A stretch of DNA of 64,000 nt from Clostridia bacterium (GTDB taxonomy: Bacteria; Bacillota; Clostridia; UMGS1883). Both the position numbers and the translations under genes were made by a program. Location of the stretch: assembly GCA_017472685.1 (NCBI GenBank), contig JAFUOO010000022.1, positions 77,483 to 141,482 on the forward strand. The letters run 5' to 3'. This document shows positions 1-64,000 of the stretch, one piece after another (within the stretch, counting starts at the first letter, position 1; each line of letters opens with the position of its first letter). Under the pieces are notes generated by a model. It ran no database searches. It had not been told where the DNA came from and saw nothing but the letters and a program-made list of their open reading frames with translations.

Positions 1-1666
1 TTACTGCTACAGCTGTGTAGAGTTCTGTCCCGGATGCGGAGCTTGTAGTTCCTGTGCAGTTTTGTGCAGTGAATGTGGAAACTATTGCTCGGAATGTGCC
101 GATTTATGTGAGGAATGCGGAGGCTGTGACGAGTGCGTAGAGCTTTGCGAGGTCTGCGGATTGTATTGCAGTAAATGCTATTCCGAATGTCCTGTTTGCG
201 GAACTTCAATCGCTATCAGAATAGATAATGTTTCTCTGTCAGGTCTTACAATCCCCAAGGAGGGCAAGACACCCGATTTTACCCTGTCAAGTGATGAGTT
301 TAGTAAATACGCTTTGGTTGGCGGCAGCTATCAGCCCATTACCTGGTGGGAAGACGGCAGGGAAATGAGCAGTACAGACACTTTCAAGGCAGGCAAGAAC
401 TACTCTGTTGATATCTGGGTTTATGCAAAGAACGGTTATGTTTTTGCAGTTGACAAAACAGGTGTTAACTTTGAAACAAAGGTAACAGCTACAATCGACG
501 GTCAAATGGTTACTGTAAGAAAGGCTTATGAGCAGTCCCCATGGGAGGTAATTGAACTTAGTATTGACTTTGGTGAATGTAGTGATGAAGTTATTGAACA
601 CGTTATTATTAATGATGTAACAGCACCCCTTGCAGGTGAATACCCCACTTACTTTGCAACAGTAAAGGGCACAGGCTACAAGATTAATACAAATAAGAAT
701 AGCTATTATGATGCTTACTGGGTAGGTGAAAAGTGGTACTATATCAAAAACGGTATCGGCTGGTTTGATATGACCGACTTTGATTGGGTATACGAAAACG
801 AAACCTTTATCCCCGGACACGAATATCAGGTAAGAATTTACCTTGCAACCAATGACGGATACGAATTTTACTACAATCGTTATTATGAAACACAAGTTAC
901 AGGTACAGTAAACGGTAATGAGGCTATAAATCAAACCACCAGCTGGACTCCTTACGAACAGGAATTTGGATACAACTTTACTTGCAGCGAGCGTGTTATA
1001 AACCAGATTGTTATTGACGATTTGATTGTTCCCTACCAAGGCAGCCGTCCCGATTTGGAAATTACGGTTGACAAACCTAACCTTTATCAGCCCGACCCCA
1101 ATTACGGCTATGCATACTGCGGCGTAATCTGGTACGATGAGAACGGCGCGGCGTTAGGTCGCTATGAAGAATTTGAAGCAGGCAAGAAATACCGTGCAGA
1201 GGTAAAACTCGTGCCCACAAAGGTGGACGGAGTATATATGTCAACCTTCGATAGGAACATGACAGTTGTGAACGTAACACCAACAGGTAAGATGGGCGAG
1301 AACGTATCATATCCTACTGAGCTTTACGTTATGAACAGAGTTGCTTACGCATACTTTGACTACGAATGCCGTGAAAGCGAAGGTACAACAAAGTTAACCC
1401 TCAACGCAAATCCCTCAAGCGGAAGTGTAACTATAGCAGCTTCTCTTTGTACTGACATATGGCAACGTGACCCCATTGTAAGAATTGCCTTCTACGATAA
1501 GAACGATATAATGATTCATACAGAATTTGTTGAAGTGGGACAGGGCTTTGTAACAACCTTTGCACTTATTGATATACCTTCCGGTGCAGTAAGGTGTAAG
1601 GCAATGCTTCTGGACGGAAAAACAATTGAACCTTTCTATGAAGCACAGGTTGCGGAGATTGAGTGA
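1..1666 (+). CDS. 5'-truncated Cys-rich heptad-repeat (CxxCxxx) protein with a beta-rich C-terminal region; function unknown
   Basis: Frame is open from window position 2 (YCYSCVEFCPGCGACSSC...). It continues into at least 10 consecutive 7-residue units of the form C-x-[ED/K]-C-x-x-x, and the remainder is Y/T/N/V-rich. The stop is at 1664-1666. Confidence 0.5.
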   Translation, partial: YCYSCVEFCPGCGACSSCAVLCSECGNYCSECADLCEECGGCDECVELCEVCGLYCSKCYSECPVCGTSIAIRIDNVSLSGLTIPKEGKTPDFTLSSDEFSKYALVGGSYQPITWWEDGREMSSTDTFKAGKNYSVDIWVYAKNGYVFAVDKTGVNFETKVTATIDGQMVTVRKAYEQSPWEVIELSIDFGECSDEVIEHVIINDVTAPLAGEYPTYFATVKGTGYKINTNKNSYYDAYWVGEKWYYIKNGIGWFDMTDFDWVYENETFIPGHEYQVRIYLATNDGYEFYYNRYYETQVTGTVNGNEAINQTTSWTPYEQEFGYNFTCSERVINQIVIDDLIVPYQGSRPDLEITVDKPNLYQPDPNYGYAYCGVIWYDENGAALGRYEEFEAGKKYRAEVKLVPTKVDGVYMSTFDRNMTVVNVTPTGKMGENVSYPTELYVMNRVAYAYFDYECRESEGTTKLTLNANPSSGSVTIAASLCTDIWQRDPIVRIAFYDKNDIMIHTEFVEVGQGFVTTFALIDIPSGAVRCKAMLLDGKTIEPFYEAQVAEIE

Positions 1667-1909
1667 AATTTCCTATTACGACACAAATTGGTAACAAAAA
1701 GTCACATTTTTCTATTGAAATGTGTGGAAACATGAGTTATAATTAAATTGCCTTTCAGGGAGAGCAGTCATGTTCCGGAGTAACCACGGAGCATGAGTGT
1801 TTTCCCTATTTTTTTTGAATTGCAGTGCTATTTGAAAAATAGGTTGATTTTATCCTATAATTGATATATATTTAGACTTAGAAATATATGGTAAGGATGT
1901 AGGTGACAA

Positions 1910-2887
1910 ATGAATAAAGTTAATTTCTGTATTCCTTTTACCGGATATAGCTGTCACAGTTTTTTGAGCGATTTTGCAGCAGTACATACTTATATTACTG
2001 AAACAATGCTAACGGGAGAGAGCGATAAGAATTTGGGCTGGTATCAAGAAATGTATTACTTTTTATTTGGTACCTTAACAGGTTGCAACTCATTTTTGCA
2101 GAATATGGAACAAAGCCGTAATGATCCTGCTGAAGATATTGAAACTGTAGATTTTTGCATGAAATTCTGCGGATATGCTTATGATATGGTTAGGCACAAC
2201 ATGGAAAATGCTTTAATTGAGTCGATAGACAGAGGATATCCTGTCATTGCGAAAATGAAGAATGCTGAATTTGGTCCGTCACGTGTGTTGATTGGCTATG
2301 ATAAGGATAAGATTATTGTTCCTGCTTGTAGCAATGAACAAAGCCCGCCACCTACTGCTCCTATTTATGAAGAAATCGAATGTTTATATATTATTCGTGG
2401 AATTGGTCGAAAAGAACGTACATTACTGGATGGCTTTAGAAACATTGAAAAATCGTTAAAGGAAAGTATCCAATATGGTGCATGGGCTAACTCTGCAGAG
2501 GTTTTTGATTATTTTGGCAAAAATATGAAAGATACGCCCTTTGAGGAAATAAAGTCCCGATTTGAGGCGGTGAAGAATATTGCGTGGAATTTTGACCGCT
2601 GTCACAATTTTGCTGAAACTTTTCGCAAACGTATAATACCAGACTTGAGGGATATTCGTTTAGATGAATATTGTAAGCAGATAGATTATTGGTATAAACA
2701 ATCTCTTGAACAGCAGTGGCAGTTAATTGCATTGCACGACTGCCGTGATTGGAGTGAACGGCGATGGGACTGCTTGGAAGCAGGTATGTGTACTTGCGTT
2801 AACTGGACAATGGAAAGCTTGGCAAAAAACGATGAAGAGGTATTGAAGGTTGTTCAGCAAATGATTGAAGTATTAGAAGCTGATTAA
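1910..2887 (+). CDS. hypothetical protein (325 aa)
   Basis: Long ORF following an AT-rich upstream region. No family recognised from the sequence. Confidence 0.4.
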   Translation: MNKVNFCIPFTGYSCHSFLSDFAAVHTYITETMLTGESDKNLGWYQEMYYFLFGTLTGCNSFLQNMEQSRNDPAEDIETVDFCMKFCGYAYDMVRHNMENALIESIDRGYPVIAKMKNAEFGPSRVLIGYDKDKIIVPACSNEQSPPPTAPIYEEIECLYIIRGIGRKERTLLDGFRNIEKSLKESIQYGAWANSAEVFDYFGKNMKDTPFEEIKSRFEAVKNIAWNFDRCHNFAETFRKRIIPDLRDIRLDEYCKQIDYWYKQSLEQQWQLIALHDCRDWSERRWDCLEAGMCTCVNWTMESLAKNDEEVLKVVQQMIEVLEAD

Positions 2888-2927
2888 GCGGACCGTCGGG
2901 GACGCCGGTCCCTACGGTAAATATATT

Positions 2928-2958
2928 AAAAGAGACGGTTCAATGAACCGTCTCTTTT
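2928..2958. terminator. bidirectional rho-independent terminator between convergent genes
   Basis: Perfect hairpin aaaagagacggtt-caatg-aaccgtctctttt, flanked by A/T runs on both sides. Confidence 0.7.
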
Positions 2959-2969
2959 AATATATTTAC

Positions 2970-3530
2970 TTATTCATTATGAGCAGCTAAATAAGCGTTT
3001 CTGCCCTGTTCGTAGAGGTTGTTGCCTTCGCTGTCAATAATAACAACCAAGGGCATATCTTCTACGTAGAGCTTTCTGAGTGCTTCTGCACCCAAATCTT
3101 CAAATGCGATGAGTTCGGCACTCTTAATGCACTTAGCAAGGAGTGCGCCTGCACCGCCGATAGCACCAAAGTATACACCACTATGTTCCTTCATAGCTTC
3201 AACTACTTCGGGAAGACGGGCACCCTTACCAATCATGCCGCGTGCACCCACGGACATCATTGTAGGAGCGTAAGCGTCCATACGACCGCTTGTTGTAGGG
3301 CCTGCAGAGCCGATAACCTGACCGGGCTTAGCAGGAGTAGGACCTACATAGTAGATTGTAGCATCAGTAGGGTCAAATGGAAGAGGTTCGCCTTTTGCGA
3401 TAGATTCACACATTCTCTTGTGACCTGCGTCACGGGATGTGTAAATAGTACCTGTAAGAAGTACGCTGTCGCCAGCCTTAAGAGTTTTTGCAAGCTCTGC
3501 GGTTAAGGGGAGTGTAATTCTCTTTTCCAT
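2970..3530 (-). CDS. class I fumarate hydratase / Fe-S hydro-lyase, beta subunit (fumarate/tartrate family)
   Basis: 186 aa with the beta-subunit motifs GPTTSGRMD, GKGARLPEV and YFGAIGGAGALL. Its stop overlaps the start of the alpha subunit. Confidence 0.8.
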   Translation of the reverse strand: MEKRITLPLTAELAKTLKAGDSVLLTGTIYTSRDAGHKRMCESIAKGEPLPFDPTDATIYYVGPTPAKPGQVIGSAGPTTSGRMDAYAPTMMSVGARGMIGKGARLPEVVEAMKEHSGVYFGAIGGAGALLAKCIKSAELIAFEDLGAEALRKLYVEDMPLVVIIDSEGNNLYEQGRNAYLAAHNE

Positions 3531-4372
3531 TATATCACCTCCGACTTATGTCTTGTAACGTGGCAGTTGATGTTGATAGCACAGGGCATACCTGCGATAT
3601 GTGTGGGCAAAGTTTCGATATTTAAACCGATAGCTGTGCTCTTGCCGCCAAAGCCCTGAGGACCAATGCCTAATTTATTAACCTTTTCAAGCATTTCCTT
3701 TTCCAAATCTGCATAGAAGGGGTCGGGGTTGGGAACATCGATAGGACGCATAAGAGCCTTCTTAGCAAGGAGCGCCGCCTTATCAAATGTACCGCCGATG
3801 CCTACGCCGATTGTCATGGGAGGACAGGGGTTGGGACCTGCAATTTCAACTGTTTCAAGAATGAAATCCTTAATGCCCTGTAAGCCAGCTGAGGGCTTGA
3901 ACATACGGATTGCACTCATGTTTTCGCTACCGAAGCCCTTGGGACCTACAGTAACCTTAACACTTTCACCGTCAACGATTTCTGTATAAATCATTGCGGG
4001 AGTGTTGTCGCCTGTGTTACCACGGCGAACGGGGTCAGCTACAACGCTCTTTCTAAGATAGCCGTTAGCATAACCACGGCGAACACCTTCGTTGATGGCA
4101 TCTGTAAGGTTGCCGCCAACAAAATGAACGTCCTGACCGATTTCAAGAAATACGCAAGCCATACCTGTGTCCTGACAAATGGGAACACATTCTTTTTCTG
4201 CGATTTCATAGTTTGTGATAATATTGTCTAATACACCTTTTGCAATGTCCCAGTCTTCACAAGCACGGCAGGTTTTGATAGCATCCTGCACGTCCTTGGG
4301 GAGGAACTGGTTTGCTTCGATACAAAGCTTTTCAACTACATCTGTAATTGTCTGTACCTGAATTTCGCGCAT
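3530..4372 (-). CDS. class I fumarate hydratase / Fe-S hydro-lyase, alpha subunit
   Basis: 280 aa. CQDTGMACVF and GVGIGGTFDKAALLAK motifs are typical of the FumA/TtdA alpha subunit. Confidence 0.8.
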   Translation of the reverse strand: MREIQVQTITDVVEKLCIEANQFLPKDVQDAIKTCRACEDWDIAKGVLDNIITNYEIAEKECVPICQDTGMACVFLEIGQDVHFVGGNLTDAINEGVRRGYANGYLRKSVVADPVRRGNTGDNTPAMIYTEIVDGESVKVTVGPKGFGSENMSAIRMFKPSAGLQGIKDFILETVEIAGPNPCPPMTIGVGIGGTFDKAALLAKKALMRPIDVPNPDPFYADLEKEMLEKVNKLGIGPQGFGGKSTAIGLNIETLPTHIAGMPCAININCHVTRHKSEVI

Positions 4373-4428
4373 TTTAAGTCACCTCTGTAATTAGAATGAA
4401 TAATGAATGATGAATAATGAATAATTTC

Positions 4429-4459
4429 GGAAGGAACACGAGCAAACCCGTGTTCCTTT
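4429..4459 (-). terminator. hairpin terminator downstream of the flavoprotein gene (minus strand)
   Basis: gaaggaacacg-agcaaaccc-gtgttccttc with a U-rich tract on the minus-strand transcript. It lies between the frdA-like stop and the fumarase start. Confidence 0.5.
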
Positions 4460-4473
4460 CTATTCATTATATC

Positions 4474-6072
4474 TTATCTTTCATGTCTTGCGTACTTGGG
4501 CAATAAGAGGGGAGAAACCTGTTCGGATTCAAGCCCTGCAGCGGCAAGTTCGTCAGCATATGCCTTAACGTGGTCAAGGTTCATGTTGCCAAGTTCAACT
4601 TCTCTAGCCTTAGCTGCAGCTGCCTTACCTGCGTTACGACCGAATACGATAATGTCAAGAAGAGAATTACCCATGAGACGGTTTCTGCCGTGGATACCAC
4701 CAACAGCTTCACCTGCAACGAGGAGGTTGTCGATAGCCTTTGTAAAGCCGTCGCCACCAATCTCAAGACCACCGTTCTGGTAGTGGAGTGTGGGGTAAAC
4801 AAGGATGGGCTCTTTTCTCATATCGATACCGTAGTTAAGGTACATTCTGAGCATTGCAGGGATTCTCTTTTCGATTGTGCCTTCGCCGTGGAGGATTTCA
4901 ATCATGGGAGTATCGAGCCATACGCCACTTCCAAGAGGTGTTTCTACACCCTTGCCGTTAGCACATTCGCGGATAATAGCGGATGCGGAAACATCTCTAG
5001 TTTCAAGAGGATGAGCGTAAGCTTCGCCGTCTTTGTTAACAAGCATCGCACCGATGGAACGAACTTTTTCTGTAACGAGTGCACCGAAAATCTGTGCGGG
5101 GTATGCAACACCTGTGGGGTGGTACTGAATTGTATCCTGATAAAGAAGAGGAGCACCTGCACGGTAGCCGAGGATTAAGCCGTCAGCTGTTGCGCCATAG
5201 TGGTTAGAGGTGGGGAAGCCCTGGTAGTGAAGTCTGCCTGCACCACCTGTTGCGATGATAACAGTCTTTGCCTTTGCTACCATGTAATCGCCTGTTTCCA
5301 TGTTGAGGAGAACTGCACCTGCAACCTGACCCTTATCGTCCTTGATAAGTTCAACAGCGGATGTGAATTCAACAACGGGAATCTTACGGTTAATAACTTC
5401 GTCGCGGAGTGTACGCATGATTTCAGCACCGGAATAGTCCTTACAAGCATGCATTCTCTTTCTGGAAGTGCCGCCACCGTGTGTTGTAACCATTTCGCCG
5501 TCTTCGTTCTTGTCAAACATAACGCCCAGGTCATTTAACCAACGGATAGCATCGGGAGCTTCCATAACAAGTCTCTTCAAAAGCTCGGGACGAGCTGCAA
5601 AGTGACCGCCACCGAAAGCATCGATATAGTGCTGAACGGGGGAGTCGTTTGCCTTATCAGCTGCCTGGATACCGCCTTCAGCCATCATTGTGTTAGCGTC
5701 ACCAATACGGAGCTTTGTAACGATCATAACATCTGCGCCTGCTTCGTGAGCTTCGATAGCCGCACTGCTGCCTGCGCCGCCGCCACCGATAACAAGCACG
5801 TCTGTTTCGTAGTCAACCTTACTAAGGTCAACGTCAACGTCTAAAAGACGGCTGTTGGAGTGGAGAAGGTTACCGAGTTCTGTAGGAATTTTTTCGCCCT
5901 TGTTGGGACCAATTTTAATTTCAACAAAGCCTTCTGCCTTATAGTCGGGATGATATGATTTAAGAAGTTCATCCTTTTCTTCAGCAGTCATACGACGAGG
6001 TTCTGTCTTCATTCTTTCTGCTCTTGTTGCTTCTACCTTTTTGATAGATTCACGCATTGCTTCTGTAAACAT
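4474..6072 (-). CDS. fumarate reductase / succinate dehydrogenase family flavoprotein (FrdA-like); non-covalent FAD predicted; about 90-aa N-terminal extension
   Basis: GGGGAGSS dinucleotide fold, catalytic-region motif QYHPTG, and C-terminal capping domain. There is no His in the segment MMAEGGIQAA where the covalent-FAD His sits in SdhA. The first 90 residues precede the FAD-binding fold. Confidence 0.8.
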   Translation of the reverse strand: MFTEAMRESIKKVEATRAERMKTEPRRMTAEEKDELLKSYHPDYKAEGFVEIKIGPNKGEKIPTELGNLLHSNSRLLDVDVDLSKVDYETDVLVIGGGGAGSSAAIEAHEAGADVMIVTKLRIGDANTMMAEGGIQAADKANDSPVQHYIDAFGGGHFAARPELLKRLVMEAPDAIRWLNDLGVMFDKNEDGEMVTTHGGGTSRKRMHACKDYSGAEIMRTLRDEVINRKIPVVEFTSAVELIKDDKGQVAGAVLLNMETGDYMVAKAKTVIIATGGAGRLHYQGFPTSNHYGATADGLILGYRAGAPLLYQDTIQYHPTGVAYPAQIFGALVTEKVRSIGAMLVNKDGEAYAHPLETRDVSASAIIRECANGKGVETPLGSGVWLDTPMIEILHGEGTIEKRIPAMLRMYLNYGIDMRKEPILVYPTLHYQNGGLEIGGDGFTKAIDNLLVAGEAVGGIHGRNRLMGNSLLDIIVFGRNAGKAAAAKAREVELGNMNLDHVKAYADELAAAGLESEQVSPLLLPKYARHER

Positions 6073-6084
6073 ATTTATCCCTCC

Positions 6085-6759
6085 TTATTTCTCAATTTCT
6101 CTTGTGTTGTAAAGTTCTTTCATTTCAGTGATGGGCTTAGCCATAACCTGTTCGATAAGCTCATCGTACTGACCGTGGTTGATTTCATCAACTCTTACCT
6201 TAAGGTGCTCTGTTTCAGGAGCAATGTACTTACCTGTAAGGCGTCTTGCAAGAAGACCAACCATGGGATGAGTGATGCCTGCAGGACAACGAACAGAGCA
6301 GCAGCCGCAGCCTACGCAGTCGAAGGATTCTTCTGCGCACTTTTCATATTCGCCACGCTGTGCGTAAGCGATGTACTGCATAACGTTCAAGTCCTGTGTA
6401 CAAGCATTTGTACAAGCGTTACAGCCGATACAGCTGTAAATTTCGGGATAAAGCTCCATCATAATCTGCTGAGTGGGCTTAATCTCCTGAATATCATAAG
6501 TTCTCTTGTCCTGGGGATAGAAGGGGATAGTAGCGATGTACATGCCTTCCTGCACCTGTGTCTGGCACGCAAGACAAGTCTTTAATTCGTTCTGACCTTT
6601 AATACGGTAAATAGTAGCACAAGCACCGCAGAAACCGTGACGGCAGCCACAACCGCGTGTAAGTGTGTAACCTGCGTATTCCATAGCTGTCATGATTGTC
6701 AAATCGGCAGGCACCTTGTACTGTTTACCGAAGAAATATACATTAACCATGTTTTCCAT
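6085..6759 (-). CDS. Fe-S subunit of fumarate reductase/succinate dehydrogenase type (2Fe-2S plus two Cys clusters), short soluble form
   Basis: 224 aa. CGCRHGFCGAC...C resembles a plant-ferredoxin 2Fe-2S motif, and CIGCNACTNAC and CVGCGCCSVRCP are cubane motifs. It sits immediately upstream of the flavoprotein gene. No membrane-anchor genes are present. Confidence 0.7.
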   Translation of the reverse strand: MENMVNVYFFGKQYKVPADLTIMTAMEYAGYTLTRGCGCRHGFCGACATIYRIKGQNELKTCLACQTQVQEGMYIATIPFYPQDKRTYDIQEIKPTQQIMMELYPEIYSCIGCNACTNACTQDLNVMQYIAYAQRGEYEKCAEESFDCVGCGCCSVRCPAGITHPMVGLLARRLTGKYIAPETEHLKVRVDEINHGQYDELIEQVMAKPITEMKELYNTREIEK

Positions 6760-6822
6760 TTCTGAATCTTCCTTTCGTTAATTTGAATGCAAGAGGGCGA
6801 GTAATGCATGCCCTCCCTTGCC

Positions 6823-7680
6823 TTAATACTCTGCCGGGATTTCGTCGAGCTCGTCGCAGTGGAATACGGGACCGTCCTTACAAACGTACTTACTACCTAT
6901 ATTACATCTGCCGCACTTGCCAACGCCGCACTTCATACGAAGCTCAAGTGTTGTGATAATCTGCTTCTTGTCAAAGCCCATTTCCTGTAAGCCCTGAAGT
7001 ACGAACTTAATCATAATCGGAGGACCGCAGATAAGAGCAACCTTGTTTGTATCAAAGCCGATTTCCTTAAGATAGGAAGGAACAAAGCCAACGTGACCGT
7101 CCCAGCCTTCCTGTTCGCGGTCGATTGTGAGGTACACATTTACGTTGGGAGCCTTCATCCATACTTCCTGGATTTCCTTGAGCTGAACGAGGTCGTCAGC
7201 ACTTCTTGAGCCATAGAGAATGTCAACTGTGCCGTAGTTTTCACGGTTGTCTAAAACATAGTTGATAACACTACGAAGAGGAGCAAGACCGATACCACCT
7301 GCGATGAAGAGAAGGTTTTTGCCTTTAAGCTCTGTTTCAACGGGGAAGTTGTTACCGTAAGGTCCTCTTACTGTGATTTCTTCGCCTACTTCCATAGCAT
7401 GGAGATAGTCTGTAAGAACACCACACTTTTTAATGGAAAATTCCTGGAATTCCTTATTTGTGGGGGAGGAAGTAATAGAAAACATTGCTTCACCCACACC
7501 GGGAACAGACACCATAGCGCACTGACCGGGCATGTGTTCAAAGAGTTTGCTTCCGTCGGGAGCTACCACGCGGAAGGTTTTAACGTCGGGAGTTTCCTGA
7601 CGAATATCTGTTACAACGCCAACCTTAGGAATGAGTGTATCCTCATAAAAGCTGTCGTGATTGCATGTGCATTCGCTCAT
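6823..7680 (-). CDS. FAD/NAD(P)-binding oxidoreductase with C-terminal 2Fe-2S (FlxA / AsrB / HydG-like)
   Basis: 285 aa. It has a ferredoxin-NADP-reductase-like fold (GGIGLAPL) and a C-terminal CGVGKCGRC...C motif. Its stop overlaps the upstream gene. Confidence 0.7.
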   Translation of the reverse strand: MSECTCNHDSFYEDTLIPKVGVVTDIRQETPDVKTFRVVAPDGSKLFEHMPGQCAMVSVPGVGEAMFSITSSPTNKEFQEFSIKKCGVLTDYLHAMEVGEEITVRGPYGNNFPVETELKGKNLLFIAGGIGLAPLRSVINYVLDNRENYGTVDILYGSRSADDLVQLKEIQEVWMKAPNVNVYLTIDREQEGWDGHVGFVPSYLKEIGFDTNKVALICGPPIMIKFVLQGLQEMGFDKKQIITTLELRMKCGVGKCGRCNIGSKYVCKDGPVFHCDELDEIPAEY

Positions 7681-8711
7681 TATCTGTTACCTCCCTTTTC
7701 AAAAGCTTTAATAACCTTTACAATGTTTAAGCCTATGGGGCACTTGTCAACGCAACGTCCGCAGCCTACGCAGGAGTACATACCGTCGTTATTCTGAGGG
7801 AAGTATACAAGCTTGTGCATAAATCTCTGGCGATAACGCTGCATCTGGCTTGTACGGTTGTTACCATGAGCCATCATTGTAAAGTCTGAATACATACAGG
7901 AGTCCCAGCAGCGATAGCGCTGTACGCCATTACCTGTGTTGTAGTCCTTAATATCGTAGCACTGGCATGTGGGGCACACGAAGGTACATGTACCGCAAGC
8001 AAGACAGGGCTTGTAGAGTTCTTCCCAGATGGGAGAATTGAACTTGTCAAGTAATACTGCGTCCTTACCCCAGCCTTCGAGAGAAAGACTTGAATAGGGA
8101 AGACGGGAAACGATTTCCTTAATGGAAGCCTTTTGGGCTTCTACCTTTGCTTCGTCAGCATCTGTAAGAAGAGAGGCAACCTGCTTTGTGAGCTTTTCGC
8201 CCTTCTCTGTAACTGCATTCCAGTACATTTCGTCGCCAATCATATATACCACTACATCGCCTTCGGGCTGGCTAGCATCAATGCCGAAAACGTTACAGAA
8301 GCAAGCTTCCTCGGGCTGAGAGCATGCGAGAGATACGATAATGCCGTGCTCTCTTCTTGCCTTGTAGTAGGAGTCAACAGGGTCAACAAGGAAAACCTTA
8401 TCAAGCACTGCTAAACCTCTTACATCACAAGCCTTCATGCCGAATACTACAAAATCCTTATTCTGTAACTCTTCGGGAGTAATGGAAAGCTTCTTGCCAT
8501 TTCTCTTACAGGAGTATAAAGTTTCGCTCTGGGGGAAGAATGCATCTTTAGGAGACTTAACAGTTTTTAATGTGTCAAGGTCCACAAGCTGCTCTTCGTC
8601 CCATGCTGCAAAGTTAACGCTGCCGTTAATATTACAGGGAACGTAAAGTTCGTTTGCGTCCGCAATGCAGGAGAATAATGCGGACAGATTTTCTTTATTT
8701 ATCTTGTACAT
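7680..8711 (-). CDS. 4Fe-4S protein of AsrA / HydB / FlxB type
   Basis: 343 aa with CLACGTCTFVCPTC and CVGCGRCVDKCP motifs. It is paired with the AsrB-like gene. Confidence 0.65.
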   Translation of the reverse strand: MYKINKENLSALFSCIADANELYVPCNINGSVNFAAWDEEQLVDLDTLKTVKSPKDAFFPQSETLYSCKRNGKKLSITPEELQNKDFVVFGMKACDVRGLAVLDKVFLVDPVDSYYKARREHGIIVSLACSQPEEACFCNVFGIDASQPEGDVVVYMIGDEMYWNAVTEKGEKLTKQVASLLTDADEAKVEAQKASIKEIVSRLPYSSLSLEGWGKDAVLLDKFNSPIWEELYKPCLACGTCTFVCPTCQCYDIKDYNTGNGVQRYRCWDSCMYSDFTMMAHGNNRTSQMQRYRQRFMHKLVYFPQNNDGMYSCVGCGRCVDKCPIGLNIVKVIKAFEKGGNR

Positions 8712-8714
8712 ACA

Positions 8715-9692
8715 TTATCCCCTTTCTGTAACAATACTGGGCTCAACATCATCAAAAGTGAATGCTGTGAGCGGGCCTTTTGTTTCGCTATCTTCGCCTG
8801 CCTGGAACTCGCCGTAGAATGTGTCAATATCCTTGATGAACTTGCGGTTGAAAAGGTGAAGCGGAATGCCCTGAGGACAAACACGGCTGCATTCACCGCA
8901 GTCAGTACATCTGCCTGCAACATGGAAGGCACGGATAATGTGGAACATCTTTTCTTCGAAGGAGTCAACGTTTGCCTTTGTTGCTTCGTCAAACTTATTT
9001 GAGTCAAATACGCACTTACGGCAGGAGCAAGCAGGGCATACGTTACGGCATGCGTTACAACGGATACACTTACTAAGCTCCTTCTTGAAAAATTCAAACT
9101 TTTCCATGGGGCTCATTGCTTCAATTTTTTCGATTTCGGCAAAGCGTTCCGCATCCTTTGTATCACGGCTGTCGAGCATTACTTCATCACAAATCTGATG
9201 CTCTTTGCCCTTACAAACGTGGCAGCGTTCAAGCATAGCGTCGTTGTAGCTTACTTCTTTATCACCGTAAAGTGTTTTAACTGTGAGTGTTTCGCAGTCG
9301 GAGTTAATGTCGGCACCGCTAACTTCAAGGATACCCTTAACACCCATAGCCTTAATAGCCTCAATATCAAGCTTACCCTTACAGCCAACGCCGATGATGT
9401 AAGCCTTTTCGCGGTCAACTCTGTGTTCCTTTATAAGCTGGTTGAAGCTGTAGGTATCGCAGGGCTTTAAGAACACAAGTGTCTTGCCGTCCTTCTTACT
9501 TGCTTCAATCATGTACTTTGAAAGGTTTGCACCACAGAAGCCGTCATAGACAAAGTCATTGTCTAAGCTTTCTGCAGTTTCAAAATAGGAGGGTTCGGGG
9601 TTGAAGCCTAAATCGCCTTTTTTCCAACCAAGGACACGAGCAACTTCACCCGATGCCAAAAGTTCTTTTGCGCGGTCGATTAATCTTTGCAT
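8715..9692 (-). CDS. F420-hydrogenase-beta-like (FrhB/FlxC-type) Fe-S flavoprotein
   Basis: 325 aa with CIRCNACRNVCPAC and CTDCGECSRVCP motifs, and the typical Hdr-cluster context. Confidence 0.6.
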   Translation of the reverse strand: MQRLIDRAKELLASGEVARVLGWKKGDLGFNPEPSYFETAESLDNDFVYDGFCGANLSKYMIEASKKDGKTLVFLKPCDTYSFNQLIKEHRVDREKAYIIGVGCKGKLDIEAIKAMGVKGILEVSGADINSDCETLTVKTLYGDKEVSYNDAMLERCHVCKGKEHQICDEVMLDSRDTKDAERFAEIEKIEAMSPMEKFEFFKKELSKCIRCNACRNVCPACSCRKCVFDSNKFDEATKANVDSFEEKMFHIIRAFHVAGRCTDCGECSRVCPQGIPLHLFNRKFIKDIDTFYGEFQAGEDSETKGPLTAFTFDDVEPSIVTERG

Positions 9693-10117
9693 CTCAAATC
9701 CCCCAATCTTACGTTTTCGCCAAGTGAACGGATTTTGTCAACAAATTCGTTCATTGTTGTGGAGAACTTAACGCCTTCTGCAGCAGATACCCATTCAACA
9801 CGTGTTCTGCCGTTCTCAATGCCTAAGTATTCAAGCATGGAGAAGAGGAGTGTCATTCTTCTTCTTGCGTAGTAGTTACCTGTGGAATAGTGACAGTCAC
9901 CGGGGTGGCAACCACACATGATTACGCCGTCAGCGCCCTTTTCAAATGCACGGAGAATAAACATGGGGTTTACTCGGCAGGAGCAGGGAACACGGATAAT
10001 CTTAACGTCGGCGGGGTACTGAAGACGGCTGCTGCCTGCAAGGTCAGCGCCTGCATAACTACACCAGTTACAGCAAAATGCCACTATTTTAGGCTTAAAT
10101 TCATTGTTCATCGACAT
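9680..10117 (-). CDS. mvhD: MvhD / FlxD-like methyl-viologen-reducing hydrogenase delta-subunit homolog
   Basis: 145 aa. FCCNWCSY...CSCRV...CGCHPGDCHY is the MvhD signature. It overlaps the hdrA stop. Confidence 0.8.
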   Translation of the reverse strand: MSMNNEFKPKIVAFCCNWCSYAGADLAGSSRLQYPADVKIIRVPCSCRVNPMFILRAFEKGADGVIMCGCHPGDCHYSTGNYYARRRMTLLFSMLEYLGIENGRTRVEWVSAAEGVKFSTTMNEFVDKIRSLGENVRLGDLRCKD

Positions 10118-12126
10118 ATTGCATCCACCTCCGCTATAATCTGTCTGTTACTAAAGCCCTGAAGGTCCATAGCACCGGAGGGACAAGCAACCGTACAAGC
10201 ACCGCAGCCCTGGCAGAGAGCGTTGTTAACACGAGCAACGCGTCTGTCTTCGCGGATACCGTGGTCGTTAACCTGTACAACCTCGTAGCTGATAGCACCG
10301 TAGGGACATACATTTGCACAAACGGAGCAACCGTTACAAAGAAGCTCGTCGCTCTTTGCTGTGCAGGGGTTGGTCAAAAGCTTATCCTTTGCAAGAAGAC
10401 CGATTGCCTTAACCGCTGCCGCACCTGCCTGTGCAACTGTTTCGGGAATATCCTTGGGTCCCTGACATACGCCGGAGAGGAAAATACCTGCTGTGGGCGA
10501 TTCAACGGGACGAAGCTTTGCGTGAGATTCTGTAAGGAAGTTGTTTGTGTCAATGCTTGCTGTGAGCATTGTTGCAATACCTCTTACACTTGCTTCGGGC
10601 TCAATAGCTGTTGCAAGAACAACCATGTCTGCCTTCATTTTAATCTGCTTGTTGTCAAGAAGGTCACTTGCCTGTACAAGAAGTGAGCCATCGGGCTGGG
10701 GAGCAACCTTACCAACCTGACCCTTGATGTAGTTTACGCCGTATTCTTCAACAGCTCTGCGGTAGAACTCATCAAAGTTCTTACCGGGAGTACGAACGTC
10801 GATATAGAATACAGTAACCTTAACATCCGGATACTTGTCACGGATGAGCATTGCGTGCTTAGCTGTGTACATACAGCAAATCTTTGAGCAGTAGCTCTTG
10901 CCGCGGTTGTCATTACAACGACTTCCTACGCACTGTACAAATACAATGTGCTCGGGGTGCTTGCCGTCACTAAGACGCTCAAGGTGACCCTTTGTAGGAC
11001 CTGCCGCGTTCATAACTCTTTCCAATTCCAAAGATGTGATAACATCCTTGGACTGGTTATAAGCGTATTCGTCGTAGTTATCAAGCTTTATTGTGTCAAA
11101 GCCTGTTGCAACAACGATTGCGCCGTACTTTTCTGTTACGATTTCGTCTACCTGGTCGTAATTGATAGCGCCTGCCTGACAAACCTTTTCACAAAGACCG
11201 CACTTGCCTGTCTTGAACTTGATGCAGGCATCACGGTCAATTACGGGAACATTGGGAATAGCCTGAGCAAAGGGAGTGTAGATAGCACTGCGATTGTTAA
11301 GACCACGGTTGAATTCGCTCGGTGTCTTCTTGGAAGGACACTTTTCCTGACAAACACCGCAGCCTGTACATTTGTCCATATCTACGCTTCTTGCTTTCTT
11401 TCTTATATCTACTGTGAAATCACCAACGAAGCCTGTTACCTTGTCAACCTCGCTGTATGTGTAGATGTTAATCTTTTCGTGAGCTGCAGCCTCAACCATT
11501 TTAGGTGTGAGGATACAAGCGGAACAGTCAAGTGTGGGGAAGGTCTTATCAAGCTGGCTCATTCTGCCGCCGATGGAAGGAGTCTTCTCAACAATGTCAA
11601 CCTCGTAGCCTGCATCTGCAATGTCGAGAGCTGTCTGGATACCTGCAATACCGCCACCGATAACAAGTGCACGCTTTGTAACGCGGCTTTCACCGGGGAA
11701 CAAGGGCGCATTGAGGTTAACCTTTGCAATAGCTGCTCTGGCAAGAATAACTGCCTTTTCGGTAGCTTCTTCCATATCCTTATGAATCCAGGAGCAGTGC
11801 TCACGGATGTTTGCAATTTCAACCATGTAGGGGTTAAGACCTGCTCTTTCAGCAGCCTTACGGAATGTACCCTCGTGCATTCTGGGAGAACAGGAGCAAA
11901 CTACGATACCGGAAAGATTCTTTTCCTTAACAGCATCCAATATTTTTGCCTGACCTGCCTCGGAGCACATGTACTGATAATCCTCGCAATGTACAACACT
12001 GGGCTCCTGTGATATAATTTCTACAACCTTTTTAACGTCAACTGTGGCTGCAATGTTACTGCCGCAGTGACATACAAATACACCAATTCTCTGCATTTTG
12101 TCACCTCCTGTAACGTCTGAACGCAC
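10108..12126 (-). CDS. hdrA: heterodisulfide reductase subunit A-like (HdrA; FAD, multiple 4Fe-4S)
   Basis: 672 aa. N-terminal VFVCHCGSNI, FAD fold VIGGGIAGIQTA, and several CxxCxxCxxxCP ferredoxin motifs. Confidence 0.85.
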   Translation of the reverse strand: MRSDVTGGDKMQRIGVFVCHCGSNIAATVDVKKVVEIISQEPSVVHCEDYQYMCSEAGQAKILDAVKEKNLSGIVVCSCSPRMHEGTFRKAAERAGLNPYMVEIANIREHCSWIHKDMEEATEKAVILARAAIAKVNLNAPLFPGESRVTKRALVIGGGIAGIQTALDIADAGYEVDIVEKTPSIGGRMSQLDKTFPTLDCSACILTPKMVEAAAHEKINIYTYSEVDKVTGFVGDFTVDIRKKARSVDMDKCTGCGVCQEKCPSKKTPSEFNRGLNNRSAIYTPFAQAIPNVPVIDRDACIKFKTGKCGLCEKVCQAGAINYDQVDEIVTEKYGAIVVATGFDTIKLDNYDEYAYNQSKDVITSLELERVMNAAGPTKGHLERLSDGKHPEHIVFVQCVGSRCNDNRGKSYCSKICCMYTAKHAMLIRDKYPDVKVTVFYIDVRTPGKNFDEFYRRAVEEYGVNYIKGQVGKVAPQPDGSLLVQASDLLDNKQIKMKADMVVLATAIEPEASVRGIATMLTASIDTNNFLTESHAKLRPVESPTAGIFLSGVCQGPKDIPETVAQAGAAAVKAIGLLAKDKLLTNPCTAKSDELLCNGCSVCANVCPYGAISYEVVQVNDHGIREDRRVARVNNALCQGCGACTVACPSGAMDLQGFSNRQIIAEVDAICR

Positions 12127-12490
12127 TTACCAGAAGCTGCTGAGGAAGCTCCTCGTCCAAAAGTTCGGGAATTTCGTCAGCCTTAAGGTAATCTGCGCCT
12201 TTTTCGCGGACAACAAGCTGTCTTGCCGCATCAATGAGCTTGCCGGGCTGTACACTTCTGGGACAACGCTCAATACAAGCAAAGCAGGAAAGACACTTCC
12301 AGAGAGACTTGGAAGAAGCTAAAGCTTCAATGTCGTCGTTTACTACATAAGAAACAAACTGATGAGGCTTAATGTCCATTTCATCAAAAGCGGGGCAGGT
12401 TGCAGAGCACTTACCGCACTTCATACATTTAAGAGGATTAACGCCGCTGATTTCTTTTATCTTGTCAGCTTTATTTGCACCATGACTCAT
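12101..12490 (-). CDS. hdrC: heterodisulfide reductase subunit C-like (two 4Fe-4S)
   Basis: 129 aa with CMKCGKCSATCP and CLSCFACIERCP motifs. Confidence 0.75.
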   Translation of the reverse strand: MSHGANKADKIKEISGVNPLKCMKCGKCSATCPAFDEMDIKPHQFVSYVVNDDIEALASSKSLWKCLSCFACIERCPRSVQPGKLIDAARQLVVREKGADYLKADEIPELLDEELPQQLLVSAFRRYRR

Positions 12491-13284
12491 TCTGCATCCT
12501 CCTTAACGCCCAAAGCTTCAGCAAGAAGCTCTGTGAAATAATATACGGGAACATCGCCTACTGTGTTCTTGTTTAAGTTATACATACAAAGAGGGCATGC
12601 AGTAATAAGCATTTCAGCACCGAAGCCCTTTGCGCTTTCTACAATTGTGTCACACATGGATTTAGCCATGTCCTTTTCTTTCAAGGAAATGTAACCGCCG
12701 CAGCATTCGTTGCGGTAGGGGTATACGACAGGTGTTGCACCAATTGCCTTGATAAAGTCTTCTATAATAGTGGGGTTTTCGGGATTGTCAAAAGCAAGGA
12801 TTTCGCCCGGGCGGAGAAGAAGGCAACCGTAGTATGCACCAATCTTCTTGCCTGTTAAGGGGTTTGTAACCATTTTCTTAAGGTTATCAAAGCCAACACG
12901 GTCGCGGAGAACTTCCAAAAAGTGAAGAACGTTTGTTTCACCCTTGTAAGGCTCCGGGAGCTTCATGTAGTTGTTGGCACGACTCTGAATGTCGGGTACA
13001 TTTTTCATGTCGTCGTTGACACGCTTTATAACGTGATGACACGCAGAACAGAGAGTAACCAGATCCTGACCCTTTTCCTTTGCTTCATTGAGAACACGAA
13101 CGGAAGAAAGCTTTGTTGCTATTTCATCACTGCCAAGGGGATACACGCCGCCGCAGCACTGCCACTGGGTAACTTCTTCAAGCTCGAAGCCGAGAGCTTT
13201 GGCAGATGCCTTTGCGTATGCATCAAGGTCCTTAGCCTTAGTTCTCAAAGTACAACCGGGATAATATGTGTACTTCATAGTCAA
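12487..13284 (-). CDS. hdrB: heterodisulfide reductase subunit B-like (two CCG domains)
   Basis: 265 aa with YPGC...CCGG...C and a second ...CCGG... cysteine-rich CCG motif. Confidence 0.8.
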   Translation of the reverse strand: MTMKYTYYPGCTLRTKAKDLDAYAKASAKALGFELEEVTQWQCCGGVYPLGSDEIATKLSSVRVLNEAKEKGQDLVTLCSACHHVIKRVNDDMKNVPDIQSRANNYMKLPEPYKGETNVLHFLEVLRDRVGFDNLKKMVTNPLTGKKIGAYYGCLLLRPGEILAFDNPENPTIIEDFIKAIGATPVVYPYRNECCGGYISLKEKDMAKSMCDTIVESAKGFGAEMLITACPLCMYNLNKNTVGDVPVYYFTELLAEALGVKEDAE

Positions 13285-13323
13285 TCGTCCTTTCGTAATA
13301 ATGATATATTGAGCAATTCTATT

Positions 13324-14289
13324 TTATTCAGCCTCGGGCATGGACATATCGATCTGAGCGATAATATCCTTAAGCACCTGAGCAGATGCCTTAAGCTTGT
13401 CAATTTCACTGTTCTTAAGGTCCATGGGAATCTTGCCCTGGATACCGTTGGGACCAACAAGTGTAAGTGTGGAAAGACATACATCGTCAATGCCGTATTC
13501 GCCATGCATCATGGAGGATACTGTAGCAACGGAGTCACTTGCTGCTGTTACGATAGAACAAATCTGGCAAACAGAAGCAGATACTGCGTAGAAGGTAGCA
13601 CCCTTAGAAGCAATGATTTCGCCGCCGGACTTCTGAACGTATGTGAGCATAGCTTCCTTGTTGAGGGGAGTGAGCTTCTTGCCCATGCGTTCTGCACATT
13701 CGTAGTAGTCTTCCAATGCTACGCCTGCAACGTCAGCACAGGACCAGGGAACGAAGGAAGAGTCACCGTGTTCGCCGTATACATAAGCATGAATGTTTTT
13801 CTGAGCAACCTGAAGCTGTTCGGACAAGCCCTGCTTGAGACGTGCTGTGTCAAGGATTGTACCGGAGCCGATGATCTGGTTTTCGGGAAGACCGGAAATC
13901 TTTGTGAACACATATGTCATAATGTCAACGGGGTTAGAAACGATGATGTAAAGAGCCTTGGGAGCATACTTTACAATTTCGGGAGTGATACTCTTTAAGA
14001 TGTTAACGTTTGTCTGTGTGAGCTCGAGACGTGTCTGACCGGGCTTACGAGCAAGACCGGATGTGATGATAACGATGTCGGAATCAACAGCGTCTTCATA
14101 TTCGCCTGCTGTAACCTTAATGGGGTTACGGAAGCAAGTACCCTGGATAATGTCCATTACTTCGCCCTTTGCCTTTGTCTTGTTGATATCAATCATCACG
14201 ATTTCGGATGCGATATCACCCTGACTGAGTGTGTAAGCGATTGTGGAACCTACGCTACCTGCGCCAATGATAGTGATTTTGCTGCTCAT
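13324..14289 (-). CDS. mdh: LDH-like malate dehydrogenase (L-lactate/malate dehydrogenase family; Arg at the substrate-specificity position)
   Basis: IIGAGSVGS Rossmann fold and catalytic GEHGDS. The specificity segment reads GLARKPGQTR, which has Arg where lactate dehydrogenases have Gln. It is the first gene of the hdr/flx/frd cluster. Confidence 0.7.
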   Translation of the reverse strand: MSSKITIIGAGSVGSTIAYTLSQGDIASEIVMIDINKTKAKGEVMDIIQGTCFRNPIKVTAGEYEDAVDSDIVIITSGLARKPGQTRLELTQTNVNILKSITPEIVKYAPKALYIIVSNPVDIMTYVFTKISGLPENQIIGSGTILDTARLKQGLSEQLQVAQKNIHAYVYGEHGDSSFVPWSCADVAGVALEDYYECAERMGKKLTPLNKEAMLTYVQKSGGEIIASKGATFYAVSASVCQICSIVTAASDSVATVSSMMHGEYGIDDVCLSTLTLVGPNGIQGKIPMDLKNSEIDKLKASAQVLKDIIAQIDMSMPEAE

Positions 14290-14603
14290 AGTAAAATCTC
14301 CTTTTTATAAAAATATTTTTTAAACTTAAACACGGTTTACACCACATCATATTGTACCATAATATATAAGTTGGGACAAGTGTTTTTTGCAAAAAAAATC
14401 GCTGAAAAAGCAGTAAAATATAAAAAAATATGTATAAAATGCCGTAAATACTGGATTTAAGAGTGATATGTGGATAATAACAGAATTTTTAACAAGATTT
14501 TGGTAATCTTTTTGTAGTTTTTCACATTGAATTTGAAACGGGAAAATGTTATACTTAAAATGTATTTCCAAAAAATTGTTTTTGAAGGAAAAGGAGAGTT
14601 ATC

Positions 14604-16016
14604 ATGGGCGGTTTTTTTGGTGTTGCAAGTAAAGAGGACTGCGTGTTTGACTTGTTCTTTGGTGTGGATTATCACAGCCATTTAGGCTCACGCCGTGGCG
14701 GTATGGCAGTCTACGATAAAGAAACAGGCTTTTCGAGGTCCATTCACAAAATAGACAATGCACCCTTCAGGACAAAATTTGAAAACGAAGCCAATACAAT
14801 GCACGGTAACTTAGGCGTTGCAAGTATTTCGGACTATGAGCCTCAGCCTATACTTGTGAGAAGCAATAACGGTACGTTTGCTATCACAACAGTAGGCAGG
14901 GTAAACAATATTGACCAAATCGTTGAAAAAATGCTCCAGAAGCATACTCACTTTTATGAAATGCAGTCTGGCGGCATCAACCAGACTGAGCTTATTGCTG
15001 CGCTTATCAACCAGAAGGATAATCTCATTGAGGGTATTCAGTATGCCCAGGAGGTTGTGGAGGGCTCAATAAGCATTCTGCTTTTAACACCCCTCGGTAT
15101 TTATGCAGCGCGTGATAAAATGGGCAGAACACCTGTTGTAATTGGCAAAAAGGACAACGCATTCTGCGTATGTATGGAATGCTATGCGCATAACAAGCTT
15201 GGCTATCATGACTATAAGGAGCTTGGTCCCGGCGAAATTGTTGTTATAGAGCCCGACAAGGTTACAACCTTGGTTGACCCCGGAAAAGAAATGAAAATGT
15301 GTACCTTCTTCTGGGTTTACTACGGCTATCCCTCCTCGGCTTATGAAGGCATGAGCGTAGAGCAGATGCGTTACAACTGCGGCAAGTGCCTTGCCCAGCG
15401 CGACGGCAACAACATAGATGTTGACATTGTAGCAGGTGTGCCCGACAGTGGCTTAGCAACAGCAATCGGCTATTCCAACGAATCTGTAAAGCCCTTTGCT
15501 CGTCCCTTTATAAAATATACTCCTGCATGGTCACGTTCCTTTACACCTACAATACAGGCAAAGCGCAAGCAGATTGCAAAAATGAAGCTTATTCCCATCA
15601 GAACACTTATTGAGGACAAAAAGCTATTAATGGTGGATGACTCAATCGTACGCGGTACACAGCTTGGCGAAACCACCGACTTTCTGTATGAATGCGGCGC
15701 AAAGGAAGTTCACATAAGAACAGCATCACCTCCGGTAATGTACGGCTGTAAGTATCTTAACTTCTCAACCTCGTCCTCCGAAATGGAGCTTATTACAAGA
15801 CGTGTTATAACCGAGCTTGAGGGCAAAGAGCCTGACCACAATACAATATATGAATATTCAATACCCGGCACGGAAAAGTACAACAAAATGGTTGAAACAA
15901 TCCGTCAAAAGCTTAATTTCACAACCTTGGAATATTTAAGACTTGACGATATGCTTAAGTCAACGGGTGTTGACGAAAGCAAGCTTTGTACTTACTGCTG
16001 GAACGGTAAAGAATAA
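14604..16016 (+). CDS. amidophosphoribosyltransferase (PurF)-like protein lacking the N-terminal nucleophile Cys
   Basis: 470 aa with the PRPP-binding motif LMVDDSIVRGTQ and a C-terminal CTYCWNGK Fe-S-type motif. The N-terminus is MGGFFGV rather than MCG... An AAGGAG ribosome-binding site lies 8 nt upstream. Confidence 0.7.
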   Translation: MGGFFGVASKEDCVFDLFFGVDYHSHLGSRRGGMAVYDKETGFSRSIHKIDNAPFRTKFENEANTMHGNLGVASISDYEPQPILVRSNNGTFAITTVGRVNNIDQIVEKMLQKHTHFYEMQSGGINQTELIAALINQKDNLIEGIQYAQEVVEGSISILLLTPLGIYAARDKMGRTPVVIGKKDNAFCVCMECYAHNKLGYHDYKELGPGEIVVIEPDKVTTLVDPGKEMKMCTFFWVYYGYPSSAYEGMSVEQMRYNCGKCLAQRDGNNIDVDIVAGVPDSGLATAIGYSNESVKPFARPFIKYTPAWSRSFTPTIQAKRKQIAKMKLIPIRTLIEDKKLLMVDDSIVRGTQLGETTDFLYECGAKEVHIRTASPPVMYGCKYLNFSTSSSEMELITRRVITELEGKEPDHNTIYEYSIPGTEKYNKMVETIRQKLNFTTLEYLRLDDMLKSTGVDESKLCTYCWNGKE

Positions 16017-16021
16017 AAAAT

Positions 16022-16054
16022 AACAGGTTGGATATCCAACCTGTTATTTTTTAT
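16022..16054 (+). terminator. rho-independent terminator
   Basis: aacaggttggatatccaacctgtt followed by attttttatt. Confidence 0.8.
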
Positions 16055-16342
16055 TCAGCGATATAAATTCCTTGCGGAATTTGCGATATTCCCCTTTGGG
16101 GAGCGATATGTTGCAAGCAACGTGATATGTCCTGCGGGACGTTGGGAATTTATATTATATCGAGTTTGTAGGGACCGGCGTCCTCGACGGTCCGAAAAAA
16201 CATATCGAATTTACGAAGTAAATATATCGAGCAAACGAAGTCTGCATATCGACAAACAAGCTGTCTTTTTATATAAAAAGCTTGAAATTCGGGGTTTTGT
16301 GTGCTATAATGGCAAGGATTTGGAAAAAGAAAGGTGAATAAA

Positions 16343-17005
16343 ATGACATTTTTGGAAAAGTTTGAAGAGCTTAAGTCAATCTGCAACGGTGCAGATATTA
16401 AGTTCGACCGTGACTTTGCGGTACAGATCAACATGACAGACGAAAACTGTGGCGGTACTTACTACATTGAACACCGCGCAGGCGTGTTGAACGTTGAGCC
16501 CTATGACTATCATGACAACAATGCTGTTATGACAGCTACTTCCGATATTCTTGAAAAAATGCTTACAGGTAAAATCGATTCCGTTGCGGCATTTTTTGAA
16601 GGCAAGTTCACAATTGACGGCGATGTTGAGGCAGTTCTGCAGCTTACAAAAATTTCAGATGCAGTAAAGGCAATGAGAAAAGCTGAAGAAAAGGCAAAGA
16701 AAGAAGCTGAAAAGGCAGCAAAAGAAGCTAAGAAGGCTGAAGAAAAAGCAAAGAAGGAAGCTGAAAAGAAAGCTAAAGCAGAGGCTGAAAAGAAAGCAAA
16801 GGCTGAAGCTGAGAAGAAGGCTAAAGCAGAAGCTAAAGCTGAGGCTGAGAAAAAGGCAGCTGAAGAAGCTAAAAAGGCTGAAGCAAAGAAGGCTCCCGTA
16901 AAAAAGACTGCCGCAAAGAAAACCGCTGAAAAGGCAGAAAAGAAGCCCGCTGCAAAGAAGAGTGCAGCAAAGAAAGCCGACAAGCAGATGAAGCTTGACA
17001 TATAA
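16343..17005 (+). CDS. SCP2 sterol-carrier-like domain fused to an Ala/Lys/Glu-rich repeat tail
   Basis: The N-terminal approx. 110 aa (GKFTIDGDVEAV...) resemble SCP2. The C-terminal approx. 105 aa consist of AEKKAKAEAEKK repeats. An ATG with ribosome-binding site AAAGGTG is preferred over the upstream GTG. Confidence 0.65.
   Translation: MTFLEKFEELKSICNGADIKFDRDFAVQINMTDENCGGTYYIEHRAGVLNVEPYDYHDNNAVMTATSDILEKMLTGKIDSVAAFFEGKFTIDGDVEAVLQLTKISDAVKAMRKAEEKAKKEAEKAAKEAKKAEEKAKKEAEKKAKAEAEKKAKAEAEKKAKAEAKAEAEKKAAEEAKKAEAKKAPVKKTAAKKTAEKAEKKPAAKKSAAKKADKQMKLDI
16675..16870 (+). repeat. in-frame tandem approx. 24-nt DNA repeats encoding the (AEAEKKAK)n tail
   Basis: gctgaaaagaaagctaaagcagag units are repeated at least 4 times. 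Confidence 0.7.
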
Positions 17006-17046
17006 TGTAATGCAGAATGCAGAGTGCAGAATGCAGAATTAAGGAA

Positions 17047-17076
17047 AAGACAGGCTCGAGAGCCTGTCTTTTTTGA
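17047..17076. terminator. bidirectional terminator
   Basis: aagacaggctcgagagcctgtctt followed by tttttt. It lies between convergent genes. Confidence 0.8.
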
Positions 17077-17078
17077 TG

Positions 17079-18035
17079 TTATTCTGTTTTGTTTGTGAAG
17101 TGAAGTATAATGTGCGTTAAAACGTATGATGCAATAATTACAGCTATATCAACAGGGGCGAGGATGATGTGGGGAATACCATCAAAGAAAAATCCTTGAC
17201 CGAAGCGGTATAAATGCCCTGACAAAAGAAACATTTCACCTATATACATTACCAGGGTTATAATTGACGAAACGATTGACGGAATAATAACTGAAAAGAT
17301 TGTTTTCCTGCCGATAAGAAACGAGCCCGTGTAAATGCCCATGGTAATACCAAAAACAATAAAAAACAGTATCATCAGAAATGCAGATAATGGCGAAACA
17401 ACAATATCACCTGTTCGGAAAAAGGCGGTAAAGCACGCAAAGATACAAAGAGCAAGGAAGAAAACTGCCGAAACTGACTGGAGGATAAGAGGCTTTAAGC
17501 GGCGATGGTCTTTGTGTTTTATCATTTGATAAAAGCCGTAGAAGCAGTTTAAGAATGCTAATATAAGCACGATTGAGATTATGTAAAAATGTATTTTGAA
17601 GGTGGGGGAATAGTCCCCTATGAAAAAGTCGACGACACGTTGTGTTTCGGTGGTTGTCTGTGTTTCAGATATATAGGGCGAAATGCACATAAATGATTGC
17701 CAGCCTTCGATTGTTGTTGTAACAACTGTTTCGGTTACTGTTGCAACGAGCATATTCTCAAAAATAAGTTCTGCCACAAAGAAAATAGCCGAAGAAAAGG
17801 CAGAAGAAAACAAAAGCGCGTATTTTTTAAAAATGTGAATAATTAAAGGCATAAGAAGCACGCCGACAATTATTGCTATACTTATGGGAGTATAAGGAAT
17901 AACATATTTAGGGTAATTTTGCTGCAGCACATAGCCGTCACGTATTATGTCACAAATTACCTGCGTACCCATCTTCAACGGATAAAAGGATGCTAAAAGA
18001 ACACCTATAACAGACAAAAAATAATACTTTTTCAT
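17079..18035 (-). CDS. polytopic membrane protein, function unknown
   Basis: 318 aa and highly hydrophobic, with multiple predicted transmembrane segments. Confidence 0.45.
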   Translation of the reverse strand: MKKYYFLSVIGVLLASFYPLKMGTQVICDIIRDGYVLQQNYPKYVIPYTPISIAIIVGVLLMPLIIHIFKKYALLFSSAFSSAIFFVAELIFENMLVATVTETVVTTTIEGWQSFMCISPYISETQTTTETQRVVDFFIGDYSPTFKIHFYIISIVLILAFLNCFYGFYQMIKHKDHRRLKPLILQSVSAVFFLALCIFACFTAFFRTGDIVVSPLSAFLMILFFIVFGITMGIYTGSFLIGRKTIFSVIIPSIVSSIITLVMYIGEMFLLSGHLYRFGQGFFFDGIPHIILAPVDIAVIIASYVLTHIILHFTNKTE

Positions 18036-18046
18036 TTGTAAACCTC

Positions 18047-18997
18047 CTATAGCGCATTAGTTAAAAGTGTGTAAAAAATCATGCATGAAAGCAAAACAAA
18101 ACATATTAGCGAAAACAGCGAAAGCCTTTTATAGGACAAAATATTTTTTATACGTGACGATAAATTTGCACCGCCGAAAGGAGAGGAAAACGCCGCTTTT
18201 CTCTCGAGAATATTTAAAAGAGAAAGAGCATAATCCTTCTTCTCTTTAAGGCTTAAATTTTTAACAACAGCTTCATCACAGGAGTGTTCCATATCCTGCA
18301 AAAAGCATTTCAAAAAGAGCCATGCAAAGGGGTTAAACCAATGAATGACAGCTGTTATAATTGCCAATATCCGCCGGAGATTGTCCATACGCTTTATGTG
18401 AATGCTTTCATGAGCAATAATGTAGGTAAGGTCAGCATCTCTAAAAGCTACGGGAATAATAATTTTAGGCTTAACAATGCCGTAAACGGCAGGGGAAGGT
18501 GTGCTTTCACAGGTGTAAATATTGTCTTTAAAATGAATGGCAGTTTTGTTGTTAAGAATTGTTTTTATGTAAAGACAAAGAAAAACAATAAAAAGGAACA
18601 GCACAACGCATAGCCATATGATTGCCGAAGTATTGAAAATGCCCTCCAACACATTTGTTTTGTAAGTTATGGGAAAGTAGCTTTCGGCTGCGCCCACAGA
18701 ATTCATCATGGACATTGACGGCGAATATGGATAATAAGAAGGAGCGCTGTATTCATATGCAACGGTGGTTTTAATTGAAAGCTCACTGAGCAAATTCATA
18801 AATGAATACTTGCTGTCAAGACCTATGGGCACCAAAAAACGAATAAACGGAATTATCCACAAAGCATAAATCATTCTTCGGGGAATTCTTTTTATATACC
18901 CAAGAAGCAAAATAATAATTCCCGTAAATGTGCCCATAATGCTCATGTTAAATACCCAATAGAATATTTCGCCGAGCATACTGTCACCTCTTTTCAA
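18047..18997 (-). CDS. BlaR1/MecR1-like M56 family membrane metallopeptidase (no sensor domain)
   Basis: 316 aa with a HESIH zinc motif (IIAHESIHIKRMD) and transmembrane segments. It overlaps the blaI-like stop. Confidence 0.7.
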   Translation of the reverse strand: MKRGDSMLGEIFYWVFNMSIMGTFTGIIILLLGYIKRIPRRMIYALWIIPFIRFLVPIGLDSKYSFMNLLSELSIKTTVAYEYSAPSYYPYSPSMSMMNSVGAAESYFPITYKTNVLEGIFNTSAIIWLCVVLFLFIVFLCLYIKTILNNKTAIHFKDNIYTCESTPSPAVYGIVKPKIIIPVAFRDADLTYIIAHESIHIKRMDNLRRILAIITAVIHWFNPFAWLFLKCFLQDMEHSCDEAVVKNLSLKEKKDYALSLLNILERKAAFSSPFGGANLSSRIKNILSYKRLSLFSLICFVLLSCMIFYTLLTNAL

Positions 18998-19337
18998 TCA
19001 TTTCACGCAAAGCAGAAAGTTCTTCGGAAGTTAAGCTTTCGTCCTCAAGGAGCGCCGAAAAAAGAGCACTTTTAGAGCCTTTGAAAAACTTGTCAATAAG
19101 ACTTTTGGTTTCTTTTTTGCATACCTCCTCACGTGGTATGAGCGAGGTGCAGACAAACCCCGGGTCATCACGCTTGACAAAACCTTTTTCAACAAGCTTT
19201 TTTATAACCGTGTAGGTTGTGTTTTTGTTCCAGCCTATTGTGCCTGCTGCAATAACGCTCAATTCCTTTGCACCTATGGGCTCGTTAGCCCAGATTAATT
19301 CCATAACCTTAATTTCGCTGTCAAATAATTTTTGCAT
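18984..19337 (-). CDS. BlaI/MecI/CopY family transcriptional repressor
   Basis: 117 aa with a winged-helix N-terminus (IWANEPIGAKEL) and a C-terminal dimerisation helix. Confidence 0.75.
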   Translation of the reverse strand: MQKLFDSEIKVMELIWANEPIGAKELSVIAAGTIGWNKNTTYTVIKKLVEKGFVKRDDPGFVCTSLIPREEVCKKETKSLIDKFFKGSKSALFSALLEDESLTSEELSALREMIEKR

Positions 19338-19347
19338 ATTAAAACCT

Positions 19348-19387
19348 CCAGACTATTTCTATAGTCTATACTATCAGAGTAGTCTGG
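19348..19387. promoter_or_regulatory. palindromic candidate operator upstream of the blaI-like gene
   Basis: ccagactatttctatagtctatactatcagagtagtctgg contains nested inverted repeats (agactat/atagtct and ccagacta/tagtctgg). Confidence 0.4.
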
Positions 19388-19566
19388 AAAAGTCAAGTAT
19401 TGAATTGAAATGTCGCAGATGATATAATAACCGCAAGAGTGCGATTATTATATCATCTGCAGGATTTTATGCGCCGCCGAAAATTTCCTCGCACACTCGG
19501 AAACGGCGATGTGCCTGTTATACCATTAAAAAATGGTATAATAAAACCCAATAAAGGAAGTGAAGC

Positions 19567-20683
19567 TATGTTAAACAGATTAACGGGTATTCTTATGAAT
19601 TTAATATACATTCTGGCTTTCGGGTATTGCGGAATACTGGTAAGTATATATGAACATATTTATGACATACCCCGGGGAGTGAGTGTCATCTTTTCAATAA
19701 CGGGTATTATCCTGGTTTATGCGGCAATGTTTCTGCAAACGATAATTCATGAAGCAGGGCATCTTGTGTTCGGGCTTTTGTCGGGATATAAGTTTTCGTC
19801 CTTCAGGATATTGAAATATACTTTTGTAAAAGTGAACGGAAAAATCAAAGTGAAAAAGTATAACATCCCGGGTACATTGGGGCAGTGTCTTATGGAGCCG
19901 CCTGAGCTTAAGAATGGCAAAATACCCGTTGTGCTGTTTAATTACGGCGGCGTTATTTTCAATTTTTCAGCATCGCTTTTATGCTACGGAATTTATTATG
20001 CCATCGGTTATGTAAGCTACTCAGATATGTTTTTGCGTATAATGATTGTTGTGGGGCTGTGCCTTGGCTTGACAAACGGAATACCCATGAAAAACAAACT
20101 ACTCGCCAATGACGGTTATCATATAATTTCCATGCTGAAAAACCAAAAGGCGTTATTAAGCATGTGGACGCAACTGAAAATTAATGCAATGCTGACAAAG
20201 GGCGTGCGTATTAAGGATATGCCCGATGAGTGGTTTTATTTGCCCGATGACGAGGCAATGCAAAACAATTCCGAGGCTGTCATGGGTGTGTTTTACTGTA
20301 GCCGTATGGTGGACGAGGGCAGGTTTCTTGATGCGGGCGAGCTGATAGAGCATTTGCTCAACATAAAGAGCGGTATTACAGGTTTGCACCGTATTCAGCT
20401 TACATTGGATTATATGTTCTGCGAAATGATGACTGAAAGCCGCAAGGCTGTGATAGACAAGCTCTGCACAAAGCAAATTGCAAAATCAATGAAAGCAATG
20501 AGCTGCTTTTTGTCCACAATAAGAACAGAATATGCATATGCGCTGTTGGTTGAAAAGGACATGGCAAAGGCAGAGCTTGTTATGAAACACTTTGAAAAAA
20601 CAGCAAAAAGCTACCCTTATCCTGCAGAGATAGCTGCGGAGTATGAATTTATAAAGCTGGTAAACGAAAAGGTCAAAGCTTAA
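19567..20683 (+). CDS. membrane zinc metalloprotease, site-2-protease (M50)-like
   Basis: HEAGH lies in a predicted transmembrane helix (IIHEAGHLVFG), with a downstream NDGYH motif. The ATG at 19567 with a GGAAG ribosome-binding site is preferred over the ORF-track start at 19439. Confidence 0.5.
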
Positions 20684-20799
20684 GCATTTAAAAAAGGACT
20701 TTTGCAGTACAAAATTGCACAAGTCCTTTTTTTACTATGGTTGAATTGCAGTAATTGTTGTGGTAAAATTACAGTAACAAACTTAAAAGGGTGATTATT

Positions 20800-21345
20800 A
20801 TGCTTACAAAACAGGATTACGAAAAATACAGCAGCCTTGCACTTGAATACCTTGAAAAAGCAGGTATCGTCATAACAGAAACGGAAAAGAAAAATGTTGA
20901 GGTTGCAGAATATGAGCTTGGCTGCATTGAAAAGGTAGGGCTTGAGCTTGTTGTGTACGTTAACACTGAAAAATGCTGTGCAAAGGAGCTTGTTTTGCTC
21001 CCGGGGCAGACCTGTCCCGAGCACCGTCACCCTGCAATAGGTGGGGAGGACGGCAAGGAGGAAACCTTCCGCTGCCGCTACGGTAAGGTGTATCTTTACG
21101 TTGAGGGCGAAGAAACCGAAAACAGGCAGACAAATCCTCCCGAAGGCATGGAGGAATACTTTACCTGCAAAAAGGAAATTGTGCTTAACCCCGGCGAACA
21201 GTACACCATCATGCCAAACACCCTTCACTGGTTCCGTGCAGGGGACTGCGGTGCAATCGTGTCGGAATTTTCTACAAAGAGCAGGGATGAATACGACATT
21301 TACACAGACCCACGGATTATAGCTGCAGGAGCGAGACAAGTATGA
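20800..21345 (+). CDS. D-lyxose/D-mannose isomerase-like cupin
   Basis: About 180 aa cupin with the metal motif CPEHRHP...E...H and the size typical of D-lyxose ketol-isomerases. Confidence 0.55.
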   Translation: MLTKQDYEKYSSLALEYLEKAGIVITETEKKNVEVAEYELGCIEKVGLELVVYVNTEKCCAKELVLLPGQTCPEHRHPAIGGEDGKEETFRCRYGKVYLYVEGEETENRQTNPPEGMEEYFTCKKEIVLNPGEQYTIMPNTLHWFRAGDCGAIVSEFSTKSRDEYDIYTDPRIIAAGARQV

Positions 21346-22283
21346 AAAAATTTGACGTTACAGCCTTAGGCGAAATTCTTATCGACATGACCTATGCAGG
21401 GAAAAGCGATTGTGGGCAGACCCTTTTTGAACAAAACCCCGGTGGCGCACCTGCAAATGTTTTAAGTGCAGTAAGCCGTCTGGGCGGAAAATGTGCATTT
21501 ATTGGCAAGGTTGGCAGCGATATGCACGGCAGATTTTTGCTCGATGTTTTAAAGAGTGAGGGCATATCTGCCGACGGCGTTATAGAAGATGAAAAATATT
21601 TCACAACACTTGCCTTTGTAAACCTTGACGAAAAGGGCGAAAGGAGCTTTTCCTTTGCACGTAAACCCGGTGCAGACACCTGTCTTACTGAAAGCGAAGT
21701 GCGCTTTGACATAATTGAACAGAGCAAAATATTCCACGTTGGGTCGCTGTCCTTAACAGACGAGCCTTGTCGCAGTGCAACCTTTGCCGCATTAAAGCAT
21801 GCCAAAGAAAAAGGGCTTTTAATTTCCTATGACCCGAACTACCGCGCAATGCTCTGGCAGAGCGAGGAAAAGGCAATTATGGGCATGAAGTCAATAATTG
21901 CCTACGTTGATATAATAAAAGTTTCCGACGAGGAGATAAAGCTCTTAACAGGCTTTGAGGATGAAGTAAAGGCTTCGGAAGCACTTTTGAATATGGGGGT
22001 AAAAGTTGTTATCGTAACCCTTGGAGCAAAGGGTGCCCTTGTGAGAAACAAGGAGGGCTATATTTATTCAGAAGCCCGAAAGGTCAATGCAATTGACACC
22101 ACTGGTGCAGGGGATGCATTTATGGGCGGCTTTCTTTATAAAGTGATTGAAAGCGGAAAAGGTGAATTCACCCTCAGAGAAATTGAAAACTTTGCCGCAT
22201 TTGCAAACCGTGTGGCAGCACATTGTGTTCAAAGGCGTGGCGCGATAAACGCAATGCCGTTTATTGACGAGATAAAGAACTGA
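21342..22283 (+). CDS. PfkB family carbohydrate kinase (fructokinase-like)
   Basis: 313 aa with the GGAPANV and DTTGAGDAF signature motifs. Confidence 0.8.
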   Translation: MKKFDVTALGEILIDMTYAGKSDCGQTLFEQNPGGAPANVLSAVSRLGGKCAFIGKVGSDMHGRFLLDVLKSEGISADGVIEDEKYFTTLAFVNLDEKGERSFSFARKPGADTCLTESEVRFDIIEQSKIFHVGSLSLTDEPCRSATFAALKHAKEKGLLISYDPNYRAMLWQSEEKAIMGMKSIIAYVDIIKVSDEEIKLLTGFEDEVKASEALLNMGVKVVIVTLGAKGALVRNKEGYIYSEARKVNAIDTTGAGDAFMGGFLYKVIESGKGEFTLREIENFAAFANRVAAHCVQRRGAINAMPFIDEIKN

Positions 22284-22288
22284 AAAAA

Positions 22289-22314
22289 CGACAGACCGAT
22301 GGTCTGTCGTTTTT
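22289..22314 (+). terminator. rho-independent terminator
   Basis: acgacagaccgatggtctgtcgt followed by tttt. Confidence 0.8.
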
Positions 22315-22362
22315 GATTGAAATTGATAAAAGAATATTGTATAATAAATTTGGGGTGATATC

Positions 22363-22659
22363 ATGATGGATTACGTAATTGGAATTTTGGTTATAGGATT
22401 AATGGGGCTCTGCTATTGGAACTTGTTCAAAAAAAGCTTTGCAAAAGTAAAAAAGGTTAAGGCACAGCTTGTGGAAAAGTATACATATACGCCTGTTTCA
22501 AGAAGCGAGGCTAACCCTAAGGTTTATGTTCTGGTGTTTGAATGTGAAAAGGGCAAGCGGCTTTCATTTAATGTGCCTCAGTTTTCCTATGGCGGCTATA
22601 AGCTTAAAAAGAAAGGCACTCTCAAATATAAGGGCGACATGATATTGGAGTTTAAGTGA
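22363..22659 (+). CDS. small hypothetical protein with N-terminal transmembrane segment
   Basis: 98-aa ORF with a GGTG ribosome-binding site upstream. Confidence 0.35.
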   Translation: MMDYVIGILVIGLMGLCYWNLFKKSFAKVKKVKAQLVEKYTYTPVSRSEANPKVYVLVFECEKGKRLSFNVPQFSYGGYKLKKKGTLKYKGDMILEFK

Positions 22660-22671
22660 GGAGAATGAAAA

Positions 22672-23019
22672 GTGAAAAAAGACAAGCTTTTAATGCTTCT
22701 GCGTTTTTTGGGCGTAGCAATTTTTATTATAGGCGCATTTGCCCGTGAGTGGTTACCTGACGATAAAGAATACCTTTCACTTATGCTGATGGTAATTGGT
22801 ATTGCAACTAATTTGTCTGCTGTTTTTCAAACAAAAATTGTGTATGTGTGCCCTGTGTGTAAAACACAGTTTGACATGCCCAAGGGCGAACTTGTGTTAA
22901 CTGCAGGCACCCATAGAAGCGCACTTAAAGCATCGCTTTTAACCTGCCCTTGCTGTAAAAAAACCAATTTTTGCATGAGAAAAAGAGTGGCAAAAGTAAA
23001 GGAGATAGAAAATGATTGA
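22672..23019 (+). CDS. small membrane protein with zinc-ribbon (CPVC...CPCC)
   Basis: 115 aa with two transmembrane helices followed by 4 Cys arranged as two CxxC-type pairs. Confidence 0.35.
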   Translation: MKKDKLLMLLRFLGVAIFIIGAFAREWLPDDKEYLSLMLMVIGIATNLSAVFQTKIVYVCPVCKTQFDMPKGELVLTAGTHRSALKASLLTCPCCKKTNFCMRKRVAKVKEIEND

Positions 23020-23470
23020 ATTCGGTAGCGAAAATATTGGCATGGAAAAGGGAGCTTTTCTTGAAAGATTAGAAGAAGGCGAGGATAACAAGCTTACTGT
23101 TACCATTTCACTTTCAACAAATGGAGAAGTTGGGGAGAATATCCCTAATTATGAAGAAGATGTCATAAAACGTATACTTGAAAAAGCAAAGCCCGTATAT
23201 CCCGATAAGGAAAATACATATGAAATATATTTTGATAACTACGTTATGTATCAGGTGCGAAACGAATCCTTTGCAGCCTTTGATGAAGATGAGGCAAGGT
23301 GCGGAAACAGACTTATAATTTTTGAAAAGTCAAAGCTTCTGGATTATGTGAAAACAGTTGTATGGGCTGATGAAAAATATTTTGGTGGATATAAGCACTA
23401 TGGTATATATACCGAAAATCAGATTATAGATGTAATTTCACAAATTGAGCCGACAGTTAAGAAGCTGTAA
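23012..23470 (+). CDS. hypothetical protein (152 aa)
   Basis: ORF overlapping the previous stop. No family recognised. Confidence 0.35.
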   Translation: MIEFGSENIGMEKGAFLERLEEGEDNKLTVTISLSTNGEVGENIPNYEEDVIKRILEKAKPVYPDKENTYEIYFDNYVMYQVRNESFAAFDEDEARCGNRLIIFEKSKLLDYVKTVVWADEKYFGGYKHYGIYTENQIIDVISQIEPTVKKL

Positions 23471-23555
23471 AACGCTCCCTTGAAAGGCTCCCTTGTGTAA
23501 AGGGAGCTGTCACGAAGTGACTGAGGGATTGGCTGAAAAAATCGGAGGAATTGTA

Positions 23556-23915
23556 ATGGATAGAAAACACAACAAAGATATAGTGCCATTTGCGAAAAAC
23601 TTACGTAAAAATATGACAAAAGAAGAACGGCATCTTTGGTATGATTTCTTAAGAAGCTATCCTGTGAAATTTTTGCGGCAAAAAGTATTGGGAAAATACA
23701 TAGCAGATTTTTATTGTGCAAAAGCGATGCTGGTTATAGAACTTGACGGCTCGCAACACTATGAGGAAAAAGGCCTGGAAAATGATTTGCAGAGAACGAA
23801 ATTCTTAGAAGAATATGGGATAAAGGTTATAAGAATTTCAAACCTTGATGTGAACAGGAATTTTGAAGGTGTATGTGAATATATAGATTGTTTGGTAAAA
23901 CAATCTATTGGATAA
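23556..23915 (+). CDS. DUF559 / Vsr-like endonuclease-fold protein
   Basis: MDRKHNKD...LRKNMTKEERHLW...VIELDG.QH is typical of DUF559. It is followed by two short hairpins (catgctgaagcatg and ccctcctttacacaaggaggg). Confidence 0.6.
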   Translation: MDRKHNKDIVPFAKNLRKNMTKEERHLWYDFLRSYPVKFLRQKVLGKYIADFYCAKAMLVIELDGSQHYEEKGLENDLQRTKFLEEYGIKVIRISNLDVNRNFEGVCEYIDCLVKQSIG

Positions 23916-24021
23916 AACAATCCTCCCGTCATGCTGAAGCATGCCACCCTCCTTTACACAAGGAGGGCTATCGTGAAGAAAGTTAAGTAGTGGACATTCG
24001 AAAAAAGAAAAGGAGAAAAAT

Positions 24022-25114
24022 TATGTTTAATTATTTAATGCCCACAAAGGTAATTGTAGGCGAAAACTGTGTTAAGGAAAACGCAAGCGAATTAATCTTA
24101 GGCTCAAAATGCATGATTGTAACAGGCAGAACAAGTGGTGCAAAGAGTGGTGCCCTTGGCGATGTAACAGAGGTTTTAAAGGAAAAGGGAATCGAATACC
24201 TTGTGTATGACCATATTGGCAACAACCCCACCATTGAAGAATGCGCAGAGGGTGGAAAGGTAGCCAAGGATTTCGGAGCCGACTTTTTAATAGGCATTGG
24301 CGGTGGCTCGCCCCTTGATGCGTGCAAGGCTATCGCGGTGTATGCCGTTAATGATATGGATATGTATGATATTTTTGAGGGTAAATTTACTAACAAGCCT
24401 CTGCCCATGGCGGCAATCCCCACAACTGCAGGCACAGGCAGCGAAACTACGCCTTATTCCATTTTAACGCTTCACAAAATCAATAACAAGCAGAGCTTTG
24501 CCCACCCGGATGTTTTCTACAAGGTGGCATTCTTAGACGGCAGATACACCGTTAAGTTGCCGCTTCAGATTGCACGCAACACTGCAATTGATGCAATGAG
24601 CCATCTTTTAGAAGGCTTTACGGATAAAAAGGCGAGCATGGCAAGCGACTACATTGCCCTTGAAGGCTTGCGCATTATCGGCAAGTATGTTGACAATTTA
24701 AGAAACGGCAATTTCAACACCCAAATCTGCACCGACCTTTTGTGGGCTGCGAGCTTAGGCGGCATTGTTATCAGCCAGACGGGCACAACAATCGTTCACT
24801 CCATGGGCTATGCCTTAACTTACAACAAGGACATACCTCATGGCATGGCAAACGGGCTTCTATTGGGCGAATACCTTGAACGCACAAAGGCAGTATTGCC
24901 CGAGAAAATTGCTTTGGCAATGAATGCTCTGGGTATGAGCTTAGAGGCTTTTAAAGCCTTTCTTAAAGAGTGCCTGCCCTGCAATGCCCATTTTGACGAG
25001 GAGGAGCTTATAAAATGGAGCGAAACCGCCATCAAGGCTAAAAACGCTATGGTTTGCCCCTTTGATATAACACAGGAGGACGAGATAGAAATTTACAAAA
25101 AGTGTCTTTTATAA
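24022..25114 (+). CDS. iron-containing (group III) alcohol dehydrogenase
   Basis: GGGSPLD, metal-binding His residues and about 365 aa. Ribosome-binding site AAGGAG. Confidence 0.8.
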
Positions 25115-25126
25115 GGAGGAAAAACA

Positions 25127-26377
25127 ATGTCAACTTTACTTTGTTTATTGTACCTTTTGGCAAGTGTGATATTTCTTATTATCCCTAAAACCCGACATAT
25201 CGGCAAAATAATGCTTACAGTCGGAATTGTTGCATTTTCGCCCCTTATGGTGCTGTACGCTTTTATACTTGCGGCGTTTTCTTCGGGAAACATTCTCGTA
25301 CCCATATGCTCGGTTGCATTGTGCGTTTGTTTATCCGTTCTTATTTTAGGCGTAATCTGGGGCTTTATCAAAAACAAAAAGTGTTACATACCTGTTATCT
25401 CGGTGCTTGTTTTAAGCGCAGGAGTACTCGGCGGTATATACGCACACAAGGCGTATATTAATTCCATACCCACAGTGGGCGAGGGCAGAAATGTTTTGTA
25501 CGACTATACCCCTTATGAATACAATTCAAAAACAGCCTCTCTTGAAAAAGAAGCATCCCTTCTTTTAAGCGAGGATTTACCGAAAATGGACGGCGCAACA
25601 GCGCTGTACCCCGTTTATGCAGCTTTTGCAAAGGCGGTTTATCCCAAGGAGGTTTTCTTCGACGAAAACGGTAACGTTGAAAATTATCACAACAACAAAT
25701 ACGTTACCTGCACAACCACAAGTAATGCCTACGGAAAAATTGTAACAGGTGAGGCTGATATTATTTTTGTGGCATCACCCAGCAAGGAGCAGGACCAATT
25801 TGCCCATGAGTGCGGAGTTGAGCTTGTATACACTCCCATCGGGAACGAGGCCTTTGTGTTCTTTGTAAACAGCAAAAACCCCATAGAGGATATTACTCTG
25901 GAGGCTGTGCAGAAAGTATATTCTGGCGAAATAAAAGATTGGAGCGAGCTTGGTGTTGCGTCTTTGGGCAAAATCCGTGCCTTCCAGCGCGAAGAGGGCA
26001 GCGGAAGCCAGTCAACGATTATAAAGCTCATGGCGGGCAAAGCCTTAAAGGAGCCCGAGATGGAAGATGTGGTGGACGGCATGGGCGGAATAATAAGCCG
26101 CACGGCAGATTACAAAAACTACAAAAATGCCATCGGCTATTCCTTCAGGTTTTATTCAACCGAGATGGTCAAGAACAACATGATAAAGCTTCTTAAGATA
26201 AACGGCATTGAGCCTACTCTCGAGAACATTGAAAACGGAACATACCCCATAACAGGCAATTTTTACGCTGTGACAAGAAGCAACATGAGCGAAAACACAA
26301 AAAAGCTTCTGGAATGGATACAGGGCGAGGAAGGACAGAAGCTCATTGAACTTACGGGGTATACGCCACTTAAATAA
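25127..26377 (+). CDS. membrane-anchored PstS-like periplasmic-binding-domain protein (orphan)
   Basis: 3-4 N-terminal transmembrane helices followed by a phosphate-binding-protein-like domain. No adjacent ABC permease genes. Confidence 0.5.
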   Translation: MSTLLCLLYLLASVIFLIIPKTRHIGKIMLTVGIVAFSPLMVLYAFILAAFSSGNILVPICSVALCVCLSVLILGVIWGFIKNKKCYIPVISVLVLSAGVLGGIYAHKAYINSIPTVGEGRNVLYDYTPYEYNSKTASLEKEASLLLSEDLPKMDGATALYPVYAAFAKAVYPKEVFFDENGNVENYHNNKYVTCTTTSNAYGKIVTGEADIIFVASPSKEQDQFAHECGVELVYTPIGNEAFVFFVNSKNPIEDITLEAVQKVYSGEIKDWSELGVASLGKIRAFQREEGSGSQSTIIKLMAGKALKEPEMEDVVDGMGGIISRTADYKNYKNAIGYSFRFYSTEMVKNNMIKLLKINGIEPTLENIENGTYPITGNFYAVTRSNMSENTKKLLEWIQGEEGQKLIELTGYTPLK

Positions 26378-26393
26378 TACGGGCGGTGAAAAA

Positions 26394-27632
26394 ATGGCTT
26401 ACAAAGAGCTTGTAAAAAGCTTTGAAAAAATAAGAATGTATATGCGTGATTTTTATGTTTACGGCTTTAAAACGCGCAATGATTTCAATAAAAAAAGCCT
26501 TCGTAGCTATGATGACGAAAAGCGCAGGATAGAGAGCTATCTGGGAAATTATATGTATTTTGAAAGCTCAAGTGACGGAAAAAGAGTTTTTTTATCAATC
26601 GACAGCAGAGAGGCTGTGCACAATCCGCTTTTTAAGGCATGGAAAGCAAAGAGCTTTACCGACGGTGACATAACACTGCACTTTATATTGTGCGATATTT
26701 TGTCAAAAGGGGTAAGTATGTCACCTGTTGATATTGTAGCAGAGGTTGACAGGTATTTGTCTGTATTTGAAAAGCCTATGACCTTTGACGAGTCCACCGT
26801 AAGAAAAAAGCTGAAGGAATACGAAAAAACAGGTATTGTAGTCAGCGAAAAGCAGTCGCGGAAAACACTCTACCGCATGGCAGAATGTACAGACATTTCC
26901 CATATGACAGATATGCTCAACTTTTTTGCCGAGGCATCTCCGTTAGGTGTTATTGGCTCGTTTTTGCTGGATAAAACACAGGAGAAGAAAACAAGCTTTT
27001 CCTTCAAGCACCATTACATAACCGCCACCATGGATTGTGGGATTTTATACAGGCTCCTTTGCGCAATCCATGAAAGAAAAAGCTGTGAGACACAGATTGT
27101 TTCCGCAAAAACAGGAGCAGAGTATGCCTATAGCATTGTTCCTTTACGAGTGTTGTGGAGCGTGCAATCCGGGCGTTATTATTGCATGGGCTATAACAAT
27201 TTAAGGCATAGAATAGAAACCTACAGGATTGACCACATAACCGATGTAAAGAAAGGGGATGTGAGCCCTGATTTTGACAAGTACCGCACAAGGCTTGCCA
27301 ACATAGAAAAGCACATGTGGGGTGCATCTGTTCCCATAGCTAAGGACAAACTGCAAACGGTATCGTTCACACTTTTTGTAAACGAAGGTGAAGAATACAT
27401 AATAAGGCGTCTTGAGCGAGAAAAAAGGTGTGGCAGCATAGAGCAGGTTGATGAAAATCATTATAAATTTACTGCCACCGTTGCAGATGAATGGGAATTA
27501 ACCCCCTGGATAAGAACATTTATCTGCCGTATAACCAATATAAGCTTTTCTGATAAGGAAAACGAGAAAAGGTTTAAAAATGATATAGCTGCCATGTGTA
27601 CGCTTTACGGTATCGGAGGTGAAAAGGTATGA
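26394..27632 (+). CDS. WYL-domain protein (HTH-WYL-WCX architecture), PafB/C-like
   Basis: The central region (IVPLRVLWSVQSGRYYCMGYN...RIETYRIDHI) resembles a WYL domain. It is translationally coupled to a second WYL gene. Confidence 0.5.
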   Translation: MAYKELVKSFEKIRMYMRDFYVYGFKTRNDFNKKSLRSYDDEKRRIESYLGNYMYFESSSDGKRVFLSIDSREAVHNPLFKAWKAKSFTDGDITLHFILCDILSKGVSMSPVDIVAEVDRYLSVFEKPMTFDESTVRKKLKEYEKTGIVVSEKQSRKTLYRMAECTDISHMTDMLNFFAEASPLGVIGSFLLDKTQEKKTSFSFKHHYITATMDCGILYRLLCAIHERKSCETQIVSAKTGAEYAYSIVPLRVLWSVQSGRYYCMGYNNLRHRIETYRIDHITDVKKGDVSPDFDKYRTRLANIEKHMWGASVPIAKDKLQTVSFTLFVNEGEEYIIRRLEREKRCGSIEQVDENHYKFTATVADEWELTPWIRTFICRITNISFSDKENEKRFKNDIAAMCTLYGIGGEKV

Positions 27633-28531
27633 TGTTTTCCGAGCTTTACGGAGCATACTACAATACTGTTGCAAAGCTTATTGAACATGCCATTGACGGA
27701 AACCTTACACTTGACCTTATGCGTGAAATTATTAACAGCAACGCCTTTTCGGAAAGCGGATGGCTTATTGAGGATGCAATAAAAACAGAGCGTTGGCAGC
27801 TTATTACACAAGACTGGAAAACACCTGTTACGTGTAAGCCTGTAATGCCATTAACCGAGCTTGAAAAGAGCTGGCTTAAGGCAATCAGCCTGGATGAAAG
27901 AGTAAAGCTCTTTGGTGTGGATTTTGGTTTTCTTGAAGGTGTTGAACCGCTTTTTACAAGTGAAGACATAAGAATTTATGACCAATATCTTGACGGAGAT
28001 AATTACTCGGATGCGGGATATATTGAGCGTTTTAAAATAATACTGGAAGCCGTAAAAAAGGGTCTGCCTCTTGAAATTGTAATGCTCAACCGCCGTGGCG
28101 AAGAAATACTCAGATACGTTCAACCAAAAAAGATAGAATATTCACCCAAGGACGATAAGTTCCGTCTTATTGCCAGAGGTCTCAGGAGCTTTGAAACAAT
28201 AAATCTGCAGAAGATTACCTCCTGCAAAATAAAGGACGGCAAGCTCAGATTTGAGCGAAGAACACAAAAAGAGGAGCCCTCCTTTGTAACCTTTGAGCTC
28301 TATGACGAGCGAAAGGCATTGGAGAGAGTGCTTTTGCACTTTGCACATCTTAAAAAGAAAACCGTGCAGACAGGGGACAACACCTATTTGGTAACCATCT
28401 ATTACGATAAGTTCGACGAAACGGAAATCCTGATAAGGATACTGTCCTTCGGGCCTATGATAAAGGTTACGGCACCTGATAAGTTTGTAGAGCTTGTAAA
28501 AGAAAGACTAATTAAACAGCTGGAAATTTGA
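27629..28531 (+). CDS. WYL-domain protein, second member of the tandem pair
   Basis: LEIVMLNRRGEEILRYVQPKKIEYSPKDDKFRLIARG is a WYL-like core. Its start overlaps the upstream stop (ATGA). Confidence 0.5.
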   Translation: MMFSELYGAYYNTVAKLIEHAIDGNLTLDLMREIINSNAFSESGWLIEDAIKTERWQLITQDWKTPVTCKPVMPLTELEKSWLKAISLDERVKLFGVDFGFLEGVEPLFTSEDIRIYDQYLDGDNYSDAGYIERFKIILEAVKKGLPLEIVMLNRRGEEILRYVQPKKIEYSPKDDKFRLIARGLRSFETINLQKITSCKIKDGKLRFERRTQKEEPSFVTFELYDERKALERVLLHFAHLKKKTVQTGDNTYLVTIYYDKFDETEILIRILSFGPMIKVTAPDKFVELVKERLIKQLEI

Positions 28532-28534
28532 AAA

Positions 28535-28564
28535 AGTTGCGAAATGTTTTCGCAACTTTTTTTC
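28535..28564 (+). terminator. rho-independent terminator; also left copy of an approx. 50-bp direct repeat
   Basis: agttgcgaaatgttttcgcaact followed by ttttttt. Confidence 0.75.
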
Positions 28565-28605
28565 CGTGCCAAAATACAAAAAATGGGCTATTATGTAATC
28601 AACAA
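28546..28605. repeat. direct repeat copy A (ttttcgcaactttttttccgtg... aaaata..aaatggg.tatt..gtaat)
   Basis: It shares a 22-nt exact core and about 85% identity over about 55 bp with 31044-31100. Confidence 0.7.
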
Positions 28606-28638
28606 AGCAATTACATAAATGAAAGGACGTTATATTTT

Positions 28639-28812
28639 ATGAATTTTGTAGCATCTGTTTTAACAGGAGCAAGCCTTGGGAGTATGATGGGGAGCACGGT
28701 TGCAACCATTGGAAAAAAGTCGGTTGATGTGGCTATTGCCATAGGAACACTGGTTGGTGCAGCAATAGGTCTTATTGCTGAAATGGCAGAAACACGAAGA
28801 AAAGAAAGGTAG
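28639..28812 (+). CDS. mini membrane protein with glycine-zipper motif (57 aa)
   Basis: ATG with AAAGGA ribosome-binding site. GxxxGxxxG-type hydrophobic segment. Confidence 0.3.
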   Translation: MNFVASVLTGASLGSMMGSTVATIGKKSVDVAIAIGTLVGAAIGLIAEMAETRRKER

Positions 28813-28820
28813 GATTAACA

Positions 28821-29165
28821 ATGGCTATATACAAACCCGGAAGACCTGTAAAATATAACCTTGGCACAGAAAAAGGTACAAAACCGCCTTCTAAGCCGGG
28901 CGAATACCGGATAAGAGACAACTCTGGGCAGATATCCTATGTGGGCGAAACAAACAACCTTGCCCGCAGGATGTATCAGCACACCAAAAGCGGAAAGCTG
29001 TCTGTGGAGAAGGGTAACAGTACCTTTGAGTATAAGATTGCCGACGGCAGGTCAAGCTCAAGAACAAGGCGTATCCACGAGAAAGAGAAAATAGCAAAGC
29101 ACAATCCTTATCTTAATAAATCAGGCGGAGGAGAAGGCAGGCTTGCAAAAAAGAAAGGTGCATGA
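28821..29165 (+). CDS. small GIY-YIG nuclease-domain protein
   Basis: GEYRIRDNSGQISYVGETNNLARRMYQH fits the GIY-(x10)-YIG...R...H/Q pattern. It has a basic C-terminal tail. Confidence 0.6.
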   Translation: MAIYKPGRPVKYNLGTEKGTKPPSKPGEYRIRDNSGQISYVGETNNLARRMYQHTKSGKLSVEKGNSTFEYKIADGRSSSRTRRIHEKEKIAKHNPYLNKSGGGEGRLAKKKGA

Positions 29166-29208
29166 AAAAAGCAGAAAAGCGAAAGCTTTTCTGCTTTTTT
29201 GTTATATG

Positions 29209-30978
29209 TTACTCGTCATCAGAGGAGTCGGTTTCATCTTCATCGGGCTGAATAAGCTCAGGAGCAAGCCAGTCAGATTCAGGACGGCAGATGAGGCGTG
29301 CATTGTTATAAGCCATTTCGTGAGTGAGAATGGTATTAATCTGATAATAAATTTCACCGTCGTCACGGATGCGGCGTTCAACCACCAGTGCTATAGGCTT
29401 ATCATCGTTGTCGTCAAATCGAACGGGGATAAGCCAGGAAAGTGTATTATCTTCAGGATAATAACAAGGAATGGCAGAACGCCAGTTCCAACGCACATTG
29501 CGAAGAGCATTTTCCGTAAATTGTTTTAACCTATCCTTAAGTGACTGAAAATCTTTCCCTAACTCTGCAGAGGCAGAGAGTTCATCATGGTCTTTGATAT
29601 AATCGTAGATTTGTTGTCTCTTGTCTTTAACGGAAATTTCGTCGTTGTCAAGCATTTTTCGTATGGCACCATTATTCCAATAAATTTTGAAGAAGGATAA
29701 CGGCAAACGGTCAAAGCGCTCTTTTATAATATGCTTAAAGTTAATTTCTGTTGTGGGGTTAATCGGCGGCTGCAAAAAGGTGTCTTCATGTTTGCTGAAA
29801 TATACCGGTCTGGACGGAAGATTGGATGAAAAGTGTTCGTTGAATATTTTTCCGTCACCATAGGTTTTACCCGTATCGCTGTCAATAAACGCTATAAATT
29901 TGTATTGATGTGGGAGGTGTAACGGACTGCATTCATTTTTAGCTGAGTCAACCTTTTTGAAAAGTGCATAAATCTCTTTGTATTCTTTATCGGGAAGACC
30001 GGTATTGAACGCTGCATAATTTCCGCTAAAGCATATCTGATTGTTGAAAGCAGCAGAAGTGTTGCCTGAAATATAATTGTTGTAAAGTCGGCAAAACGTG
30101 TAATTAAGATAGTTGAATAAAATGCTGTCTTTCTTTGTGCCTAAAGACCAGTGTTCAGGCAGAGTTTTTGAAGCAAGATTGCCGATTGCGTCGAAAAAGT
30201 TGTCAAAGGATGCCCATTTCTGAAGCCACAGCTTTTTAGGGAACAGCTCAAGCGACGGGTTTTCATATATTAAATGCTGATAATACCAACCAGTACCGCG
30301 TATTCCTTTACGGTAAGAAAATAAAGCATAGACTGTTTTTTCTTTATTTTCTTTGGTATCTGTAAAAGTGAAACCCGTATCGATACAACGCGACGATAAA
30401 TATATTGGATTATTTAGTGTAGCCCCGTCACGATTTATGTATATGGATTTATCCTTGTTTGCATTAACAGTATTATGTATATCCTGAGCCGGGGTGGTTG
30501 TATCACCGCAAAGGGCAACTATATCGCTCTTTAAGTCGTTCCAGTCATCAAAAAGGTCGTCCTTAATCGGAGCTACAAGCTTTTCGCAGTACCATATAGT
30601 TTTGTTGTCTTTATCTTTTACACATAAAAGTTTAAGACAAGCTCCTTCTTTATCAGGAATACCTGTTTTTAACACAAGACGGTTATTGTCAGATGCTATT
30701 TCAGAATCCGAAAGCTTGTAATAGGTTTCTTTAATTGTTTTCAAGAGCTTAGCCTTCTGCTCCGATTCGGATAAGCCTTCAAAAAAACCTTCATGTGCAT
30801 GTTTTTTTGCGTATGCAAATATCATATCATCTTTTAATGTGATGAATTTGTCAAATTCAACTCGGGACGGAGTCGGCGTTATTACTTTATCCTCCTGAAT
30901 CTGAGGAGCGGAGGCTTGCTGACTAACAGTAGCTTTAGATTCGGTTGATTGTCTGAATATCTTTTTTAATAAGTTCAT
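29209..30978 (-). CDS. large hypothetical protein (589 aa) with an acidic C-terminal tail; low GC
   Basis: Long ORF convergent with the GIY-YIG gene. No confident family. Ends ...PDEDETDSSDDE. Confidence 0.5.
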   Translation of the reverse strand: MNLLKKIFRQSTESKATVSQQASAPQIQEDKVITPTPSRVEFDKFITLKDDMIFAYAKKHAHEGFFEGLSESEQKAKLLKTIKETYYKLSDSEIASDNNRLVLKTGIPDKEGACLKLLCVKDKDNKTIWYCEKLVAPIKDDLFDDWNDLKSDIVALCGDTTTPAQDIHNTVNANKDKSIYINRDGATLNNPIYLSSRCIDTGFTFTDTKENKEKTVYALFSYRKGIRGTGWYYQHLIYENPSLELFPKKLWLQKWASFDNFFDAIGNLASKTLPEHWSLGTKKDSILFNYLNYTFCRLYNNYISGNTSAAFNNQICFSGNYAAFNTGLPDKEYKEIYALFKKVDSAKNECSPLHLPHQYKFIAFIDSDTGKTYGDGKIFNEHFSSNLPSRPVYFSKHEDTFLQPPINPTTEINFKHIIKERFDRLPLSFFKIYWNNGAIRKMLDNDEISVKDKRQQIYDYIKDHDELSASAELGKDFQSLKDRLKQFTENALRNVRWNWRSAIPCYYPEDNTLSWLIPVRFDDNDDKPIALVVERRIRDDGEIYYQINTILTHEMAYNNARLICRPESDWLAPELIQPDEDETDSSDDE

Positions 30979-31043
30979 TTAAATCTTCTCCTGTCTATGA
31001 TAAAGAATTATAGCATAAATGAAAGTGCATTTGCAACAATTTG

Positions 31044-31100
31044 TGAGTTTTCGCAACTTTTTTTCCGTGTAAAAATAAATGGGATATTTTAGTATGTAAT
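31044..31100. repeat. direct repeat copy B
   Basis: ttttcgcaactttttttccgtgtaaaaataaatgggatattttagtatgtaat matches 28546-28605. Confidence 0.7.
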
Positions 31101-31453
31101 TGTCGGACGGATGCGGGTGTGTTGCCTCACCCGGGTGCATAAGGTGTACCAAAATGTATGCTTGCCGACAACGCAGGTTCAACTCCTGCCTGTACATGTG
31201 TACAGCCAAGTGGTTTTGGATATCGTCCGAAAGGACTCGCCTTAAAGAAAAAGTCTAAAACGCAATTTCTCCGCCTTCTCTGAACAGAGTTTCGGGCAAT
31301 GAGTAAAGGATTTTGCCAAGCGTGGATACCGTATGCTGTCGCATAATGCCAGAGCACAGCTTCCGCACAATGGGAGAACATACTCAAATTGCTTGCCATC
31401 CCTACTCATGAGAAATTGCAACGATTATTATTACCGAAAGGGGTTTATACATA

Positions 31454-32548
31454 ATGAAAAGAATAACAGTTAAAGAAACACAGAGAGCACTTTTATTTAA
31501 AAACGGAAAATTTGAGGGCGTACTTGAAAGCGGCAGATATTTCGACTCGAAAAACAAGCTGTTTGTAATCTGTTCGATTGACAAGGCGGTGGATACATCC
31601 AACTGTTCTTTGGAGGTTATGCTGAAAAACAACAGCTTCAAGGCTGCCGTTACAACAGTGGAAGTTAAGGATGCACACCTTAAAATGCATTTTGTAAACG
31701 GTAAGTTTACACATGTTCTTTCCTCGGGTAGCTATGCGTTCTGGAACGCAGCAGGTGAGCACACCTTTTGGGAGGTTGACCTGTCCTCTCCCGAGGTTGA
31801 TGCAGGCTTTCCCGAGTATCTTTTCAAAATGATGCCTGCAGCCTACTACGAGAAAATACAGGTTCGGGAATACGAAAAAGCAAGGCTTTATTTTGATAAA
31901 AAATTTGTACGCCTTCTTGACAGCGGTGTTCACTACTTCTGGAAAACAAATGTAGAGGTTGATTATTCGCTGGCAGATACACGCCTTTTGGAAAAGAACA
32001 TTACAGGACAGGAAATGCTCACACGTGACAAGGTCTCTGTAAGGATAAACTGCGTATGCACCTACCGTATTGTAGATTATGTTAAAATAGTAACCGAGGT
32101 TGATGATTACGAGGGTCAGCTTCACACTGCGCTGCAGATGGCACTCCGTGATTTTGTAGGTCGCTACAGACTGGACGAGATCCTTGAAGAAAAGGAAAAA
32201 ATGAGCGAATATGTTCTTGAAAAGCTCAAGGAAAAGGAAGAGGAGCTCTATATTGACGTTAAAAGCGCAGGTGTTAAGGACATTATTCTGCCCGGAGAAA
32301 TCCGCGATATTATGAACACTGTTCTTATTGCGGAGAAAAAGGCACAGGCTAATGTTATATCGCGTCGTGAGGAGGTTGCGTCAACACGCTCACTTCTTAA
32401 TACTGCACGGCTTATGGACGAAAATGAAACACTTTACAAGCTTAAAGAGCTTGAATACATGGAAAGAATATGCGAAAATGTAGGTAATATAAATATTGAC
32501 AACGGAACTAATATAATTGCACAGCTTTCACGTCTGTGCGAAAGGTGA
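31454..32548 (+). CDS. SPFH/band-7 domain protein (no obvious transmembrane anchor)
   Basis: The central region (TRDKVSVRINCVCTYRIVD...AQANVISRREEVASTRSL) is typical of stomatin/prohibitin-like domains. Confidence 0.55.
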   Translation: MKRITVKETQRALLFKNGKFEGVLESGRYFDSKNKLFVICSIDKAVDTSNCSLEVMLKNNSFKAAVTTVEVKDAHLKMHFVNGKFTHVLSSGSYAFWNAAGEHTFWEVDLSSPEVDAGFPEYLFKMMPAAYYEKIQVREYEKARLYFDKKFVRLLDSGVHYFWKTNVEVDYSLADTRLLEKNITGQEMLTRDKVSVRINCVCTYRIVDYVKIVTEVDDYEGQLHTALQMALRDFVGRYRLDEILEEKEKMSEYVLEKLKEKEEELYIDVKSAGVKDIILPGEIRDIMNTVLIAEKKAQANVISRREEVASTRSLLNTARLMDENETLYKLKELEYMERICENVGNINIDNGTNIIAQLSRLCER

Positions 32549-32553
32549 TTAAA

Positions 32554-33762
32554 ATGATTGAAATTAAAGGATTATATAATACTGCACTTTGCTATACGGA
32601 CACTCTTGAGGAAGAGTCGGAAAAGCAGATTGCAAAGTTTTGCGACAGGGAAGAATTCAAGGATTGCCGTATACGCATTATGCCCGACGTACACGCAGGT
32701 AAGGGGTGTACAATAGGCACAACCATGACGCTCATCGATAAGGTTGTGCCTAACATGGTGGGCGTTGACATAGGGTGCGGTATGGAAACTGTTAAGATAG
32801 CCGAAAAGGAAGTTGACTTTGAAAAGCTTGGCAGAATTATAAGAGGGAACATACCCTCGGGGTTTAATGTGCGAAAGTTTTCACACAGGTACAATGATGA
32901 AATCGACCTTAATGAATTAAGGTGCATTGAGTATATTAACAAAGAGCGTGCGGTGCATAGCCTCGGCACACTTGGAGGCGGAAATCACTTTATAGAAATG
33001 GACCGTGACGACGAGGGGAATTTGTACCTTGTTATACATTCGGGCAGCAGGCATTTGGGTGTTGAGGTGGCTGAATATTACCAGGAATCGGGCTTTCGGA
33101 TGCTTTACGGAGGCTTCAGGACGCAGATTGAGGAAACTATAGCGTCTCTTAAGGCATACGGACGTGAAAATGAGATTGAGAGAACAATCAAGGATATACG
33201 CGATAAGATTAAAAAGGTGAGGCATGAACAGGAGTTTGCATATGTAGAGGGCGACCTTTTCGAGGATTATATTCACGATATGAGGATTGTACAGCGCTTT
33301 GCAACCTTGAACCGAAAGGCAATGTGTGATGTTATCTTTCGCGGAATGGGCTTTAACGAGGTTGAAAGCTTTACAACAATTCATAATTATATTGATACTG
33401 ATGAAATGATACTCAGAAAGGGAGCGGTTTCAGCAAAGAAGGGCGAAAGACTTCTGATTCCGATTAATATGCGTGACGGAAGCATTATCTGCACAGGTAA
33501 GGGCAATGAGGAATGGAATTGCTCCGCACCTCACGGTGCAGGCAGGCTTATGAGCCGCAAAGCGGCGTTCAAGGCACTTGATATGGATGAGTATATTGAG
33601 CAGATGAAAAATGTTTACTCCACAAGCGTTGTACCCGATACATTGGATGAGTCACCCATGGCATATAAAAGCATGGAGCATATTATATCGCAGATTGAAC
33701 CTACCTGTGAGATTGAGGCGATTATAAAGCCTGTATATAACTTCAAGGATTCGGGAAGATAG
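32554..33762 (+). CDS. rtcB: RtcB family RNA ligase
   Basis: Metal-binding motifs MPDVHAGKG, GGGNHFIE and HGAGR. An ATG with GAAAGGTG ribosome-binding site lies inside the ORF-track start and overlaps the SPFH gene end. Confidence 0.85.
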   Translation: MIEIKGLYNTALCYTDTLEEESEKQIAKFCDREEFKDCRIRIMPDVHAGKGCTIGTTMTLIDKVVPNMVGVDIGCGMETVKIAEKEVDFEKLGRIIRGNIPSGFNVRKFSHRYNDEIDLNELRCIEYINKERAVHSLGTLGGGNHFIEMDRDDEGNLYLVIHSGSRHLGVEVAEYYQESGFRMLYGGFRTQIEETIASLKAYGRENEIERTIKDIRDKIKKVRHEQEFAYVEGDLFEDYIHDMRIVQRFATLNRKAMCDVIFRGMGFNEVESFTTIHNYIDTDEMILRKGAVSAKKGERLLIPINMRDGSIICTGKGNEEWNCSAPHGAGRLMSRKAAFKALDMDEYIEQMKNVYSTSVVPDTLDESPMAYKSMEHIISQIEPTCEIEAIIKPVYNFKDSGR

Positions 33763-33898
33763 AACATTGCCCTTGCGGTGCCATATGTTTTTGCTTTGCA
33801 AAACGAGAATTTGAAAAGCTGTTGAAAAAAATAGAAGAATATGATATGCTGAAAAAGGATACTGAAATGTATCCTTTTTGTTTAAGAAGGAGAATGAG

Positions 33899-34250
33899 TA
33901 TGCTTAAATTTATCTGCTACCCTAAATGCACCACCTGCCAGAAGGCGCAGGCGTGGCTCAATGAAAAAGGGATAAAATACGAAACAAGAAACATTAAAGA
34001 GGACAAGCCCACATACGATGAGCTTAAGGCATGGTATGAGGCGTCAGGCTTAGATATAAAGCGGTTTTTCAACACCTCGGGGCTACTTTATAAGTCATTG
34101 GATTTAAAGAATAAGTTGCCCGGAATGACAATAGAAGAAAAGCTCAAGCTTTTATCGAGCGACGGCATGCTTGTTAAAAGACCCATTGTAATTGGCGACG
34201 GAGTTGTGCTCCTCGGCTTTAAGGAAAAGGAATGGATTGATACAATATGA
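33899..34250 (+). CDS. ArsC/Spx-family thioredoxin-fold protein (YffB-like)
   Basis: N-terminal YPKCTTC CxxC motif with a glutaredoxin-like fold. About 117 aa from the ATG with AGGAGA ribosome-binding site. Confidence 0.55.
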
Positions 34251-34795
34251 TTATAGAAACAGAAAGGCTGATACTGCGTCCGTGGGAAGAGTCGGATGCT
34301 GAAAGCCTGTACACTTATGCAAGTGACCCTGACATAGGGCACCCTGCCGGCTGGAGCGCGCATACAAGCGTGGAAAACAGCCTGGAAATTATAAAAAATG
34401 TTCTTTCTGCCAATGAAACATATGCCGTGTGCTTAAAGGCAGACAATAAAGCTATCGGAAGCGTGGGGCTGAAAATGGGCAGTGCAACGGACATGACAGA
34501 GCGTGACGACGAATGCGAGCTTGGCTATTGGCTCGGAAAGCCCTTTTGGGGAAGAGGCATAATACCTGAAGCGGCAAGAGCGCTTATTTGTCATGGCTTT
34601 CAAAACCTCGGCATGCGTGCAATATGGTGCGGATATTATGACGGCAATGAAAAATCAAAAAGGGCTATGTCAAAATGCGGATTTAAATATCATCATACAA
34701 CAGAAGGCTTGGAGGTGCCGCTTTTGGGTGAAGTGCGTACAGGTCATGTTACGCTTTTGACAAAAGAGGAGTGGTTAAACTATGGCAACAAGTAG
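34247..34795 (+). CDS. GNAT family N-acetyltransferase (RimJ/RimL-like)
   Basis: ERLILRPWEESDAESLY N-terminus and an acetyl-CoA binding region (GRGI). Confidence 0.7.
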   Translation: MIIETERLILRPWEESDAESLYTYASDPDIGHPAGWSAHTSVENSLEIIKNVLSANETYAVCLKADNKAIGSVGLKMGSATDMTERDDECELGYWLGKPFWGRGIIPEAARALICHGFQNLGMRAIWCGYYDGNEKSKRAMSKCGFKYHHTTEGLEVPLLGEVRTGHVTLLTKEEWLNYGNK

Positions 34796-35096
34796 GGAAT
34801 ATTTGGATTTTGTAATGGATAATCTGTCACTTTTGGATAATATTTCGTACAAGCAGATGATGGGCGAGTACATAATTTATTACCGTGGCAAGATTGCGGC
34901 ATATGTTTGTGACGACCGCCTTTTGGTAAAGGTTGTACCCTCTTCAATAAAAATGTTTCCCGATGCAAAAAGAGAAGCACCCTATGAAGGTGCAAAGGAA
35001 ATGCTTTTGATTGAGAATGTCGAGGGAAAGGAATTCTTAAAGGAATTGTTTGATGCGATGTATGACGAATTGCCAATGCCGAGGAAAAAGAAATGA
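34782..35096 (+). CDS. TfoX N-terminal-domain-like protein
   Basis: About 100 aa with EYLDFV...L...Y and a GK pattern. Confidence 0.45.
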   Translation: MATSREYLDFVMDNLSLLDNISYKQMMGEYIIYYRGKIAAYVCDDRLLVKVVPSSIKMFPDAKREAPYEGAKEMLLIENVEGKEFLKELFDAMYDELPMPRKKK

Positions 35097-35413
35097 TTTG
35101 TGAACATAAAGCTTTTGAAATCATAAAAGAATATGACCCAAAGCCTAAAAACCCCGACGGAAGCACAAGGTGGTTTTTGTTTCGCTGGGACGACGGCAAG
35201 GACGGTTACAGACAGCTTGTAAAATGTAAAAGCTGTAACGCATATTTCTTGGTGCAATGCTATCGCTTAAGTAAATTTGCTGACGGCGAGGGCAGAATGC
35301 ACCGTGATTGGTATGCCATTCGTGACGAAAAAGACGCTGATGTGCTGAACGCAAAATACACGGGTATGGAGCTGGAGAGGAATTTTGAATCTGCAAGAAA
35401 AGAGGTGTTGTAA
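35093..35413 (+). CDS. hypothetical protein (106 aa)
   Basis: Overlapping ORF within the operon. Confidence 0.35.
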   Translation: MICEHKAFEIIKEYDPKPKNPDGSTRWFLFRWDDGKDGYRQLVKCKSCNAYFLVQCYRLSKFADGEGRMHRDWYAIRDEKDADVLNAKYTGMELERNFESARKEVL

Positions 35414-36045
35414 TGCCGTTTGATTTTAAGAAAGAATTTAAAGAGTTTTATATGCCTAAAAATAAACCCGAGATTGTGAATGTGCCAAAAATGAACTATA
35501 TAGCAGTACGCGGTAAGGGCAACCCGAACGAAGAAGGAGGGGCATACCAAAAGGCGATAAGTGTACTGTATGCTATTGCGTATACCCTTAAAATGAGTTA
35601 TAAGTCAGACTATAAAATCAAAGGCTTTTTTGAATATGTTGTGCCACCGCTTGAAGGATTCTGGTGGCAGGGTGGCATTGATGGAGTTGACTACAGCGAT
35701 AAAGATAAATTTAACTGGATAAGTGTCATCCGCCTGCCCGATTTTGTAACAAAAGAGAATTTTGACTGGGCAGTTGAAACTGCAACAAAGAAAAAGAAAA
35801 TCGATTGTAGTGAGGCAGAGTTTTTAACAATAGACGAAGGCTTATGTGTGCAAATAATGCACAGTGGCTCTTTTGACGATGAGCCTGAAACAGTTGCATT
35901 GATGGATAAATTCATAGAAGAAAACGGATATGCAAACGACTTGGGAAACGAGAGACTACATCACGAAATTTACCTTTCTGATGCAAGGAAAGTTCCCTGT
36001 GAGAAGTGGAAAACGGTTATACGACATCCTGTAAAGAAGATTTGA
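35413..36045 (+). CDS. GyrI-like small-molecule-binding domain protein
   Basis: 210 aa with PEIVNVPKMNYIAVRGKG and FLTIDEGLCVQIMHSGSFD, typical of the GyrI-like (AraC effector-binding) fold. Confidence 0.55.
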   Translation: MPFDFKKEFKEFYMPKNKPEIVNVPKMNYIAVRGKGNPNEEGGAYQKAISVLYAIAYTLKMSYKSDYKIKGFFEYVVPPLEGFWWQGGIDGVDYSDKDKFNWISVIRLPDFVTKENFDWAVETATKKKKIDCSEAEFLTIDEGLCVQIMHSGSFDDEPETVALMDKFIEENGYANDLGNERLHHEIYLSDARKVPCEKWKTVIRHPVKKI

Positions 36046-36047
36046 AG

Positions 36048-36076
36048 CAGTCGGGTAAACCCGACTGTTTTGTTTT
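36048..36076 (+). terminator. rho-independent terminator
   Basis: cagtcgggtaaacccgactg followed by ttttgtttt. Confidence 0.75.
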
Positions 36077-36084
36077 ATCAATAT

Positions 36085-36164
36085 CTGTTTAGAGAAATAT
36101 CTAAATAGCTATTGACAGGAGTAATGCGGTATGATATATTCTGTTTAGAAACTTTTCTAAATAG
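36085..36164 (+). promoter_or_regulatory. sigma-70-like promoter flanked by two near-identical palindromic operators (autoregulatory site of the ArsR/SdpR-like gene)
   Basis: IR1 ctgtttagagaaatatctaaatag (36085-36108) and IR2 ctgtttagaaacttttctaaatag (36141-36164). TTGACA at 36112-36117, a 17-nt spacer, and TATATT at 36135-36140. Confidence 0.6.
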
Positions 36165-36183
36165 CTTGAAAGGAGTGACATAA

Positions 36184-36453
36184 ATGGGATTAAACGAAAC
36201 CTTAAAGGCAATAAGTGACCCTGCAAGGCGTGATATACTGTTAATGCTTAAGGGCGGGCGAAAGTCGGCAGGGGAGATTGCAGAGCATTTCAACCTTACG
36301 GGTGCAACGGTTTCCTACCATCTGGCAAAATTAAAAAGTGCGGATTTAATAAGTGAAGAAAAATACAAAAATTTTATATATTACACACTTAACGCCTCTG
36401 TTTTCGAAGAGGTGTTAACCTGGATATATCAGTTAGGAGGCAAAAAGGAATGA
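36184..36453 (+). CDS. ArsR/SdpR-family winged-helix repressor
   Basis: ISDPARRDILLML...GEIAEHFNLTGATVSYHL. Confidence 0.75.
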   Translation: MGLNETLKAISDPARRDILLMLKGGRKSAGEIAEHFNLTGATVSYHLAKLKSADLISEEKYKNFIYYTLNASVFEEVLTWIYQLGGKKE

Positions 36454-37067
36454 AATTTATTAAATGGAAAACTCTTTTTATAACAAGCTTAGTGTGCTTA
36501 TTGCCCATAGCTTTCGGCATAGCGTTGTGGGACTATCTTCCCGACAGCATTGCCATACATTTTGACATCAATAACAACCCCGACAACTTTGCGTCCAAGG
36601 GCTTTGCAGTTTTCGTAATGCCTTGCCTGATGGCAGCATTGCAGGCTTTCTGCTGTTTTGTAAACGATATAAACGCGTATAAGCACGGCGAAAGGAAAAA
36701 GTTTGAAAAAGTGACAAAATGGACAATACCAATCATGACTGTTATACTGCAGGCAGTGACCTTTGGCTATGCATTAGGCTTTAATTTGGACATAAGGCGC
36801 GTTGCGGCTTTCATTGTAGGTGCGGTGCTCATTGCTATTGGCAACTATCTGCCAAAGTTTGATTATATAAAGAATTATGATGTCGAAAAGGAAAAGGCGA
36901 GAAAAATTAACCGCTTTATAGGCTTTGAAACTGTTGTTATGGGTCTGTGCTTTATTGTGAGCATATTTATGCCGCCCATTGCAACGGTTTGCTGCCTTAT
37001 ATTATTATTGCCTTATACACTTATAGGTGTTGTGTACGGAATTAAGGTAGGACGAAAAAATCAATAG
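36450..37067 (+). CDS. SdpI/YhfL-family membrane protein
   Basis: 205 aa with about 5 transmembrane helices and a DUF1648-like N-terminus. Coupled to the ArsR-like gene, as in sdpR-sdpI. Confidence 0.6.
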   Translation: MKFIKWKTLFITSLVCLLPIAFGIALWDYLPDSIAIHFDINNNPDNFASKGFAVFVMPCLMAALQAFCCFVNDINAYKHGERKKFEKVTKWTIPIMTVILQAVTFGYALGFNLDIRRVAAFIVGAVLIAIGNYLPKFDYIKNYDVEKEKARKINRFIGFETVVMGLCFIVSIFMPPIATVCCLILLLPYTLIGVVYGIKVGRKNQ

Positions 37068-37176
37068 CAAAAGGCTTGTTGACAAAATATTACGGTAGCA
37101 ATATAATTTTAACAGTGGTATTTGGCAAAACAAAAAATCTGTACAAGAGTATCTTTAAAAACGGAGGCGGAAAATC

Positions 37177-37851
37177 ATGAAAAAACTGATGAGTATAGTT
37201 TTGGGTGCAATATTGATTGCATGGGGTGTTGTTTATATTTTAGGCTTGTTCGGGATTGCGGATATCGAATTTTCCCTTGATGGCTGGTGGACGCTTTTTA
37301 TAATTATTCCTTGTCTCAACAGTCTTATCACAAGCCGTGACAAGACAGGCAGTGCGATTGGTCTGGGTGTTGGTATTTTGCTTCTTCTTGCGGCGCAGGA
37401 AGTAATAGAATACGATGTGATCTGGAAGCTTATTGTGCCAATTATAATAATTATGATAGGAATTAAGATGATAAAAAAATCAATCTGTTCCGAAAAAGCG
37501 GTAAAAAAGGAGGCTGAAGAAAACGGAGAAAAGGAATGTATGGCGGCGTTTTCTTCAGAGACAGTTGATTATTCGGATGAAGAAATAAGTGTAGCTAAGG
37601 TTTCGGCGGTTTTTGGCGGCGTAAAATGTAACCTCACCGATGCAAAATTGAAAGATGGCAGTATAATTGACCTGCTGTGTTTGTTTGGCGGAGCAGATAT
37701 AATCGTGCCTGAAAATGTTAATGTTAAGATGAACGCATTCTGCCTCTTTGGCGGAATCAGTGATAAAAGACAAAACAAAAGCAATGATTTAAATGCACCT
37801 ACTGTTAATATAAACGGATTTTGTATGTTTGGCGGTGCAGACATAAAATAA
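37177..37851 (+). CDS. LiaF-like membrane protein with C-terminal FGG-repeat beta domain
   Basis: N-terminal transmembrane helices and a C-terminal repeated (F/L)FGG motif, as in the LiaF/DUF2154 domain. Confidence 0.45.
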   Translation: MKKLMSIVLGAILIAWGVVYILGLFGIADIEFSLDGWWTLFIIIPCLNSLITSRDKTGSAIGLGVGILLLLAAQEVIEYDVIWKLIVPIIIIMIGIKMIKKSICSEKAVKKEAEENGEKECMAAFSSETVDYSDEEISVAKVSAVFGGVKCNLTDAKLKDGSIIDLLCLFGGADIIVPENVNVKMNAFCLFGGISDKRQNKSNDLNAPTVNINGFCMFGGADIK

Positions 37852-37976
37852 ACTGAAGTAGTAATAATGTGTGGAGGCAGGGATAGTCCGGCCTCCGCTT
37901 TTTCTTAAGAAATATTAATAATTTTAGTGGTTAAATATTAAGAAATTGGTGTTACAATAAAGCCGAGGTGAGGAGA

Positions 37977-38657
37977 ATGAACATATTGATTGTTGACGAT
38001 GACAGAGAAATTGTTGAAAGTATTTCCATATTTTTGTCGGGTGAAGGCTATAAAATACTTAAGGCATATAACGGGCTTGACGCGTTGGACATTTTAAGTC
38101 AAAACGAAGTGCATCTTATGGTGCTGGACATTATGATGCCCGAGCTGGACGGAATAAAAACGCTTATGAAATTACGCGAGAGTAAGAACATTCCTGTTAT
38201 TATCCTGTCGGCAAAGAGCGAGGATGCCGATAAAATACTTGGGCTTACAGCAGGGGCTGATGATTATGTGACAAAGCCCTTTAACCCCTCGGAATTGGTG
38301 GCGAGGGTAAAGTCACAAATAAGGCGGTATACAACCCTTGGCTCAATAGAAAGCAAGGCAGGAGAGATTGTGATAAAAGGGCTCGTAATTAATACCGAAG
38401 AAAAAACTGTAGCGGTTGACGGTGAAGACGTGCGCCTTACGCCTATTGAGTATAAAATACTGGAGCTTTTGGCAAAGAACAAAGGAAAAGTGTTTTCAGC
38501 AGATGAAATTTACAAGAGGGTTTGGCGTGAGGATACTGTTGTGGGTGACAACACCATTGCGGTGCATGTGCGCCATATCCGTGAAAAAATCGAGATAAAC
38601 CCCAAAGACCCAAAATACCTAAAGGTGGTTTGGGGAATAGGCTACAAAATAGATTGA
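37977..38657 (+). CDS. OmpR-family response regulator
   Basis: Receiver domain (ILIVDDD...D...K) and winged-helix output domain. Confidence 0.85.
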   Translation: MNILIVDDDREIVESISIFLSGEGYKILKAYNGLDALDILSQNEVHLMVLDIMMPELDGIKTLMKLRESKNIPVIILSAKSEDADKILGLTAGADDYVTKPFNPSELVARVKSQIRRYTTLGSIESKAGEIVIKGLVINTEEKTVAVDGEDVRLTPIEYKILELLAKNKGKVFSADEIYKRVWREDTVVGDNTIAVHVRHIREKIEINPKDPKYLKVVWGIGYKID

Positions 38658-38667
38658 GGAGGTAACC

Positions 38668-40662
38668 ATGAAGAGATTTATATATTCATCGTATACAAAA
38701 TTTGCAGTATTAGTGCTTGTTGTTTGCTCTTTGGCATTTGCCGCGAATGTGGTGCTTGATACAATATACATTTACACCAATGAATACCAGTTATACGGAT
38801 TTGAGGAAAGTTTTGAAAAATCGCGCTATTTTGCGGCAATTCTTAACGACCCGTCAGGATATGTTGATAACGCGTATGCTCAATATTATCACAGTGAAGA
38901 TAAAACCGATATGAGCGTTGAAGATAATTTGAAAACGGCACTGGAATATCTTGATGCGTCAAAAATAAACTATTTTATTTCCATAGACGATACGGTGTTC
39001 ACAAACTGCGGAGCAGAAAGTGAAGATGATATTGTAGATGCTAAATATTATATGCTTCAAAAGAGACACGCTGGCGGACGGTTGGAATATGAATCAAATT
39101 ATGCTGAAATTTACGGACTATTAGAAGGGATATATGAATATAACAGTGAAGACGAAATAGTGGTTGCTGCAAGCGTTAAGGAGGATTACGCAAAAGAGTG
39201 TGAGGCATTGTGGACCCGTCAGGCGGCATATATCAAGGATGCTTTTATTAAGGGTGTTGCCCTGTGCATAATTGCACTTTTACTTCTCATTTACTTAGTT
39301 GCAGTTTCGGGAAAAACATATACGGGCGAACACAAAAAAATGTGGCTTGACTCTATCTGGACAGAATTGCATCTTGCGGACATAATTTTTGCAGGCGGAT
39401 TGGCAATAGGTGCTTGGTCTATTGTATTTGATATGTATTTTTATAATCAGATACCCTATTACATGGCAAAAACAATTGTGATTTTTGCGCTTTGTGCAGG
39501 ATGTTTGCTTGTTATAACTTCGCTCTTATCAATAGTACGTAAGATAAAATGCGGCATATTTGTAAATAGCAGTATCAGCTGTAAATTACTTATATGGGCA
39601 TGGAAAGTATTTGTGTATGTAATCCGATATGTGCGGGGCTGCGTTGTCCGTGTGAGAAATGCAGTGAAAATTGGTGTTAACAGGAAAACAGCCTCAATTC
39701 TTATAGGAATGCTGTTTGTGTATACGGCGTTAATTGGGCTTTGCGGAATATTTACACCCGAGACGGGTACGGCGTTGGTGTTTGGAATAGTGCTGTTTGC
39801 TTTTGCATCTTTTATACTCATGTATCGCGCTAAGGATATTGACAGCATCCGAAAGGGTGCAAATGAAATAAGAAAAGGCAACCTCACATATAAGATAAAC
39901 GATATAAAAAGCGAGGACTTGAAAGCCTTGGCAGACGATATCAACGGAATAGGCATGGGGCTTGACGAGTCCGTATCCGCAAAGATGAAGGCAGAACGGT
40001 TAAAAACTGAGCTTATAACCAATGTGTCTCACGATTTGAAAACGCCGCTTACATCAATCATAAGCTATACAGAGCTATTGTCAAATGTGGAAAAACTGCC
40101 CGAGGAAGCGAAGGATTATATCCGGATTATTGAAAAGAAGAGCCAGAGGCTTAAGAATCTTACGCAGGATTTGTTCGATATTTCAAAGGTGCAGAGCGGC
40201 AATGAGGTTATAAATTGTGAAAGACTGGATATTGCACTTCTAATTAATCAGGCTTTAGGTGAGCATGACAGTGAGATTAAAAATGCAGACCTGGCATTTT
40301 GCGTAAACGTTGAAAAAGAGCTGTTTGTAAATGCGGACGGAAGAAAAATGTCCAGAGTTATGAGCAACCTTATAAGCAATGCATTGAAGTATTCCATGAA
40401 GAACACAAGAGTGTTTGTGTCGGCAGTTGAAAAGGGCTACGAGGTGATTGTTGAGTTCAAGAACATTGCCTCATATGCCATGGATTTTGATGCCGAGGAA
40501 ATAATGGGAAGATTTGTAAGAGGCGACGAATCCAGAACAACAGAAGGAAGCGGCTTGGGGCTTGCGATTGCAAAAAGCTATACCGAAGCCTCGGGAGGAA
40601 GCTTTAATGTGGTAACAGACGGCGATTTGTTCAAGGCGATAATAAAGTTTAATAAAGCATAA
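38668..40662 (+). CDS. sensor histidine kinase (large N-terminal sensor region, HAMP, HisKA, HATPase)
   Basis: H-box ITNVSHDLKTPLTSI and a C-terminal ATPase with G-boxes. Confidence 0.8.
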   Translation: MKRFIYSSYTKFAVLVLVVCSLAFAANVVLDTIYIYTNEYQLYGFEESFEKSRYFAAILNDPSGYVDNAYAQYYHSEDKTDMSVEDNLKTALEYLDASKINYFISIDDTVFTNCGAESEDDIVDAKYYMLQKRHAGGRLEYESNYAEIYGLLEGIYEYNSEDEIVVAASVKEDYAKECEALWTRQAAYIKDAFIKGVALCIIALLLLIYLVAVSGKTYTGEHKKMWLDSIWTELHLADIIFAGGLAIGAWSIVFDMYFYNQIPYYMAKTIVIFALCAGCLLVITSLLSIVRKIKCGIFVNSSISCKLLIWAWKVFVYVIRYVRGCVVRVRNAVKIGVNRKTASILIGMLFVYTALIGLCGIFTPETGTALVFGIVLFAFASFILMYRAKDIDSIRKGANEIRKGNLTYKINDIKSEDLKALADDINGIGMGLDESVSAKMKAERLKTELITNVSHDLKTPLTSIISYTELLSNVEKLPEEAKDYIRIIEKKSQRLKNLTQDLFDISKVQSGNEVINCERLDIALLINQALGEHDSEIKNADLAFCVNVEKELFVNADGRKMSRVMSNLISNALKYSMKNTRVFVSAVEKGYEVIVEFKNIASYAMDFDAEEIMGRFVRGDESRTTEGSGLGLAIAKSYTEASGGSFNVVTDGDLFKAIIKFNKA

Positions 40663-40663
40663 A

Positions 40664-40697
40664 AGTAAAGCGCAGAAAAACTCTGCGCTTTACTTTT
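40664..40697 (+). terminator. rho-independent terminator
   Basis: agtaaagcgcagaaaaactctgcgctttact followed by tttat. Confidence 0.75.
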
Positions 40698-40745
40698 ATG
40701 ATAGAGTGATATATAATACAAACAAAATTAGTTTTGGAGTGAATT

Positions 40746-41672
40746 ATGAAGCTTTTATTTGCGCCCTTAGAGGGCATTACAAATTTTGTGTACCGAAACA
40801 CCCATAACGAAATGTTCGGTCACTTAGACGAATACTATTCGCCCTTTATAACCCCCAGTGAGGACGACAAGGTAAACCGCAAGGGACTTAACGATATTAT
40901 CCCCGAAAATAACCCGAACATTGTTATAAAGCCACAGGTTTTAACAAACAGCGCTGAAGCCTTTTTAAAGTTTACCGAAAAGCTAATGAATGTGGGCTAT
41001 GACGAGGTTAACCTTAACTTCGGCTGCCCCAGTCAGACCGTTGTTAAAAAGGGCAAGGGCTCGGGCATTTTAAAGGACCCTGACAAGGTGGAGGAGCTCC
41101 TTTACAAGGTTTTTGAAGAAAAGCCCATGAAAATATCCGTCAAAACAAGAACAGGCTTTCTCGATGGAAGAGAAATGGATAAGCTAATGGAAATTTATAA
41201 CAAATATCCTATAGAGCTTCTCATTATCCACCCAAGGACACGGAGCGATTTTTATAACGGCGTGCCCGACCTGGAGGTTTTTAAAAAAGCGTTTTACAGC
41301 TCAAAAAACCCTGTCTGCTACAACGGTAACATTGACACTGTGGAGGACTATGAGCGTATTAAAAATATGTTCCCCGAGCTGGATTGTATGATGCTTGGCA
41401 GAGGACTCATCCGCAATCCTGCTCTCCCGCGGTATATACGGGGCGGAAAAAATATTACAACCGAGGAAATCGTGGCGTTTTCAAAGTGTCTTGCGGACAA
41501 CTATCAGGCAACACTACGAAGCGAAACCTTTACCCTCAACAAGCTCAAAGAGGTATGGATGTATATGATACAAAACTACCCTACGGAAAAGAAGATTTTT
41601 AAAACAATACGTAAGGCAAATAAGCTTGCGGAATTTATCGGTGCAATTGAAGCTTTGCCTGAATTAAATTAA
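40746..41672 (+). CDS. tRNA-dihydrouridine synthase (Dus family)
   Basis: TIM-barrel motifs NLNFGCP and KISVKTR, and an LGRGL motif. Confidence 0.8.
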   Translation: MKLLFAPLEGITNFVYRNTHNEMFGHLDEYYSPFITPSEDDKVNRKGLNDIIPENNPNIVIKPQVLTNSAEAFLKFTEKLMNVGYDEVNLNFGCPSQTVVKKGKGSGILKDPDKVEELLYKVFEEKPMKISVKTRTGFLDGREMDKLMEIYNKYPIELLIIHPRTRSDFYNGVPDLEVFKKAFYSSKNPVCYNGNIDTVEDYERIKNMFPELDCMMLGRGLIRNPALPRYIRGGKNITTEEIVAFSKCLADNYQATLRSETFTLNKLKEVWMYMIQNYPTEKKIFKTIRKANKLAEFIGAIEALPELN

Positions 41673-41767
41673 TGTTTTCTGGAAATATATAAATATTGAC
41701 ACATACGTATATTTTTATTATACTGCAATTGTAGGGGAAATCCCTTAAATATACGAAAAAAGGAAGA

Positions 41768-42256
41768 ATGACGATGAAAAGAATAATCACACTTGCATTG
41801 GTTTTAATAATGGCTTTGTCCTTAGCTGCATGTGGCGGCAATAATGAGGCAGAAAACTTAACTGTAGGGCAGACACTTCTTAAAGACTTTGAAGAAAGAG
41901 CCGAAAAGGAAGATGTTACTGCCATTGCAGAAGGGCTTCTCTCTAACGAAATTATTCAGTTTATGGGCGGCAGCATGCCTATTGAGCCCGGTTACCTTAC
42001 AGGCTTCGGCGAGTATGAGGTTACAGGCTTCTCCGAGGGCGCTATGTTTTCTCCCATGATTGGCACAATACCCTTTGTAGGCTATGTTTTCCAGCTTGAA
42101 GAGGGTACTGATGCGGACGAATTCATTGCAAGCCTCGAAAAAAATGCAGACCTTCGCTGGAACATATGCACCGAGGCTGAGGAAATGGTTTCGGGCAAAA
42201 AGGGCGACAAGGTGTTCTTTGTTATGTGCCCCACAGCTTTTGAAGAGGTTGAGTAA
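41768..42256 (+). CDS. lipoprotein, function unknown
   Basis: Signal peptide with lipobox LAAC (LSLAACGG). Confidence 0.5.
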   Translation: MTMKRIITLALVLIMALSLAACGGNNEAENLTVGQTLLKDFEERAEKEDVTAIAEGLLSNEIIQFMGGSMPIEPGYLTGFGEYEVTGFSEGAMFSPMIGTIPFVGYVFQLEEGTDADEFIASLEKNADLRWNICTEAEEMVSGKKGDKVFFVMCPTAFEEVE

Positions 42257-42266
42257 ATAATTAATT

Positions 42267-42294
42267 AAAGGCGGGCATAAAAGCCCGCCTTTTA
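42267..42294 (+). terminator. rho-independent terminator
   Basis: aaaggcgggcataaaagcccgcctttt. Confidence 0.8.
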
Positions 42295-42311
42295 AGCATA
42301 GGAGAGAGGAC

Positions 42312-43709
42312 ATGCTTTTTTCAAGTATTCCGTTTTTGTACTACTTTTTGCCCATAGTTTTAATATGCTACTTTCTGGCACCGAAAGGTTTAAAAAACGC
42401 GGTGCTTTTAGTGTTTTCCTTAGGCTTTTACGCATGGGGCGAGCCCAGGTATGTTTTTTTGATGATTGCTACCGTCCTTGTGAACTATTTCATGGGGCTT
42501 CTCATTGACAGATACCGCGGAACATTAAAAGCCAAGGCTTCTTTAGCAATCTCCTGCATATTCTCCTTAGGCAGTCTTGCGTATTTCAAATACGCTGACT
42601 TTTTCATTGAAAACTTCAATCTGGCAACAGGGCTTGGTGTAAAGCTTTTAAACATTGCGCTTCCCATCGGCATAAGCTTTTACACCTTCCAGATTTTAAG
42701 CTACACCATCGATGTGTACCGTAATGATGTCAAGGTGCAGAAAAGCGTTGTGGCATTGGGTGCATATGTGTCGCTTTTCCCGCAGCTTATTGCAGGTCCC
42801 ATCGTGCGGTATTCCGATGTGGAACGTGAGCTCAAGGGAAGAGTGCACAGCTTCGATAAAGCCGCAGAGGGCATAAGGCGGTTTGTAATCGGCTTGTCAA
42901 AAAAGGTAATCATCGCCAACACAATGGGCGAAATGTGCGACGCTTTTAAAATGAGTGACGACAAATCCGTTCTCTTTTACTGGCTTTTTGCAATAGGCTA
43001 CACCCTCCAGATTTATTTCGACTTTTCGGGCTACAGCGATATGGCAATCGGTCTTGGCAAAATACTCGGCTTTGAATTTATGGAAAACTTTAACTACCCC
43101 TTTACATCAAAGAGCATAACCGAGTTCTGGCGCAGATGGCACATATCACTCGGCAGCTGGTTTCGTGACTATGTCTACATTCCCATGGGCGGAAACCGCG
43201 TGGGAAAGGCAAGGCTCTTTGTAAACATTTTTACGGTGTGGTTTCTCACCGGCTTTTGGCACGGTGCCGAATGGAATTTCATTGTGTGGGGGCTGTTCTT
43301 CGGTGTTTTGCTTACACTGGAAAAGTTCTTTTACGGCAAATGGCTCCAAAAGCTTAAAGGGCTTAACCACGTGTACGTTCTTTTTGCGGTTTTAATAAGC
43401 TTTGTAATTTTCAGTGCATCAGGAATGGGCGAGGCAATGGAGTATGTTGGCGGAATGTTCGGCTACGGAAACTTGCCCTTGGTGTCTGAAAGCTTTGTAT
43501 ATAATGCTGTAAGCTATATCTTTGTTATTATACTGGCTGTTGTCGGCTCAACACCCATAGTTAAAAATGCGTACAACAAGCTGCATAGGACAAAGGCGAG
43601 GGGTTTCCTTGATGTGCTCGAGCTGCCGATTCTTTTGGTTTTGCTTTTTGTTGTGACGGCATATCTTGCAGACGGGTCCTTCAACCCGTTCTTATATTTC
43701 AGGTTTTAG
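42312..43709 (+). CDS. MBOAT family membrane O-acyltransferase (AlgI/DltB-like)
   Basis: 465 aa, polytopic, with the conserved His-containing region (FWRRWHISL). Confidence 0.8.
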   Translation: MLFSSIPFLYYFLPIVLICYFLAPKGLKNAVLLVFSLGFYAWGEPRYVFLMIATVLVNYFMGLLIDRYRGTLKAKASLAISCIFSLGSLAYFKYADFFIENFNLATGLGVKLLNIALPIGISFYTFQILSYTIDVYRNDVKVQKSVVALGAYVSLFPQLIAGPIVRYSDVERELKGRVHSFDKAAEGIRRFVIGLSKKVIIANTMGEMCDAFKMSDDKSVLFYWLFAIGYTLQIYFDFSGYSDMAIGLGKILGFEFMENFNYPFTSKSITEFWRRWHISLGSWFRDYVYIPMGGNRVGKARLFVNIFTVWFLTGFWHGAEWNFIVWGLFFGVLLTLEKFFYGKWLQKLKGLNHVYVLFAVLISFVIFSASGMGEAMEYVGGMFGYGNLPLVSESFVYNAVSYIFVIILAVVGSTPIVKNAYNKLHRTKARGFLDVLELPILLVLLFVVTAYLADGSFNPFLYFRF

Positions 43710-43719
43710 GAGGTAGGCT

Positions 43720-44805
43720 ATGAAAAGTAAAATAACAACTTTTGTGTTTGCCATTGTGCTTTTTGTAACCTCCGCAATCTGTATTGTTAAGCCTTCGGGA
43801 AGCTATTCGGAAAGCGAAAGGCGCCCCTTGGAAAAAATGCCTGCATTTACTGCCGAAAAGGTTTTTGACGGCACTTTCATGACAGGCTTTGAAAAATATG
43901 CAACGGACCAATTTCCCGCACGTGATTTTCTCAGGGGAGTGAAAGCCGCCTTTGTAACGGATGTTTTAATGAAAAAGGACAACAACTCGCTTTTTGTCAA
44001 GGACGGACACATTTCAAAGCTCGACGGCAGCATCAACGAAAGTATGCTTGACTATGCGGCAACGCTTTTTGAAAGGCTTGCAGCTAAGCACGCAAAGGGC
44101 AAGGTTTATTTTTCAATCGTGCCCGACAAAAACCTTTATCTCACAGAAAATAGCATATATCCTTCCATGGATTACACCGCATTTATCGAAAGCATGAAAC
44201 AAAAAACGCCCTTTATGGAGTATGTTGACATAACGCATCTCTTGGATATTGATGACTACTACAAAACCGACACCCATTGGCGACAGGAGAAAATTGCCCC
44301 CGTGGCAGCCTTTCTCGCAAATACAATGGGCACCGTAATCCCTGCCGAATACACCGAAAACGAAGTGGAGCGGGATTTTTACGGGGTGTATCACGGACAG
44401 CTGGCGTTGCCTTTTGAGGCTGACAAAATGGTTTATCTCACAAACAGCGTTATTGACCAATTCAATGTGACCTATCTCAGCACGGGTGAAGCTGTCCGTG
44501 GCGATGTGTACAACATGAAAAAGGCAATGGGACGCGATATGTACGAAATGTTCCTTTCGGGCTCAGAAAGTGTGGTTGTCATTGAAAACCCCATGGCAGA
44601 AAACACTAAGGAGCTTGTTATCTTCCGCGATTCGTATGCATCAAGCCTTGCACCACTTCTTGCACAAGGCTACAAAAAAACAACTCTTGTTGACATTCGC
44701 TACATGCAGTCAGCATTTTTAGAAAATTACGTTGATTTCAGTAGCTGCGATGTGCTGTTTTTGTACAGTACATCGGTACTGAATACAAGCACATCTATGA
44801 AGTAA
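43720..44805 (+). CDS. DHHW family protein (AlgJ/AlgX-like partner of MBOAT)
   Basis: N-terminal anchor, the motif DTHWRQE, and placement downstream of the MBOAT gene. Confidence 0.7.
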   Translation: MKSKITTFVFAIVLFVTSAICIVKPSGSYSESERRPLEKMPAFTAEKVFDGTFMTGFEKYATDQFPARDFLRGVKAAFVTDVLMKKDNNSLFVKDGHISKLDGSINESMLDYAATLFERLAAKHAKGKVYFSIVPDKNLYLTENSIYPSMDYTAFIESMKQKTPFMEYVDITHLLDIDDYYKTDTHWRQEKIAPVAAFLANTMGTVIPAEYTENEVERDFYGVYHGQLALPFEADKMVYLTNSVIDQFNVTYLSTGEAVRGDVYNMKKAMGRDMYEMFLSGSESVVVIENPMAENTKELVIFRDSYASSLAPLLAQGYKKTTLVDIRYMQSAFLENYVDFSSCDVLFLYSTSVLNTSTSMK

Positions 44806-44833
44806 AAAAAGCTTGCCGACGGCAAGCTTTTTT
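44806..44833. terminator. bidirectional terminator between convergent genes
   Basis: aaaaagcttgccgacggcaagcttttt. Confidence 0.85.
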
Positions 44834-44836
44834 ACT

Positions 44837-45350
44837 TCATATGTACGATACAATATCGTCAATGTTTTTAAACTGTGAGTGCATGTCAATAGGTGCGCTA
44901 TCCTCAGCCGGGTAACCCATAACAAGTAGTGCAACAGGCACAAGATTTTCGGCAATTTCAAATTCCTCAACCATTTTCTGAGGGTTAAAGTGCATAACCC
45001 ATGTTGAGCCTACGCCTAATTCCGTTGCTTCCAGCATCATGTGTGTTGTCACGATAGACGCATCAACAAAGCCCGAGCTTTCGCCGTCATACTTTCTTAC
45101 CCAGCATTCGTCCTTATTGTAGCAAACAAGCATTGCCAAGGGTGCATCAAAGTGACAGCGTGTGCAACTCTTGAGCTTTTCAAGCCCCTGGGGGGAATTG
45201 ATAACAAAAATCCTCTGGGGCTGGTAATTGCAGGCTGTAGGCGCAACGTGACCTGCCTTAAGAATCTTGTCAATAACTTCTTTTTCCACGCTTTCGTTTC
45301 TGAACTTACGCACAGAGTATCTTTCTTCTGCTAATTTTAAAAAATCCATT
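44837..45350 (-). CDS. nitroreductase family protein
   Basis: MDFLKLAEERYSVRKF start with AAGGAG ribosome-binding site, an FMN-binding fold, and RCHFDAP. Confidence 0.7.
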
Positions 45351-45465
45351 CTCAATCGCTCCTTTTTATTGATTGTATCATAAGAAAATCCTTTTCGCAA
45401 CTGTTTGACAGAAATATTCTGTTATGATAAAATGTTCTTAATTAAGCATTTTTTGGAGTGGTTTC

Positions 45466-47190
45466 ATGCGAATACTGAATAAATATCTCAAAAAATATTA
45501 CCCCAGGATGGCACTGGGCTTTTCCATAAAAAGCATTGGTACTCTCAGCGAGCTGATGCTTCCTTACATTCTTAGTCATATCCTTACAAATGTATTGGGC
45601 AAAAATGTTGGCGAGATAATTATGTGGGGCGGGCTGATGGTTTTATTCTCCGCCATTGCTTGTAGCTTCAATATTGTTGCCAACCGTATGGCGGCAAAGG
45701 TATCAAGAAATTTTGCCGAAGCACTCAGAAGGGATTTGTTTTATAAAACCCTGCATCTGTCAGCGAGACAGACGGATAAATTCACCATACCGTCCCTTGA
45801 GTCGAGAATTACCACCGATACATACAATGTGCACCATTTTGTGAATATGATACAGCGCCTTGGTGTAAGAGCGCCCATGCTGCTTATAGGCGGCATTGCT
45901 GTTACTCTTGTGATGGATGCATATTTGTCTCTTGTTATGATTTCCATGCTTCCGCTCATGTTTATTGTGGTGTATTTCATATCACGCAAGGGTGTGCCTC
46001 TTTACACAAAGGTACAGAAAAGGGTTGACTCAATGGTGCGTGTTGTACGCGAGGACGCTCACGGCATACGGGTGATAAAGGCATTGTCAAAGACAGATTA
46101 CGAAAACCGACGTTTTGACAAGGTCAACCGCGAGCTTGTAGGCGAGGAAACAAAATCCGGTGTTATCATGGGCAGCGTTAACCCCATTATGACCCTTTTC
46201 ATGAATATGGGCAGTGTGGCAGTTATTGCAATCGGTGCTCACAGAGTGACGGGCAGCTTGTCCAGTGCGGAAACCGTAATCGCTTTTATGCAGTATTTTA
46301 CCCTTATTTCAAATGCTATGATGTCTGTTACAAGAATGTTTGTTATGTATACAAAGTCTGCCGCTTCTGCAAGACGAATTTCCGAAGTTCTCTATACAGA
46401 GGAGGAGCAAAGGGTTGAAGCGAAAGAAAAATTCCCGGATATTAAAACCGACGCTCATATAAAATTTGACAAAGTATGTTTTTCCTATAACGGCAAAAGG
46501 AACAACCTTACAAATATTGATTTTGAAATCAAAAAGGGCGAATCCTTGGGCATTATCGGCGCAACAGGCGCAGGTAAGTCCACAATTGTGAAGCTTCTTC
46601 TCAGGTTTTACGATGCAAATTCGGGAGGCATATACATAAATGGGGAAGACATACGCACCGTTGAAAAGAGCAGGCTTTATGAAATGTTCGGCTCTGCACT
46701 CCAGCACGACTTTTTGTACGCCGATACAATAGAGGAAAACATCCGCTTCGGTCGCAATGCTGTTTCACACGACGATGTAGAACGAGCAACAAAAACAGCT
46801 CAGGCAGAGGAATTTATAAAAGCCTTCCCCGAAGGGTATGAGCATGTGTTATCCCAGCATGGAACAAACATTTCAGGCGGTCAGAAGCAGAGGCTTTTAA
46901 TATCCCGAGCCATATGTACAAAGCCCGACATTCTTATTCTTGACGACTCGTCCTCCGCGCTGGATTACAAAACCGACGCGGCGTTAAGGCGTGCTCTTAA
47001 GGAACAAATGGCAGGCACCACAGTTGTAACCGTTGCTCAAAGAGTGAGCAGCATAAAGGACTGCGAGCTTATAATTGTCCTTGACGAGGGCAGGATTATC
47101 GGCATGGGAGACCATTCCTGCCTTATGGAAAACTGCAGTGAATATAACGAAATTGCATTATCCCAGATGGGAGGTGCCTTTGTTGACTAA
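45466..47190 (+). CDS. ABC transporter permease/ATP-binding protein (exporter half, type I fold)
   Basis: Six transmembrane helices plus Walker A GATGAGKST, the LSGGQKQR signature, and Walker B ILILDD. Confidence 0.85.
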   Translation: MRILNKYLKKYYPRMALGFSIKSIGTLSELMLPYILSHILTNVLGKNVGEIIMWGGLMVLFSAIACSFNIVANRMAAKVSRNFAEALRRDLFYKTLHLSARQTDKFTIPSLESRITTDTYNVHHFVNMIQRLGVRAPMLLIGGIAVTLVMDAYLSLVMISMLPLMFIVVYFISRKGVPLYTKVQKRVDSMVRVVREDAHGIRVIKALSKTDYENRRFDKVNRELVGEETKSGVIMGSVNPIMTLFMNMGSVAVIAIGAHRVTGSLSSAETVIAFMQYFTLISNAMMSVTRMFVMYTKSAASARRISEVLYTEEEQRVEAKEKFPDIKTDAHIKFDKVCFSYNGKRNNLTNIDFEIKKGESLGIIGATGAGKSTIVKLLLRFYDANSGGIYINGEDIRTVEKSRLYEMFGSALQHDFLYADTIEENIRFGRNAVSHDDVERATKTAQAEEFIKAFPEGYEHVLSQHGTNISGGQKQRLLISRAICTKPDILILDDSSSALDYKTDAALRRALKEQMAGTTVVTVAQRVSSIKDCELIIVLDEGRIIGMGDHSCLMENCSEYNEIALSQMGGAFVD

Positions 47191-48961
47191 GAAGAAAAAT
47201 GTAAAAGGCATATTTTTACGACTGTGCGGATATGTTTTTTGTTACTGGTATCTTTTTATCCCTGCGGTTATACTGACGCTTCTGTCAAACCAGCTTTCTC
47301 TTCTCGGGCCCAGGTTTTCGGGCGATGCAATTGACGCCATTGCAGCAGTGGGCGGAGTTCAGTTTGACAAGGTGCAAAGCGCTGTAATAGCTATGGTAGT
47401 ATGTTACATCCTTTCGGCGCTTTTGAGCTACATACTTGCGGTGCTGATGATTTTTATCGGTCAGAAAATTGTTTATACCATGCGCCGTGAGGTTTTTGAA
47501 AAACTGACAAGTCTTCCTGTGGGCTACTTTGACACACATCCTGCAGGTGATTTGATAAGCCGTATTTCATATGATATAGACACAATCAATTCAACTCTTT
47601 CTCATGACCTTGTACAGGTTATGACAAGCGTGTATACGGTTGTGGGGTCACTTATATTCATGTGGAATATATCAAAGCCCCTTATTCTTGTTTTTACAAT
47701 TACAGTGCCCTGCGCAGTGTTGTTCACAAGATTCCGTTCAAAAAGGATAAGACCCCTGTTCTCTGAACGAAGTAAAAAGCTGGGCGAGCTGAACGGATAT
47801 GCCGAGGAAATGCTTTCAGGCGTAAGAAGCATACAGGCATATGAAAGGGAGGAGGAAATTTCCTCCAGGTTCAATAAACGGAACAAGGAGTCTATGGACG
47901 CTTATTATAAAGCCGATTATTACGGCTGTACCATGGGTCCTACGGTGAATTTTATCAACAATCTGTCAATCTCTCTTGTTATGATAATGGGCGGCATTTT
48001 ATACCTTTATTCTCAGAACGGCGTGGCACCAATTGGCTCTTTCTTTTTCATAACATTGGGCGGCGTTGCACAGTTTGTGCAGTATTCGAGAAAATTTGCA
48101 GGCCCCATAAACGAATTTGCCAATATTTTAAGCGAATTCCAGTCTGCATTTTCCGCAGCAGAGCGAGTTTTCAGAATTATTGATGCGGATGCCGAAAAAG
48201 CCGATTGTGAAAATGCAAAAATTCTTGAAAATGTAAAAGGCGATGTTGAGTTCGAAAACGTAAAATTCGGTTACGTGCCCGATAAAACAATTCTGCACGG
48301 CATATCCTTCAAGGCTCCAAAAGGCAAAACGGTTGCCATTGTTGGCCCTACGGGAGCGGGTAAAACAACAATAATCAGTCTTCTCATGCGCTTTTACGAC
48401 GCAACAAGCGGAAGGATAACCGTTGACGGGGCTTCTTCCACCGCCGTAACGCGGAAATCTCTTCGCAGCGCATATACAATGGTGCTTCAGGATACATGGC
48501 TTTTTGCAGGCAGCATATATGATAATATTGCCTACGGCCGCGAAGGTGCAACCATGGACGAGGTAATTGCCGCGGCGAAATCGGCGCGAATTCACTCTTA
48601 TATTGAAAGTCTGCCTGAAGGCTACAATACCATTCTGACGGATGACGGCATAAACATTTCAAAGGGGCAGAAACAGCTTATAACAATTGCACGTGCTATG
48701 ATTTCCTCTTCGCCCATGCTTATACTGGACGAAGCAACAAGCAACGTTGACTCAAGGACCGAGATTAAAATTCAGGAAGCAATGAAAGAGCTTATGAAAG
48801 GACGAACCTGTTTCATTATTGCTCATCGTTTGTCGACAATTCAGAATTCTGATGTTATTCTTGTTCTTCAGGACGGTAAAATAACAGAAATGGGCAACCA
48901 TGACGAGCTGATGGCAAAGGGTGGATTTTACAGCAGCCTTTACAATTCTCAATACGAATAA
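47177..48961 (+). CDS. ABC transporter permease/ATP-binding protein (second half of a heterodimeric exporter)
   Basis: Walker A GPTGAGKTT and Walker B LILDEATS; the C-loop here reads ISKGQKQL instead of the canonical LSGGQ. A TTG start with GGAGG ribosome-binding site overlaps the upstream stop. Confidence 0.8.
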   Translation, partial: PLLTKKKNVKGIFLRLCGYVFCYWYLFIPAVILTLLSNQLSLLGPRFSGDAIDAIAAVGGVQFDKVQSAVIAMVVCYILSALLSYILAVLMIFIGQKIVYTMRREVFEKLTSLPVGYFDTHPAGDLISRISYDIDTINSTLSHDLVQVMTSVYTVVGSLIFMWNISKPLILVFTITVPCAVLFTRFRSKRIRPLFSERSKKLGELNGYAEEMLSGVRSIQAYEREEEISSRFNKRNKESMDAYYKADYYGCTMGPTVNFINNLSISLVMIMGGILYLYSQNGVAPIGSFFFITLGGVAQFVQYSRKFAGPINEFANILSEFQSAFSAAERVFRIIDADAEKADCENAKILENVKGDVEFENVKFGYVPDKTILHGISFKAPKGKTVAIVGPTGAGKTTIISLLMRFYDATSGRITVDGASSTAVTRKSLRSAYTMVLQDTWLFAGSIYDNIAYGREGATMDEVIAAAKSARIHSYIESLPEGYNTILTDDGINISKGQKQLITIARAMISSSPMLILDEATSNVDSRTEIKIQEAMKELMKGRTCFIIAHRLSTIQNSDVILVLQDGKITEMGNHDELMAKGGFYSSLYNSQYE

Positions 48962-48964
48962 ACA

Positions 48965-48997
48965 AAAAGCGGTGTTCTGAAAAGAAACACCGCTTTT
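48965..48997. terminator. bidirectional terminator
   Basis: aaaagcggtgttctgaaaagaaacaccgctttt. Confidence 0.8.
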
Positions 48998-48998
48998 G

Positions 48999-49487
48999 TC
49001 ATATGAATTTAACAGGCAAGGGCTCGCAATCCATGCTCTTTAAAATATCCGACACCGACTGTCTTCCGTGAAGGCTCAAAAGCTTGCTCGTGCCGTAGGC
49101 AATTATTTTACCTGTTTCGTCTGTCATGGTAACCTCGCACAGAACAATGCTTCTGCCTTCTTTAATGGCAGTAGCTGTTGCAATGAGCTTGCCCGAGTAT
49201 GCCATGGCAAGGTTTGTCACCTCTAAATCAAGGCTTGTGAAGCCGCTGTCCTCGTCCTTGTTGCAGTAGGCTGCCCAGTATGCGGCAGAGTCAATGAGCG
49301 AAGCGTAACAGCCTCCGTGAACACTGCCGAAGGGGTTTAAGTGCTTGGGCTCTATATCCATTTCGATTATGGAAAACCCCGGTCCCAGGTCAACAAGCTT
49401 CATATTCAGCAGGACTGAATAGGGGCTCTGGTTAACAACATCCTTAAGCTTTTCAATATGCAAAGGATTAATCTTTTTCTGCTCCAT
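48999..49487 (-). CDS. PaaI/hotdog-fold thioesterase
   Basis: GSVHGGCYASLID motif and 162 aa. Confidence 0.7.
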   Translation of the reverse strand: MEQKKINPLHIEKLKDVVNQSPYSVLLNMKLVDLGPGFSIIEMDIEPKHLNPFGSVHGGCYASLIDSAAYWAAYCNKDEDSGFTSLDLEVTNLAMAYSGKLIATATAIKEGRSIVLCEVTMTDETGKIIAYGTSKLLSLHGRQSVSDILKSMDCEPLPVKFI

Positions 49488-49560
49488 AATAACTGCTCCT
49501 TAATTGTACTGATAAAATTATATCATTGAATAACAGGAAATTCAATGATATAATTGTGTT

Positions 49561-50103
49561 ATGATAAAGCATATTATTTTAAACGGACGCAAAATTGAAT
49601 ACACCCTGCAGTATAAAAGTGTGAAAAACATAAATCTTCGCATCAAAGGTGATGGCAGTGTGCATGTTTCGGCAAACAGGAGGACACCGCTTGATGCCAT
49701 TGAAGATTTTATGCACAAAAAAGCACACCTGATACTGAAAGCCATTGACAATTGCCAAAAGAGTGAACTGAAAGAATATTTCACCGAGGATGACTTGAAA
49801 CGCTTTATACTGTTGTCTTGTGAACGGGTTTACCCATACTATGCAGAAAAAGGCATAGCAAAGCCCGAGGTTAAATTCCGCAAAATGGTTTCCAAATGGG
49901 GCTGCTGTAATATTACAAAGAAAACAATCACCTTTTCAACTAATCTCAAGTTTGCACCTGCCGAGTGTGTGATGTATGTAATATGGCACGAATTTACGCA
50001 CCTTTTGGTGCCAAACCATTCCAAGGCGTTTTACCTTGAGCTTGAAAAGGTGTGCCCCGATTGGAAAGGGTGCAGACAAAAGATGAAAGGGATAAAAATA
50101 TGA
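49561..50103 (+). CDS. YgjP-like (DUF45, M48-related) metal-dependent hydrolase
   Basis: VKNINLRIKGDG N-terminus and a C-terminal WHEFTHL HExxH motif. Confidence 0.6.
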   Translation: MIKHIILNGRKIEYTLQYKSVKNINLRIKGDGSVHVSANRRTPLDAIEDFMHKKAHLILKAIDNCQKSELKEYFTEDDLKRFILLSCERVYPYYAEKGIAKPEVKFRKMVSKWGCCNITKKTITFSTNLKFAPAECVMYVIWHEFTHLLVPNHSKAFYLELEKVCPDWKGCRQKMKGIKI

Positions 50104-50816
50104 AAATGACAAGGCCATACATAATTTGTCACATGGTGACAAGTATTGACGGAAAGGTCACGGGGGACTTTTTGTACCGTCCCGAATGTGAAAAGGCAAC
50201 GGAGGTCTATTACGAAATCAACCGCAATTATAATGTTGACGGCTTTATCTGCGGGAGGGTAACCATGGAAAGTAGCTTTACAAATTGTTGGTATCCCGAT
50301 TTGTCAGCATATGATAGTGTTGAGGACAAGCGTGATTTTATTCCCCATAACCTTTCAGGCTTTTATGCTATAGCTTTTGACCCCAAGGGCAAGCTGGGCT
50401 GGAAGAGCAGCATTATTATTGACGATGACCCCGGCTATGGAAATGCGCAGATAATCGAGGTTTTAACAAAGCAGGTTGACTGTCGCTATCTTGGCTATCT
50501 TCAAAAAACGGGCATTCCGTACATCTTTGCAGGTGAAACCGAAATTGATGTTAAGACAGCTCTTTTTAAGCTTAAAAACCTTATGGGTATAGGCACCCTT
50601 CTTTTAGAGGGCGGAAGCATTGTAAACGGCTACTTTGAGCGTGCAGATGCTATCGACGAGCTTAGTTTGGTTGTGGCGCCTGTGGTTGCAAAGGGTGAGG
50701 ACAAGCCGCTTTTTACGGATGCATGCATTGCAGACTACAGATTGCTTGATGTTAAAAAATGTGATTATAGCGTTATATGGTTAAACTACAAAAAAGATAA
50801 AAGCTGCACAGAATAA
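50099..50816 (+). CDS. RibD-C-terminal / dihydrofolate-reductase-like domain protein
   Basis: ICHMVTSIDGKV...LLLEGGSIVNGYF. ATG at 50099 with ribosome-binding site. Confidence 0.55.
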
Positions 50817-50832
50817 TCAAAGGAGCAAGGTT

Positions 50833-52305
50833 ATGTCAAACATGTTGATACTTTCTATTACGAAAATCGGTGATTTACTGACTGAAAAAAGAATAACGAA
50901 AGACGAAAACGGACAACCAATAGATAATATTAATTTAGTCATACCCGAATATCAGCGCCCATATAAGTGGACCGCAAAAAATGTTAATCAGCTGCTGGAT
51001 GATATTATACAGGCAAAGAGTGAGAACAAGGAAGTATACCGCGTCGGAACACTCATTTTACATAAGGATAGAAACCGCGGAGAATACAATGTTGTGGACG
51101 GACAGCAACGAATAACAACCTTTGCATTGCTTCTGAAAGCATTGGGCGTTGGAAATGTTTCATTTCTTGAGCAGAAAATGACAGATAATCCCTATAACAG
51201 ATTTAACATTATCAATAACTATCGCACACTGAAGCGTCGTGTGGATAATTTGGCTGTTCAGAAGGGCGACCTTTGCAATTACATAAAAAACAATTGTGAA
51301 TTGATAGTTGTCATTACCGAAAATATTTCAGAGGCATTCCAATTTTTTGACTCCCAGAATGCACGCGGAAAAAAGCTATACCCACATGACCTCCTGAAAG
51401 CATACCATTTGCGGGAGATGAATGATTTGGATGCGGAGGAAACCGAAAAGATTGTTAAAACGTGGGAGGATTTAGACCAAAAAACACTTGCTGAGCTGTT
51501 TTCTGATTACTTATACCGTTTGAAAGAATGGATAAAGGGAAATAAGTCGGGTGAACTTAATGAGCACAATTATGATATGTTCAAGGGTGTAACGATGCAC
51601 GATAATTTTCCTTACGCACAGTTTTATAAAGGTGCATTTGCATACGCAGACAACATCAACAATTCGCCCATCCCGTTTGTTACGGGAATGCGTAAGCTCA
51701 GCGCTTTTCAGTTAGATACGCCTATTGTTGCCGGAAAACCGTTTTTTGACTATGCAAAACACTATTTTGAGCTTCTGGCGGATATAAGAAATAACGACAA
51801 ATACGAGGGGCATTTTATAAATGATAATAAAATAATGAAAACCTTAAATTTAAGGGAAAATCGCAATGGTGTAGGTAACACAATAGTAAGACGTATGCTT
51901 GACGCTGCCATACTTCTGTATATAGACAGATTCTGCCCTGAAAAGCCCACCGGCACAGATACCGAAATGCTTGACCAATTTGTAGTGTTTGCTTTTGTAT
52001 GGGCATACTCTCTCAGGGCACAATATCAAAATCTTGGTTGGCAAGCCGCTCAGAATTACATTATGGGAAACAATGGCAAAGTAACCAATTCGTTCAATCT
52101 TTATAAAGTCATAACAGAGAGCGATTCGCCCGTTGAACTTTTCAGCACACTTTCTGATAAAATTTTGCCACTGTCATATAATGATTTACCTGCATCCGAT
52201 AAGTACAGAGAAGCGAAAGTAGCAAATATAAACGAAAAAGATAAGAATGATGTTTATCAGAATTATCTTCATTTCTTCGTTGAGCATAATTTTTGGAGGG
52301 GATAA
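50833..52305 (+). CDS. DUF262 (ParB/GmrS-like NTPase) domain protein
   Basis: Hallmark motifs IPEYQRPYKW and DGQQRITT. Very low GC. Confidence 0.7.
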   Translation: MSNMLILSITKIGDLLTEKRITKDENGQPIDNINLVIPEYQRPYKWTAKNVNQLLDDIIQAKSENKEVYRVGTLILHKDRNRGEYNVVDGQQRITTFALLLKALGVGNVSFLEQKMTDNPYNRFNIINNYRTLKRRVDNLAVQKGDLCNYIKNNCELIVVITENISEAFQFFDSQNARGKKLYPHDLLKAYHLREMNDLDAEETEKIVKTWEDLDQKTLAELFSDYLYRLKEWIKGNKSGELNEHNYDMFKGVTMHDNFPYAQFYKGAFAYADNINNSPIPFVTGMRKLSAFQLDTPIVAGKPFFDYAKHYFELLADIRNNDKYEGHFINDNKIMKTLNLRENRNGVGNTIVRRMLDAAILLYIDRFCPEKPTGTDTEMLDQFVVFAFVWAYSLRAQYQNLGWQAAQNYIMGNNGKVTNSFNLYKVITESDSPVELFSTLSDKILPLSYNDLPASDKYREAKVANINEKDKNDVYQNYLHFFVEHNFWRG

Positions 52306-52307
52306 AA

Positions 52308-54359
52308 ATGAAAAATAAAGCATTGCCTCTTAAAGAGATTTCGGTTTCGGAATTGTATAACGGCAGCAACAAAATGATTTTTGAAGTGCCTGTTTATCAA
52401 AGAAATTACGCATGGGAAAAAGATGAAATATCCGCCCTGATCCAGGATGTATACGATGCCTGTATAAAGGGCTCGGATGTGTATTTCATCGGAACTCTCG
52501 TGACTTTTAATAAAGGTGATAATGTTTACGAGGTTATTGATGGTCAGCAGCGACTTACTACAATAAATCTTATTTTAAATGCCTTGCATATAAAGCCGAA
52601 CAACCCTCTCACGTATAAAGCACGAAAAAAATCAAATAACACAATAAAGCACATTCCATCCTTTGACATAGATGAAAAAGATCATGGCATTGTTAATGGC
52701 TTCAAGTATGCTGAAACATCGATAAACGAAAAAATTGCAAGTGATGATTTTGAAGCGTTTAAAACATATTTTCAAAACAATGTACACATCATTCATTACG
52801 AGGTCCCACGTGATATTGATTTGAATCATTATTTTGAGATAATGAATTCCCGCGGCGAACAGCTTGAAAAACACGAAATTGTAAAAGCACGTTTAATAAG
52901 CTATATAAAAAATGATTACGATAAAAGCACATTTAATTTTATATGGGAATGCTGCTCGGAAATGGGTGTATACGTACAGCAAAAATATAAGGAAAAAGAC
53001 GTTTTCGGACCTGATTTGTGTGAACTTATTGTCGATGCGTTTGAGCAGCTGCCTTTCACTAAAAAAGATTCCGAAGAACAGCTTTCCATTAATGCATTGA
53101 TTGAAAGCGAAGCTAAGTACGAATTGAAAAATCCTAACATATCAGATGACAAGCCCGATTCCTTTCAGCCTGTTATTGATTTTCAGAATTTCTTGCTGAT
53201 AGTTCTTAAAATAACAAGAATAACTAATGAGCATAATTTTAATCCCATCAGCTTTAACCTTGACGACAAAGAACTGATTAATGAATTTGAGAAAGTAGCC
53301 TGTGATAATTATGGCGGAAAGGAAAGCTTTGCAAAAAACTTTGCTTACAACTTATTAAAAATAAAATATCTGCTTGATAATTATGTGGTGCATCATTCCA
53401 ATGAGGAAGACACTATCGAAAACAACCCATGGAAGCTGCAGTATTGGCAGTATAATACTGATAAGAAAAAAGGTCCTCTCAGGTCATTGTGTAGTGATGA
53501 AGAGTTGCAACACAAGCTTGTGCAGCTGTTGTCCATGTTTGAGGTGTCATTTACTGCCCGACAAAGAAAAAATTATTTATTTTATTGCCTGCTGTTTTTG
53601 TTTGAAAAATATAATTCCCATACTTACGATGAAGACCTTTTGCCTGAATACGGGAATTTTGTGGAAGCTCTGGCAAAAAAATATTTTTGTGATGTTTATT
53701 TAGTTGAGGATAAACTGAATAATATCAACACGCCCAAGCCGGGCAGCTTTGACGAGGTTGTTTTATGTAATAATAAACTCAATGTGATAGCTGATAATCT
53801 GAACATCCATGTTTTTGAAAAAATTTACGGTGACGGAACTGTAGCCTCGAAAGGTGTACCGTTGTTTATTTTTAACTATCTGGACTATAAACTGTGGGAA
53901 TATTATGCAGAAAATCTGCGCGGTGAAAAACTGAAAGAAAAAAGTCCCGCACGTCGGGAGTTCTTTAACGAACTGGGGTGTAGCGATTTTGGACTTGATG
54001 TTTTTAATCAGTTTTATTTTTCAAGAACAAGGAGGAGCCTGGAGCACTACTATCCTCAGGCAAATATTACGAATTCAACCATGGATGATAATCAGATTAA
54101 TTGTTTGGGTAACTATGCAATGATAGGCAGTGCAATAAACAGCGCCGGTTCAAATTGGAGCCCAAAAACAAAATTAGACTGTTATCTGGACACATCGGGG
54201 AAAATAAAACAGGTTAGCGTAGCTTCGTTAAAGTTTATGATTATGATGCAAAAATGTAAGGATGAAGACAGAAAAGGTGAGAGAAATCCGGGGTGCGAAT
54301 GGATATTTGAGGACATAAAGGAACACCAGAAAAAAATGCTGAAATTTTTTGAAAAGTAA
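52308..54359 (+). CDS. DUF262-DUF1524 (GmrSD-like) protein with C-terminal His-Me-finger nuclease
   Basis: PVYQRNYAW and DGQQRLTT N-terminally. C-terminally SLEHYYPQ...N...GN is a DUF1524/HNH-like motif. ATG with GGAGGGG ribosome-binding site. Confidence 0.7.
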   Translation: MKNKALPLKEISVSELYNGSNKMIFEVPVYQRNYAWEKDEISALIQDVYDACIKGSDVYFIGTLVTFNKGDNVYEVIDGQQRLTTINLILNALHIKPNNPLTYKARKKSNNTIKHIPSFDIDEKDHGIVNGFKYAETSINEKIASDDFEAFKTYFQNNVHIIHYEVPRDIDLNHYFEIMNSRGEQLEKHEIVKARLISYIKNDYDKSTFNFIWECCSEMGVYVQQKYKEKDVFGPDLCELIVDAFEQLPFTKKDSEEQLSINALIESEAKYELKNPNISDDKPDSFQPVIDFQNFLLIVLKITRITNEHNFNPISFNLDDKELINEFEKVACDNYGGKESFAKNFAYNLLKIKYLLDNYVVHHSNEEDTIENNPWKLQYWQYNTDKKKGPLRSLCSDEELQHKLVQLLSMFEVSFTARQRKNYLFYCLLFLFEKYNSHTYDEDLLPEYGNFVEALAKKYFCDVYLVEDKLNNINTPKPGSFDEVVLCNNKLNVIADNLNIHVFEKIYGDGTVASKGVPLFIFNYLDYKLWEYYAENLRGEKLKEKSPARREFFNELGCSDFGLDVFNQFYFSRTRRSLEHYYPQANITNSTMDDNQINCLGNYAMIGSAINSAGSNWSPKTKLDCYLDTSGKIKQVSVASLKFMIMMQKCKDEDRKGERNPGCEWIFEDIKEHQKKMLKFFEK

Positions 54360-54370
54360 AGGAGTAAAAA

Positions 54371-54931
54371 ATGAGAAAAAATTTTGGAGCAAAAGCAATG
54401 CTTTATCCCATGCCGGTACTTATTATCGGCACATACGACAGTGAGGGAAGAGCAAACGCAATGAACGCCGCATGGGGCGGAATAAGCGAAGCGGATGAAA
54501 TATCCATCTGCGTGGACGACGGGCACAAAACGGCAGAAAACGTTATTGAAAGAAAAGCCTTTAGTGTAAGCGTGGCAGATTGTGAAAATGTTGTTTCTTG
54601 CGACTATGTAGGTATTGTTTCGGGCAACAACGAGCCGGACAAAATCAAAAAAGCGGGGTGGAGCGTTATAAAAAGCGAATTTGTGGACGCACCGCTTTTT
54701 GACAAGCTGCCCATGGCACTTGAATGCGAATTAAAGAGCTACGACAAGGAAACCTGCCGCTTGGTGGGACGGATTGTTAACGTCTGTGCCGACGAAAGCA
54801 TCCTGGGCGAGGACGGGCAGATAGACCTTAGCAAATTTAAACCCATAACCTACGACAGTGTGCATCATAACTATATCGCCTTGGGTGAAGTGGTGGGTAA
54901 AGCGTTTAATGACGGAAAGAAATTGAAGTAA
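54371..54931 (+). CDS. flavin reductase-like domain protein
   Basis: About 186 aa with an FMN-binding split-barrel (LYPMPVLIIGT...). Confidence 0.6.
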   Translation: MRKNFGAKAMLYPMPVLIIGTYDSEGRANAMNAAWGGISEADEISICVDDGHKTAENVIERKAFSVSVADCENVVSCDYVGIVSGNNEPDKIKKAGWSVIKSEFVDAPLFDKLPMALECELKSYDKETCRLVGRIVNVCADESILGEDGQIDLSKFKPITYDSVHHNYIALGEVVGKAFNDGKKLK

Positions 54932-54945
54932 AATTCCACAAAACA

Positions 54946-54978
54946 AAAGACAGCACCTTTTGGTACTGTCTTTTGTTT
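54946..54978 (+). terminator. rho-independent terminator (imperfect stem)
   Basis: aaagacagcaccttttggtactgtcttttgtttt. Confidence 0.65.
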
Positions 54979-54999
54979 TGTGGCGGAGAAGGTGGGATT
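54972..54999 (-). repeat. attachment-site-like direct repeat copy 1 (tRNA 3'-end core plus flank)
   Basis: tttgttttgtggcggagaaggtgggatt is repeated at 55074-55102. Confidence 0.6.
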
Positions 55000-55073
55000 T
55001 ACCCGTTCGGGCATAAACTTCGAATCCTTTCATCATCCAAAAAACAAAAAGCACTATCTTTCGATAATGCTCT

Positions 55074-55130
55074 TTGTTTTTTGTGGCGGAGAAGGTGGGA
55101 TTCGAACCCACGTCCCTCGGGGGGCATCAT
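55074..55130 (-). other. tRNA 3'-end fragment (T-arm, acceptor 3' strand, G discriminator, CCA) = attachment-site direct repeat copy 2; no complete cloverleaf
   Basis: The minus-strand sequence reads ...GGGACGTGGGTTCGAATCCCACCTTCTCCGCCA. The T-loop TTCGAAT is canonical. No matching 5' acceptor strand or D-arm could be found upstream on that strand. Confidence 0.55.
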
Positions 55131-55367
55131 GATTTCGAGTGATATACACTCTGACTTTCTTAATCGTTTCTACAATCTGATATAACTCTCTTGAAAGAGC
55201 TGAAAACCTGGAAAAATAAGGGTTTTTGGCTCTTTTTTGTGTGCTTAAGACTTGATTTTTGTGGCTTTTGAAAAATGTGATTTTAACACAAAAAATTCAC
55301 TTTGGGCAAAACTAGGGCAAAACAGATTTATACTTAAAAACCATTAAAACGTATGAAAGGGCACATT

Positions 55368-55643
55368 ATGAAAACGAAATGGAAGGAATTTTGCGAAGCT
55401 TGGCTTGCTGACGAGCCTGATATATTAACCGTGCTTGAAGTCAAACGTATCACAGGCTATTGCAAAAGCTCGGTGCAAGGCTGGATTGACAGAGGACTTG
55501 TTGTTGCCTTTCGGGCAAAACGGTCAAATAAAATTCCCAGGTCATCGCTGCTCAAATTTATGGCAAGTGATTATTTTCGCAATATGCACGTTAAATCAAA
55601 AAAGCTGAAGGAAAAATTAAGTGAGTTTGAAAGGATGGATTGA
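55368..55643 (+). CDS. excisionase/HTH-type DNA-binding protein
   Basis: VKRITGYCKSSVQGWIDRGLV resembles an HTH_17/Xis-like helix-turn-helix. Confidence 0.45.
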   Translation: MKTKWKEFCEAWLADEPDILTVLEVKRITGYCKSSVQGWIDRGLVVAFRAKRSNKIPRSSLLKFMASDYFRNMHVKSKKLKEKLSEFERMD

Positions 55644-55646
55644 TTT

Positions 55647-55997
55647 ATGAGGGTTGATTATATCAAATACGGAAGGGGCTATTTGCCCACTGCAGCACCG
55701 AAGGAGAGCTATGATATTTGCAGATTCGGACACGCATATTTAAGCTACTTAAAGCAAAATAAACGAGTATTATATTCACGGTTATTGATTACCGGAAGGC
55801 TTTTAAAGCATGTTGCACACGTGGATAAACTGGCCCGGCAGATGTACGATGATATCATTCGTGACAGAATTGGAGATGCACCGCCCAGAGAAAACCAGAA
55901 GGAATGGGACGAGTTTATAAATAGACTTCGCAATAGTGCCGAGAAAATCGTGTATAAGGAAATTCTTTTCAAAGATGAAAGAATCAGAGAGGTGTAA
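55647..55997 (+). CDS. hypothetical protein (116 aa)
   Basis: ORF within the island operon. Confidence 0.35.
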   Translation: MRVDYIKYGRGYLPTAAPKESYDICRFGHAYLSYLKQNKRVLYSRLLITGRLLKHVAHVDKLARQMYDDIIRDRIGDAPPRENQKEWDEFINRLRNSAEKIVYKEILFKDERIREV

Positions 55998-56004
55998 GAA
56001 AACC

Positions 56005-56814
56005 ATGAGAATAGCATACCCAATCGGATTTACACAAATACCCAATTACATACTACGCAGCAAGGTGTTAAAGCCCTTGCAAAAGGTCGTGCTTGCCGTT
56101 TTGTGTAGCTATGCCAATGATGAAAATCTCGCATTCCCGTCTTACCAGACTATTGCAAATGACAGCGGAATCAGCAGAAGAAAAGCCATTGAGATTATTG
56201 GTGACTTGGAAAGGCTTGGTTGCATCAGAAAGATTGCACAGAAAAGCACTAAGGGCGATAATACCGCCAATGATTATGTAGTTCTGATAGGTGGTGCAGA
56301 TTTTGCACTACCCGGTGAATCTCCTGCACTACCTGGTGAATATGGTGCACCACCCTGTGGTGAATCTCCTGCACCACGTGGTGAACGTCGTGCACCCAAT
56401 CAATATATAGATAATAATATTAATATTTATTTTAATAATAACCATCAATCCATCACGGCTGCCGAGATGGATGAGATGGAAGAACAAATCAAAGAAAATA
56501 TTGATTATACGATTTTGAAACAGAGCTATACAGACGGTATGCTTGAAGAAATTGTCAGCGTAATGGTAGAAGCTACTTGCGCTACTGCTACGACGATTCG
56601 TATTGGAGACAACGAATTTCCGCGAGAGGTTGTTAAAGCCCAAATGCTGAAGCTCGGCAGCGAGCATGTGGAGTATGTAATCGATTGCATCAAGAAAAAC
56701 ACTACCAAGGTACGAAACATAAAAGCCTATATGCTAAGGTGCATTTACAACGCTCCGCAGACCATAGCCCACTACTACACCGCAGAGGTGAATCACGATT
56801 TGTACGGCGGATAG
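56005..56814 (+). CDS. replication initiator / replisome organiser (N-terminal HTH, C-terminal DnaD-like domain) with internal Pro/Gly-rich tandem repeat
   Basis: The N-terminus (FPSYQTIANDSGISRRKAIEII) is a Rep-type winged helix. The C-terminus (KAQMLKLGSEHVEYVIDCIKKN...KAYMLRCI) is DnaD-like. DNA repeats lie at about 56290-56400. Confidence 0.55.
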   Translation: MRIAYPIGFTQIPNYILRSKVLKPLQKVVLAVLCSYANDENLAFPSYQTIANDSGISRRKAIEIIGDLERLGCIRKIAQKSTKGDNTANDYVVLIGGADFALPGESPALPGEYGAPPCGESPAPRGERRAPNQYIDNNINIYFNNNHQSITAAEMDEMEEQIKENIDYTILKQSYTDGMLEEIVSVMVEATCATATTIRIGDNEFPREVVKAQMLKLGSEHVEYVIDCIKKNTTKVRNIKAYMLRCIYNAPQTIAHYYTAEVNHDLYGG

Positions 56815-56925
56815 CTCAGAGCTGTAAAACGATAGTTTTTGTATTAGCAAGCACGGCATTTGTATAGACAAAAGCCGCTTGTTAGGGATAATCCCTAATA
56901 CCCATTTGTTATTGGAGGTGGAACT

Positions 56926-57243
56926 ATGAGATACAAGCAAAAGCAATTAAATTTTTATGTTTCTGATAAGGTGTGGGAAAAACTTCAAAAATTGAAAAAG
57001 AAATCAGGCTTAACTATGACAGCGATAATATCAAAACTTATCATGGGTTACGAAATTCATCCTCTTAAAACTGAAGAGCTTTTTAGAATATACAAAGAGC
57101 TGAACCATATAGGCAATAACATAAATCAAATTGCTCATATCGCCAATTTGGAAAAACATGTGTCTAAAGAAAAAATTAGCGAGGTAGAAAAGCTTATGGA
57201 CCAAATATGGGAATGTGTCTTAAGCTACGATGAGAAGAAATGA
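56926..57243 (+). CDS. MobC-like mobilisation accessory protein (no cognate relaxase present)
   Basis: About 105 aa with YKELNHIGNNINQIAHIAN, typical of MobC / Bacterial_mobilisation. Confidence 0.55.
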   Translation: MRYKQKQLNFYVSDKVWEKLQKLKKKSGLTMTAIISKLIMGYEIHPLKTEELFRIYKELNHIGNNINQIAHIANLEKHVSKEKISEVEKLMDQIWECVLSYDEKK

Positions 57244-57391
57244 TTATGAGCTTTGAAAAAACTGTATTACGAAAATCTAAATTCTGGCGAAAAACAGATT
57301 GGATGAGCGTATTTATAACCTTGAAAAAAGTTGACACAGAAAAAGAAATGTATATAATAAATTACAGAAGCTTTTTATTTTCCAAGGAGTT

Positions 57392-57604
57392 ATGATTATG
57401 AGTAAAGAAGGAAAGTTTTTAGTTTTTTGTATTGAACAATATAAGTCGGCCAAAAATTTAACAGGAAAACAGGTTGCAGAATTGTTCAGGAAGTATGAAG
57501 TATATGAATATATTTTTAGTTGCTACGGAGCGTTGCATACTACAGGAACAAACTATATTATTGCAGATATAGACTTATTTATCGAGGCACGACAAGCAGG
57601 CTGA
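57392..57604 (+). CDS. small hypothetical protein (DUF3791-like)
   Basis: 70-aa ORF with a GGAG ribosome-binding site. Confidence 0.4.
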   Translation: MIMSKEGKFLVFCIEQYKSAKNLTGKQVAELFRKYEVYEYIFSCYGALHTTGTNYIIADIDLFIEARQAG

Positions 57605-57799
57605 TAAAATTTAATTATGATAAACAATGAGGTTATGCACGTGAGAGCATAACCTCGTTTTTGTTGGTTTAAGCTTATAGGACTTTATGCTGATGATAAC
57701 GCGAAAGCCAATTAGTCAATCGTGAATTACTCATTTATACTTGACTAAATTGCTTTGTATGTGCTATACTATAGATAACCAAAAATGGAGGTCATACAT

Positions 57800-59194
57800 A
57801 TGTTTATTGGCAGAGAACGCGAGCTTAATGCTCTGAATAAACTTTATGAATCGAATAAATTTGAATTTGCTGTTATCTATGGCAGACGTCGTGTTGGTAA
57901 AACTGCGCTCATAAATGAGTTCATAGGCGATAAAAAAGCTATTTACTTTATGGGCGTTGAAAGCAACGCAAAGCAGAATCTTGAAAACTTTTCAAAAAGT
58001 ATTATGGAGTTTGCAAGCGGTATTGAAACGGAGTCCTCTTTCCTTTCTTTTCAGGCTGCATTAGAGTATGTTTTTAAGCTTGCAGAGAACGAAAGAATAA
58101 TCCTTGCTATTGACGAATACCCTTACGTGGCTCGTTCATCAAAAAGCCTTGCATCTACCTTACAGCTTTTAATTGATAAATATAAAGATAACTCAAAGTT
58201 GATGCTCATTCTCTGCGGTTCCTCTATGTCATACATGGAAGACCACGTGCTTGCATACAAAGCACCCTTATACGGTCGCAGAACGGCTCAAATGAAGCTT
58301 TTGCCATTTGACTTTGAAGAAACTTGCCGATATTTCAAAAACCTTTCTGACGAGGATAAGGCGCTTATTTACGGTATAGCAGGCGGTACGCCTCAGTACC
58401 TTTTGCAGATGGATGACAATTTAAGCGTTGAGGATAATATCAAAAACACATACTTGAATCCGATTTCATTCCTTTACGAAGAACCGACTAACCTTTTAAA
58501 ACAAGAGGTTCGTGAGCCTGCAATTTATACAGCTATCATTACAGCGATTGCAACAGGTTCATCAAGAATGTCGGAGATTTCAAGCAAGGTTGGCGAAGAT
58601 ACTAATGTTTGCACAAATTACATTAAGAACCTTATGAACCTTGGTATTGTGCAAAAGGAAACTCCCTACGGAGAAAAGGCTTCTCGTAAGTCGATTTACT
58701 CTATTGAGGATAATATGTTCCGTTTCTGGTATCGCTTTGTGCTTGATAATAATTCAATCATTGCCCGTGGTGCTGCTGATCTGGTTTATAAGAGAATTGA
58801 GCCTCAGCTTTCAGACTATATGGGTAAGGTTTTTGAAGAAATCTGTAAGCAGTACCTTTGGAAACAGCTTCTTTCAGGCAACTGCCCGGTAGAGTTCACT
58901 TCCCTTGGTCGTTGGTGGGGCAACGATCCTACAGAAAAATGCCAGGCAGAAATCGATATTATGGGCGAACAGGACAAAAACACAGCCCTCTTTGCAGAAT
59001 GCAAATGGACAAATGAAAAGGTTGACCTTGGCGTTTTAGAAACACTTGTAAAACGCGGCAATCTGTTCCCGTATAAAACAAAGCATTATTACCTGTTCTC
59101 AAAATCCGGATTTTCAAAGGGATGTGTGGATAAAGCGAATGAAATGGGTAATGTGAGTTTGGTAAATTATCGAGATATGGTGGAGGAAAAATAA
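57800..59194 (+). CDS. AAA-type ATPase of the COG1672 family with DUF234 C-terminal domain
   Basis: MFIGRERELNAL...YGRRRVGKTAL Walker A, and a conserved C-terminus. ATG at 57800. Confidence 0.6.
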   Translation: MFIGRERELNALNKLYESNKFEFAVIYGRRRVGKTALINEFIGDKKAIYFMGVESNAKQNLENFSKSIMEFASGIETESSFLSFQAALEYVFKLAENERIILAIDEYPYVARSSKSLASTLQLLIDKYKDNSKLMLILCGSSMSYMEDHVLAYKAPLYGRRTAQMKLLPFDFEETCRYFKNLSDEDKALIYGIAGGTPQYLLQMDDNLSVEDNIKNTYLNPISFLYEEPTNLLKQEVREPAIYTAIITAIATGSSRMSEISSKVGEDTNVCTNYIKNLMNLGIVQKETPYGEKASRKSIYSIEDNMFRFWYRFVLDNNSIIARGAADLVYKRIEPQLSDYMGKVFEEICKQYLWKQLLSGNCPVEFTSLGRWWGNDPTEKCQAEIDIMGEQDKNTALFAECKWTNEKVDLGVLETLVKRGNLFPYKTKHYYLFSKSGFSKGCVDKANEMGNVSLVNYRDMVEEK

Positions 59195-59279
59195 GATGGG
59201 ATAGTTAAGCTATAACTAATGGATTTGGAGATTTCTTTAAGATAATCATTTAAAAAAATAAACAAAAGGAGAATGAATT

Positions 59280-61310
59280 ATGCGTTTAATTAAAGCACGA
59301 GTACAAGGATATCGAAGTATAATTGATACAGGGTATTTTGAAGTGGAAAATGACAAAACAATTTTGGTTGGACCAAACGAAGCGGGAAAAACCGCAATTT
59401 TGCAAGCGTTACAAAAACTTAATCCTCCGGAAGGGGTTGCGTTATTTGATCCTTTGAGAGATTATCCTCGTTCTAAATATGATGAGGATATTAAAAACGG
59501 CAATATTGATTCTAGCACATTTACTGTAGTAGAAGGTCATTTTGCTTTGGAAGATGACGATAGAGATGAATTGCCAGAAGCCTACAAGGATGTTATTTAT
59601 GTCTGCGGACGATACTTAGATAATACAATGTGGCATCGACTGGATAACGCACCATCAAAACTTATTTTTTCTGAAATTGAAAAGGATTTATTGAAGATTT
59701 GTCAACATTACAAAAATACAAGCGTGGCAAATGGAGACCCAGAAGCCAAGCAGGTAGCTATACAAACTGGGTATGATACTGCAGTTTTATATCTTCGCAG
59801 GACAAGTGTTATCTCTAGCGTTAAGGCAAAACAAATCACTACTTGGTTGAAAAACAATTTAGTATATCTTGAAGATGATAATGCAACAGAAGAAAAGAGG
59901 TATGAAAAACTTCTTGAACTATTGGAAAAACCTATAGAACGCAATGATGTTCTTACAATTTGCGAAGAGAGATTACCTAAATTTATACTTTTTAGTAATT
60001 ATTTTAGAATTAAGCCAGTGTTGCATTTGAAGAAGTTAGCAGAACGCATCGACAAAAAAATGTTGGATGATGAACAGTATGACTACGGAAATATATGTTT
60101 GCTTAAATTTTTAGGGTTTACTCCCAAAGAACTTGCAGAAGCAGGCGAAACTTCAAAATATGATCTGAATAAACCGGATCAGTACGAGCAATATCGAGCG
60201 CAATTAGACAAAAGAGATTATCAACTAAATGCTGCTACTATTAGGCTTACAGATGCAATTTGTGAAATTTGGAATCCAAAAAAAGATGGGCGAGACGCAA
60301 ATAAGCTTAGAATTAAGGTTGATGGACAATATCTCAAGGTTGTTGTTGAAGACGATTTGGGTGTAGAAGTAGAACTTGATCAGCGTTCTGAAGGTTTCCA
60401 ATGGATGGTATCATTCTATGTTGTGTTCTTCGCAGAGGCATCTGATAAACATAAAAATGCAATTTTATTGTTAGATGAACCGGGTCAAAGTTTACATGCT
60501 CTTAAACAAGCAGAGTTTATTGAAACATTGACAAAATTGAGTAAGAAAAACCAAACATTGTATACTACACATTCCCCATTCCTTGTTGGGACAGATGAAC
60601 TTGATAAGGTCCGTGTTGTTGAGATGACAGATAGAACAACCGGTACAAAAGTAAATTTGTCGTTAACGGCTAGCGATAGTGGTGCAATGCTTCCATTACA
60701 AGAAGCGTTAGGCTACGATTTGGCGCAAAGTTTATTCTTCCATAAAAAGAACCTCGTTCTTGAAGGATTGACTGACATGTGGTATATAGAAAGTTTATCA
60801 GAGTTGTTTAAGGCCGATGGAAAAACTGGGATTAACGAACAAATTGCATTAATTCCTGCTAACTGCGCGAGCAAGGTAGTATATTTTGCAACAATTCTGC
60901 ACGCACAAAATCTTAAAATTTCGGCACTTTTGGATTCGGATGCAGAGGGAGAATTGGCGGCGAAACAAGAGACATTAATTAACGCAGTAGGTGCTAAGCG
61001 TATCCTAAGGACAAAGGATGTTTACAGTGGACAAGTATCTGCTGTTGAAATTGAGGATATACTTAGGGATACATTGTTGAATATCGCAAAAGATCAATGC
61101 GGTTGGGATGCTATAGCTGTTGCTAAAACACAAGCAAAACGTCCAATTGTAGATGTTTTAAAGAGTGTAGCAAAAGCTGATTTTTCTAAGTATAAGTTAT
61201 CTAAAGCTTTTATAAGATGGTCTCGGGATCACGGATTAAACGATTTACAACCTCATGAAATTGCACAGGCAGGACAACTTATAGAAAAGATTAACAAATC
61301 TCTTCAGTAA
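59280..61310 (+). CDS. OLD-family nuclease: ABC-type ATPase fused to a TOPRIM domain (stand-alone, class-1-like)
   Basis: N-terminal Walker A GPNEAGKT, and an ABC signature/Walker B region (LLLDEPGQSLH). C-terminal TOPRIM (LVLEGLTDMWYIE...DSDAEG). Confidence 0.7.
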   Translation: MRLIKARVQGYRSIIDTGYFEVENDKTILVGPNEAGKTAILQALQKLNPPEGVALFDPLRDYPRSKYDEDIKNGNIDSSTFTVVEGHFALEDDDRDELPEAYKDVIYVCGRYLDNTMWHRLDNAPSKLIFSEIEKDLLKICQHYKNTSVANGDPEAKQVAIQTGYDTAVLYLRRTSVISSVKAKQITTWLKNNLVYLEDDNATEEKRYEKLLELLEKPIERNDVLTICEERLPKFILFSNYFRIKPVLHLKKLAERIDKKMLDDEQYDYGNICLLKFLGFTPKELAEAGETSKYDLNKPDQYEQYRAQLDKRDYQLNAATIRLTDAICEIWNPKKDGRDANKLRIKVDGQYLKVVVEDDLGVEVELDQRSEGFQWMVSFYVVFFAEASDKHKNAILLLDEPGQSLHALKQAEFIETLTKLSKKNQTLYTTHSPFLVGTDELDKVRVVEMTDRTTGTKVNLSLTASDSGAMLPLQEALGYDLAQSLFFHKKNLVLEGLTDMWYIESLSELFKADGKTGINEQIALIPANCASKVVYFATILHAQNLKISALLDSDAEGELAAKQETLINAVGAKRILRTKDVYSGQVSAVEIEDILRDTLLNIAKDQCGWDAIAVAKTQAKRPIVDVLKSVAKADFSKYKLSKAFIRWSRDHGLNDLQPHEIAQAGQLIEKINKSLQ

Positions 61311-61312
61311 AC

Positions 61313-61355
61313 AAAAATAGAAGGTAGGTGTGTTTTACCTACCTTCTATTTTTGT
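61313..61355. terminator. strong bidirectional terminator
   Basis: aaaaatagaaggtaggtgtgttttacctaccttctattttt. Confidence 0.85.
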
Positions 61356-61363
61356 TTACTATA

Positions 61364-62305
61364 CTATCTGAATTCATCAAGCCAGGCTTGGAATTGCTCG
61401 AGGGTGATTTCACCGTTATAGCATTTTTTTCGTTCTGCACGGGCGAGCTTACCGAATTCTTTGAATTCTTCCTTTGTGATGAGCTTTGCTCTCTGACGGG
61501 AATCCATACGACGATAAGCCGTGATGTAGGCTTTGTGGATTGCATCATCTTTATGAACAATATCAAAGGTTTTAATTGCGCCGATTTCGCTACAAGGCTT
61601 TGTTTCACCTGACATAATTCTTTCGCAGTATTCGCTGTTTACACGACCACGGGGGATAAAATATTCACCGCAGCATTTACAGGGCTTAAGCTTAATCTTA
61701 TTTACAAGCATAAGCATTATATCAAAGCGGATTACATCGTCTATTGTTTCAAGGGGATAGACTGTGATGCCATTATCTGCATCAAATTGAGTTACAAAAT
61801 CAAAATTAAACAGCTTGCTCTCTTCACGGTGCTTTGTAAAGCGCTGAGGAAGAGAGCCTTCTTTATCTTTAATAATTTCATCTAACAATGGTTTGATTTC
61901 TGTCTTTTTCTTATGGATGCTTACGAGTATCGCATTAAGAAATTTTTCAAAATACTTTTTAGAGCCTTCTTCGGGTGCAATAAAATCACTTCCAAGGAAG
62001 GTTATAAATTCACTGCTACCGTTAGCAAGATAATCAATGAAAGAAGCAATATATATGGTCAAATAGCTGTTCTTGTCAACATAAGCAGCAGCTTTCTTGA
62101 CTGCCTGTTCTATGTCTCCGCCACCGAATGCAATAATTATATCAATGAAAATCAGTCTGAACATTTCGGTGTCAATCCAAAGAAAGTCAAAAAGAGCCTT
62201 GCCGGAGGTTGTGCCGACAACGGTTTCTTCTATCTGATCAAATTTTAACTTATATGAGGTCTGGTTGCCATTGGCAAAGCCAAAGATTTTTGTATTTTCT
62301 TTCAT
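61364..62305 (-). CDS. hypothetical protein with Cys cluster (CKCCG...C...C)
   Basis: The ORF extends to 62380. The preferred start is MKENTK at 62305, with a GAGGA ribosome-binding site. Confidence 0.4.
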   Translation of the reverse strand: MKENTKIFGFANGNQTSYKLKFDQIEETVVGTTSGKALFDFLWIDTEMFRLIFIDIIIAFGGGDIEQAVKKAAAYVDKNSYLTIYIASFIDYLANGSSEFITFLGSDFIAPEEGSKKYFEKFLNAILVSIHKKKTEIKPLLDEIIKDKEGSLPQRFTKHREESKLFNFDFVTQFDADNGITVYPLETIDDVIRFDIMLMLVNKIKLKPCKCCGEYFIPRGRVNSEYCERIMSGETKPCSEIGAIKTFDIVHKDDAIHKAYITAYRRMDSRQRAKLITKEEFKEFGKLARAERKKCYNGEITLEQFQAWLDEFR

Positions 62306-62529
62306 AATACATCCTCTTGATAAACGATTATAAATAATTCCTGAAAGTATTATATCGCGTCGTTTTTGAAAAGTCAACACAAATGCATAAAACGATTATT
62401 TGAAAACAAATTTTGAATAAACTTGACAAGCGTTGGGCGGTATGGTACACTATGAACGACGATAAGAAAAAATAAGTATAATAATCGCCAGAAACGCAAA
62501 CTAAGAATAACTAATGAGGAGGTGAAATC

Positions 62530-62724
62530 ATGAATGTATTAAACTATACACAAAAATTAAAGCATTATCCTGATGTGCTGACTACCGATCAGGCGGCTGA
62601 AATTCTTAATGTCAGCAAGAAAACGATTTATATGGCAATTAAAAACAAGGAACTACACGCTGTAAAAATTGGACGAGAATACAGGATAGTAAAAGCAAAG
62701 CTTGTTGAAATGCTGGTATCGTAA
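62530..62724 (+). CDS. excisionase-family HTH protein
   Basis: LTTDQAAEILNVSKKTIYMAIKNKEL is a classic Xis/MerR-type HTH. It lies directly upstream of int. Confidence 0.6.
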   Translation: MNVLNYTQKLKHYPDVLTTDQAAEILNVSKKTIYMAIKNKELHAVKIGREYRIVKAKLVEMLVS

Positions 62725-62732
62725 GAGGGTGA

Positions 62733-63929
62733 GTGTTTTTGAAAAAAGAAATTAAGGTTTCCGGACATCTGGAGGTTATCAAGGGCGTTTACCATATGAA
62801 GCTATCTTGGGTGTCTGCAGAGGGTAAGCGACAGAGAAAATCAAAAAGCACGAATTTACCTGAACGAGGAAACAAAAAGCGAGCGCATGATATGCTGATT
62901 GATTTTCAGCGTGAGCAAGAGGCAGAGCTTATAGCTAACGGAAACGGAATAAAGGATATACTTTTCACCGATTATTTGAAGCAATGGCTTGAAAAGACCA
63001 AACTACAAATCCGCCTTACTACCTACAGTGGTTATCATGATAATATACACGGGGTAATAATTCCATACTTTGAGCCCATGAAGCTTAAGCTTAGAGAGGT
63101 TACTCCGAAGCATATTCAGGATTTTTATACGAATCAAAGAAAGCGTGTAAAAGGAACAACGGTCAAAAGCTATCATGCAAATATTCATAAGGCATTTAAG
63201 GATGCAAGGAAGCTACAGCTTATAGACTCAAACCCTATGGAATGTGTAGATCCACCCAAAAAGGAACCCTATCATGGTCAGACCTACACCGTTGAGGAGG
63301 CACAAAAAATACTTGCATTAGTAAGTGATACTATTTATGAAATACCTATAACCGTGATGCTGTTTTACGGTCTTCGTCGTGAGGAGGCAATCGGGCTTAA
63401 GTGGCAGAACATTGATTTTGAAAGCAATACTTTTTTGATTGCACATACTGTAACCGAAACAAGTATCGATGGACGCCTGCAGGTGATTAAAGAGGATTTG
63501 ACTAAAAACAACAGCAGCTACCGTTCACTTCCGTTGGTGCCTCCTGTTAGGGAGCTGCTTTTAGAAAAGAAGCAAAGCATTCGGGAATACAGAAAGCTTT
63601 TCAGAAAAGGTTATTGCTTCAAGGATTCGGATTATGTCTGTGTGAATGAGCTTGGTGAGTTAATCAGACCGAGAACCCTGTCGGATAACTTCAAAAGAAT
63701 TATTCGCAAGAACAGGCTCAGAACTTTAAGATTATACGATTGCAGACATACTGCGGCGAGCATAATGTTGAAAAACGGTGTCAATATGAAGCAGATTCAA
63801 ATGATACTGGGACACAGTGATTTTGCGACAACTGCAAATATTTATTCTCACCTTGATTATTCCGATAAAATATCAGCAGCAGAAAAAATGAGAAATATAA
63901 TCTACGGTGAAGATAATGAATCGGTTTAG
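62733..63929 (+). CDS. tyrosine site-specific integrase
   Basis: N-terminal SAM-like domain. The catalytic domain has R (GLRREEA), HxxR (CRHTAAS) and a C-terminal Y (ANIYSHLDY). The exact start is uncertain (GTG/TTG). Confidence 0.85.
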   Translation: MFLKKEIKVSGHLEVIKGVYHMKLSWVSAEGKRQRKSKSTNLPERGNKKRAHDMLIDFQREQEAELIANGNGIKDILFTDYLKQWLEKTKLQIRLTTYSGYHDNIHGVIIPYFEPMKLKLREVTPKHIQDFYTNQRKRVKGTTVKSYHANIHKAFKDARKLQLIDSNPMECVDPPKKEPYHGQTYTVEEAQKILALVSDTIYEIPITVMLFYGLRREEAIGLKWQNIDFESNTFLIAHTVTETSIDGRLQVIKEDLTKNNSSYRSLPLVPPVRELLLEKKQSIREYRKLFRKGYCFKDSDYVCVNELGELIRPRTLSDNFKRIIRKNRLRTLRLYDCRHTAASIMLKNGVNMKQIQMILGHSDFATTANIYSHLDYSDKISAAEKMRNIIYGEDNESV

Positions 63930-64000
63930 GGCAAATCGAGGCAAATTTGGGCAAAACAAGCCCTGTTTTAGATAAAGTAAATGCGGGCTTGCAACATAGC

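Follow-up and report, generated by a model that had tools for sequence, protein, structure and literature searches.

A duplicated promoter, in the reading that we favour with a probability of roughly 0.7, wires a three-gene cargo from elsewhere into a WYL1-WYL2/RtcB RNA-repair locus of gut Clostridia. The locus lies in a 64,000-nucleotide stretch of DNA from a Clostridia bacterium (hereafter the window), and its features are collected in Table 1. Sequence comparison shows that the core of such a locus consists of two co-transcribed WYL genes, a predicted promoter/operator, tRNA-like or other structured RNAs and RtcB, often together with an SPFH protein or a DUF2828/DUF7788 protein, which we take to be Ro60-like.

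Table 1. Features of the WYL-RtcB locus and its cargo (window coordinates)
Feature	Position	Strand	Description
WYL1	26394..27632	+	412 aa from ATG at 26394 (ORF listing starts at TTG 26346); first of two WYL-domain regulator genes
WYL2	27629..28531	+	second WYL/WCX-domain gene; overlaps the end of WYL1
WYL-operon intrinsic terminator hairpin	28531..28561	+	arms 28531-28544 and 28548-28561, 100% complementary; the left repeat opens with the 3' arm
Left predicted promoter/operator copy	28546..28599	+	20-mer 28549-28568, 20-nt spacer, -10 box TATTAT 28589-28594
Glycine/alanine-rich small hydrophobic peptide, glycine-zipper-like	28639..28812	+	57-aa ORF
Stand-alone GIY-YIG nuclease-domain protein	28821..29165	+	114 aa; Pfam GIY-YIG E 8e-8
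Perfect 16-bp palindromic hairpin	29165..29200		between the convergent GIY-YIG and DUF3825 genes; top terminator-like site of the scan
DUF3825 protein	29209..30978	-	589 aa, acidic C-terminal tail
Candidate sigma-70-like promoter of DUF3825	31007..31036	-	TTGCAA, 18 nt, TG-n-TATAAT; diverges from the adjacent right repeat
Right predicted promoter/operator copy	31047..31100	+	20-mer 31050-31069, 20-nt spacer, -10 box TAGTAT 31090-31095
Structured non-coding RNA	31102..31250	+	T-arm-like hairpin 31173-31189, D-arm-like 31206-31219, GNRA hairpin 31225-31236
Second structured RNA domain, SPFH leader	31293..31416	+	34 pairs, 26 changed on both sides
SPFH/Band-7 gene	31454..32548	+	Pfam Band_7 E 1.2e-25
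RtcB RNA ligase gene	32554..33762	+	Pfam RtcB E 8.9e-59

Two predicted promoter/operator copies around the cargo

There are exactly two occurrences of the sequence GTTTTCGCAACTTTTTTTCCGTG in the 64 kb of the window (28546-28568 and 31047-31069), and 0.01 matches with up to 3 mismatches would be expected by chance. These 23 identical bases lie inside a 54-nt repeat, whose copies (28546-28599 and 31047-31100) align without gaps at 78% identity. The direct repeats of about 55 bp announced in a preliminary description of this DNA are therefore real and beyond chance.

The core of the repeat is a 20-mer, TTCGCA[G/A]CTTTTTTTCCGTG, of which 79 copies, each with 0-3 mismatches, were aligned; they come from about 75 loci spread over many Clostridia families. 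The 20-mer is nearly invariant, although the WYL1 proteins are only about 50% identical, and in all 79 copies it lies exactly 20 nt before a TAAAAT-like -10 box (TAaAAT), spanning about -52 to -33 and overlapping a weak -35 box. In about 1.2 Mb of related loci it is found only beside WYL1-WYL2, where it faces tRNA-like RNAs and RtcB; at locus L174, for example, where WYL1 and RtcB are divergently arranged, it is RtcB that the motif faces. By their sequence, the repeats of the window are two copies of a predicted promoter/operator that hundreds of genomes share; they are neither attachment sites nor target duplications, nor are they orphan terminators. The duplicated segment would be the whole predicted promoter, from about -55 to +1, and both copies retain the conserved spacing of 20 nt. 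Transcription would start some 7 nt past the -10 boxes, near 28601 and 31102. From strict co-occurrence and promoter position, we infer that the WYL pair acts on the 20-mer.

The left copy is also part of the terminator of the WYL operon, as had been noticed before: a strong hairpin (-19.3 kcal/mol, z -4.9) stands directly 3' of the WYL2 stop and is followed by a tract of seven T. At other loci the left arm of this hairpin varies by G-U-compatible changes and the right arm is fixed. The right copy, earlier taken for an orphan terminator-like element, is without the upstream hairpin arm and folds into no significant hairpin (-6.8 kcal/mol, z 0.1). The arm is missing in about 25 copies, among them the right copy of the window, the second copies of L037, L038, L042, L065 and L070, and copies cut off from WYL2 by another terminator, which indicates that the conserved function is not termination. 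It is hardly credible, then, that the repeats belong to a generic family of intrinsic terminators or intergenic repeats with no specific role. Such a family would account for the hairpin and seven T at the left copy, but not for the many copies without a hairpin, nor for the conservation of CCGTG and of the distance to the -10 box, features that termination does not require. A common terminator family, which the preliminary description had set against its own interpretation, is not what the distribution reveals: the 64 kb contain only two copies, in the 1.2 Mb of related loci the motif stands only beside WYL1-WYL2, and of 2.9 million viral contigs only 2 have it, both at WYL-RtcB loci.

WYL genes, structured RNAs and RtcB

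The regulator is an adjacent gene pair with WYL and WCX domains. WYL1 matches WYL in Pfam (E 8e-6) and in PADLOC (E 2.8e-12), and has more than 6,800 homologues, most of which are over 50% identical. WYL2 matches Pfam WCX (E 1e-3) and PADLOC WYL (E 9.8e-9), while an HTH was not clearly detected in it by the Pfam search. At every related locus long enough to show it, WYL2 comes after WYL1, and at most of those long enough RtcB is found downstream of the pair. In the window, the left promoter copy precedes the peptide and GIY-YIG genes, and the right copy precedes the structured RNA, the leader, SPFH and RtcB.

Structured RNAs begin just 3' of the -10 box at related loci. In the window, the segment 31100-31199 is 98% identical to that of L004 (a locus from a different species) despite being non-coding, and the first RNA shows compensatory changes in several helices across 18-19 homologues. 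MAFFT-based folding recovered its conserved inner helices only, with the outer helices misaligned; by eye, candidate outer helices can be seen as well, for instance GUCGG/CCGAC here and GCAAG/CUUGC elsewhere. ARAGORN called no tRNA at the RNA of the window, and Rfam gave no plus-strand family for the RNAs, either at the gathering threshold on the window or at E <= 10 on 28400-31600 and 31085-31460. The Rfam tRNA model does match, above threshold, the RNAs at L022, L076, L012 and L065. For the second RNA domain, in the SPFH leader, 89.5% of cells are paired, compared with 35-44% when the partners are slid. Our covariance model R1 scores 76 bits on this leader (E 1.8e-18); in a search of 1.23 Mb it matched once in every one of 22 sources and nowhere else. 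In about 20 related loci, SPFH homologues (56-60% identical) separate the RNA from RtcB.

A variable slot between WYL2 and RtcB

We compared 80 of the 531 WYL1-linked loci that were detected, and it turned out that the three cargo genes are absent from all 80. One of the related loci, L007, belongs to a cultured species, Faecalimonas umbilicata. In L005, L011, L025 and L036 the slot is empty, with 98-130 nt from WYL2 to RtcB, and in L040, L041 and L083 WYL2 is followed by the RNA, SPFH and RtcB without cargo. The empty site that an insertion calls for is thus present in relatives, with a single repeat copy and WYL2 directly before the RNA, SPFH or RtcB; most related loci that show the region carry a single 20-mer. 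Other cargo in the slot includes DUF2828 with DUF7788, an AAA ATPase and BrnT. Besides the window, two 20-mer copies bracket extra genes in L037, L038, L042, L065 and L070, and in the first three of these the bracketed gene encodes the AAA ATPase. The slot is variable and its cargo differs between lineages, and the promoter duplication has probably happened independently with other cargo too.

The distribution suggests insertion here rather than loss elsewhere. Conversely, the three genes might be ancestral and lost in most lineages, with the two promoter copies being an old two-operon design. In favour of this, L004 has the same arrangement with both copies conserved, the right one near-identical; the flanking DNA of the two species is only 76-86% identical, so that the arrangement must be old. 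Promoter duplication also recurs, so multi-promoter loci are normal for the system. We consider an ancestral origin quite improbable nonetheless, because none of the 80 loci, which come from many families, carries any of the three genes, and because the GIY-YIG family is usually found with a different WYL regulator outside RtcB loci (49 of 63). Moreover, the spacers of the two window copies are closer to each other than to spacers at other loci, which points to a lineage-specific duplication.

Insertion in the form first proposed, as a site-specific mobile cassette whose repeats are attachment-site or target-site duplications, is improbable in our view. It agrees with the single copy being the rule and two copies bracketing extra genes, with the mutual similarity of the spacers, and with the recurrence of the peptide/GIY-YIG/DUF3825 set at other genomic places. 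However, the module occurs at those places without such a repeat, cargo genes of other, unrelated kinds show the same bracketing, two species have kept the arrangement, and the duplicated segment is exactly the predicted promoter with its spacing intact. No recombinase, integrase, transposase or relaxase was found within 10 kb on each side (gene lists with Pfam), and none of the three cargo proteins has a recombinase-type domain in Pfam. The drop in GC content described earlier is no anomaly either: the insert has 39.5% against 41.4% for the whole window, where 2.4-kb segments have a standard deviation of 3.0%; the value of the insert is matched or undercut by 30% of such segments. Compared with the usual form of the locus, the three genes are nevertheless an accessory insertion, as originally proposed, with a predicted promoter copy on each side.

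Cargo genes and their relatives

The gene content of the insert is as previously described, and the ORF list and Pfam gave the 57-aa ORF, the 114-aa GIY-YIG protein and the convergent 589-aa ORF. The peptide has no Pfam, PADLOC or PHROG match, and NCBIfam was uninformative. The GIY-YIG protein has at least 153 homologues, which are 59-100% identical among the matches listed, and the invariant residues of the family are Y29, Y40, G42, R49/R50, H54, E87 and N99. In PADLOC, NCBIfam and PHROGs it has weak matches only, to the UvrC N-terminal GIY-YIG region (NCBIfam, E 4e-4) and to phage endonucleases. A homing endonuclease was considered and rejected, as the 114 aa are the catalytic core only, with no joined DNA-binding domain. 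Nor does the cargo contain a pair of small neighbouring genes that belong to known families of toxins and antitoxins, as a type II toxin-antitoxin system would.

The 589-aa protein, which had been regarded as belonging to no recognisable family, matches Pfam DUF3825 (PF12873, E 5e-46, 157.6 bits against a cut-off of 27), with residues 268-570 spanning the whole profile. Members of this family are often fused to OST-HTH/LOTUS, and some DUF3825 homologues carry PF12872, whereas the window protein has its own long N-terminal region with no OST-HTH match. It is hypervariable among related genomes, being 42% identical to its L004 orthologue compared with 86-95% for neighbouring proteins. Its AlphaFold model has a pLDDT of 83.6. 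PADLOC, NCBIfam and PHROGs gave nothing informative for it, and nothing meaningful came up when PDB sequences were searched with a profile of the DUF3825 alignment. The candidate promoter of the gene, from a consensus scan only, has 10 of 12 consensus matches plus the extended -10 TG, and the palindromic hairpin between the convergent genes is likely a bidirectional terminator.

The preliminary description had suggested that the cargo is possibly under WYL control. This is plausible for the peptide and GIY-YIG genes: the left copy is the same predicted promoter/operator as that of the RtcB unit, and the GIY-YIG family is elsewhere almost always beside its own WYL gene. DUF3825 is oriented away from both copies, with a sigma-70-like candidate promoter of its own, and is therefore not simply part of one WYL-driven operon.

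In other genomes, the peptide/GIY-YIG pair, sometimes with DUF3825, recurs at unrelated places. In bacterial chromosomes, where it stands beside a WYL regulator, the GIY-YIG family is conserved at 60-70% identity, and in 49 of 63 loci it adjoins a divergent WYL protein of about 360 aa. All six of these regulators that were tested match PADLOC WYL (E 3e-14 to 2e-8), and their hhalign matches to WYL1 and WYL2 are marginal (E 8e-4 and 6e-3). Glycine-rich peptides homologous to the 57-aa peptide were detected by jackhmmer upstream of GIY-YIG in 36 of 85 other loci, where they separate it from the WYL gene. DUF3825 lies within 6 kb of GIY-YIG in 7 of the 85, and is convergent and adjacent in L091 and L171. 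The surroundings are of the defence-island type, such as STAND and AAA NTPases, Abi_2, type I restriction and NERD. A search for the 20-mer at the remaining GIY-YIG and DUF3825 loci gave no match; by eye, these loci seem to have GTTCC/GGAAC-type repeats instead.

With regard to its role, we tentatively see the cargo, at odds slightly below even, as a set of defence-island-type effectors that is induced by stress, cuts nucleic acid and acts on membranes; PADLOC has no match for it among known defence systems. It is somewhat doubtful that the cargo is instead an accessory to damage repair. Under the same architecture, the small GIY-YIG protein would then be a damage-induced repair nuclease and not a defence or toxic effector, which we also hold to be on the unlikely side. 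Cho of E. coli, which is SOS-induced and UvrC-like, offers a comparison for a repair nuclease. The weak match to the UvrC N-terminal region fits this, as do the probable co-regulation with a repair ligase and the control of DNA-damage regulons by WYL regulators such as PafBC (PMC11804915). Yet what constantly accompanies the protein is a small hydrophobic peptide rich in glycine, the surroundings elsewhere are those of defence islands, and the 114-aa protein has no DNA-binding or UvrB-interacting domain.

A possible mechanism

Under the promoter-duplication reading, the effector part of a module that usually owns its WYL regulator (57-aa peptide, GIY-YIG and convergent DUF3825) would have entered the slot in the lineage of the window. 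A promoter duplication would have accompanied this capture, giving the pair of direct repeats. The WYL1/WYL2 pair may bind the 20-mer and switch both promoters on, repression being equally compatible with the sequence; the inducing signal could be damaged or single-stranded nucleic acid, sensed by the pair. Since both units would share a WYL-controlled promoter, the peptide and GIY-YIG (left copy) would be co-induced with the structured RNA, SPFH and RtcB (right copy). The left 20-mer would double as 3' arm and T-tract in the terminator of the WYL operon, and DUF3825 would have a separate promoter that stands back to back with the right copy.

When GIY-YIG enzymes cut DNA, the ends are normally 5'-phosphate and 3'-OH, and RtcB does not join such ends, so there is no obvious biochemical link between the GIY-YIG cargo gene and RtcB. 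A bolder and rather improbable version makes the promoter a portable "socket" of an RNA-damage regulon of gut Clostridia, whose copying would connect foreign effector genes to one shared alarm signal. The cargo would cut RNA and the co-induced RtcB would heal it, forming a cut-and-repair immune circuit. The GIY-YIG protein and the membrane peptide would inflict damage beside the fast-evolving DUF3825, possibly an RNase with a fold of the RelE/colicin-D class.

Relation to known systems

The Rtc operon (rtcBA with RtcR; rsr-yrlBA-rtcBA in Salmonella) has a tRNA-like ncRNA near RtcB and a dedicated neighbouring regulator that senses nucleic acid (PMC7790460, PMC4201824), and the rtc locus of Pseudomonas aeruginosa also embeds an SPFH gene (PMC13086221). 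The present locus is similar in that a recognisable RtcB gene (Table 1) is preceded by a structured RNA, here with T-arm-like and D-arm-like hairpins, and has neighbouring regulator genes. It differs in its regulator, which is a WYL pair with a sigma-70-type promoter and not the sigma-54 activator RtcR with CARF, in its RNAs, which match no Rfam family in the window, and in its variable cargo slot. There is no RtcR, RtcA or TROVE-type Ro60 among the locus genes, where the neighbours are WYL1/WYL2, SPFH and an ArsC-like gene.

PafBC is a heterodimeric WYL activator of the mycobacterial DNA-damage regulon and reuses one motif at several promoters (PMC6789036, PMC8635444, PMC11804915); it is activated by single-stranded DNA (PMC11804915) and acts at promoters without a normal -35 box (PMC8635444). 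Two adjacent WYL genes, a motif just upstream of the -10 box, a poor -35 box and reuse of the motif are all found here too, but the phylum, motif and spacing are different, WYL1 and WYL2 are unequal in size, and the targets would be RNA-repair genes and cargo. WYL repressors of defence systems answer to single-stranded DNA or damage, and CapW is released by single-stranded DNA (PMC11662680). As with CapW/CBASS and BrxR/BREX, a WYL gene stands beside the genes it would control at the usual home of the GIY-YIG family; unlike in those cases, GIY-YIG, the glycine-rich peptide and DUF3825 are in no defence system catalogued by PADLOC. For DUF3825 no function is known, and no mention of the family was found in the literature searched. 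Nor was a description of the locus found in searches on DUF3825, DUF2828, WYL with RtcB and WYL with GIY-YIG; an earlier description may exist.

To our knowledge, how RtcB RNA repair is switched on outside proteobacteria is largely unknown. The locus offers a testable form of RtcB control for many gut Clostridia, with a WYL pair, a near-invariant 20-bp site and two non-Rfam RNAs. Besides, it suggests a simple evolutionary route, in which duplicating the regulator's promoter in front of a newcomer would bring stress or defence genes under an existing alarm. Both DUF3825 and the small GIY-YIG protein, which comes with its glycine-rich peptide, are uncharacterised and would thereby gain a defined regulatory context.

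The repeat pair and the genes between its copies

The preliminary description proposed a low-GC, repeat-flanked inserted cassette, possibly under WYL control. The repeat is real: the 64-kb window contains the 23-mer GTTTTCGCAACTTTTTTTCCGTG at two sites and no more, 28546 and 31047, and the sites are still two when up to 3 mismatches are allowed, against 0.01 expected by chance. The left and right copies align ungapped over 54 nt with 78% identity and share the end TA(T/G)TATGTAAT. The gene content between them is as described, while the 589-aa protein, supposed to have no recognisable family, is a clear DUF3825 member. The claimed GC drop disappears on comparison with the window (39.5% for the insert versus 41.4%; 30% of equal-length windows are as low or lower). 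Both copies had been called terminator-like, which holds for the left one (folding energy -19.3 kcal/mol, z -4.9) but not for the right “orphan terminator”, which folds no better than shuffled sequence.

Upstream of the repeats lie two overlapping WYL-domain genes, WYL1 (matching Pfam WYL and PADLOC WYL) and WYL2 (Pfam WCX and PADLOC WYL), and 3' of the right copy 350 nt of non-coding DNA are followed by an SPFH/Band-7 gene and an RtcB RNA ligase gene. No recombinase or transposase was found within 10 kb. Elsewhere in the window, and unrelated to the repeat locus, a Gut-1 RNA (Rfam RF01706, 52.2 bits, barely over threshold) lies at 16056-16133 on the plus strand; this family is also present in a related locus, L040.

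Features of the window locus
Feature	Position in window	Strand	Remark
57-aa glycine-rich ORF	28639-28812		between repeat copies
114-aa GIY-YIG protein	28821-29165		between repeat copies
589-aa ORF, DUF3825 (E 5e-46)	29209-30978	minus	convergent
First structured non-coding RNA	31102-31250	plus	immediately 3' of right promoter copy
Second structured RNA domain	31293-31416	plus	just before SPFH start codon

The repeat as a probable promoter element

Homologues of WYL1 number more than 6,800. Scanning one genome for each species gave 531 relatives, and 80 loci were fetched. WYL2 follows WYL1 in all fetched loci long enough to show the pair, and RtcB lies further on in most of those extending beyond WYL2, with or without SPFH. 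In nearly every locus a hairpin lies about 22 nt past the WYL2 stop codon, and its 3' arm starts a 20-mer, TTCGCAGCTTTTTTTCCGTG, which in the window has A instead of G at position 7. In 79 aligned copies this 20-mer is near invariant despite only about 50% protein identity, and a TAaAAT box, the -10 element, comes exactly 20 nt after it. The left arm of the hairpin varies, frequently with G-U pairs, and the right arm is fixed, indicating that the hairpin acts in RNA as a terminator while a second function holds the right arm. About 25 copies are without any left arm, including the right copy of the window and copies parted from WYL2 by another terminator. Where RtcB is divergent from WYL1 (one locus), the motif is oriented towards RtcB. 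There is no other occurrence of the 20-mer in the approximately 1.2 Mb of fetched loci, and its two occurrences among 2.9 million viral contigs are both at WYL1-WYL2-RtcB loci.

We conclude from these sequence comparisons that the repeat probably serves the RtcB transcription unit as promoter/operator, with the 20-mer at about -52 to -33, overlapping a weak -35 box. Because of the strict co-occurrence and the known behaviour of WYL regulators, the WYL pair would bind the 20-mer. Single-stranded DNA activates PafBC, for example, a heterodimer which works at promoters without a normal -35 box (PMC11804915, PMC8635444); it also releases the repressor CapW (PMC11662680). An extra 20-mer upstream of WYL1 in two loci (L007 at 9510; L022 at 9922) suggests that some lineages may use autoregulation; the window lacks a copy upstream of WYL1.

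In the window, the segment that was duplicated begins 3 nt before the 20-mer and ends at about the presumed transcription start; it comprises the promoter alone. The two spacers are closer to each other than to those of other loci among the 79 aligned copies, which fits duplication within this lineage. We read the repeat, which is real and meaningful, as a duplicated regulatory element and not as a mobile-element scar.

Structured RNAs downstream of the promoter

Transcripts from the repeat promoter would start with a structured RNA. In SPFH-type loci, the first RNA has a UGCRY/RYGUA helix and T-arm-like and D-arm-like hairpins, with compensatory changes in all of them, and the hairpins could mimic the tRNA elbow. 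The second domain has 34 pairs, 26 of which show changes on both sides; 89.5% of cells are paired, versus 35-44% with partners slid, and 0 of 500 shuffles reached the observed values. A riboswitch-like leader is one possible reading of the second domain, membership in a single long RNA another. The leader covariance model found one copy per source in 22 sources, with SPFH present wherever the contig reaches far enough, and nothing elsewhere in 1.23 Mb. Neither window RNA matched an Rfam family, and ARAGORN did not call the first.

In loci without SPFH, elements shortly after the promoter pass the threshold of the Rfam tRNA model (L022, L076, L012 and L065); these and other such loci have one or several RNAs with a AAAGGCGCAGACAGCAA-like start, each of which contains such an element. 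The tRNA-like elements often precede a protein of about 485 aa with DUF2828 and DUF7788, which is related to Ro60-type TROVE and vWA proteins, and the combination looks like a Y-RNA/Ro-type pairing. An SPFH gene has also been reported within the rtc locus of Pseudomonas aeruginosa (PMC13086221).

A variable slot between WYL2 and RtcB

The peptide, GIY-YIG and DUF3825 genes (the cargo) are absent from all 80 related loci, and the WYL2-RtcB interval is, by sequence comparison, a variable slot. A search for the empty site succeeded: the slot is 98-130 nt in L005, L011, L025 and L036, and holds RNA and SPFH only in L040, L041 and L083. Other contents are a DUF2828/DUF7788 protein, an AAA ATPase and BrnT. 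An AAA ATPase gene is flanked by two 20-mer copies in L037, L038 and L042, as are other genes in L065 and L070, indicating that promoter duplication around added genes is recurrent. The earlier idea of a WYL-controlled inserted module was partly right.

A second species (L004, GCA_965321895.1) has the same gene order and keeps both repeat copies almost base for base. The WYL-to-GIY-YIG and RNA-to-RtcB blocks share 90-98% DNA identity with the window, versus 76-86% for the chromosomal flanks, and non-coding 31100-31199 is 98% identical, above most coding DNA. It follows that strong constraint acts on both repeats and on the sequence beyond the right copy, and that the arrangement is old; across 26400-33760 the identities indicate very strong constraint or else that the locus was exchanged recently. 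DUF3825 is the sole fast-diverging gene (about 50% DNA and 42% protein identity, versus 86-95% for neighbouring genes), which suggests possible allele replacement or diversifying selection. The break points of this divergence (29346-30974) are inside the 3' end of the gene and at its start codon.

Origin of the cargo

The GIY-YIG family is tight (about 112 aa, at least 153 homologues, 59-100% identity among those listed), with the usual catalytic residues invariant. Its neighbourhoods were surveyed in 85 other loci (L089-L173), 63 of them with enough upstream DNA. In 49 of these 63, GIY-YIG has a divergent neighbour gene coding for about 360 aa, and all six regulators tested gave a PADLOC WYL match (E 3e-14 to 2e-8). 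One or two glycine-rich peptides akin to the 57-aa ORF lie between regulator and GIY-YIG in 36 of the 85. DUF3825 is within 6 kb in 7 of 85, convergent and adjacent as in the window in L091 and L171. RtcB, SPFH, the 20-mer and WYL1/WYL2 are absent from the 85 loci, bar one marginal WYL1-profile match in L103. This survey indicates that the cargo corresponds to the effector part of another WYL-regulated module, which in the window lineage would have moved under the WYL1/WYL2 promoter instead of its own WYL regulator.

The module order is divergent WYL protein, one or two peptides or alternatively a 124-aa protein, and GIY-YIG (e.g. L127 4285-6339, L146 3810-6339). Its intergenic regions carry GTTCC/GGAAC-type repeats, which may be the operator of the WYL regulator. 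Other full-length DUF3825 genes adjoin Abi_2, an XRE-type HTH gene or AAA/STAND-type NTPases, and some GIY-YIG modules are flanked by the same kinds of neighbour. A similar pair of an AAA ATPase (about 510 aa) and a 1,400-1,500-aa protein occurs in L085 (5442-11548) and L094 (6481-12158), adjoining DUF3825 in one of these contigs and a GIY-YIG module in the other, which hints at a shared defence-island neighbourhood.

The AlphaFold model of DUF3825 is confident (pLDDT 83.6), with repeated units of a helix pair and then a four-stranded sheet; Foldseek against PDB gave nothing significant, and RNase activity is no more than a lead. A sigma-70-like promoter is predicted for the gene itself, arranged back to back with the right repeat copy.

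Proposed function

Sequence comparison shows how the locus is laid out, how constant the 20-mer and its distance to the -10 box are, which copies have a hairpin, that the RNAs covary and where the cargo occurs; its mode of action is proposed. The 20-mer would be the binding site of WYL1 and WYL2, with damaged or single-stranded nucleic acid as the signal they respond to. The two promoters would fire at the same time, so that the peptide and GIY-YIG would be made along with the structured RNA, SPFH and RtcB. Tentatively, with a probability of about 45%, the cargo might be a set of effectors of the defence-island type, induced by stress; that it is instead an accessory to repair seems somewhat less likely. 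We found no description of a WYL-pair RtcB locus in the searchable literature. Relative to known systems, the new variant is a WYL-pair-governed RtcB repair locus whose cargo slot is served by promoter duplication.

Follow-up and report, generated by a model that had tools for sequence, protein, structure and literature searches.

The locus comprises two adjacent genes on the forward strand, here called A and B, in the 64-kb window (the whole stretch of DNA that was analysed). Gene A (tgvA-like; 50833..52305) is an open reading frame for a 490-aa DUF262-only partner protein that has a C-terminal DUF7834 region and no nuclease domain. Gene B (tgvB-like; 52308..54359) encodes a 683-aa protein in which a DUF262 domain leads through a helical linker to a putative His-Me finger nuclease of the DUF1524 type. 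The TAA stop codon of A occupies 52303-52305, leaving an intergenic gap of 2 nt. The frame of B is open from 52293 or 52308 to 54359, and because its orthologues begin with MKxKTLPLKE, translation probably starts at the ATG at 52308. The proposal in an earlier note on this DNA, that the genes are coupled by a GGAGGGG ribosome-binding site within the end of A, is borne out by the sequence: this Shine-Dalgarno motif of B lies inside the 3′ end of A (52295..52301, forward strand), separated from the ATG of B by a spacer of 6 nt.

Pfam searches assigned two domains to protein A: a DUF262/GmrSD_N domain, a ParB-like NTPase/sensor, at residues 32-192 (50926..51408, forward strand; 108 bits), and the TgvA-specific region DUF7834 (PF25202) at residues 204-447 (51442..52173, forward strand; 194 bits). 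The latter, a TgvA signature, had been overlooked by the earlier note. In protein B, DUF262/GmrSD_N spans residues 14-196 (52347..52895, forward strand; 120 bits); both GmrSD_N scores are well above chance. Both proteins had been credited with (I/P)xYQRxYxW and DGQQR motifs, and the translations indeed read IPEYQRPYKW and VDGQQR in A and VPVYQRNYAW and IDGQQR in B. Among 40 orthologues of each protein, Q41-R42, D89-G90-Q91-Q92-R93 and F171..N176 of A and Q31-R32, D78-G79-Q80-Q81-R82 and F176..N180 of B are invariant. The idea that a TgvA protein is a mere nuclease-less copy of TgvB found no support, as hhalign detected no homology between the DUF7834 region of A and the post-DUF262 region of B (probability 0.1%, from shallow profiles with Neff of 1.7).

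At its C-terminus protein B carries a His-Me finger motif, EH..PQ…GN…N…N, read from the translation as SLEHYYPQAN…GNYAMIGSAINSAGSN, which matches the C-terminal EHxxPQ...N motif described before. The core (E579-H580-x2-P583 … G601-N602 … N611 … N616; 54042..54155, forward strand) sits within a DUF1524/GmrSD_C-like domain at residues about 535-679 (53910..54344, forward strand) that matches PF07510 below threshold. An HMM search, suggested as a check on the domain calls, recovered DUF262/GmrSD_N in both proteins but reported no DUF1524/GmrSD_C on full-length B at default sensitivity (Pfam, E ≤ 0.1); an NCBIfam scan of the whole proteins returned nothing informative. When the C-terminal 227 aa of B were searched in isolation, PF07510 matched across profile positions 9-137 of 138 with 19.3 bits (E = 1.1e-3), below the 23-bit cutoff. 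The same family was matched by 37 of 40 B orthologues (61-75% identity), the best at E = 1.8e-8, and among TgvB-type proteins E579, H580, N602 and N611 are each conserved in 46 of 46 sequences and N616 in 44 of 46. Taken literally, the missing call in B is an outcome that the earlier note had named as refuting its reading, but for these reasons we attribute it to sensitivity. AlphaFold2 models, for which the input alignments contained 40 sequences of little diversity (61-80% identity), reached a pTM of 0.65 for A and 0.67 for B. Because pLDDT fell below 50 at residues 229-327 of A and at residues 568-602 of B, over the His-Me finger, they neither characterise DUF7834 nor confirm the ββα-Me fold.

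GC content is 0.365 across the pair (A, 0.379; B, 0.356), compared with 0.425 and 0.462 for the genes on either side and 0.414 for the window, which places the block within the lowest 2.5% of 3.5-kb windows. The earlier note had called this far below the flanking genes; the pair is indeed lower in GC, but the difference is moderate. The cassette looks horizontally acquired. The attachment-site remnants reported beside the block are real and near: att-like repeats (TTTTGT..GTGGCGGAGAAGGTGGGATT) lie at 54971-54999 and 55074-55102, ~600 nt downstream of the pair and past the flavin-reductase gene. In reverse complement they correspond to a tRNA/tmRNA 3′ end, and Rfam gave a weak match to a tmRNA 3′ end. 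ARAGORN detected no tRNA in the window, and folding of the tRNA-end fragment was not significant. These remnants, however, bound a separate integrase-bearing element (~55.08-64 kb), and the pair lies outside it; the link drawn between block and remnants thus holds only in part. We accordingly rejected the pair as cargo of the att-bounded element, as the tRNA-end fragments, their orientation and the position of the integrase put the mobilisable element on the right-hand side of 55.08 kb. A hairpin with a 20-bp stem (54936..54983, strand unassigned), found by a terminator-like scan as a consensus match only, follows the flavin-reductase gene and likely ends the transcription unit containing the pair.

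Relatives of the pair indicate what travels with it. The flanking genes of relatives at 73-76% identity are unrelated to those here, so that the pair behaves as a self-contained two-gene cassette. We likewise rejected the flanking YgjP-like, RibD_C and flavin-reductase genes as functional partners, given wholly different flanks in close relatives. An empty-site search, in which the upstream RibD_C-like protein was queried against metagenome contigs, returned one 3-kb contig with a different context. The two genes themselves keep together: in reference genomes, 42 of the 45 B-type genes that are full length have an A-type gene directly upstream on the same strand. This obligate A-then-B pairing extends across phyla and is common to clades at both at least 50% and ~30% identity.

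Both proteins are homologous to the subunits of TgvAB, a GmrSD-like type IV system of V. cholerae (VC1767/VC1766) that is carried on VPI-2, embedded in a Type I locus (PMC11411939; PMC11014532). In reciprocal BLASTP comparisons that covered the N-terminal ~400 residues of the V. cholerae proteins, A scored 93 bits with TgvA (26% identity across 378 aa; E = 6e-24) but 58 bits with TgvB, and B scored 106 bits with TgvB (26% across 387 aa; E = 4e-28) but 55 bits with TgvA. TgvA residues 1-399 carry GmrSD_N (102 bits) and DUF7834 (132 bits), as in A. Much closer are two Desulfotalea psychrophila proteins, CAG37104 (72% identity to A over 400 aa) and CAG37103 (60% to B over 418 aa), which together are listed as a TgvAB match (Table S5 of PMC11411939). 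Published genetics of TgvAB show that both genes are required and that defence is lost when the DGQQR motif of either protein is mutated (PMC11411939, PMC11014532), as it is in alanine mutants of TgvB H571 and N602 (PMC11411939); the spacing of these two residues, 31, equals that of H580 and N611 in B. On this evidence, the pair is very probably a standalone restriction enzyme of the TgvAB family, GmrSD-like, built of two subunits and dependent on DNA modification (type IV). The earlier suggestion of a two-gene GmrSD-like type IV candidate, formed by a DUF262 protein and a DUF262-DUF1524 protein, is thereby supported and narrowed to a named family.

Four other readings were weighed. B could be a self-sufficient single-chain enzyme of the GmrSD/HEC-06/BrxU type and A an independent DUF262 neighbour, making the locus two one-gene systems. 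The DUF262, linker and nuclease regions of a single-chain GmrSD enzyme are indeed all represented in B, and the best PADLOC matches of both proteins are single-gene HEC-06 models (112 and 100 bits), but these matches are mainly confined to the N-terminal ~80-100 residues. We consider this reading unlikely, as A and B are translationally coupled, B-type loci nearly always carry the A-type gene, single-chain relatives of ~600 aa (L065-L087) have no partner gene, and neither TgvAB gene works alone according to the literature.

Still less probable is that the pair is a phosphorothioate (PT)-sensing effector akin to SspE or DndI that relies on a host PT-modification system. Among solved structures, SspE and DndI (9JFL) come nearest in both sequence and fold: Foldseek returned these two as best matches for both proteins, with SspE chains as the top PDB matches of B (E about 3e-6), and PADLOC SspE models recognise A as well as B (E values of 1e-13 to 1e-14). 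This similarity, however, is restricted to the shared DUF262 domain, and SspE and DndI are single proteins of 771 and 596 aa. No ssp or dnd modification genes occur among the neighbours (YgjP-like, RibD_C, flavin-reductase and ABC-transporter genes), and flanks that differ in every examined relative argue against a conserved modification partner.

A GrwAB-type two-protein system, in which two DUF262 proteins are both required and DUF1524 is found on one, has very little to recommend it here: the nuclease protein of GrwAB is encoded first, whereas at this locus the DUF262-only DUF7834 protein comes first, as TgvA does, and GrwB has a long multi-domain C-terminus and is explicitly described as distinct from TgvA. 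It is just as hard to credit that the locus is in decay and no longer functional, the nuclease domain of B having degenerated. The sub-threshold GmrSD_C score of this copy and pseudogenised pairs elsewhere (L046, L049, L030 and L042) might speak for this, but both reading frames are full length (490 aa against 483-500 aa in orthologues of A; 683 aa against 660-687 aa for B), no invariant NTPase or His-Me residue has been lost and an identical copy of the pair occurs in an independent metagenome assembly.

Taking the pair as a TgvAB-family enzyme, a working model can be drawn largely by analogy with V. cholerae TgvAB. A would contribute a DUF262 NTPase/sensor domain and DUF7834, and B a second DUF262 domain, the helical linker and the DUF1524 His-Me nuclease; the two proteins, encoded by translationally coupled genes, would act jointly. 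The nuclease domain of B, the only one in the enzyme, would be under the control of the DGQQR NTPase motifs that each subunit carries, and would cleave incoming phage DNA with hypermodified bases and spare unmodified host DNA. Domain architecture, intact motifs, homology to TgvA and TgvB and the obligate gene pairing are observed directly, whereas we infer activity, complex formation between A and B, modification dependence and the target modification. TgvAB itself restricts T-even phages whose DNA carries glucosylated or arabinosylated 5hmC (PMC11411939, PMC11014532). The clade of A and B, with at least 60% identity across Bacillota, Bacteroidota, Pseudomonadota, Desulfobacterota and Actinomycetota and ~26% to V. 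cholerae TgvAB, might recognise a hypermodification other than glucosyl- or arabinosyl-5hmC; we raise this tentatively, as a somewhat doubtful possibility, in which case DUF7834 of A could be the specificity determinant or a guard against phage anti-restriction proteins.

The TgvAB family has already been described, and the pair is best regarded as a routine, intact additional member, expected to be a cutter of modified-base phage DNA; it leaves current understanding unchanged. Its practical value lies in annotation, where a specific TgvAB-family type IV assignment replaces the database label ‘DUF262 domain-containing protein’ for both genes. The combination of DUF262 and DUF7834 offers a practical way to recognise the TgvA partner, and the nuclease domain of individual family members can escape Pfam. 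The near-universal A-then-B linkage backs the published genetics of an obligate two-protein enzyme in this branch of the GmrSD superfamily and reaches distant clades. Conservation across phyla is unusually high, and this makes the clade a convenient candidate for biochemical or structural studies of the need for a second DUF262 subunit.

Compared with known systems, the pair shares with SspE and DndI (PDB 6JIV, 7DRR and 9JFL) the logic of a DUF262 NTPase domain and a DUF1524/HNH effector, but those are single proteins tied to clusters of PT-modification genes, of which there are none here. With Eco94GmrSD, BrxU/HEC-05 and HEC-06, B has in common the DUF262-helical linker-DUF1524 layout and its motifs; these enzymes act singly, whereas an obligatorily linked gene for a DUF262 and DUF7834 partner precedes B. 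HEC-06 and BrxU are also ~100 residues shorter than B, with similarity concentrated in the N-terminal domain. GrwAB, found in VSP-II of V. cholerae WASA and described as having a broader range that includes 7-deazaguanine-modified DNA (PMC12137116), is likewise GmrSD-like and made up of two DUF262 proteins, one of them with the nuclease and both of them required; opposite gene order and the longer C-terminus of GrwB set the pair apart from it, as judged from the published description.

The closest likeness is to TgvAB: A precedes B in tight coupling, TgvA combines DUF262 with DUF7834 and TgvB combines DUF262 with a linker and DUF1524 (to which the sub-threshold C-terminal domain of B putatively corresponds), the QR, DGQQR and FxxxN motifs occur in both proteins, the H…N spacing of the His-Me finger is the same and the sequence matches are reciprocal. 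Several differences separate the pair from the V. cholerae system. Identity to its proteins is only ~26% over their first ~400 residues, which indicates a different clade; the genes are separated by 2 nt here and overlap by 8 bp there; and the pair lies outside any Type I R-M operon, with no HsdR, HsdM or HsdS homologues in the window. Such embedding, between hsd genes, gave TgvAB its name but is not family-defining, since the TgvAB authors counted 1,341 matches to the tgvAB operon against 79 for the five-gene cluster embedded in Type I R-M (PMC11411939), and we found hsd genes nearby in only 9 of the 52 loci examined.

The two genes lie in tandem on the forward strand: A, a tgvA-like ORF encoding 490 aa at 50833-52305, and B, a tgvB-like ORF whose frame is open from 52293 or, counted from its ATG, 52308 to 54359. 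Translation returned both ORFs as the earlier note gave them, together with the ribosome-binding site it had placed inside the end of the first gene (GGAGGGG, 52295-52301, just ahead of the TAA stop of A at 52303-52305). As this site sits 6 nt before ATG 52308 and orthologues open with the same MKxKTLPLKE, B most plausibly starts at that codon. A and B are translationally coupled, and in close relatives (A 73-76% identical) they overlap by 4 nt.

Translated A carries IPEYQRPYKW and VDGQQR; B carries VPVYQRNYAW, IDGQQR and SLEHYYPQAN…GNYAMIGSAINSAGSN. Pfam matched GmrSD_N (DUF262) in A at 108 bits and in B at 120 bits, confirming the proposed DUF262 in both proteins, and the ParB-like NTPase motifs of this domain are intact in each. 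Residues 204-447 of A were further assigned to DUF7834 (194 bits), a domain missed in the sequence-only reading; by hhalign, this region showed no homology to the part of B that follows DUF262.

Failure to detect DUF1524 in the second protein had been set in the note as grounds for refutation. Pfam detected no DUF1524/GmrSD_C in full-length B at E<=0.1, and an NCBIfam scan added nothing useful. Against the isolated last 227 residues, PF07510 scored 19.3 bits (E=1.1e-3; profile positions 9-137 of 138), below its gathering cutoff of 23 bits. GmrSD_C was nevertheless matched individually in 37 of 40 aligned B orthologues (61-75% identity; best E 1.8e-8), and TgvB-type proteins down to about 26-30% identity keep E579, H580, N602 and N611 (46/46) and N616 (44/46). 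On these grounds the nuclease domain appears to be a family feature, with catalytic residues intact in a copy that falls under the Pfam threshold. One His-Me finger motif is intact, in B. The ββα-Me fold is predicted from sequence rather than structurally confirmed, because AlphaFold2 modelling of B (pTM 0.67) gave unreliable coordinates for just this region (residues 568-602, pLDDT<50).

Homologues of A and B number thousands each, with members at >=60% identity across Clostridia, Bacteroidota, Proteobacteria, Desulfobacterota and others. We surveyed pairing with one genome per species, counting a gene as B-type if the B middle and C-terminal regions were both present. For 42 of 45 B-type ORFs, an ORF bearing the C-terminal region of the A type ends right at the B start on the same strand, in the close clade and in a clade at ~30% identity alike; weaker matches were single GmrSD-like genes of ~600 aa lacking a partner. 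The two genes are strictly co-inherited. In close relatives (A 73-76% identical) the flanks are unrelated to those here, comprising ion transport genes, glycosidases, or a transposase with Type I R-M, so A and B form a self-contained two-gene cassette. Hsd homologues lay near 9 of 52 loci surveyed, and none was detected in the 64-kb window, consistent with published counts in which the tgvAB operon by itself gave 1,341 hits and the five-gene embedded cluster 79 (PMC11411939). Both proteins keep ~53-75% identity across >=5 phyla (reference loci L009, L011, L013 and L046; P0034/P0049/P0102/P0116), yet show ~26% to V. cholerae TgvAB; such tight conservation is unusual for a defence gene and would imply recent, wide horizontal spread of the clade. 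Recurrent decay of the system is seen in pairs split into several ORFs, apparent pseudogenes, in Ca. Accumulibacter contiguus (L046), Neisseria flavescens (L049), Aeromonas molluscorum (L030) and L042.

The GC drop described for this block is real, placing it within the lowest 2.5% of 3.5-kb windows, but is moderate rather than far below the flanks: 0.379 for A and 0.356 for B, vs 0.425 for the neighbouring RibD_C-like gene, 0.462 for the flavin-reductase gene and 0.414 for the window. A search of metagenome contigs for an unoccupied site, made with the RibD_C-like protein, gave one 3-kb contig of a different context. Same-strand neighbours are closely packed, and consensus scans found the only good promoter-like site (49526-49554) upstream of a YgjP-like (DUF45/WLM-type) metallopeptidase gene (49561-50103), two genes upstream of the pair, and a 20-bp hairpin (54936-54983) after the flavin-reductase gene; transcription of A and B may thus come by read-through of a host operon. 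YgjP-like metallopeptidase genes are often found beside Type I R-M loci.

The attachment-site remnants reported beside the pair are genuine, although they bound another element. Two copies of …GTGGCGGAGAAGGTGGGATT, which in reverse complement reads as a tRNA/tmRNA 3' end, occur at 54971-54999 and 55074-55102. They are direct copies 103 nt apart, in each of which a hairpin precedes a tRNA-3'-end fragment; the first copy diverges after ...GGGATT. The arrangement suggests that one site was used for two successive integrations and that the older element has been almost entirely lost. On its left, a separate integrative mobilisable element (55074-64000) is bounded by these repeats, starting at the minus-strand tRNA/tmRNA 3'-end fragments. 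A and B as its cargo can be ruled out, as they lie outside that edge, beyond the flavin-reductase gene. The element encodes an HTH_17 xis-like protein (55353-55643), TnpV (55647-55997), an HTH_36+DUF6017 Rep-like protein (55936-56814), NikA/MobC (56926-57243), a DUF3791 protein, a DUF6076 protein (61364-62380, minus strand) and a tyrosine integrase (62733-63929). Within the HTH_36/DUF6017 gene, four tandem 21-24-nt repeats (56293-56396) encode a repeated PGESPA/PGEYGA-like peptide linker. Because the 64-kb window holds no intact tRNA, the gene targeted for integration is probably located past 64000. Defence-like cargo occupies 57785-61310: an ATPase_2+DUF234 protein matching PADLOC candidate PDC-S27 (223 bits), then a nuclease of the OLD family with AAA_15+TOPRIM (83 bits for PADLOC Old; AriA and GajA weaker). 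With the TgvAB-like pair, this cargo would make up a small defence neighbourhood.

In Foldseek the best structural match of B was SspE (E about 3e-6), while A came closest to SspE and DndI, phosphorothioate-sensing DUF262 nucleases, and PDB sequence searches agreed. By analogy with work on TgvAB, BrxU and SspE, A and B would act together, probably as a complex; the two DUF262 domains would both bind and hydrolyse NTP, and so license the B nuclease on DNA with hypermodified bases. A conceivable but less likely reading is that DUF7834 gives this clade, highly conserved yet divergent, another modification specificity.

The proposed GmrSD-like two-gene system can be narrowed to the TgvAB family. 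In V. cholerae VPI-2, TgvA (VC1767) has DUF262 only and TgvB (VC1766) has DUF262 plus DUF1524; each gene is needed for defence against T-even phages with glucosyl- or arabinosyl-5hmC, and defence is abolished by DGQQR mutants in either protein or by TgvB H571A or N602A (PMC11411939, PMC11014532). BLASTP against the first ~400 residues of each sequence in Supplementary Table S5 of PMC11411939 gave a reciprocal pattern: A matched V. cholerae TgvA (26% identity over 378 aa, E=6e-24, 93 bits) above TgvB (58 bits), and B matched TgvB (26% over 387 aa, E=4e-28, 106 bits) above TgvA (55 bits). In the same comparison, Desulfotalea psychrophila CAG37104 and CAG37103, given there as a TgvAB hit, are 72% identical to A and 60% to B. 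DUF7834 is matched in V. cholerae TgvA as well, at 132 bits, so GmrSD_N+DUF7834 is the TgvA signature, and A carries it. GrwAB, the other two-protein relative in the literature, is set apart by its description: its nuclease protein is encoded first, and its authors state outright that the partner differs from TgvA. The architecture of A and B is exactly that published for TgvA and TgvB, and H580/N611 of B keep the 31-residue spacing of TgvB H571/N602. Intact and standalone, the pair is an ordinary member of the already described TgvAB family.

Follow-up and report, generated by a model that had tools for sequence, protein, structure and literature searches.

Classical genomic islands that integrate into tRNA genes carry in attP a piece of tDNA with which the split gene is restored (Islander, PMC4383910). 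The tycheposons of Prochlorococcus have been described with partial tRNAs at their flanks and a full-length host tRNA adjacent (Hackl et al., bioRxiv 10.1101/2020.12.28.424599). In the tRNA-dependent lysogeny of actinobacteriophages, a tyrosine integrase recombines at an 8–17-bp core within a tRNA gene, the gene is not reconstructed and the phage-encoded cognate tRNA was experimentally shown to be necessary (Guerrero-Bustamante & Hatfull, mBio 2024, PMC10865867). Two examples are Fionnbharth, which uses tRNA-Lys-TTT with a 10-bp core, and Gaia, which uses tRNA-Leu-CAA with an 8-bp core (PMC10865867). Prophage Lj965 of Lactobacillus johnsonii is cited there as a possible non-actinobacterial case, in which integration reportedly does not rebuild the tRNA and a cognate tRNA is carried (PMC10865867).

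Here we describe a locus in a 64,000-nucleotide stretch of DNA from a Clostridia bacterium (the window). Its organization, together with that of related loci, makes it very probable that split-and-replace integration into tRNA genes, a strategy previously described for some phages only, is also used by small defence islands of gut Clostridia that resemble integrative and mobilizable elements (IMEs).

Results

Two partial tRNA-Ser 3' ends at the left end of an island

The 19-mer TGGCGGAGAAGGTGGGATT is present exactly twice on the + strand of the window, at 54981–54999 and 55084–55102, as the initial annotation of this DNA had noted. Together with their T-rich lead-in, the two copies are identical at 27 of 29 positions (54971–54999 versus 55074–55102). 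About 0.01 chance matches to the 19-mer are expected when 3 mismatches are allowed, and none of 100 shuffles gave two. ARAGORN found no tRNA in the 64-kb window, in line with the annotation's view that no complete tRNA lies here, and neither did Rfam at the gathering threshold. The sole Rfam match of the window at this threshold is to the unrelated Gut-1 RNA.

The longer copy, F2, reads ...A-CTCGAAA-TCATG-ATGCCCCCCGAGGGAC-GTGGG-TTCGAAT-CCCAC-CTTCTCC-G-CCA on the minus strand, in agreement with the T-arm and the CTTCTCC-G-CCA end already recognized in the second copy. Alignment to real tRNA extends the fragment from the 47 nt originally proposed to 56–57 nt (55084–55140), from the anticodon loop (anticodon CGA) through CCA. 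The body of F2 (55084–55132, minus strand) comprises the TCATG 3' strand of the anticodon stem, a long variable arm, the T-arm, the 3' strand of the acceptor stem, G73 and CCA. The CTCGAAA loop with the A that precedes it (55133–55140, minus strand) forms the common core, that is, the crossover site and the left junction of the element. Beyond F2 there is no 5' stem strand, no D-arm and no 5' acceptor strand. The initial annotation was right that the 5' acceptor strand and the D-arm are absent, but not that the anticodon arm is, since its loop and 3' stem strand are present.

The shorter copy, F1 (54981–54999, minus strand), retains 19 nt only, AATCCCACCTTCTCCGCCA, which correspond to the 3' part of the T-loop, the 3' strand of the T-stem, the 3' acceptor strand, G73 and CCA. 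Directly 3' of each copy, in tRNA orientation, lies a terminator-like hairpin: I1 (54936–54983, minus strand; a 22-nt inverted repeat, 95% complementary) behind F1, and I2 (55038–55083, minus strand; a 21-nt inverted repeat, 90% complementary) behind F2. The two hairpins are 73% identical to each other, and a 38-nt spacer (55000–55037, minus strand) separates I2 from F1. The hairpin and 19-nt tRNA-end units are spaced by about 103 bp, in direct orientation.

Gene content of the island and its surroundings

The island spans about 9.1 kb, from 55141 to approximately 270 bp past the window end. To the left of the repeats are chromosomal genes, namely ABC transporters, a thioesterase, two GmrSD-type genes and a flavin reductase (54371–54931, + strand; Pfam Flavin_Reduct), and the remaining window sequence is likewise chromosomal. 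The flavin reductase serves as the synteny anchor to two element-free relatives, L012 and L038, with homologues at 84% (tblastn) and 89% identity, respectively.

Next to the left junction, on the element side, is the X arm of the attachment site (55141–55352). It is followed on the + strand by genes for an HTH_17 (MerR/excisionase-like) small protein (55368–55643; Pfam, and a called gene in the metagenome scaffold L001), a TnpV-family protein (55647–55997; Pfam PF14198, E = 9e-18), an HTH_36 and DUF6017 protein (56005–56814; Pfam), which is a replication-initiator-like backbone gene of the element family with 753 homologues, and a NikA/MobC-like relaxosome accessory protein (56926–57243; Pfam). 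The backbone genes (TnpV, DUF6017 and NikA/MobC) are of IME type. No relaxase gene comes after the NikA/MobC-like gene: a relaxase (PF03432) is present in the related element L032, and a tblastn search of the window with it gave no match. The cargo consists of two defence-type genes, for an ATPase_2/DUF234 ATPase (57800–59194, + strand; Pfam, PADLOC candidate PDC-S27) and an OLD-family ATPase-TOPRIM nuclease (59280–61310, + strand; Pfam).

A module of three genes is kept in all relatives, comprising a DUF6076 protein (61364–62305, minus strand; Pfam), a 64-aa HTH_17 protein (62530–62724, + strand) and a tyrosine integrase (62739–63929, + strand; Pfam Phage_int_SAM_3 and Phage_integrase). The last two form an integration/excision module that is conserved across relatives; the 64-aa protein, encoded directly upstream of int and called in every relative, is likely to be the excisionase or directionality factor. 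The integrase open reading frame has 398 aa, with the called gene beginning 2 codons downstream, and matches at 100% the protein P0001, recorded as 'site-specific integrase [Clostridia bacterium]'. Its family comprises about 6,000 homologues and more than 100 clusters at ≥70% identity. Genes for virions, packaging or lysis are missing from the Pfam results for the 9.1 kb, and a search of IMG/VR for relatives of the integrase gave none.

A complete tRNA-Ser(CGA) and a second 5' half lie beyond the window

Scaffold L001, which has 0 mismatches to window positions 44371–64000, was used as a stand-in for the sequence past the window end. The initial annotation had predicted an intact tRNA next to the integrase beyond the window and proposed extending the sequence past 64000 and running tRNA detection as a check. 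On L001, ARAGORN indeed calls a complete tRNA-Ser(cga) of 89 nt on the minus strand (19648–19736; Rfam tRNA, 56 bits), 89 bp from the int stop codon and 17 bp past base 64000 (window-equivalent 64018–64106). The first part of its terminator hairpin is still within the window (63981–64000, minus strand), where the window end cuts it; in L001 the terminator-like site is at 19611–19640 and forms a strong hairpin. A consensus scan for a sigma-70 promoter of this tRNA gave one weak site, no better than those in shuffles.

About 160 bp past the complete tRNA is a second tRNA 5' half (L001 19897–19943), with a host tadA-like gene next to it. In window-equivalent coordinates of the L001 sequence, a Y arm (64107–64267) leads to the right-junction loop (64268–64274) and the host tRNA 5' half (64275–64307). 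The two partial genes differ little from the complete one: F2 is identical to it from A+CTCGAAA to CCA except for two variable-loop bases (CC versus TT), and the displaced 5' half is identical to it over a stretch that starts 6 nt ahead of the 5' end and includes all of CTCGAAA, save for one D-loop base (T versus C). Both identity boundaries end at the anticodon loop, and the same boundary is seen in relatives.

The displaced halves match one host gene and the complete tRNA travels with the element

Joined through the loop, the displaced 5' half and F2 are called as tRNA-Ser(cga) by ARAGORN, and the joined sequence is identical at 89 of 89 positions to the uninterrupted tRNA of reference metagenome-assembled genomes (MAGs) L009 and L010, so that the two are halves of a single host gene. 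A scan of reference genomes for the hybrid of an intact anticodon stem and a CC variable loop returned five Clostridia/Oscillospiraceae MAGs, and the D-loop T and variable-loop CC variants co-occur in the natural intact tRNAs of L009 and L010. The element-free L012 is syntenic with the locus and presents the flavin reductase, one hairpin, an intact tRNA-Ser, tadA, a 306-aa open reading frame and RNase H. Permissive Rfam searches of the junction regions and of L009, L010 and L012 detected nothing except tRNA.

Relatives were gathered through integrases at 80–87% identity and a metagenome pattern scan, which yielded six host/element combinations (L001, L019, L022, L025, L028 and L036). All share one order: host 5' half, CTCGAAA, Y arm, complete tRNA, hairpin, int. 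A complete tRNA-Ser(cga) lies between int and the Y arm in 6 of 6, with ARAGORN calls and an Rfam match (56 bits) among the evidence. The displaced 5' halves are specific to their hosts, with acceptor strands GGAGAAG, GGACAGG, GGACGGG, GGAGCGG and GGAGACG. Although the genes on either side are unrelated, all six combinations have a homologous Y arm of about 158 bp, which adjoins a complete, internally consistent tRNA.

The most direct evidence comes from L025 and L030, which belong to one scaffold and carry both displaced halves at opposite ends of a 16.4-kb element. Here the displaced 5' half (GGAGAAG..CATGA) is a perfect pairing partner for the displaced 3' half (TCATG..CTTCTCC), and the int-proximal tRNA is self-consistent and different (GGAGCGG..CGTGA / TCACG..CCGCTCC). 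As the displaced halves pair with each other and not with the int-proximal tRNA, classical restoration of a 3' half is excluded for this element. In 5 of the 6 combinations, a chimaera of host 5' and element 3' halves would have 1–2 mismatched pairs in the acceptor stem and as many as 4 in the anticodon stem; ARAGORN rejected 2 of the 3 chimaeras submitted. At the window locus itself, host and element tRNAs differ at 3 bases only, so a classical chimaera would also function here, and the non-classical reading of this locus draws its support from the displaced 5' half and from the relatives. In a further case, L035, the element's own tRNA is split at CTCGAAA by another insert, and thus the cargo tRNA regenerates the target site.

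On this evidence, F2 is with high probability the 3' half of a host tRNA-Ser(CGA) gene split by the island of about 9.1 kb, which leaves the gene split and carries a replacement tRNA. The proposal in the initial annotation that the long copy is the 3' portion of a tRNA-Ser displaced by site-specific integration is upheld, F2 abutting the element at the anticodon loop, but the classical restoration that it implied is not: the intact tRNA gene belongs entirely to the element, the 5' half of the host gene has been displaced as well, and attP and attB have only the anticodon loop in common.

A model for integration and its attachment sites

In our model, the tyrosine integrase would insert the island into the host tRNA-Ser(CGA) gene by strand exchange inside the anticodon-loop sequence. 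The attP would be composed of the X arm, CTCGAAA and the Y arm, without a tRNA 3' half, such that the host gene would not be rebuilt; its 5' half now occupies the right junction, and its 3' half (F2) the left. The carried tRNA-Ser(CGA), which is situated between int and the Y arm and has a terminator hairpin of its own, presumably takes over from the split gene. The two host halves would be rejoined if Int/Xis, with the help of the 64-aa HTH_17 protein, excised the island precisely. The junction sequences predicted by the model are GAGTGTATATCACTCGAAAGCCTCTACCTCA for attP and GGACATGACTCGAAATCATGATGCCCCCCGA for the restored attB. Carrying the whole gene would make integration independent of the host stem sequences, which vary between hosts of the family.

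The putative sites can be written out as ...GGACATGA-CTCGAAA-TCATGATG... for attB and ...GTGTATATCA-CTCGAAA-GCCTCTACC... for attP. The common core is A+CTCGAAA, 8 bp in length, and the X and Y sequences have no relation to tRNA; the X arm terminus is (T/C)ATCA in three elements. Exact copies of GGGCAAAAC occur 5 times in 20.5 kb, against about 0.16 expected, all on the + strand and all within the element. Two of them, 11 bp apart, are in the X arm (55304–55312 and 55315–55323), and the X-side motif distance to the core (+172/+183) is the same in L001, L030 and L032. On the Y side, GGGCAAAAC-type motifs lie at −93/94 and −105/106, and in 4 of 5 elements also at −123/124. Such fixed distances are the layout expected of arm-type integrase sites and suggest a lambda-like attP centred on the loop.

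Between int and the element tRNA lies a further group of arm-type-like motifs (GGGCAAATC, GGCAAATTT and GGGCAAAAC; 63929–63957, + strand), which are paralogous to those of the Y arm. The spacer between this tRNA and int and the Y arm both begin with TTTATGCGG. Given the paralogous motif set and this common start, there are hints that the family derives from a classical ancestor by arm duplication.

Alternative explanations for the locus

One competitor, which we consider very improbable, is a classical tRNA-targeting island whose attP holds the tRNA 3' half, so that a chimaera was regenerated next to int and F2 displaced, the extra 5' half and the Y arm being unrelated host DNA. Its attP would read X-CTCGAAA-TCATGATGCCCCTT..., with the junction GAGTGTATATCACTCGAAATCATGATGCCCCTTGA. 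The locus does bear the Islander signature of a tDNA, an integrase and a 3' fragment (PMC4383910), the chimaera at the window locus would fold perfectly and the spacer between the tRNA and int has arm-like motifs of its own. However, the conserved Y arm travels with the element into hosts with unrelated flanks, its motifs keep fixed distances to the loop and in L025/L030 the displaced 3' half finds its partner in the displaced 5' half. A scheme of two tandem elements appears to us similarly improbable. It posits that a miniature element, made up of the Y arm, complete tRNA, I2 and spacer, split an ancestral tRNA, whose 5' half came to lie on the right and whose 3' half decayed to F1 on the left, and that a classical island then integrated into the tRNA of the miniature element and displaced F2. 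All three fragments, F1, F2 and the 5' half, would be covered at once; L035 is an instance of nested insertion into a tRNA borne by an element, and the spacer before F1 is weakly similar to the loop and variable arm (p~0.02). Under this scheme, however, relatives should have a third 3' half at the left junction, as well as a displaced 3' half matching the 5' half of the int-proximal tRNA, and both are absent in L030. The joint occurrence of the D-loop T and the variable-loop CC in L009 and L010 also fits a 5' half and F2 that come from one gene.

Repeats without any mobile-element history, arising by local tandem duplication of a tRNA 3' end with its terminator or by chance, are highly improbable as an account of the locus. 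The direct orientation and regular spacing of the two units would suit a duplication, but the spacer is unlike the sequence downstream of I1, which speaks against a simple tandem event, and the number of matches expected excludes chance. For F2 this account is refuted, as the fragment stops exactly at the anticodon loop, where element DNA begins; for F1 alone, some origin by duplication or unequal recombination is possible.

The short copy is probably a relic of older origin

F1, with its hairpin I1, lies 49 nt past the flavin reductase stop codon, and in L012 the 3' end of the intact tRNA is found 44 nt past the stop, behind a hairpin homologous to I1, the terminator of the L012 tRNA-Ser. The closest relative, L038 (89%), has the flavin reductase gene, a single hairpin and then a tRNA end with an intact T-arm. 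Based on this agreement in position with the syntenic L012 and L038, F1 is a relic at the ancestral position of the tRNA end. Compared with L012 and L038, only the window lineage has both hairpin/tRNA-end units in tandem, and the 5' arm of I2 (AAAGAGCATTA, 11 nt) matches the single L038 terminator. From the sequence comparison, we regard F1 and I1 as a separate relic, older than and independent of the present island. The suggestion in the initial annotation that the shorter copy is the scar of an earlier or tandem event fits in so far as the ancestral position points to an older event, with an integration scar as one candidate origin.

Several more specific origins were considered for F1. The 38-nt spacer bears a marginal resemblance to the anticodon-loop/variable-arm region (p~0.02, local alignment against shuffles), and the reading of spacer and F1 as a decayed full 3' half was rejected at this marginal level, an analogous L010 segment also giving p~0.02; the window spacer compared with L010 gave p~0.39, which is not significant. 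An assignment of I1 and I2 to 'L012-type' and 'L010-type' terminator alleles was likewise dropped, all pairwise identities (77–81%) being non-discriminating, as was simple tandem duplication, on account of the differing sequence downstream of I1. F1 could plausibly go back to an earlier element whose tRNA cargo came with a terminator of host type, followed by deletions; cargo of this kind is present in the L025 element. The scar of a T-loop-type classical island, or unequal recombination, would be equally possible.

The island copy in this strain may be fixed

Contigs of the same strain that extend past the fragments, from at least 6 samples, all carry the island at ≥99.7% identity, and some copies have frameshifts in nikA and in the OLD gene. 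No element-free locus was found in the same strain among contigs with an identical flavin reductase, where short Logan contigs break in the repeated tRNA sequence. Searches for the junction of an excised circle gave 0 matches for GTNNATCACTCGAAAGNNTNTACNTCNAANG in IMG/VR and 0 for ATCACTCGAAAGNNTNTACNTCNAANG in JGI metagenome contigs; this null result is weak to uninformative, because the samples that contain the element are ENA/Logan assemblies. The frameshifts, the absent relaxase, the lack of a circle and the presence of the island in every contig suggest that the current insertion may be fixed and decaying rather than active.

Discussion

The locus described here and its relatives point to a family of small, defence-carrying islands that split a tRNA gene and bring a replacement. 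More tentatively, and with somewhat less than even confidence, we propose that this is the first recognized non-phage island family that splits its tRNA at the anticodon loop and carries a portable replacement gene, with a wider host range, a fresh attB and overwriting of host alleles as consequences. Our survey of the literature for non-phage precedents of split-and-replace integration, including papers that cite PMC10865867, gave phage and prophage cases only; its coverage was incomplete and an earlier description is possible.

If the model holds, the replacement tRNA would free the element from the need to match the tRNA stems of its host and thereby widen the range of hosts open to it. With a target of 8 bp that every tRNA-Ser(CGA) contains, it could enter hosts with stems that are incompatible with any fixed 3' half. 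The carried tRNA would also offer a new attB for further insertions, as in the nested case L035, and over time element-borne tRNA alleles could overwrite those of the host. F1 and I1, beside a foreign-looking unit of tRNA and I2, could be the footprint of such an overwrite. If the tRNA is single-copy, imprecise loss of the island would probably be discouraged.

There are also implications for annotation. The logic used by Islander-type tools, in which a tRNA gene and a tRNA fragment mark the island ends, would label this locus as classical, set its right boundary about 260 bp too far inward and take the element-borne tRNA for the host gene, with the result that tRNA censuses would count a mobile gene as core. 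If our reading is correct, split-and-replace integration is not confined to actinobacteriophages and is used by a widespread family of small defence-carrying islands.

With the IMEs of Firmicutes the island shares small size, an Int/Xis module, a relaxosome accessory gene, the absence of conjugation pore genes and a tRNA target; a relaxase is present in the relative L032 and absent from the window copy. So far as we are aware, the IMEs that have been described at tRNA genes insert into the 3' end, and the gene stays intact. IMEs of Firmicutes are the subject of Guedon et al. (2017, PMC5704250) and Coluzzi et al. (2017, PMC5357655).

Classical tDNA islands, as ordered in the sublocation classes of Williams with an anticodon-loop 'A' site class, resemble the present element in having a tyrosine integrase near one end, a crossover that is centred on the anticodon loop and, at the integrase-distal end, a displaced 3' fragment of tDNA (here F2), and repeated use of a site leaves extra partial tRNAs. 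In the present locus, by contrast, no restoration takes place: the two halves of the gene are both displaced, and the element brings a whole tRNA gene with it. Tycheposons are likewise non-phage, tRNA-targeting cargo and defence islands with tyrosine recombinases, whose successive integrations scatter partial tRNAs, but restoration there is classical and a carried replacement tRNA is not part of their description. Lj965 shares a Firmicutes host with our island and differs in being a prophage rather than an IME-like element.

The closest counterpart is tRNA-dependent lysogeny. Its structural features all recur here, with a tyrosine integrase, an attB inside a host tRNA gene, a core of about 8 bp, no functional tRNA at either junction and a carried cognate tRNA; the phages have been shown to require that tRNA, and a like dependence may apply to integrants of the islands. 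The phage integrases are lambda-like with arm-type sites, a layout that the motif positions also suggest for the island, and the Gaia tRNA is located just downstream of int, as is the tRNA of the island. In contrast to the phages, the carrier here is an island of 9–16 kb with TnpV, DUF6017, NikA/MobC and defence cargo; it occurs in gut Clostridia (Oscillospiraceae-like MAGs) and targets tRNA-Ser(CGA), with a core that coincides exactly with the 7-nt anticodon loop and a replacement tRNA placed by the Y arm, at most about 160 bp from the core.

The element-borne tRNA as a target and in possible exchange with host genes

The island, an approximately 9.1-kb integrative element, splits the host tRNA-Ser(CGA) gene at its anticodon loop, CTCGAAA, and carries a complete replacement tRNA. 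In a nested case (L035, ~6970–7230, + strand), a related element has its own tRNA-Ser(CGA) split at CTCGAAA, with unrelated DNA (TCCATCAAATAATTTTGAATTTG...) after the break. Because this element tRNA has been interrupted at the same site, the cargo tRNA is a new attB, used by a further, different insert. In a related host–element combination (L025, 11190–11290), a terminator hairpin of host style comes after the element tRNA, whose acceptor is GGAGCGG, and adjoins the int stop codon with no gap; the second set of arm motifs is absent there. The 5′ half of this element tRNA and the host 5′ half in L028, another such combination, are identical except for 1 nt. These terminator and 5′-half features suggest that cargo tRNAs have been exchanged between elements and host genes.

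A possible second type of insert at tRNA-Ser

Relatives carry a ~130–160-nt insert upstream of tRNA-Ser, found at the syntenic element-free locus (L012, ~2667–2860), at an uninterrupted tRNA-Ser (L010, ~1759–1960) and in a sister species (L039, 7106–7297). All three inserts lie after tRNA position 18, in the D-loop, between direct repeats that consist of the tRNA promoter and the first 18 nt of the tRNA. They share the hairpin motif GCGCATCC(C/T)GCGGATGA, with a second hairpin at the insert end. No Rfam family matched these inserts. They may represent another small element, or another type of scar, with the same tRNA gene as its target. Downstream of the terminator in L010, a related segment of ~150 nt also breaks a decayed tRNA-like 3′ end.

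Mobile DNA and rearrangement around the locus

The surroundings of tRNA-Ser(CGA) look like a general hot spot for mobile DNA. Past the displaced host 5′ half lie phage-like genes, including tape-measure and terminase genes, in L019 (11700–21179), and another DUF6017-type element in L022 (8200–11685). In L039/L040, a sister species from the same samples, the tadA–tRNA-Ser segment (6560–7500, compared with L012 2530–3570) lies in the reverse orientation with respect to the flavin reductase gene and a 306-aa ORF, unlike in L012 and the window lineage.

Decay of an island copy is seen in one sample (L015): in an otherwise 99.8%-identical island, the NikA/MobC gene is truncated to 44 aa (3025–3159) and the OLD-family gene is broken into ORFs of 293 and 388 aa (5365–7384), both signs of decay in a vertically inherited copy.

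Other features of the window

Two adjacent GmrSD_N-domain genes on the + strand (50833–54359), one with DUF7834 (PADLOC HEC-06/Orf5-like), occupy a low-GC stretch (0.355–0.37) that flanks the tRNA site on its host side. The pair is present in contigs of the same strain and may be another acquired defence module, because it is missing beside flavin reductase in the closest relative (L038), L039 and L047. Unrelated to the tRNA-splitting island, a gene for an RtcB RNA ligase has genes for WYL-domain, DUF3825 and SPFH/Band-7 proteins in its vicinity (26346–33762); together they may form an RNA-repair or defence-related cluster. A full-length match to the Rfam Gut-1 RNA (RF01706; 16056–16133, + strand) scores 52.2 bits, where the gathering score is 50, and is intergenic, between ORFs at 14604–16016 and 16150–16434.

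Possible relation to classical attachment sites

In L001, which extends past the window end, the tRNA–int spacer (19560–19647; window 63930–64000 and beyond) is paralogous to the Y arm of the attachment site (19741–19897). Both begin with TTTATGCGG, and each contains three TTTGCC(C)-type repeats. This paralogy may be a trace of a classical attP evolving into the split-and-replace form, in which the host tRNA is split and the element supplies a whole copy.
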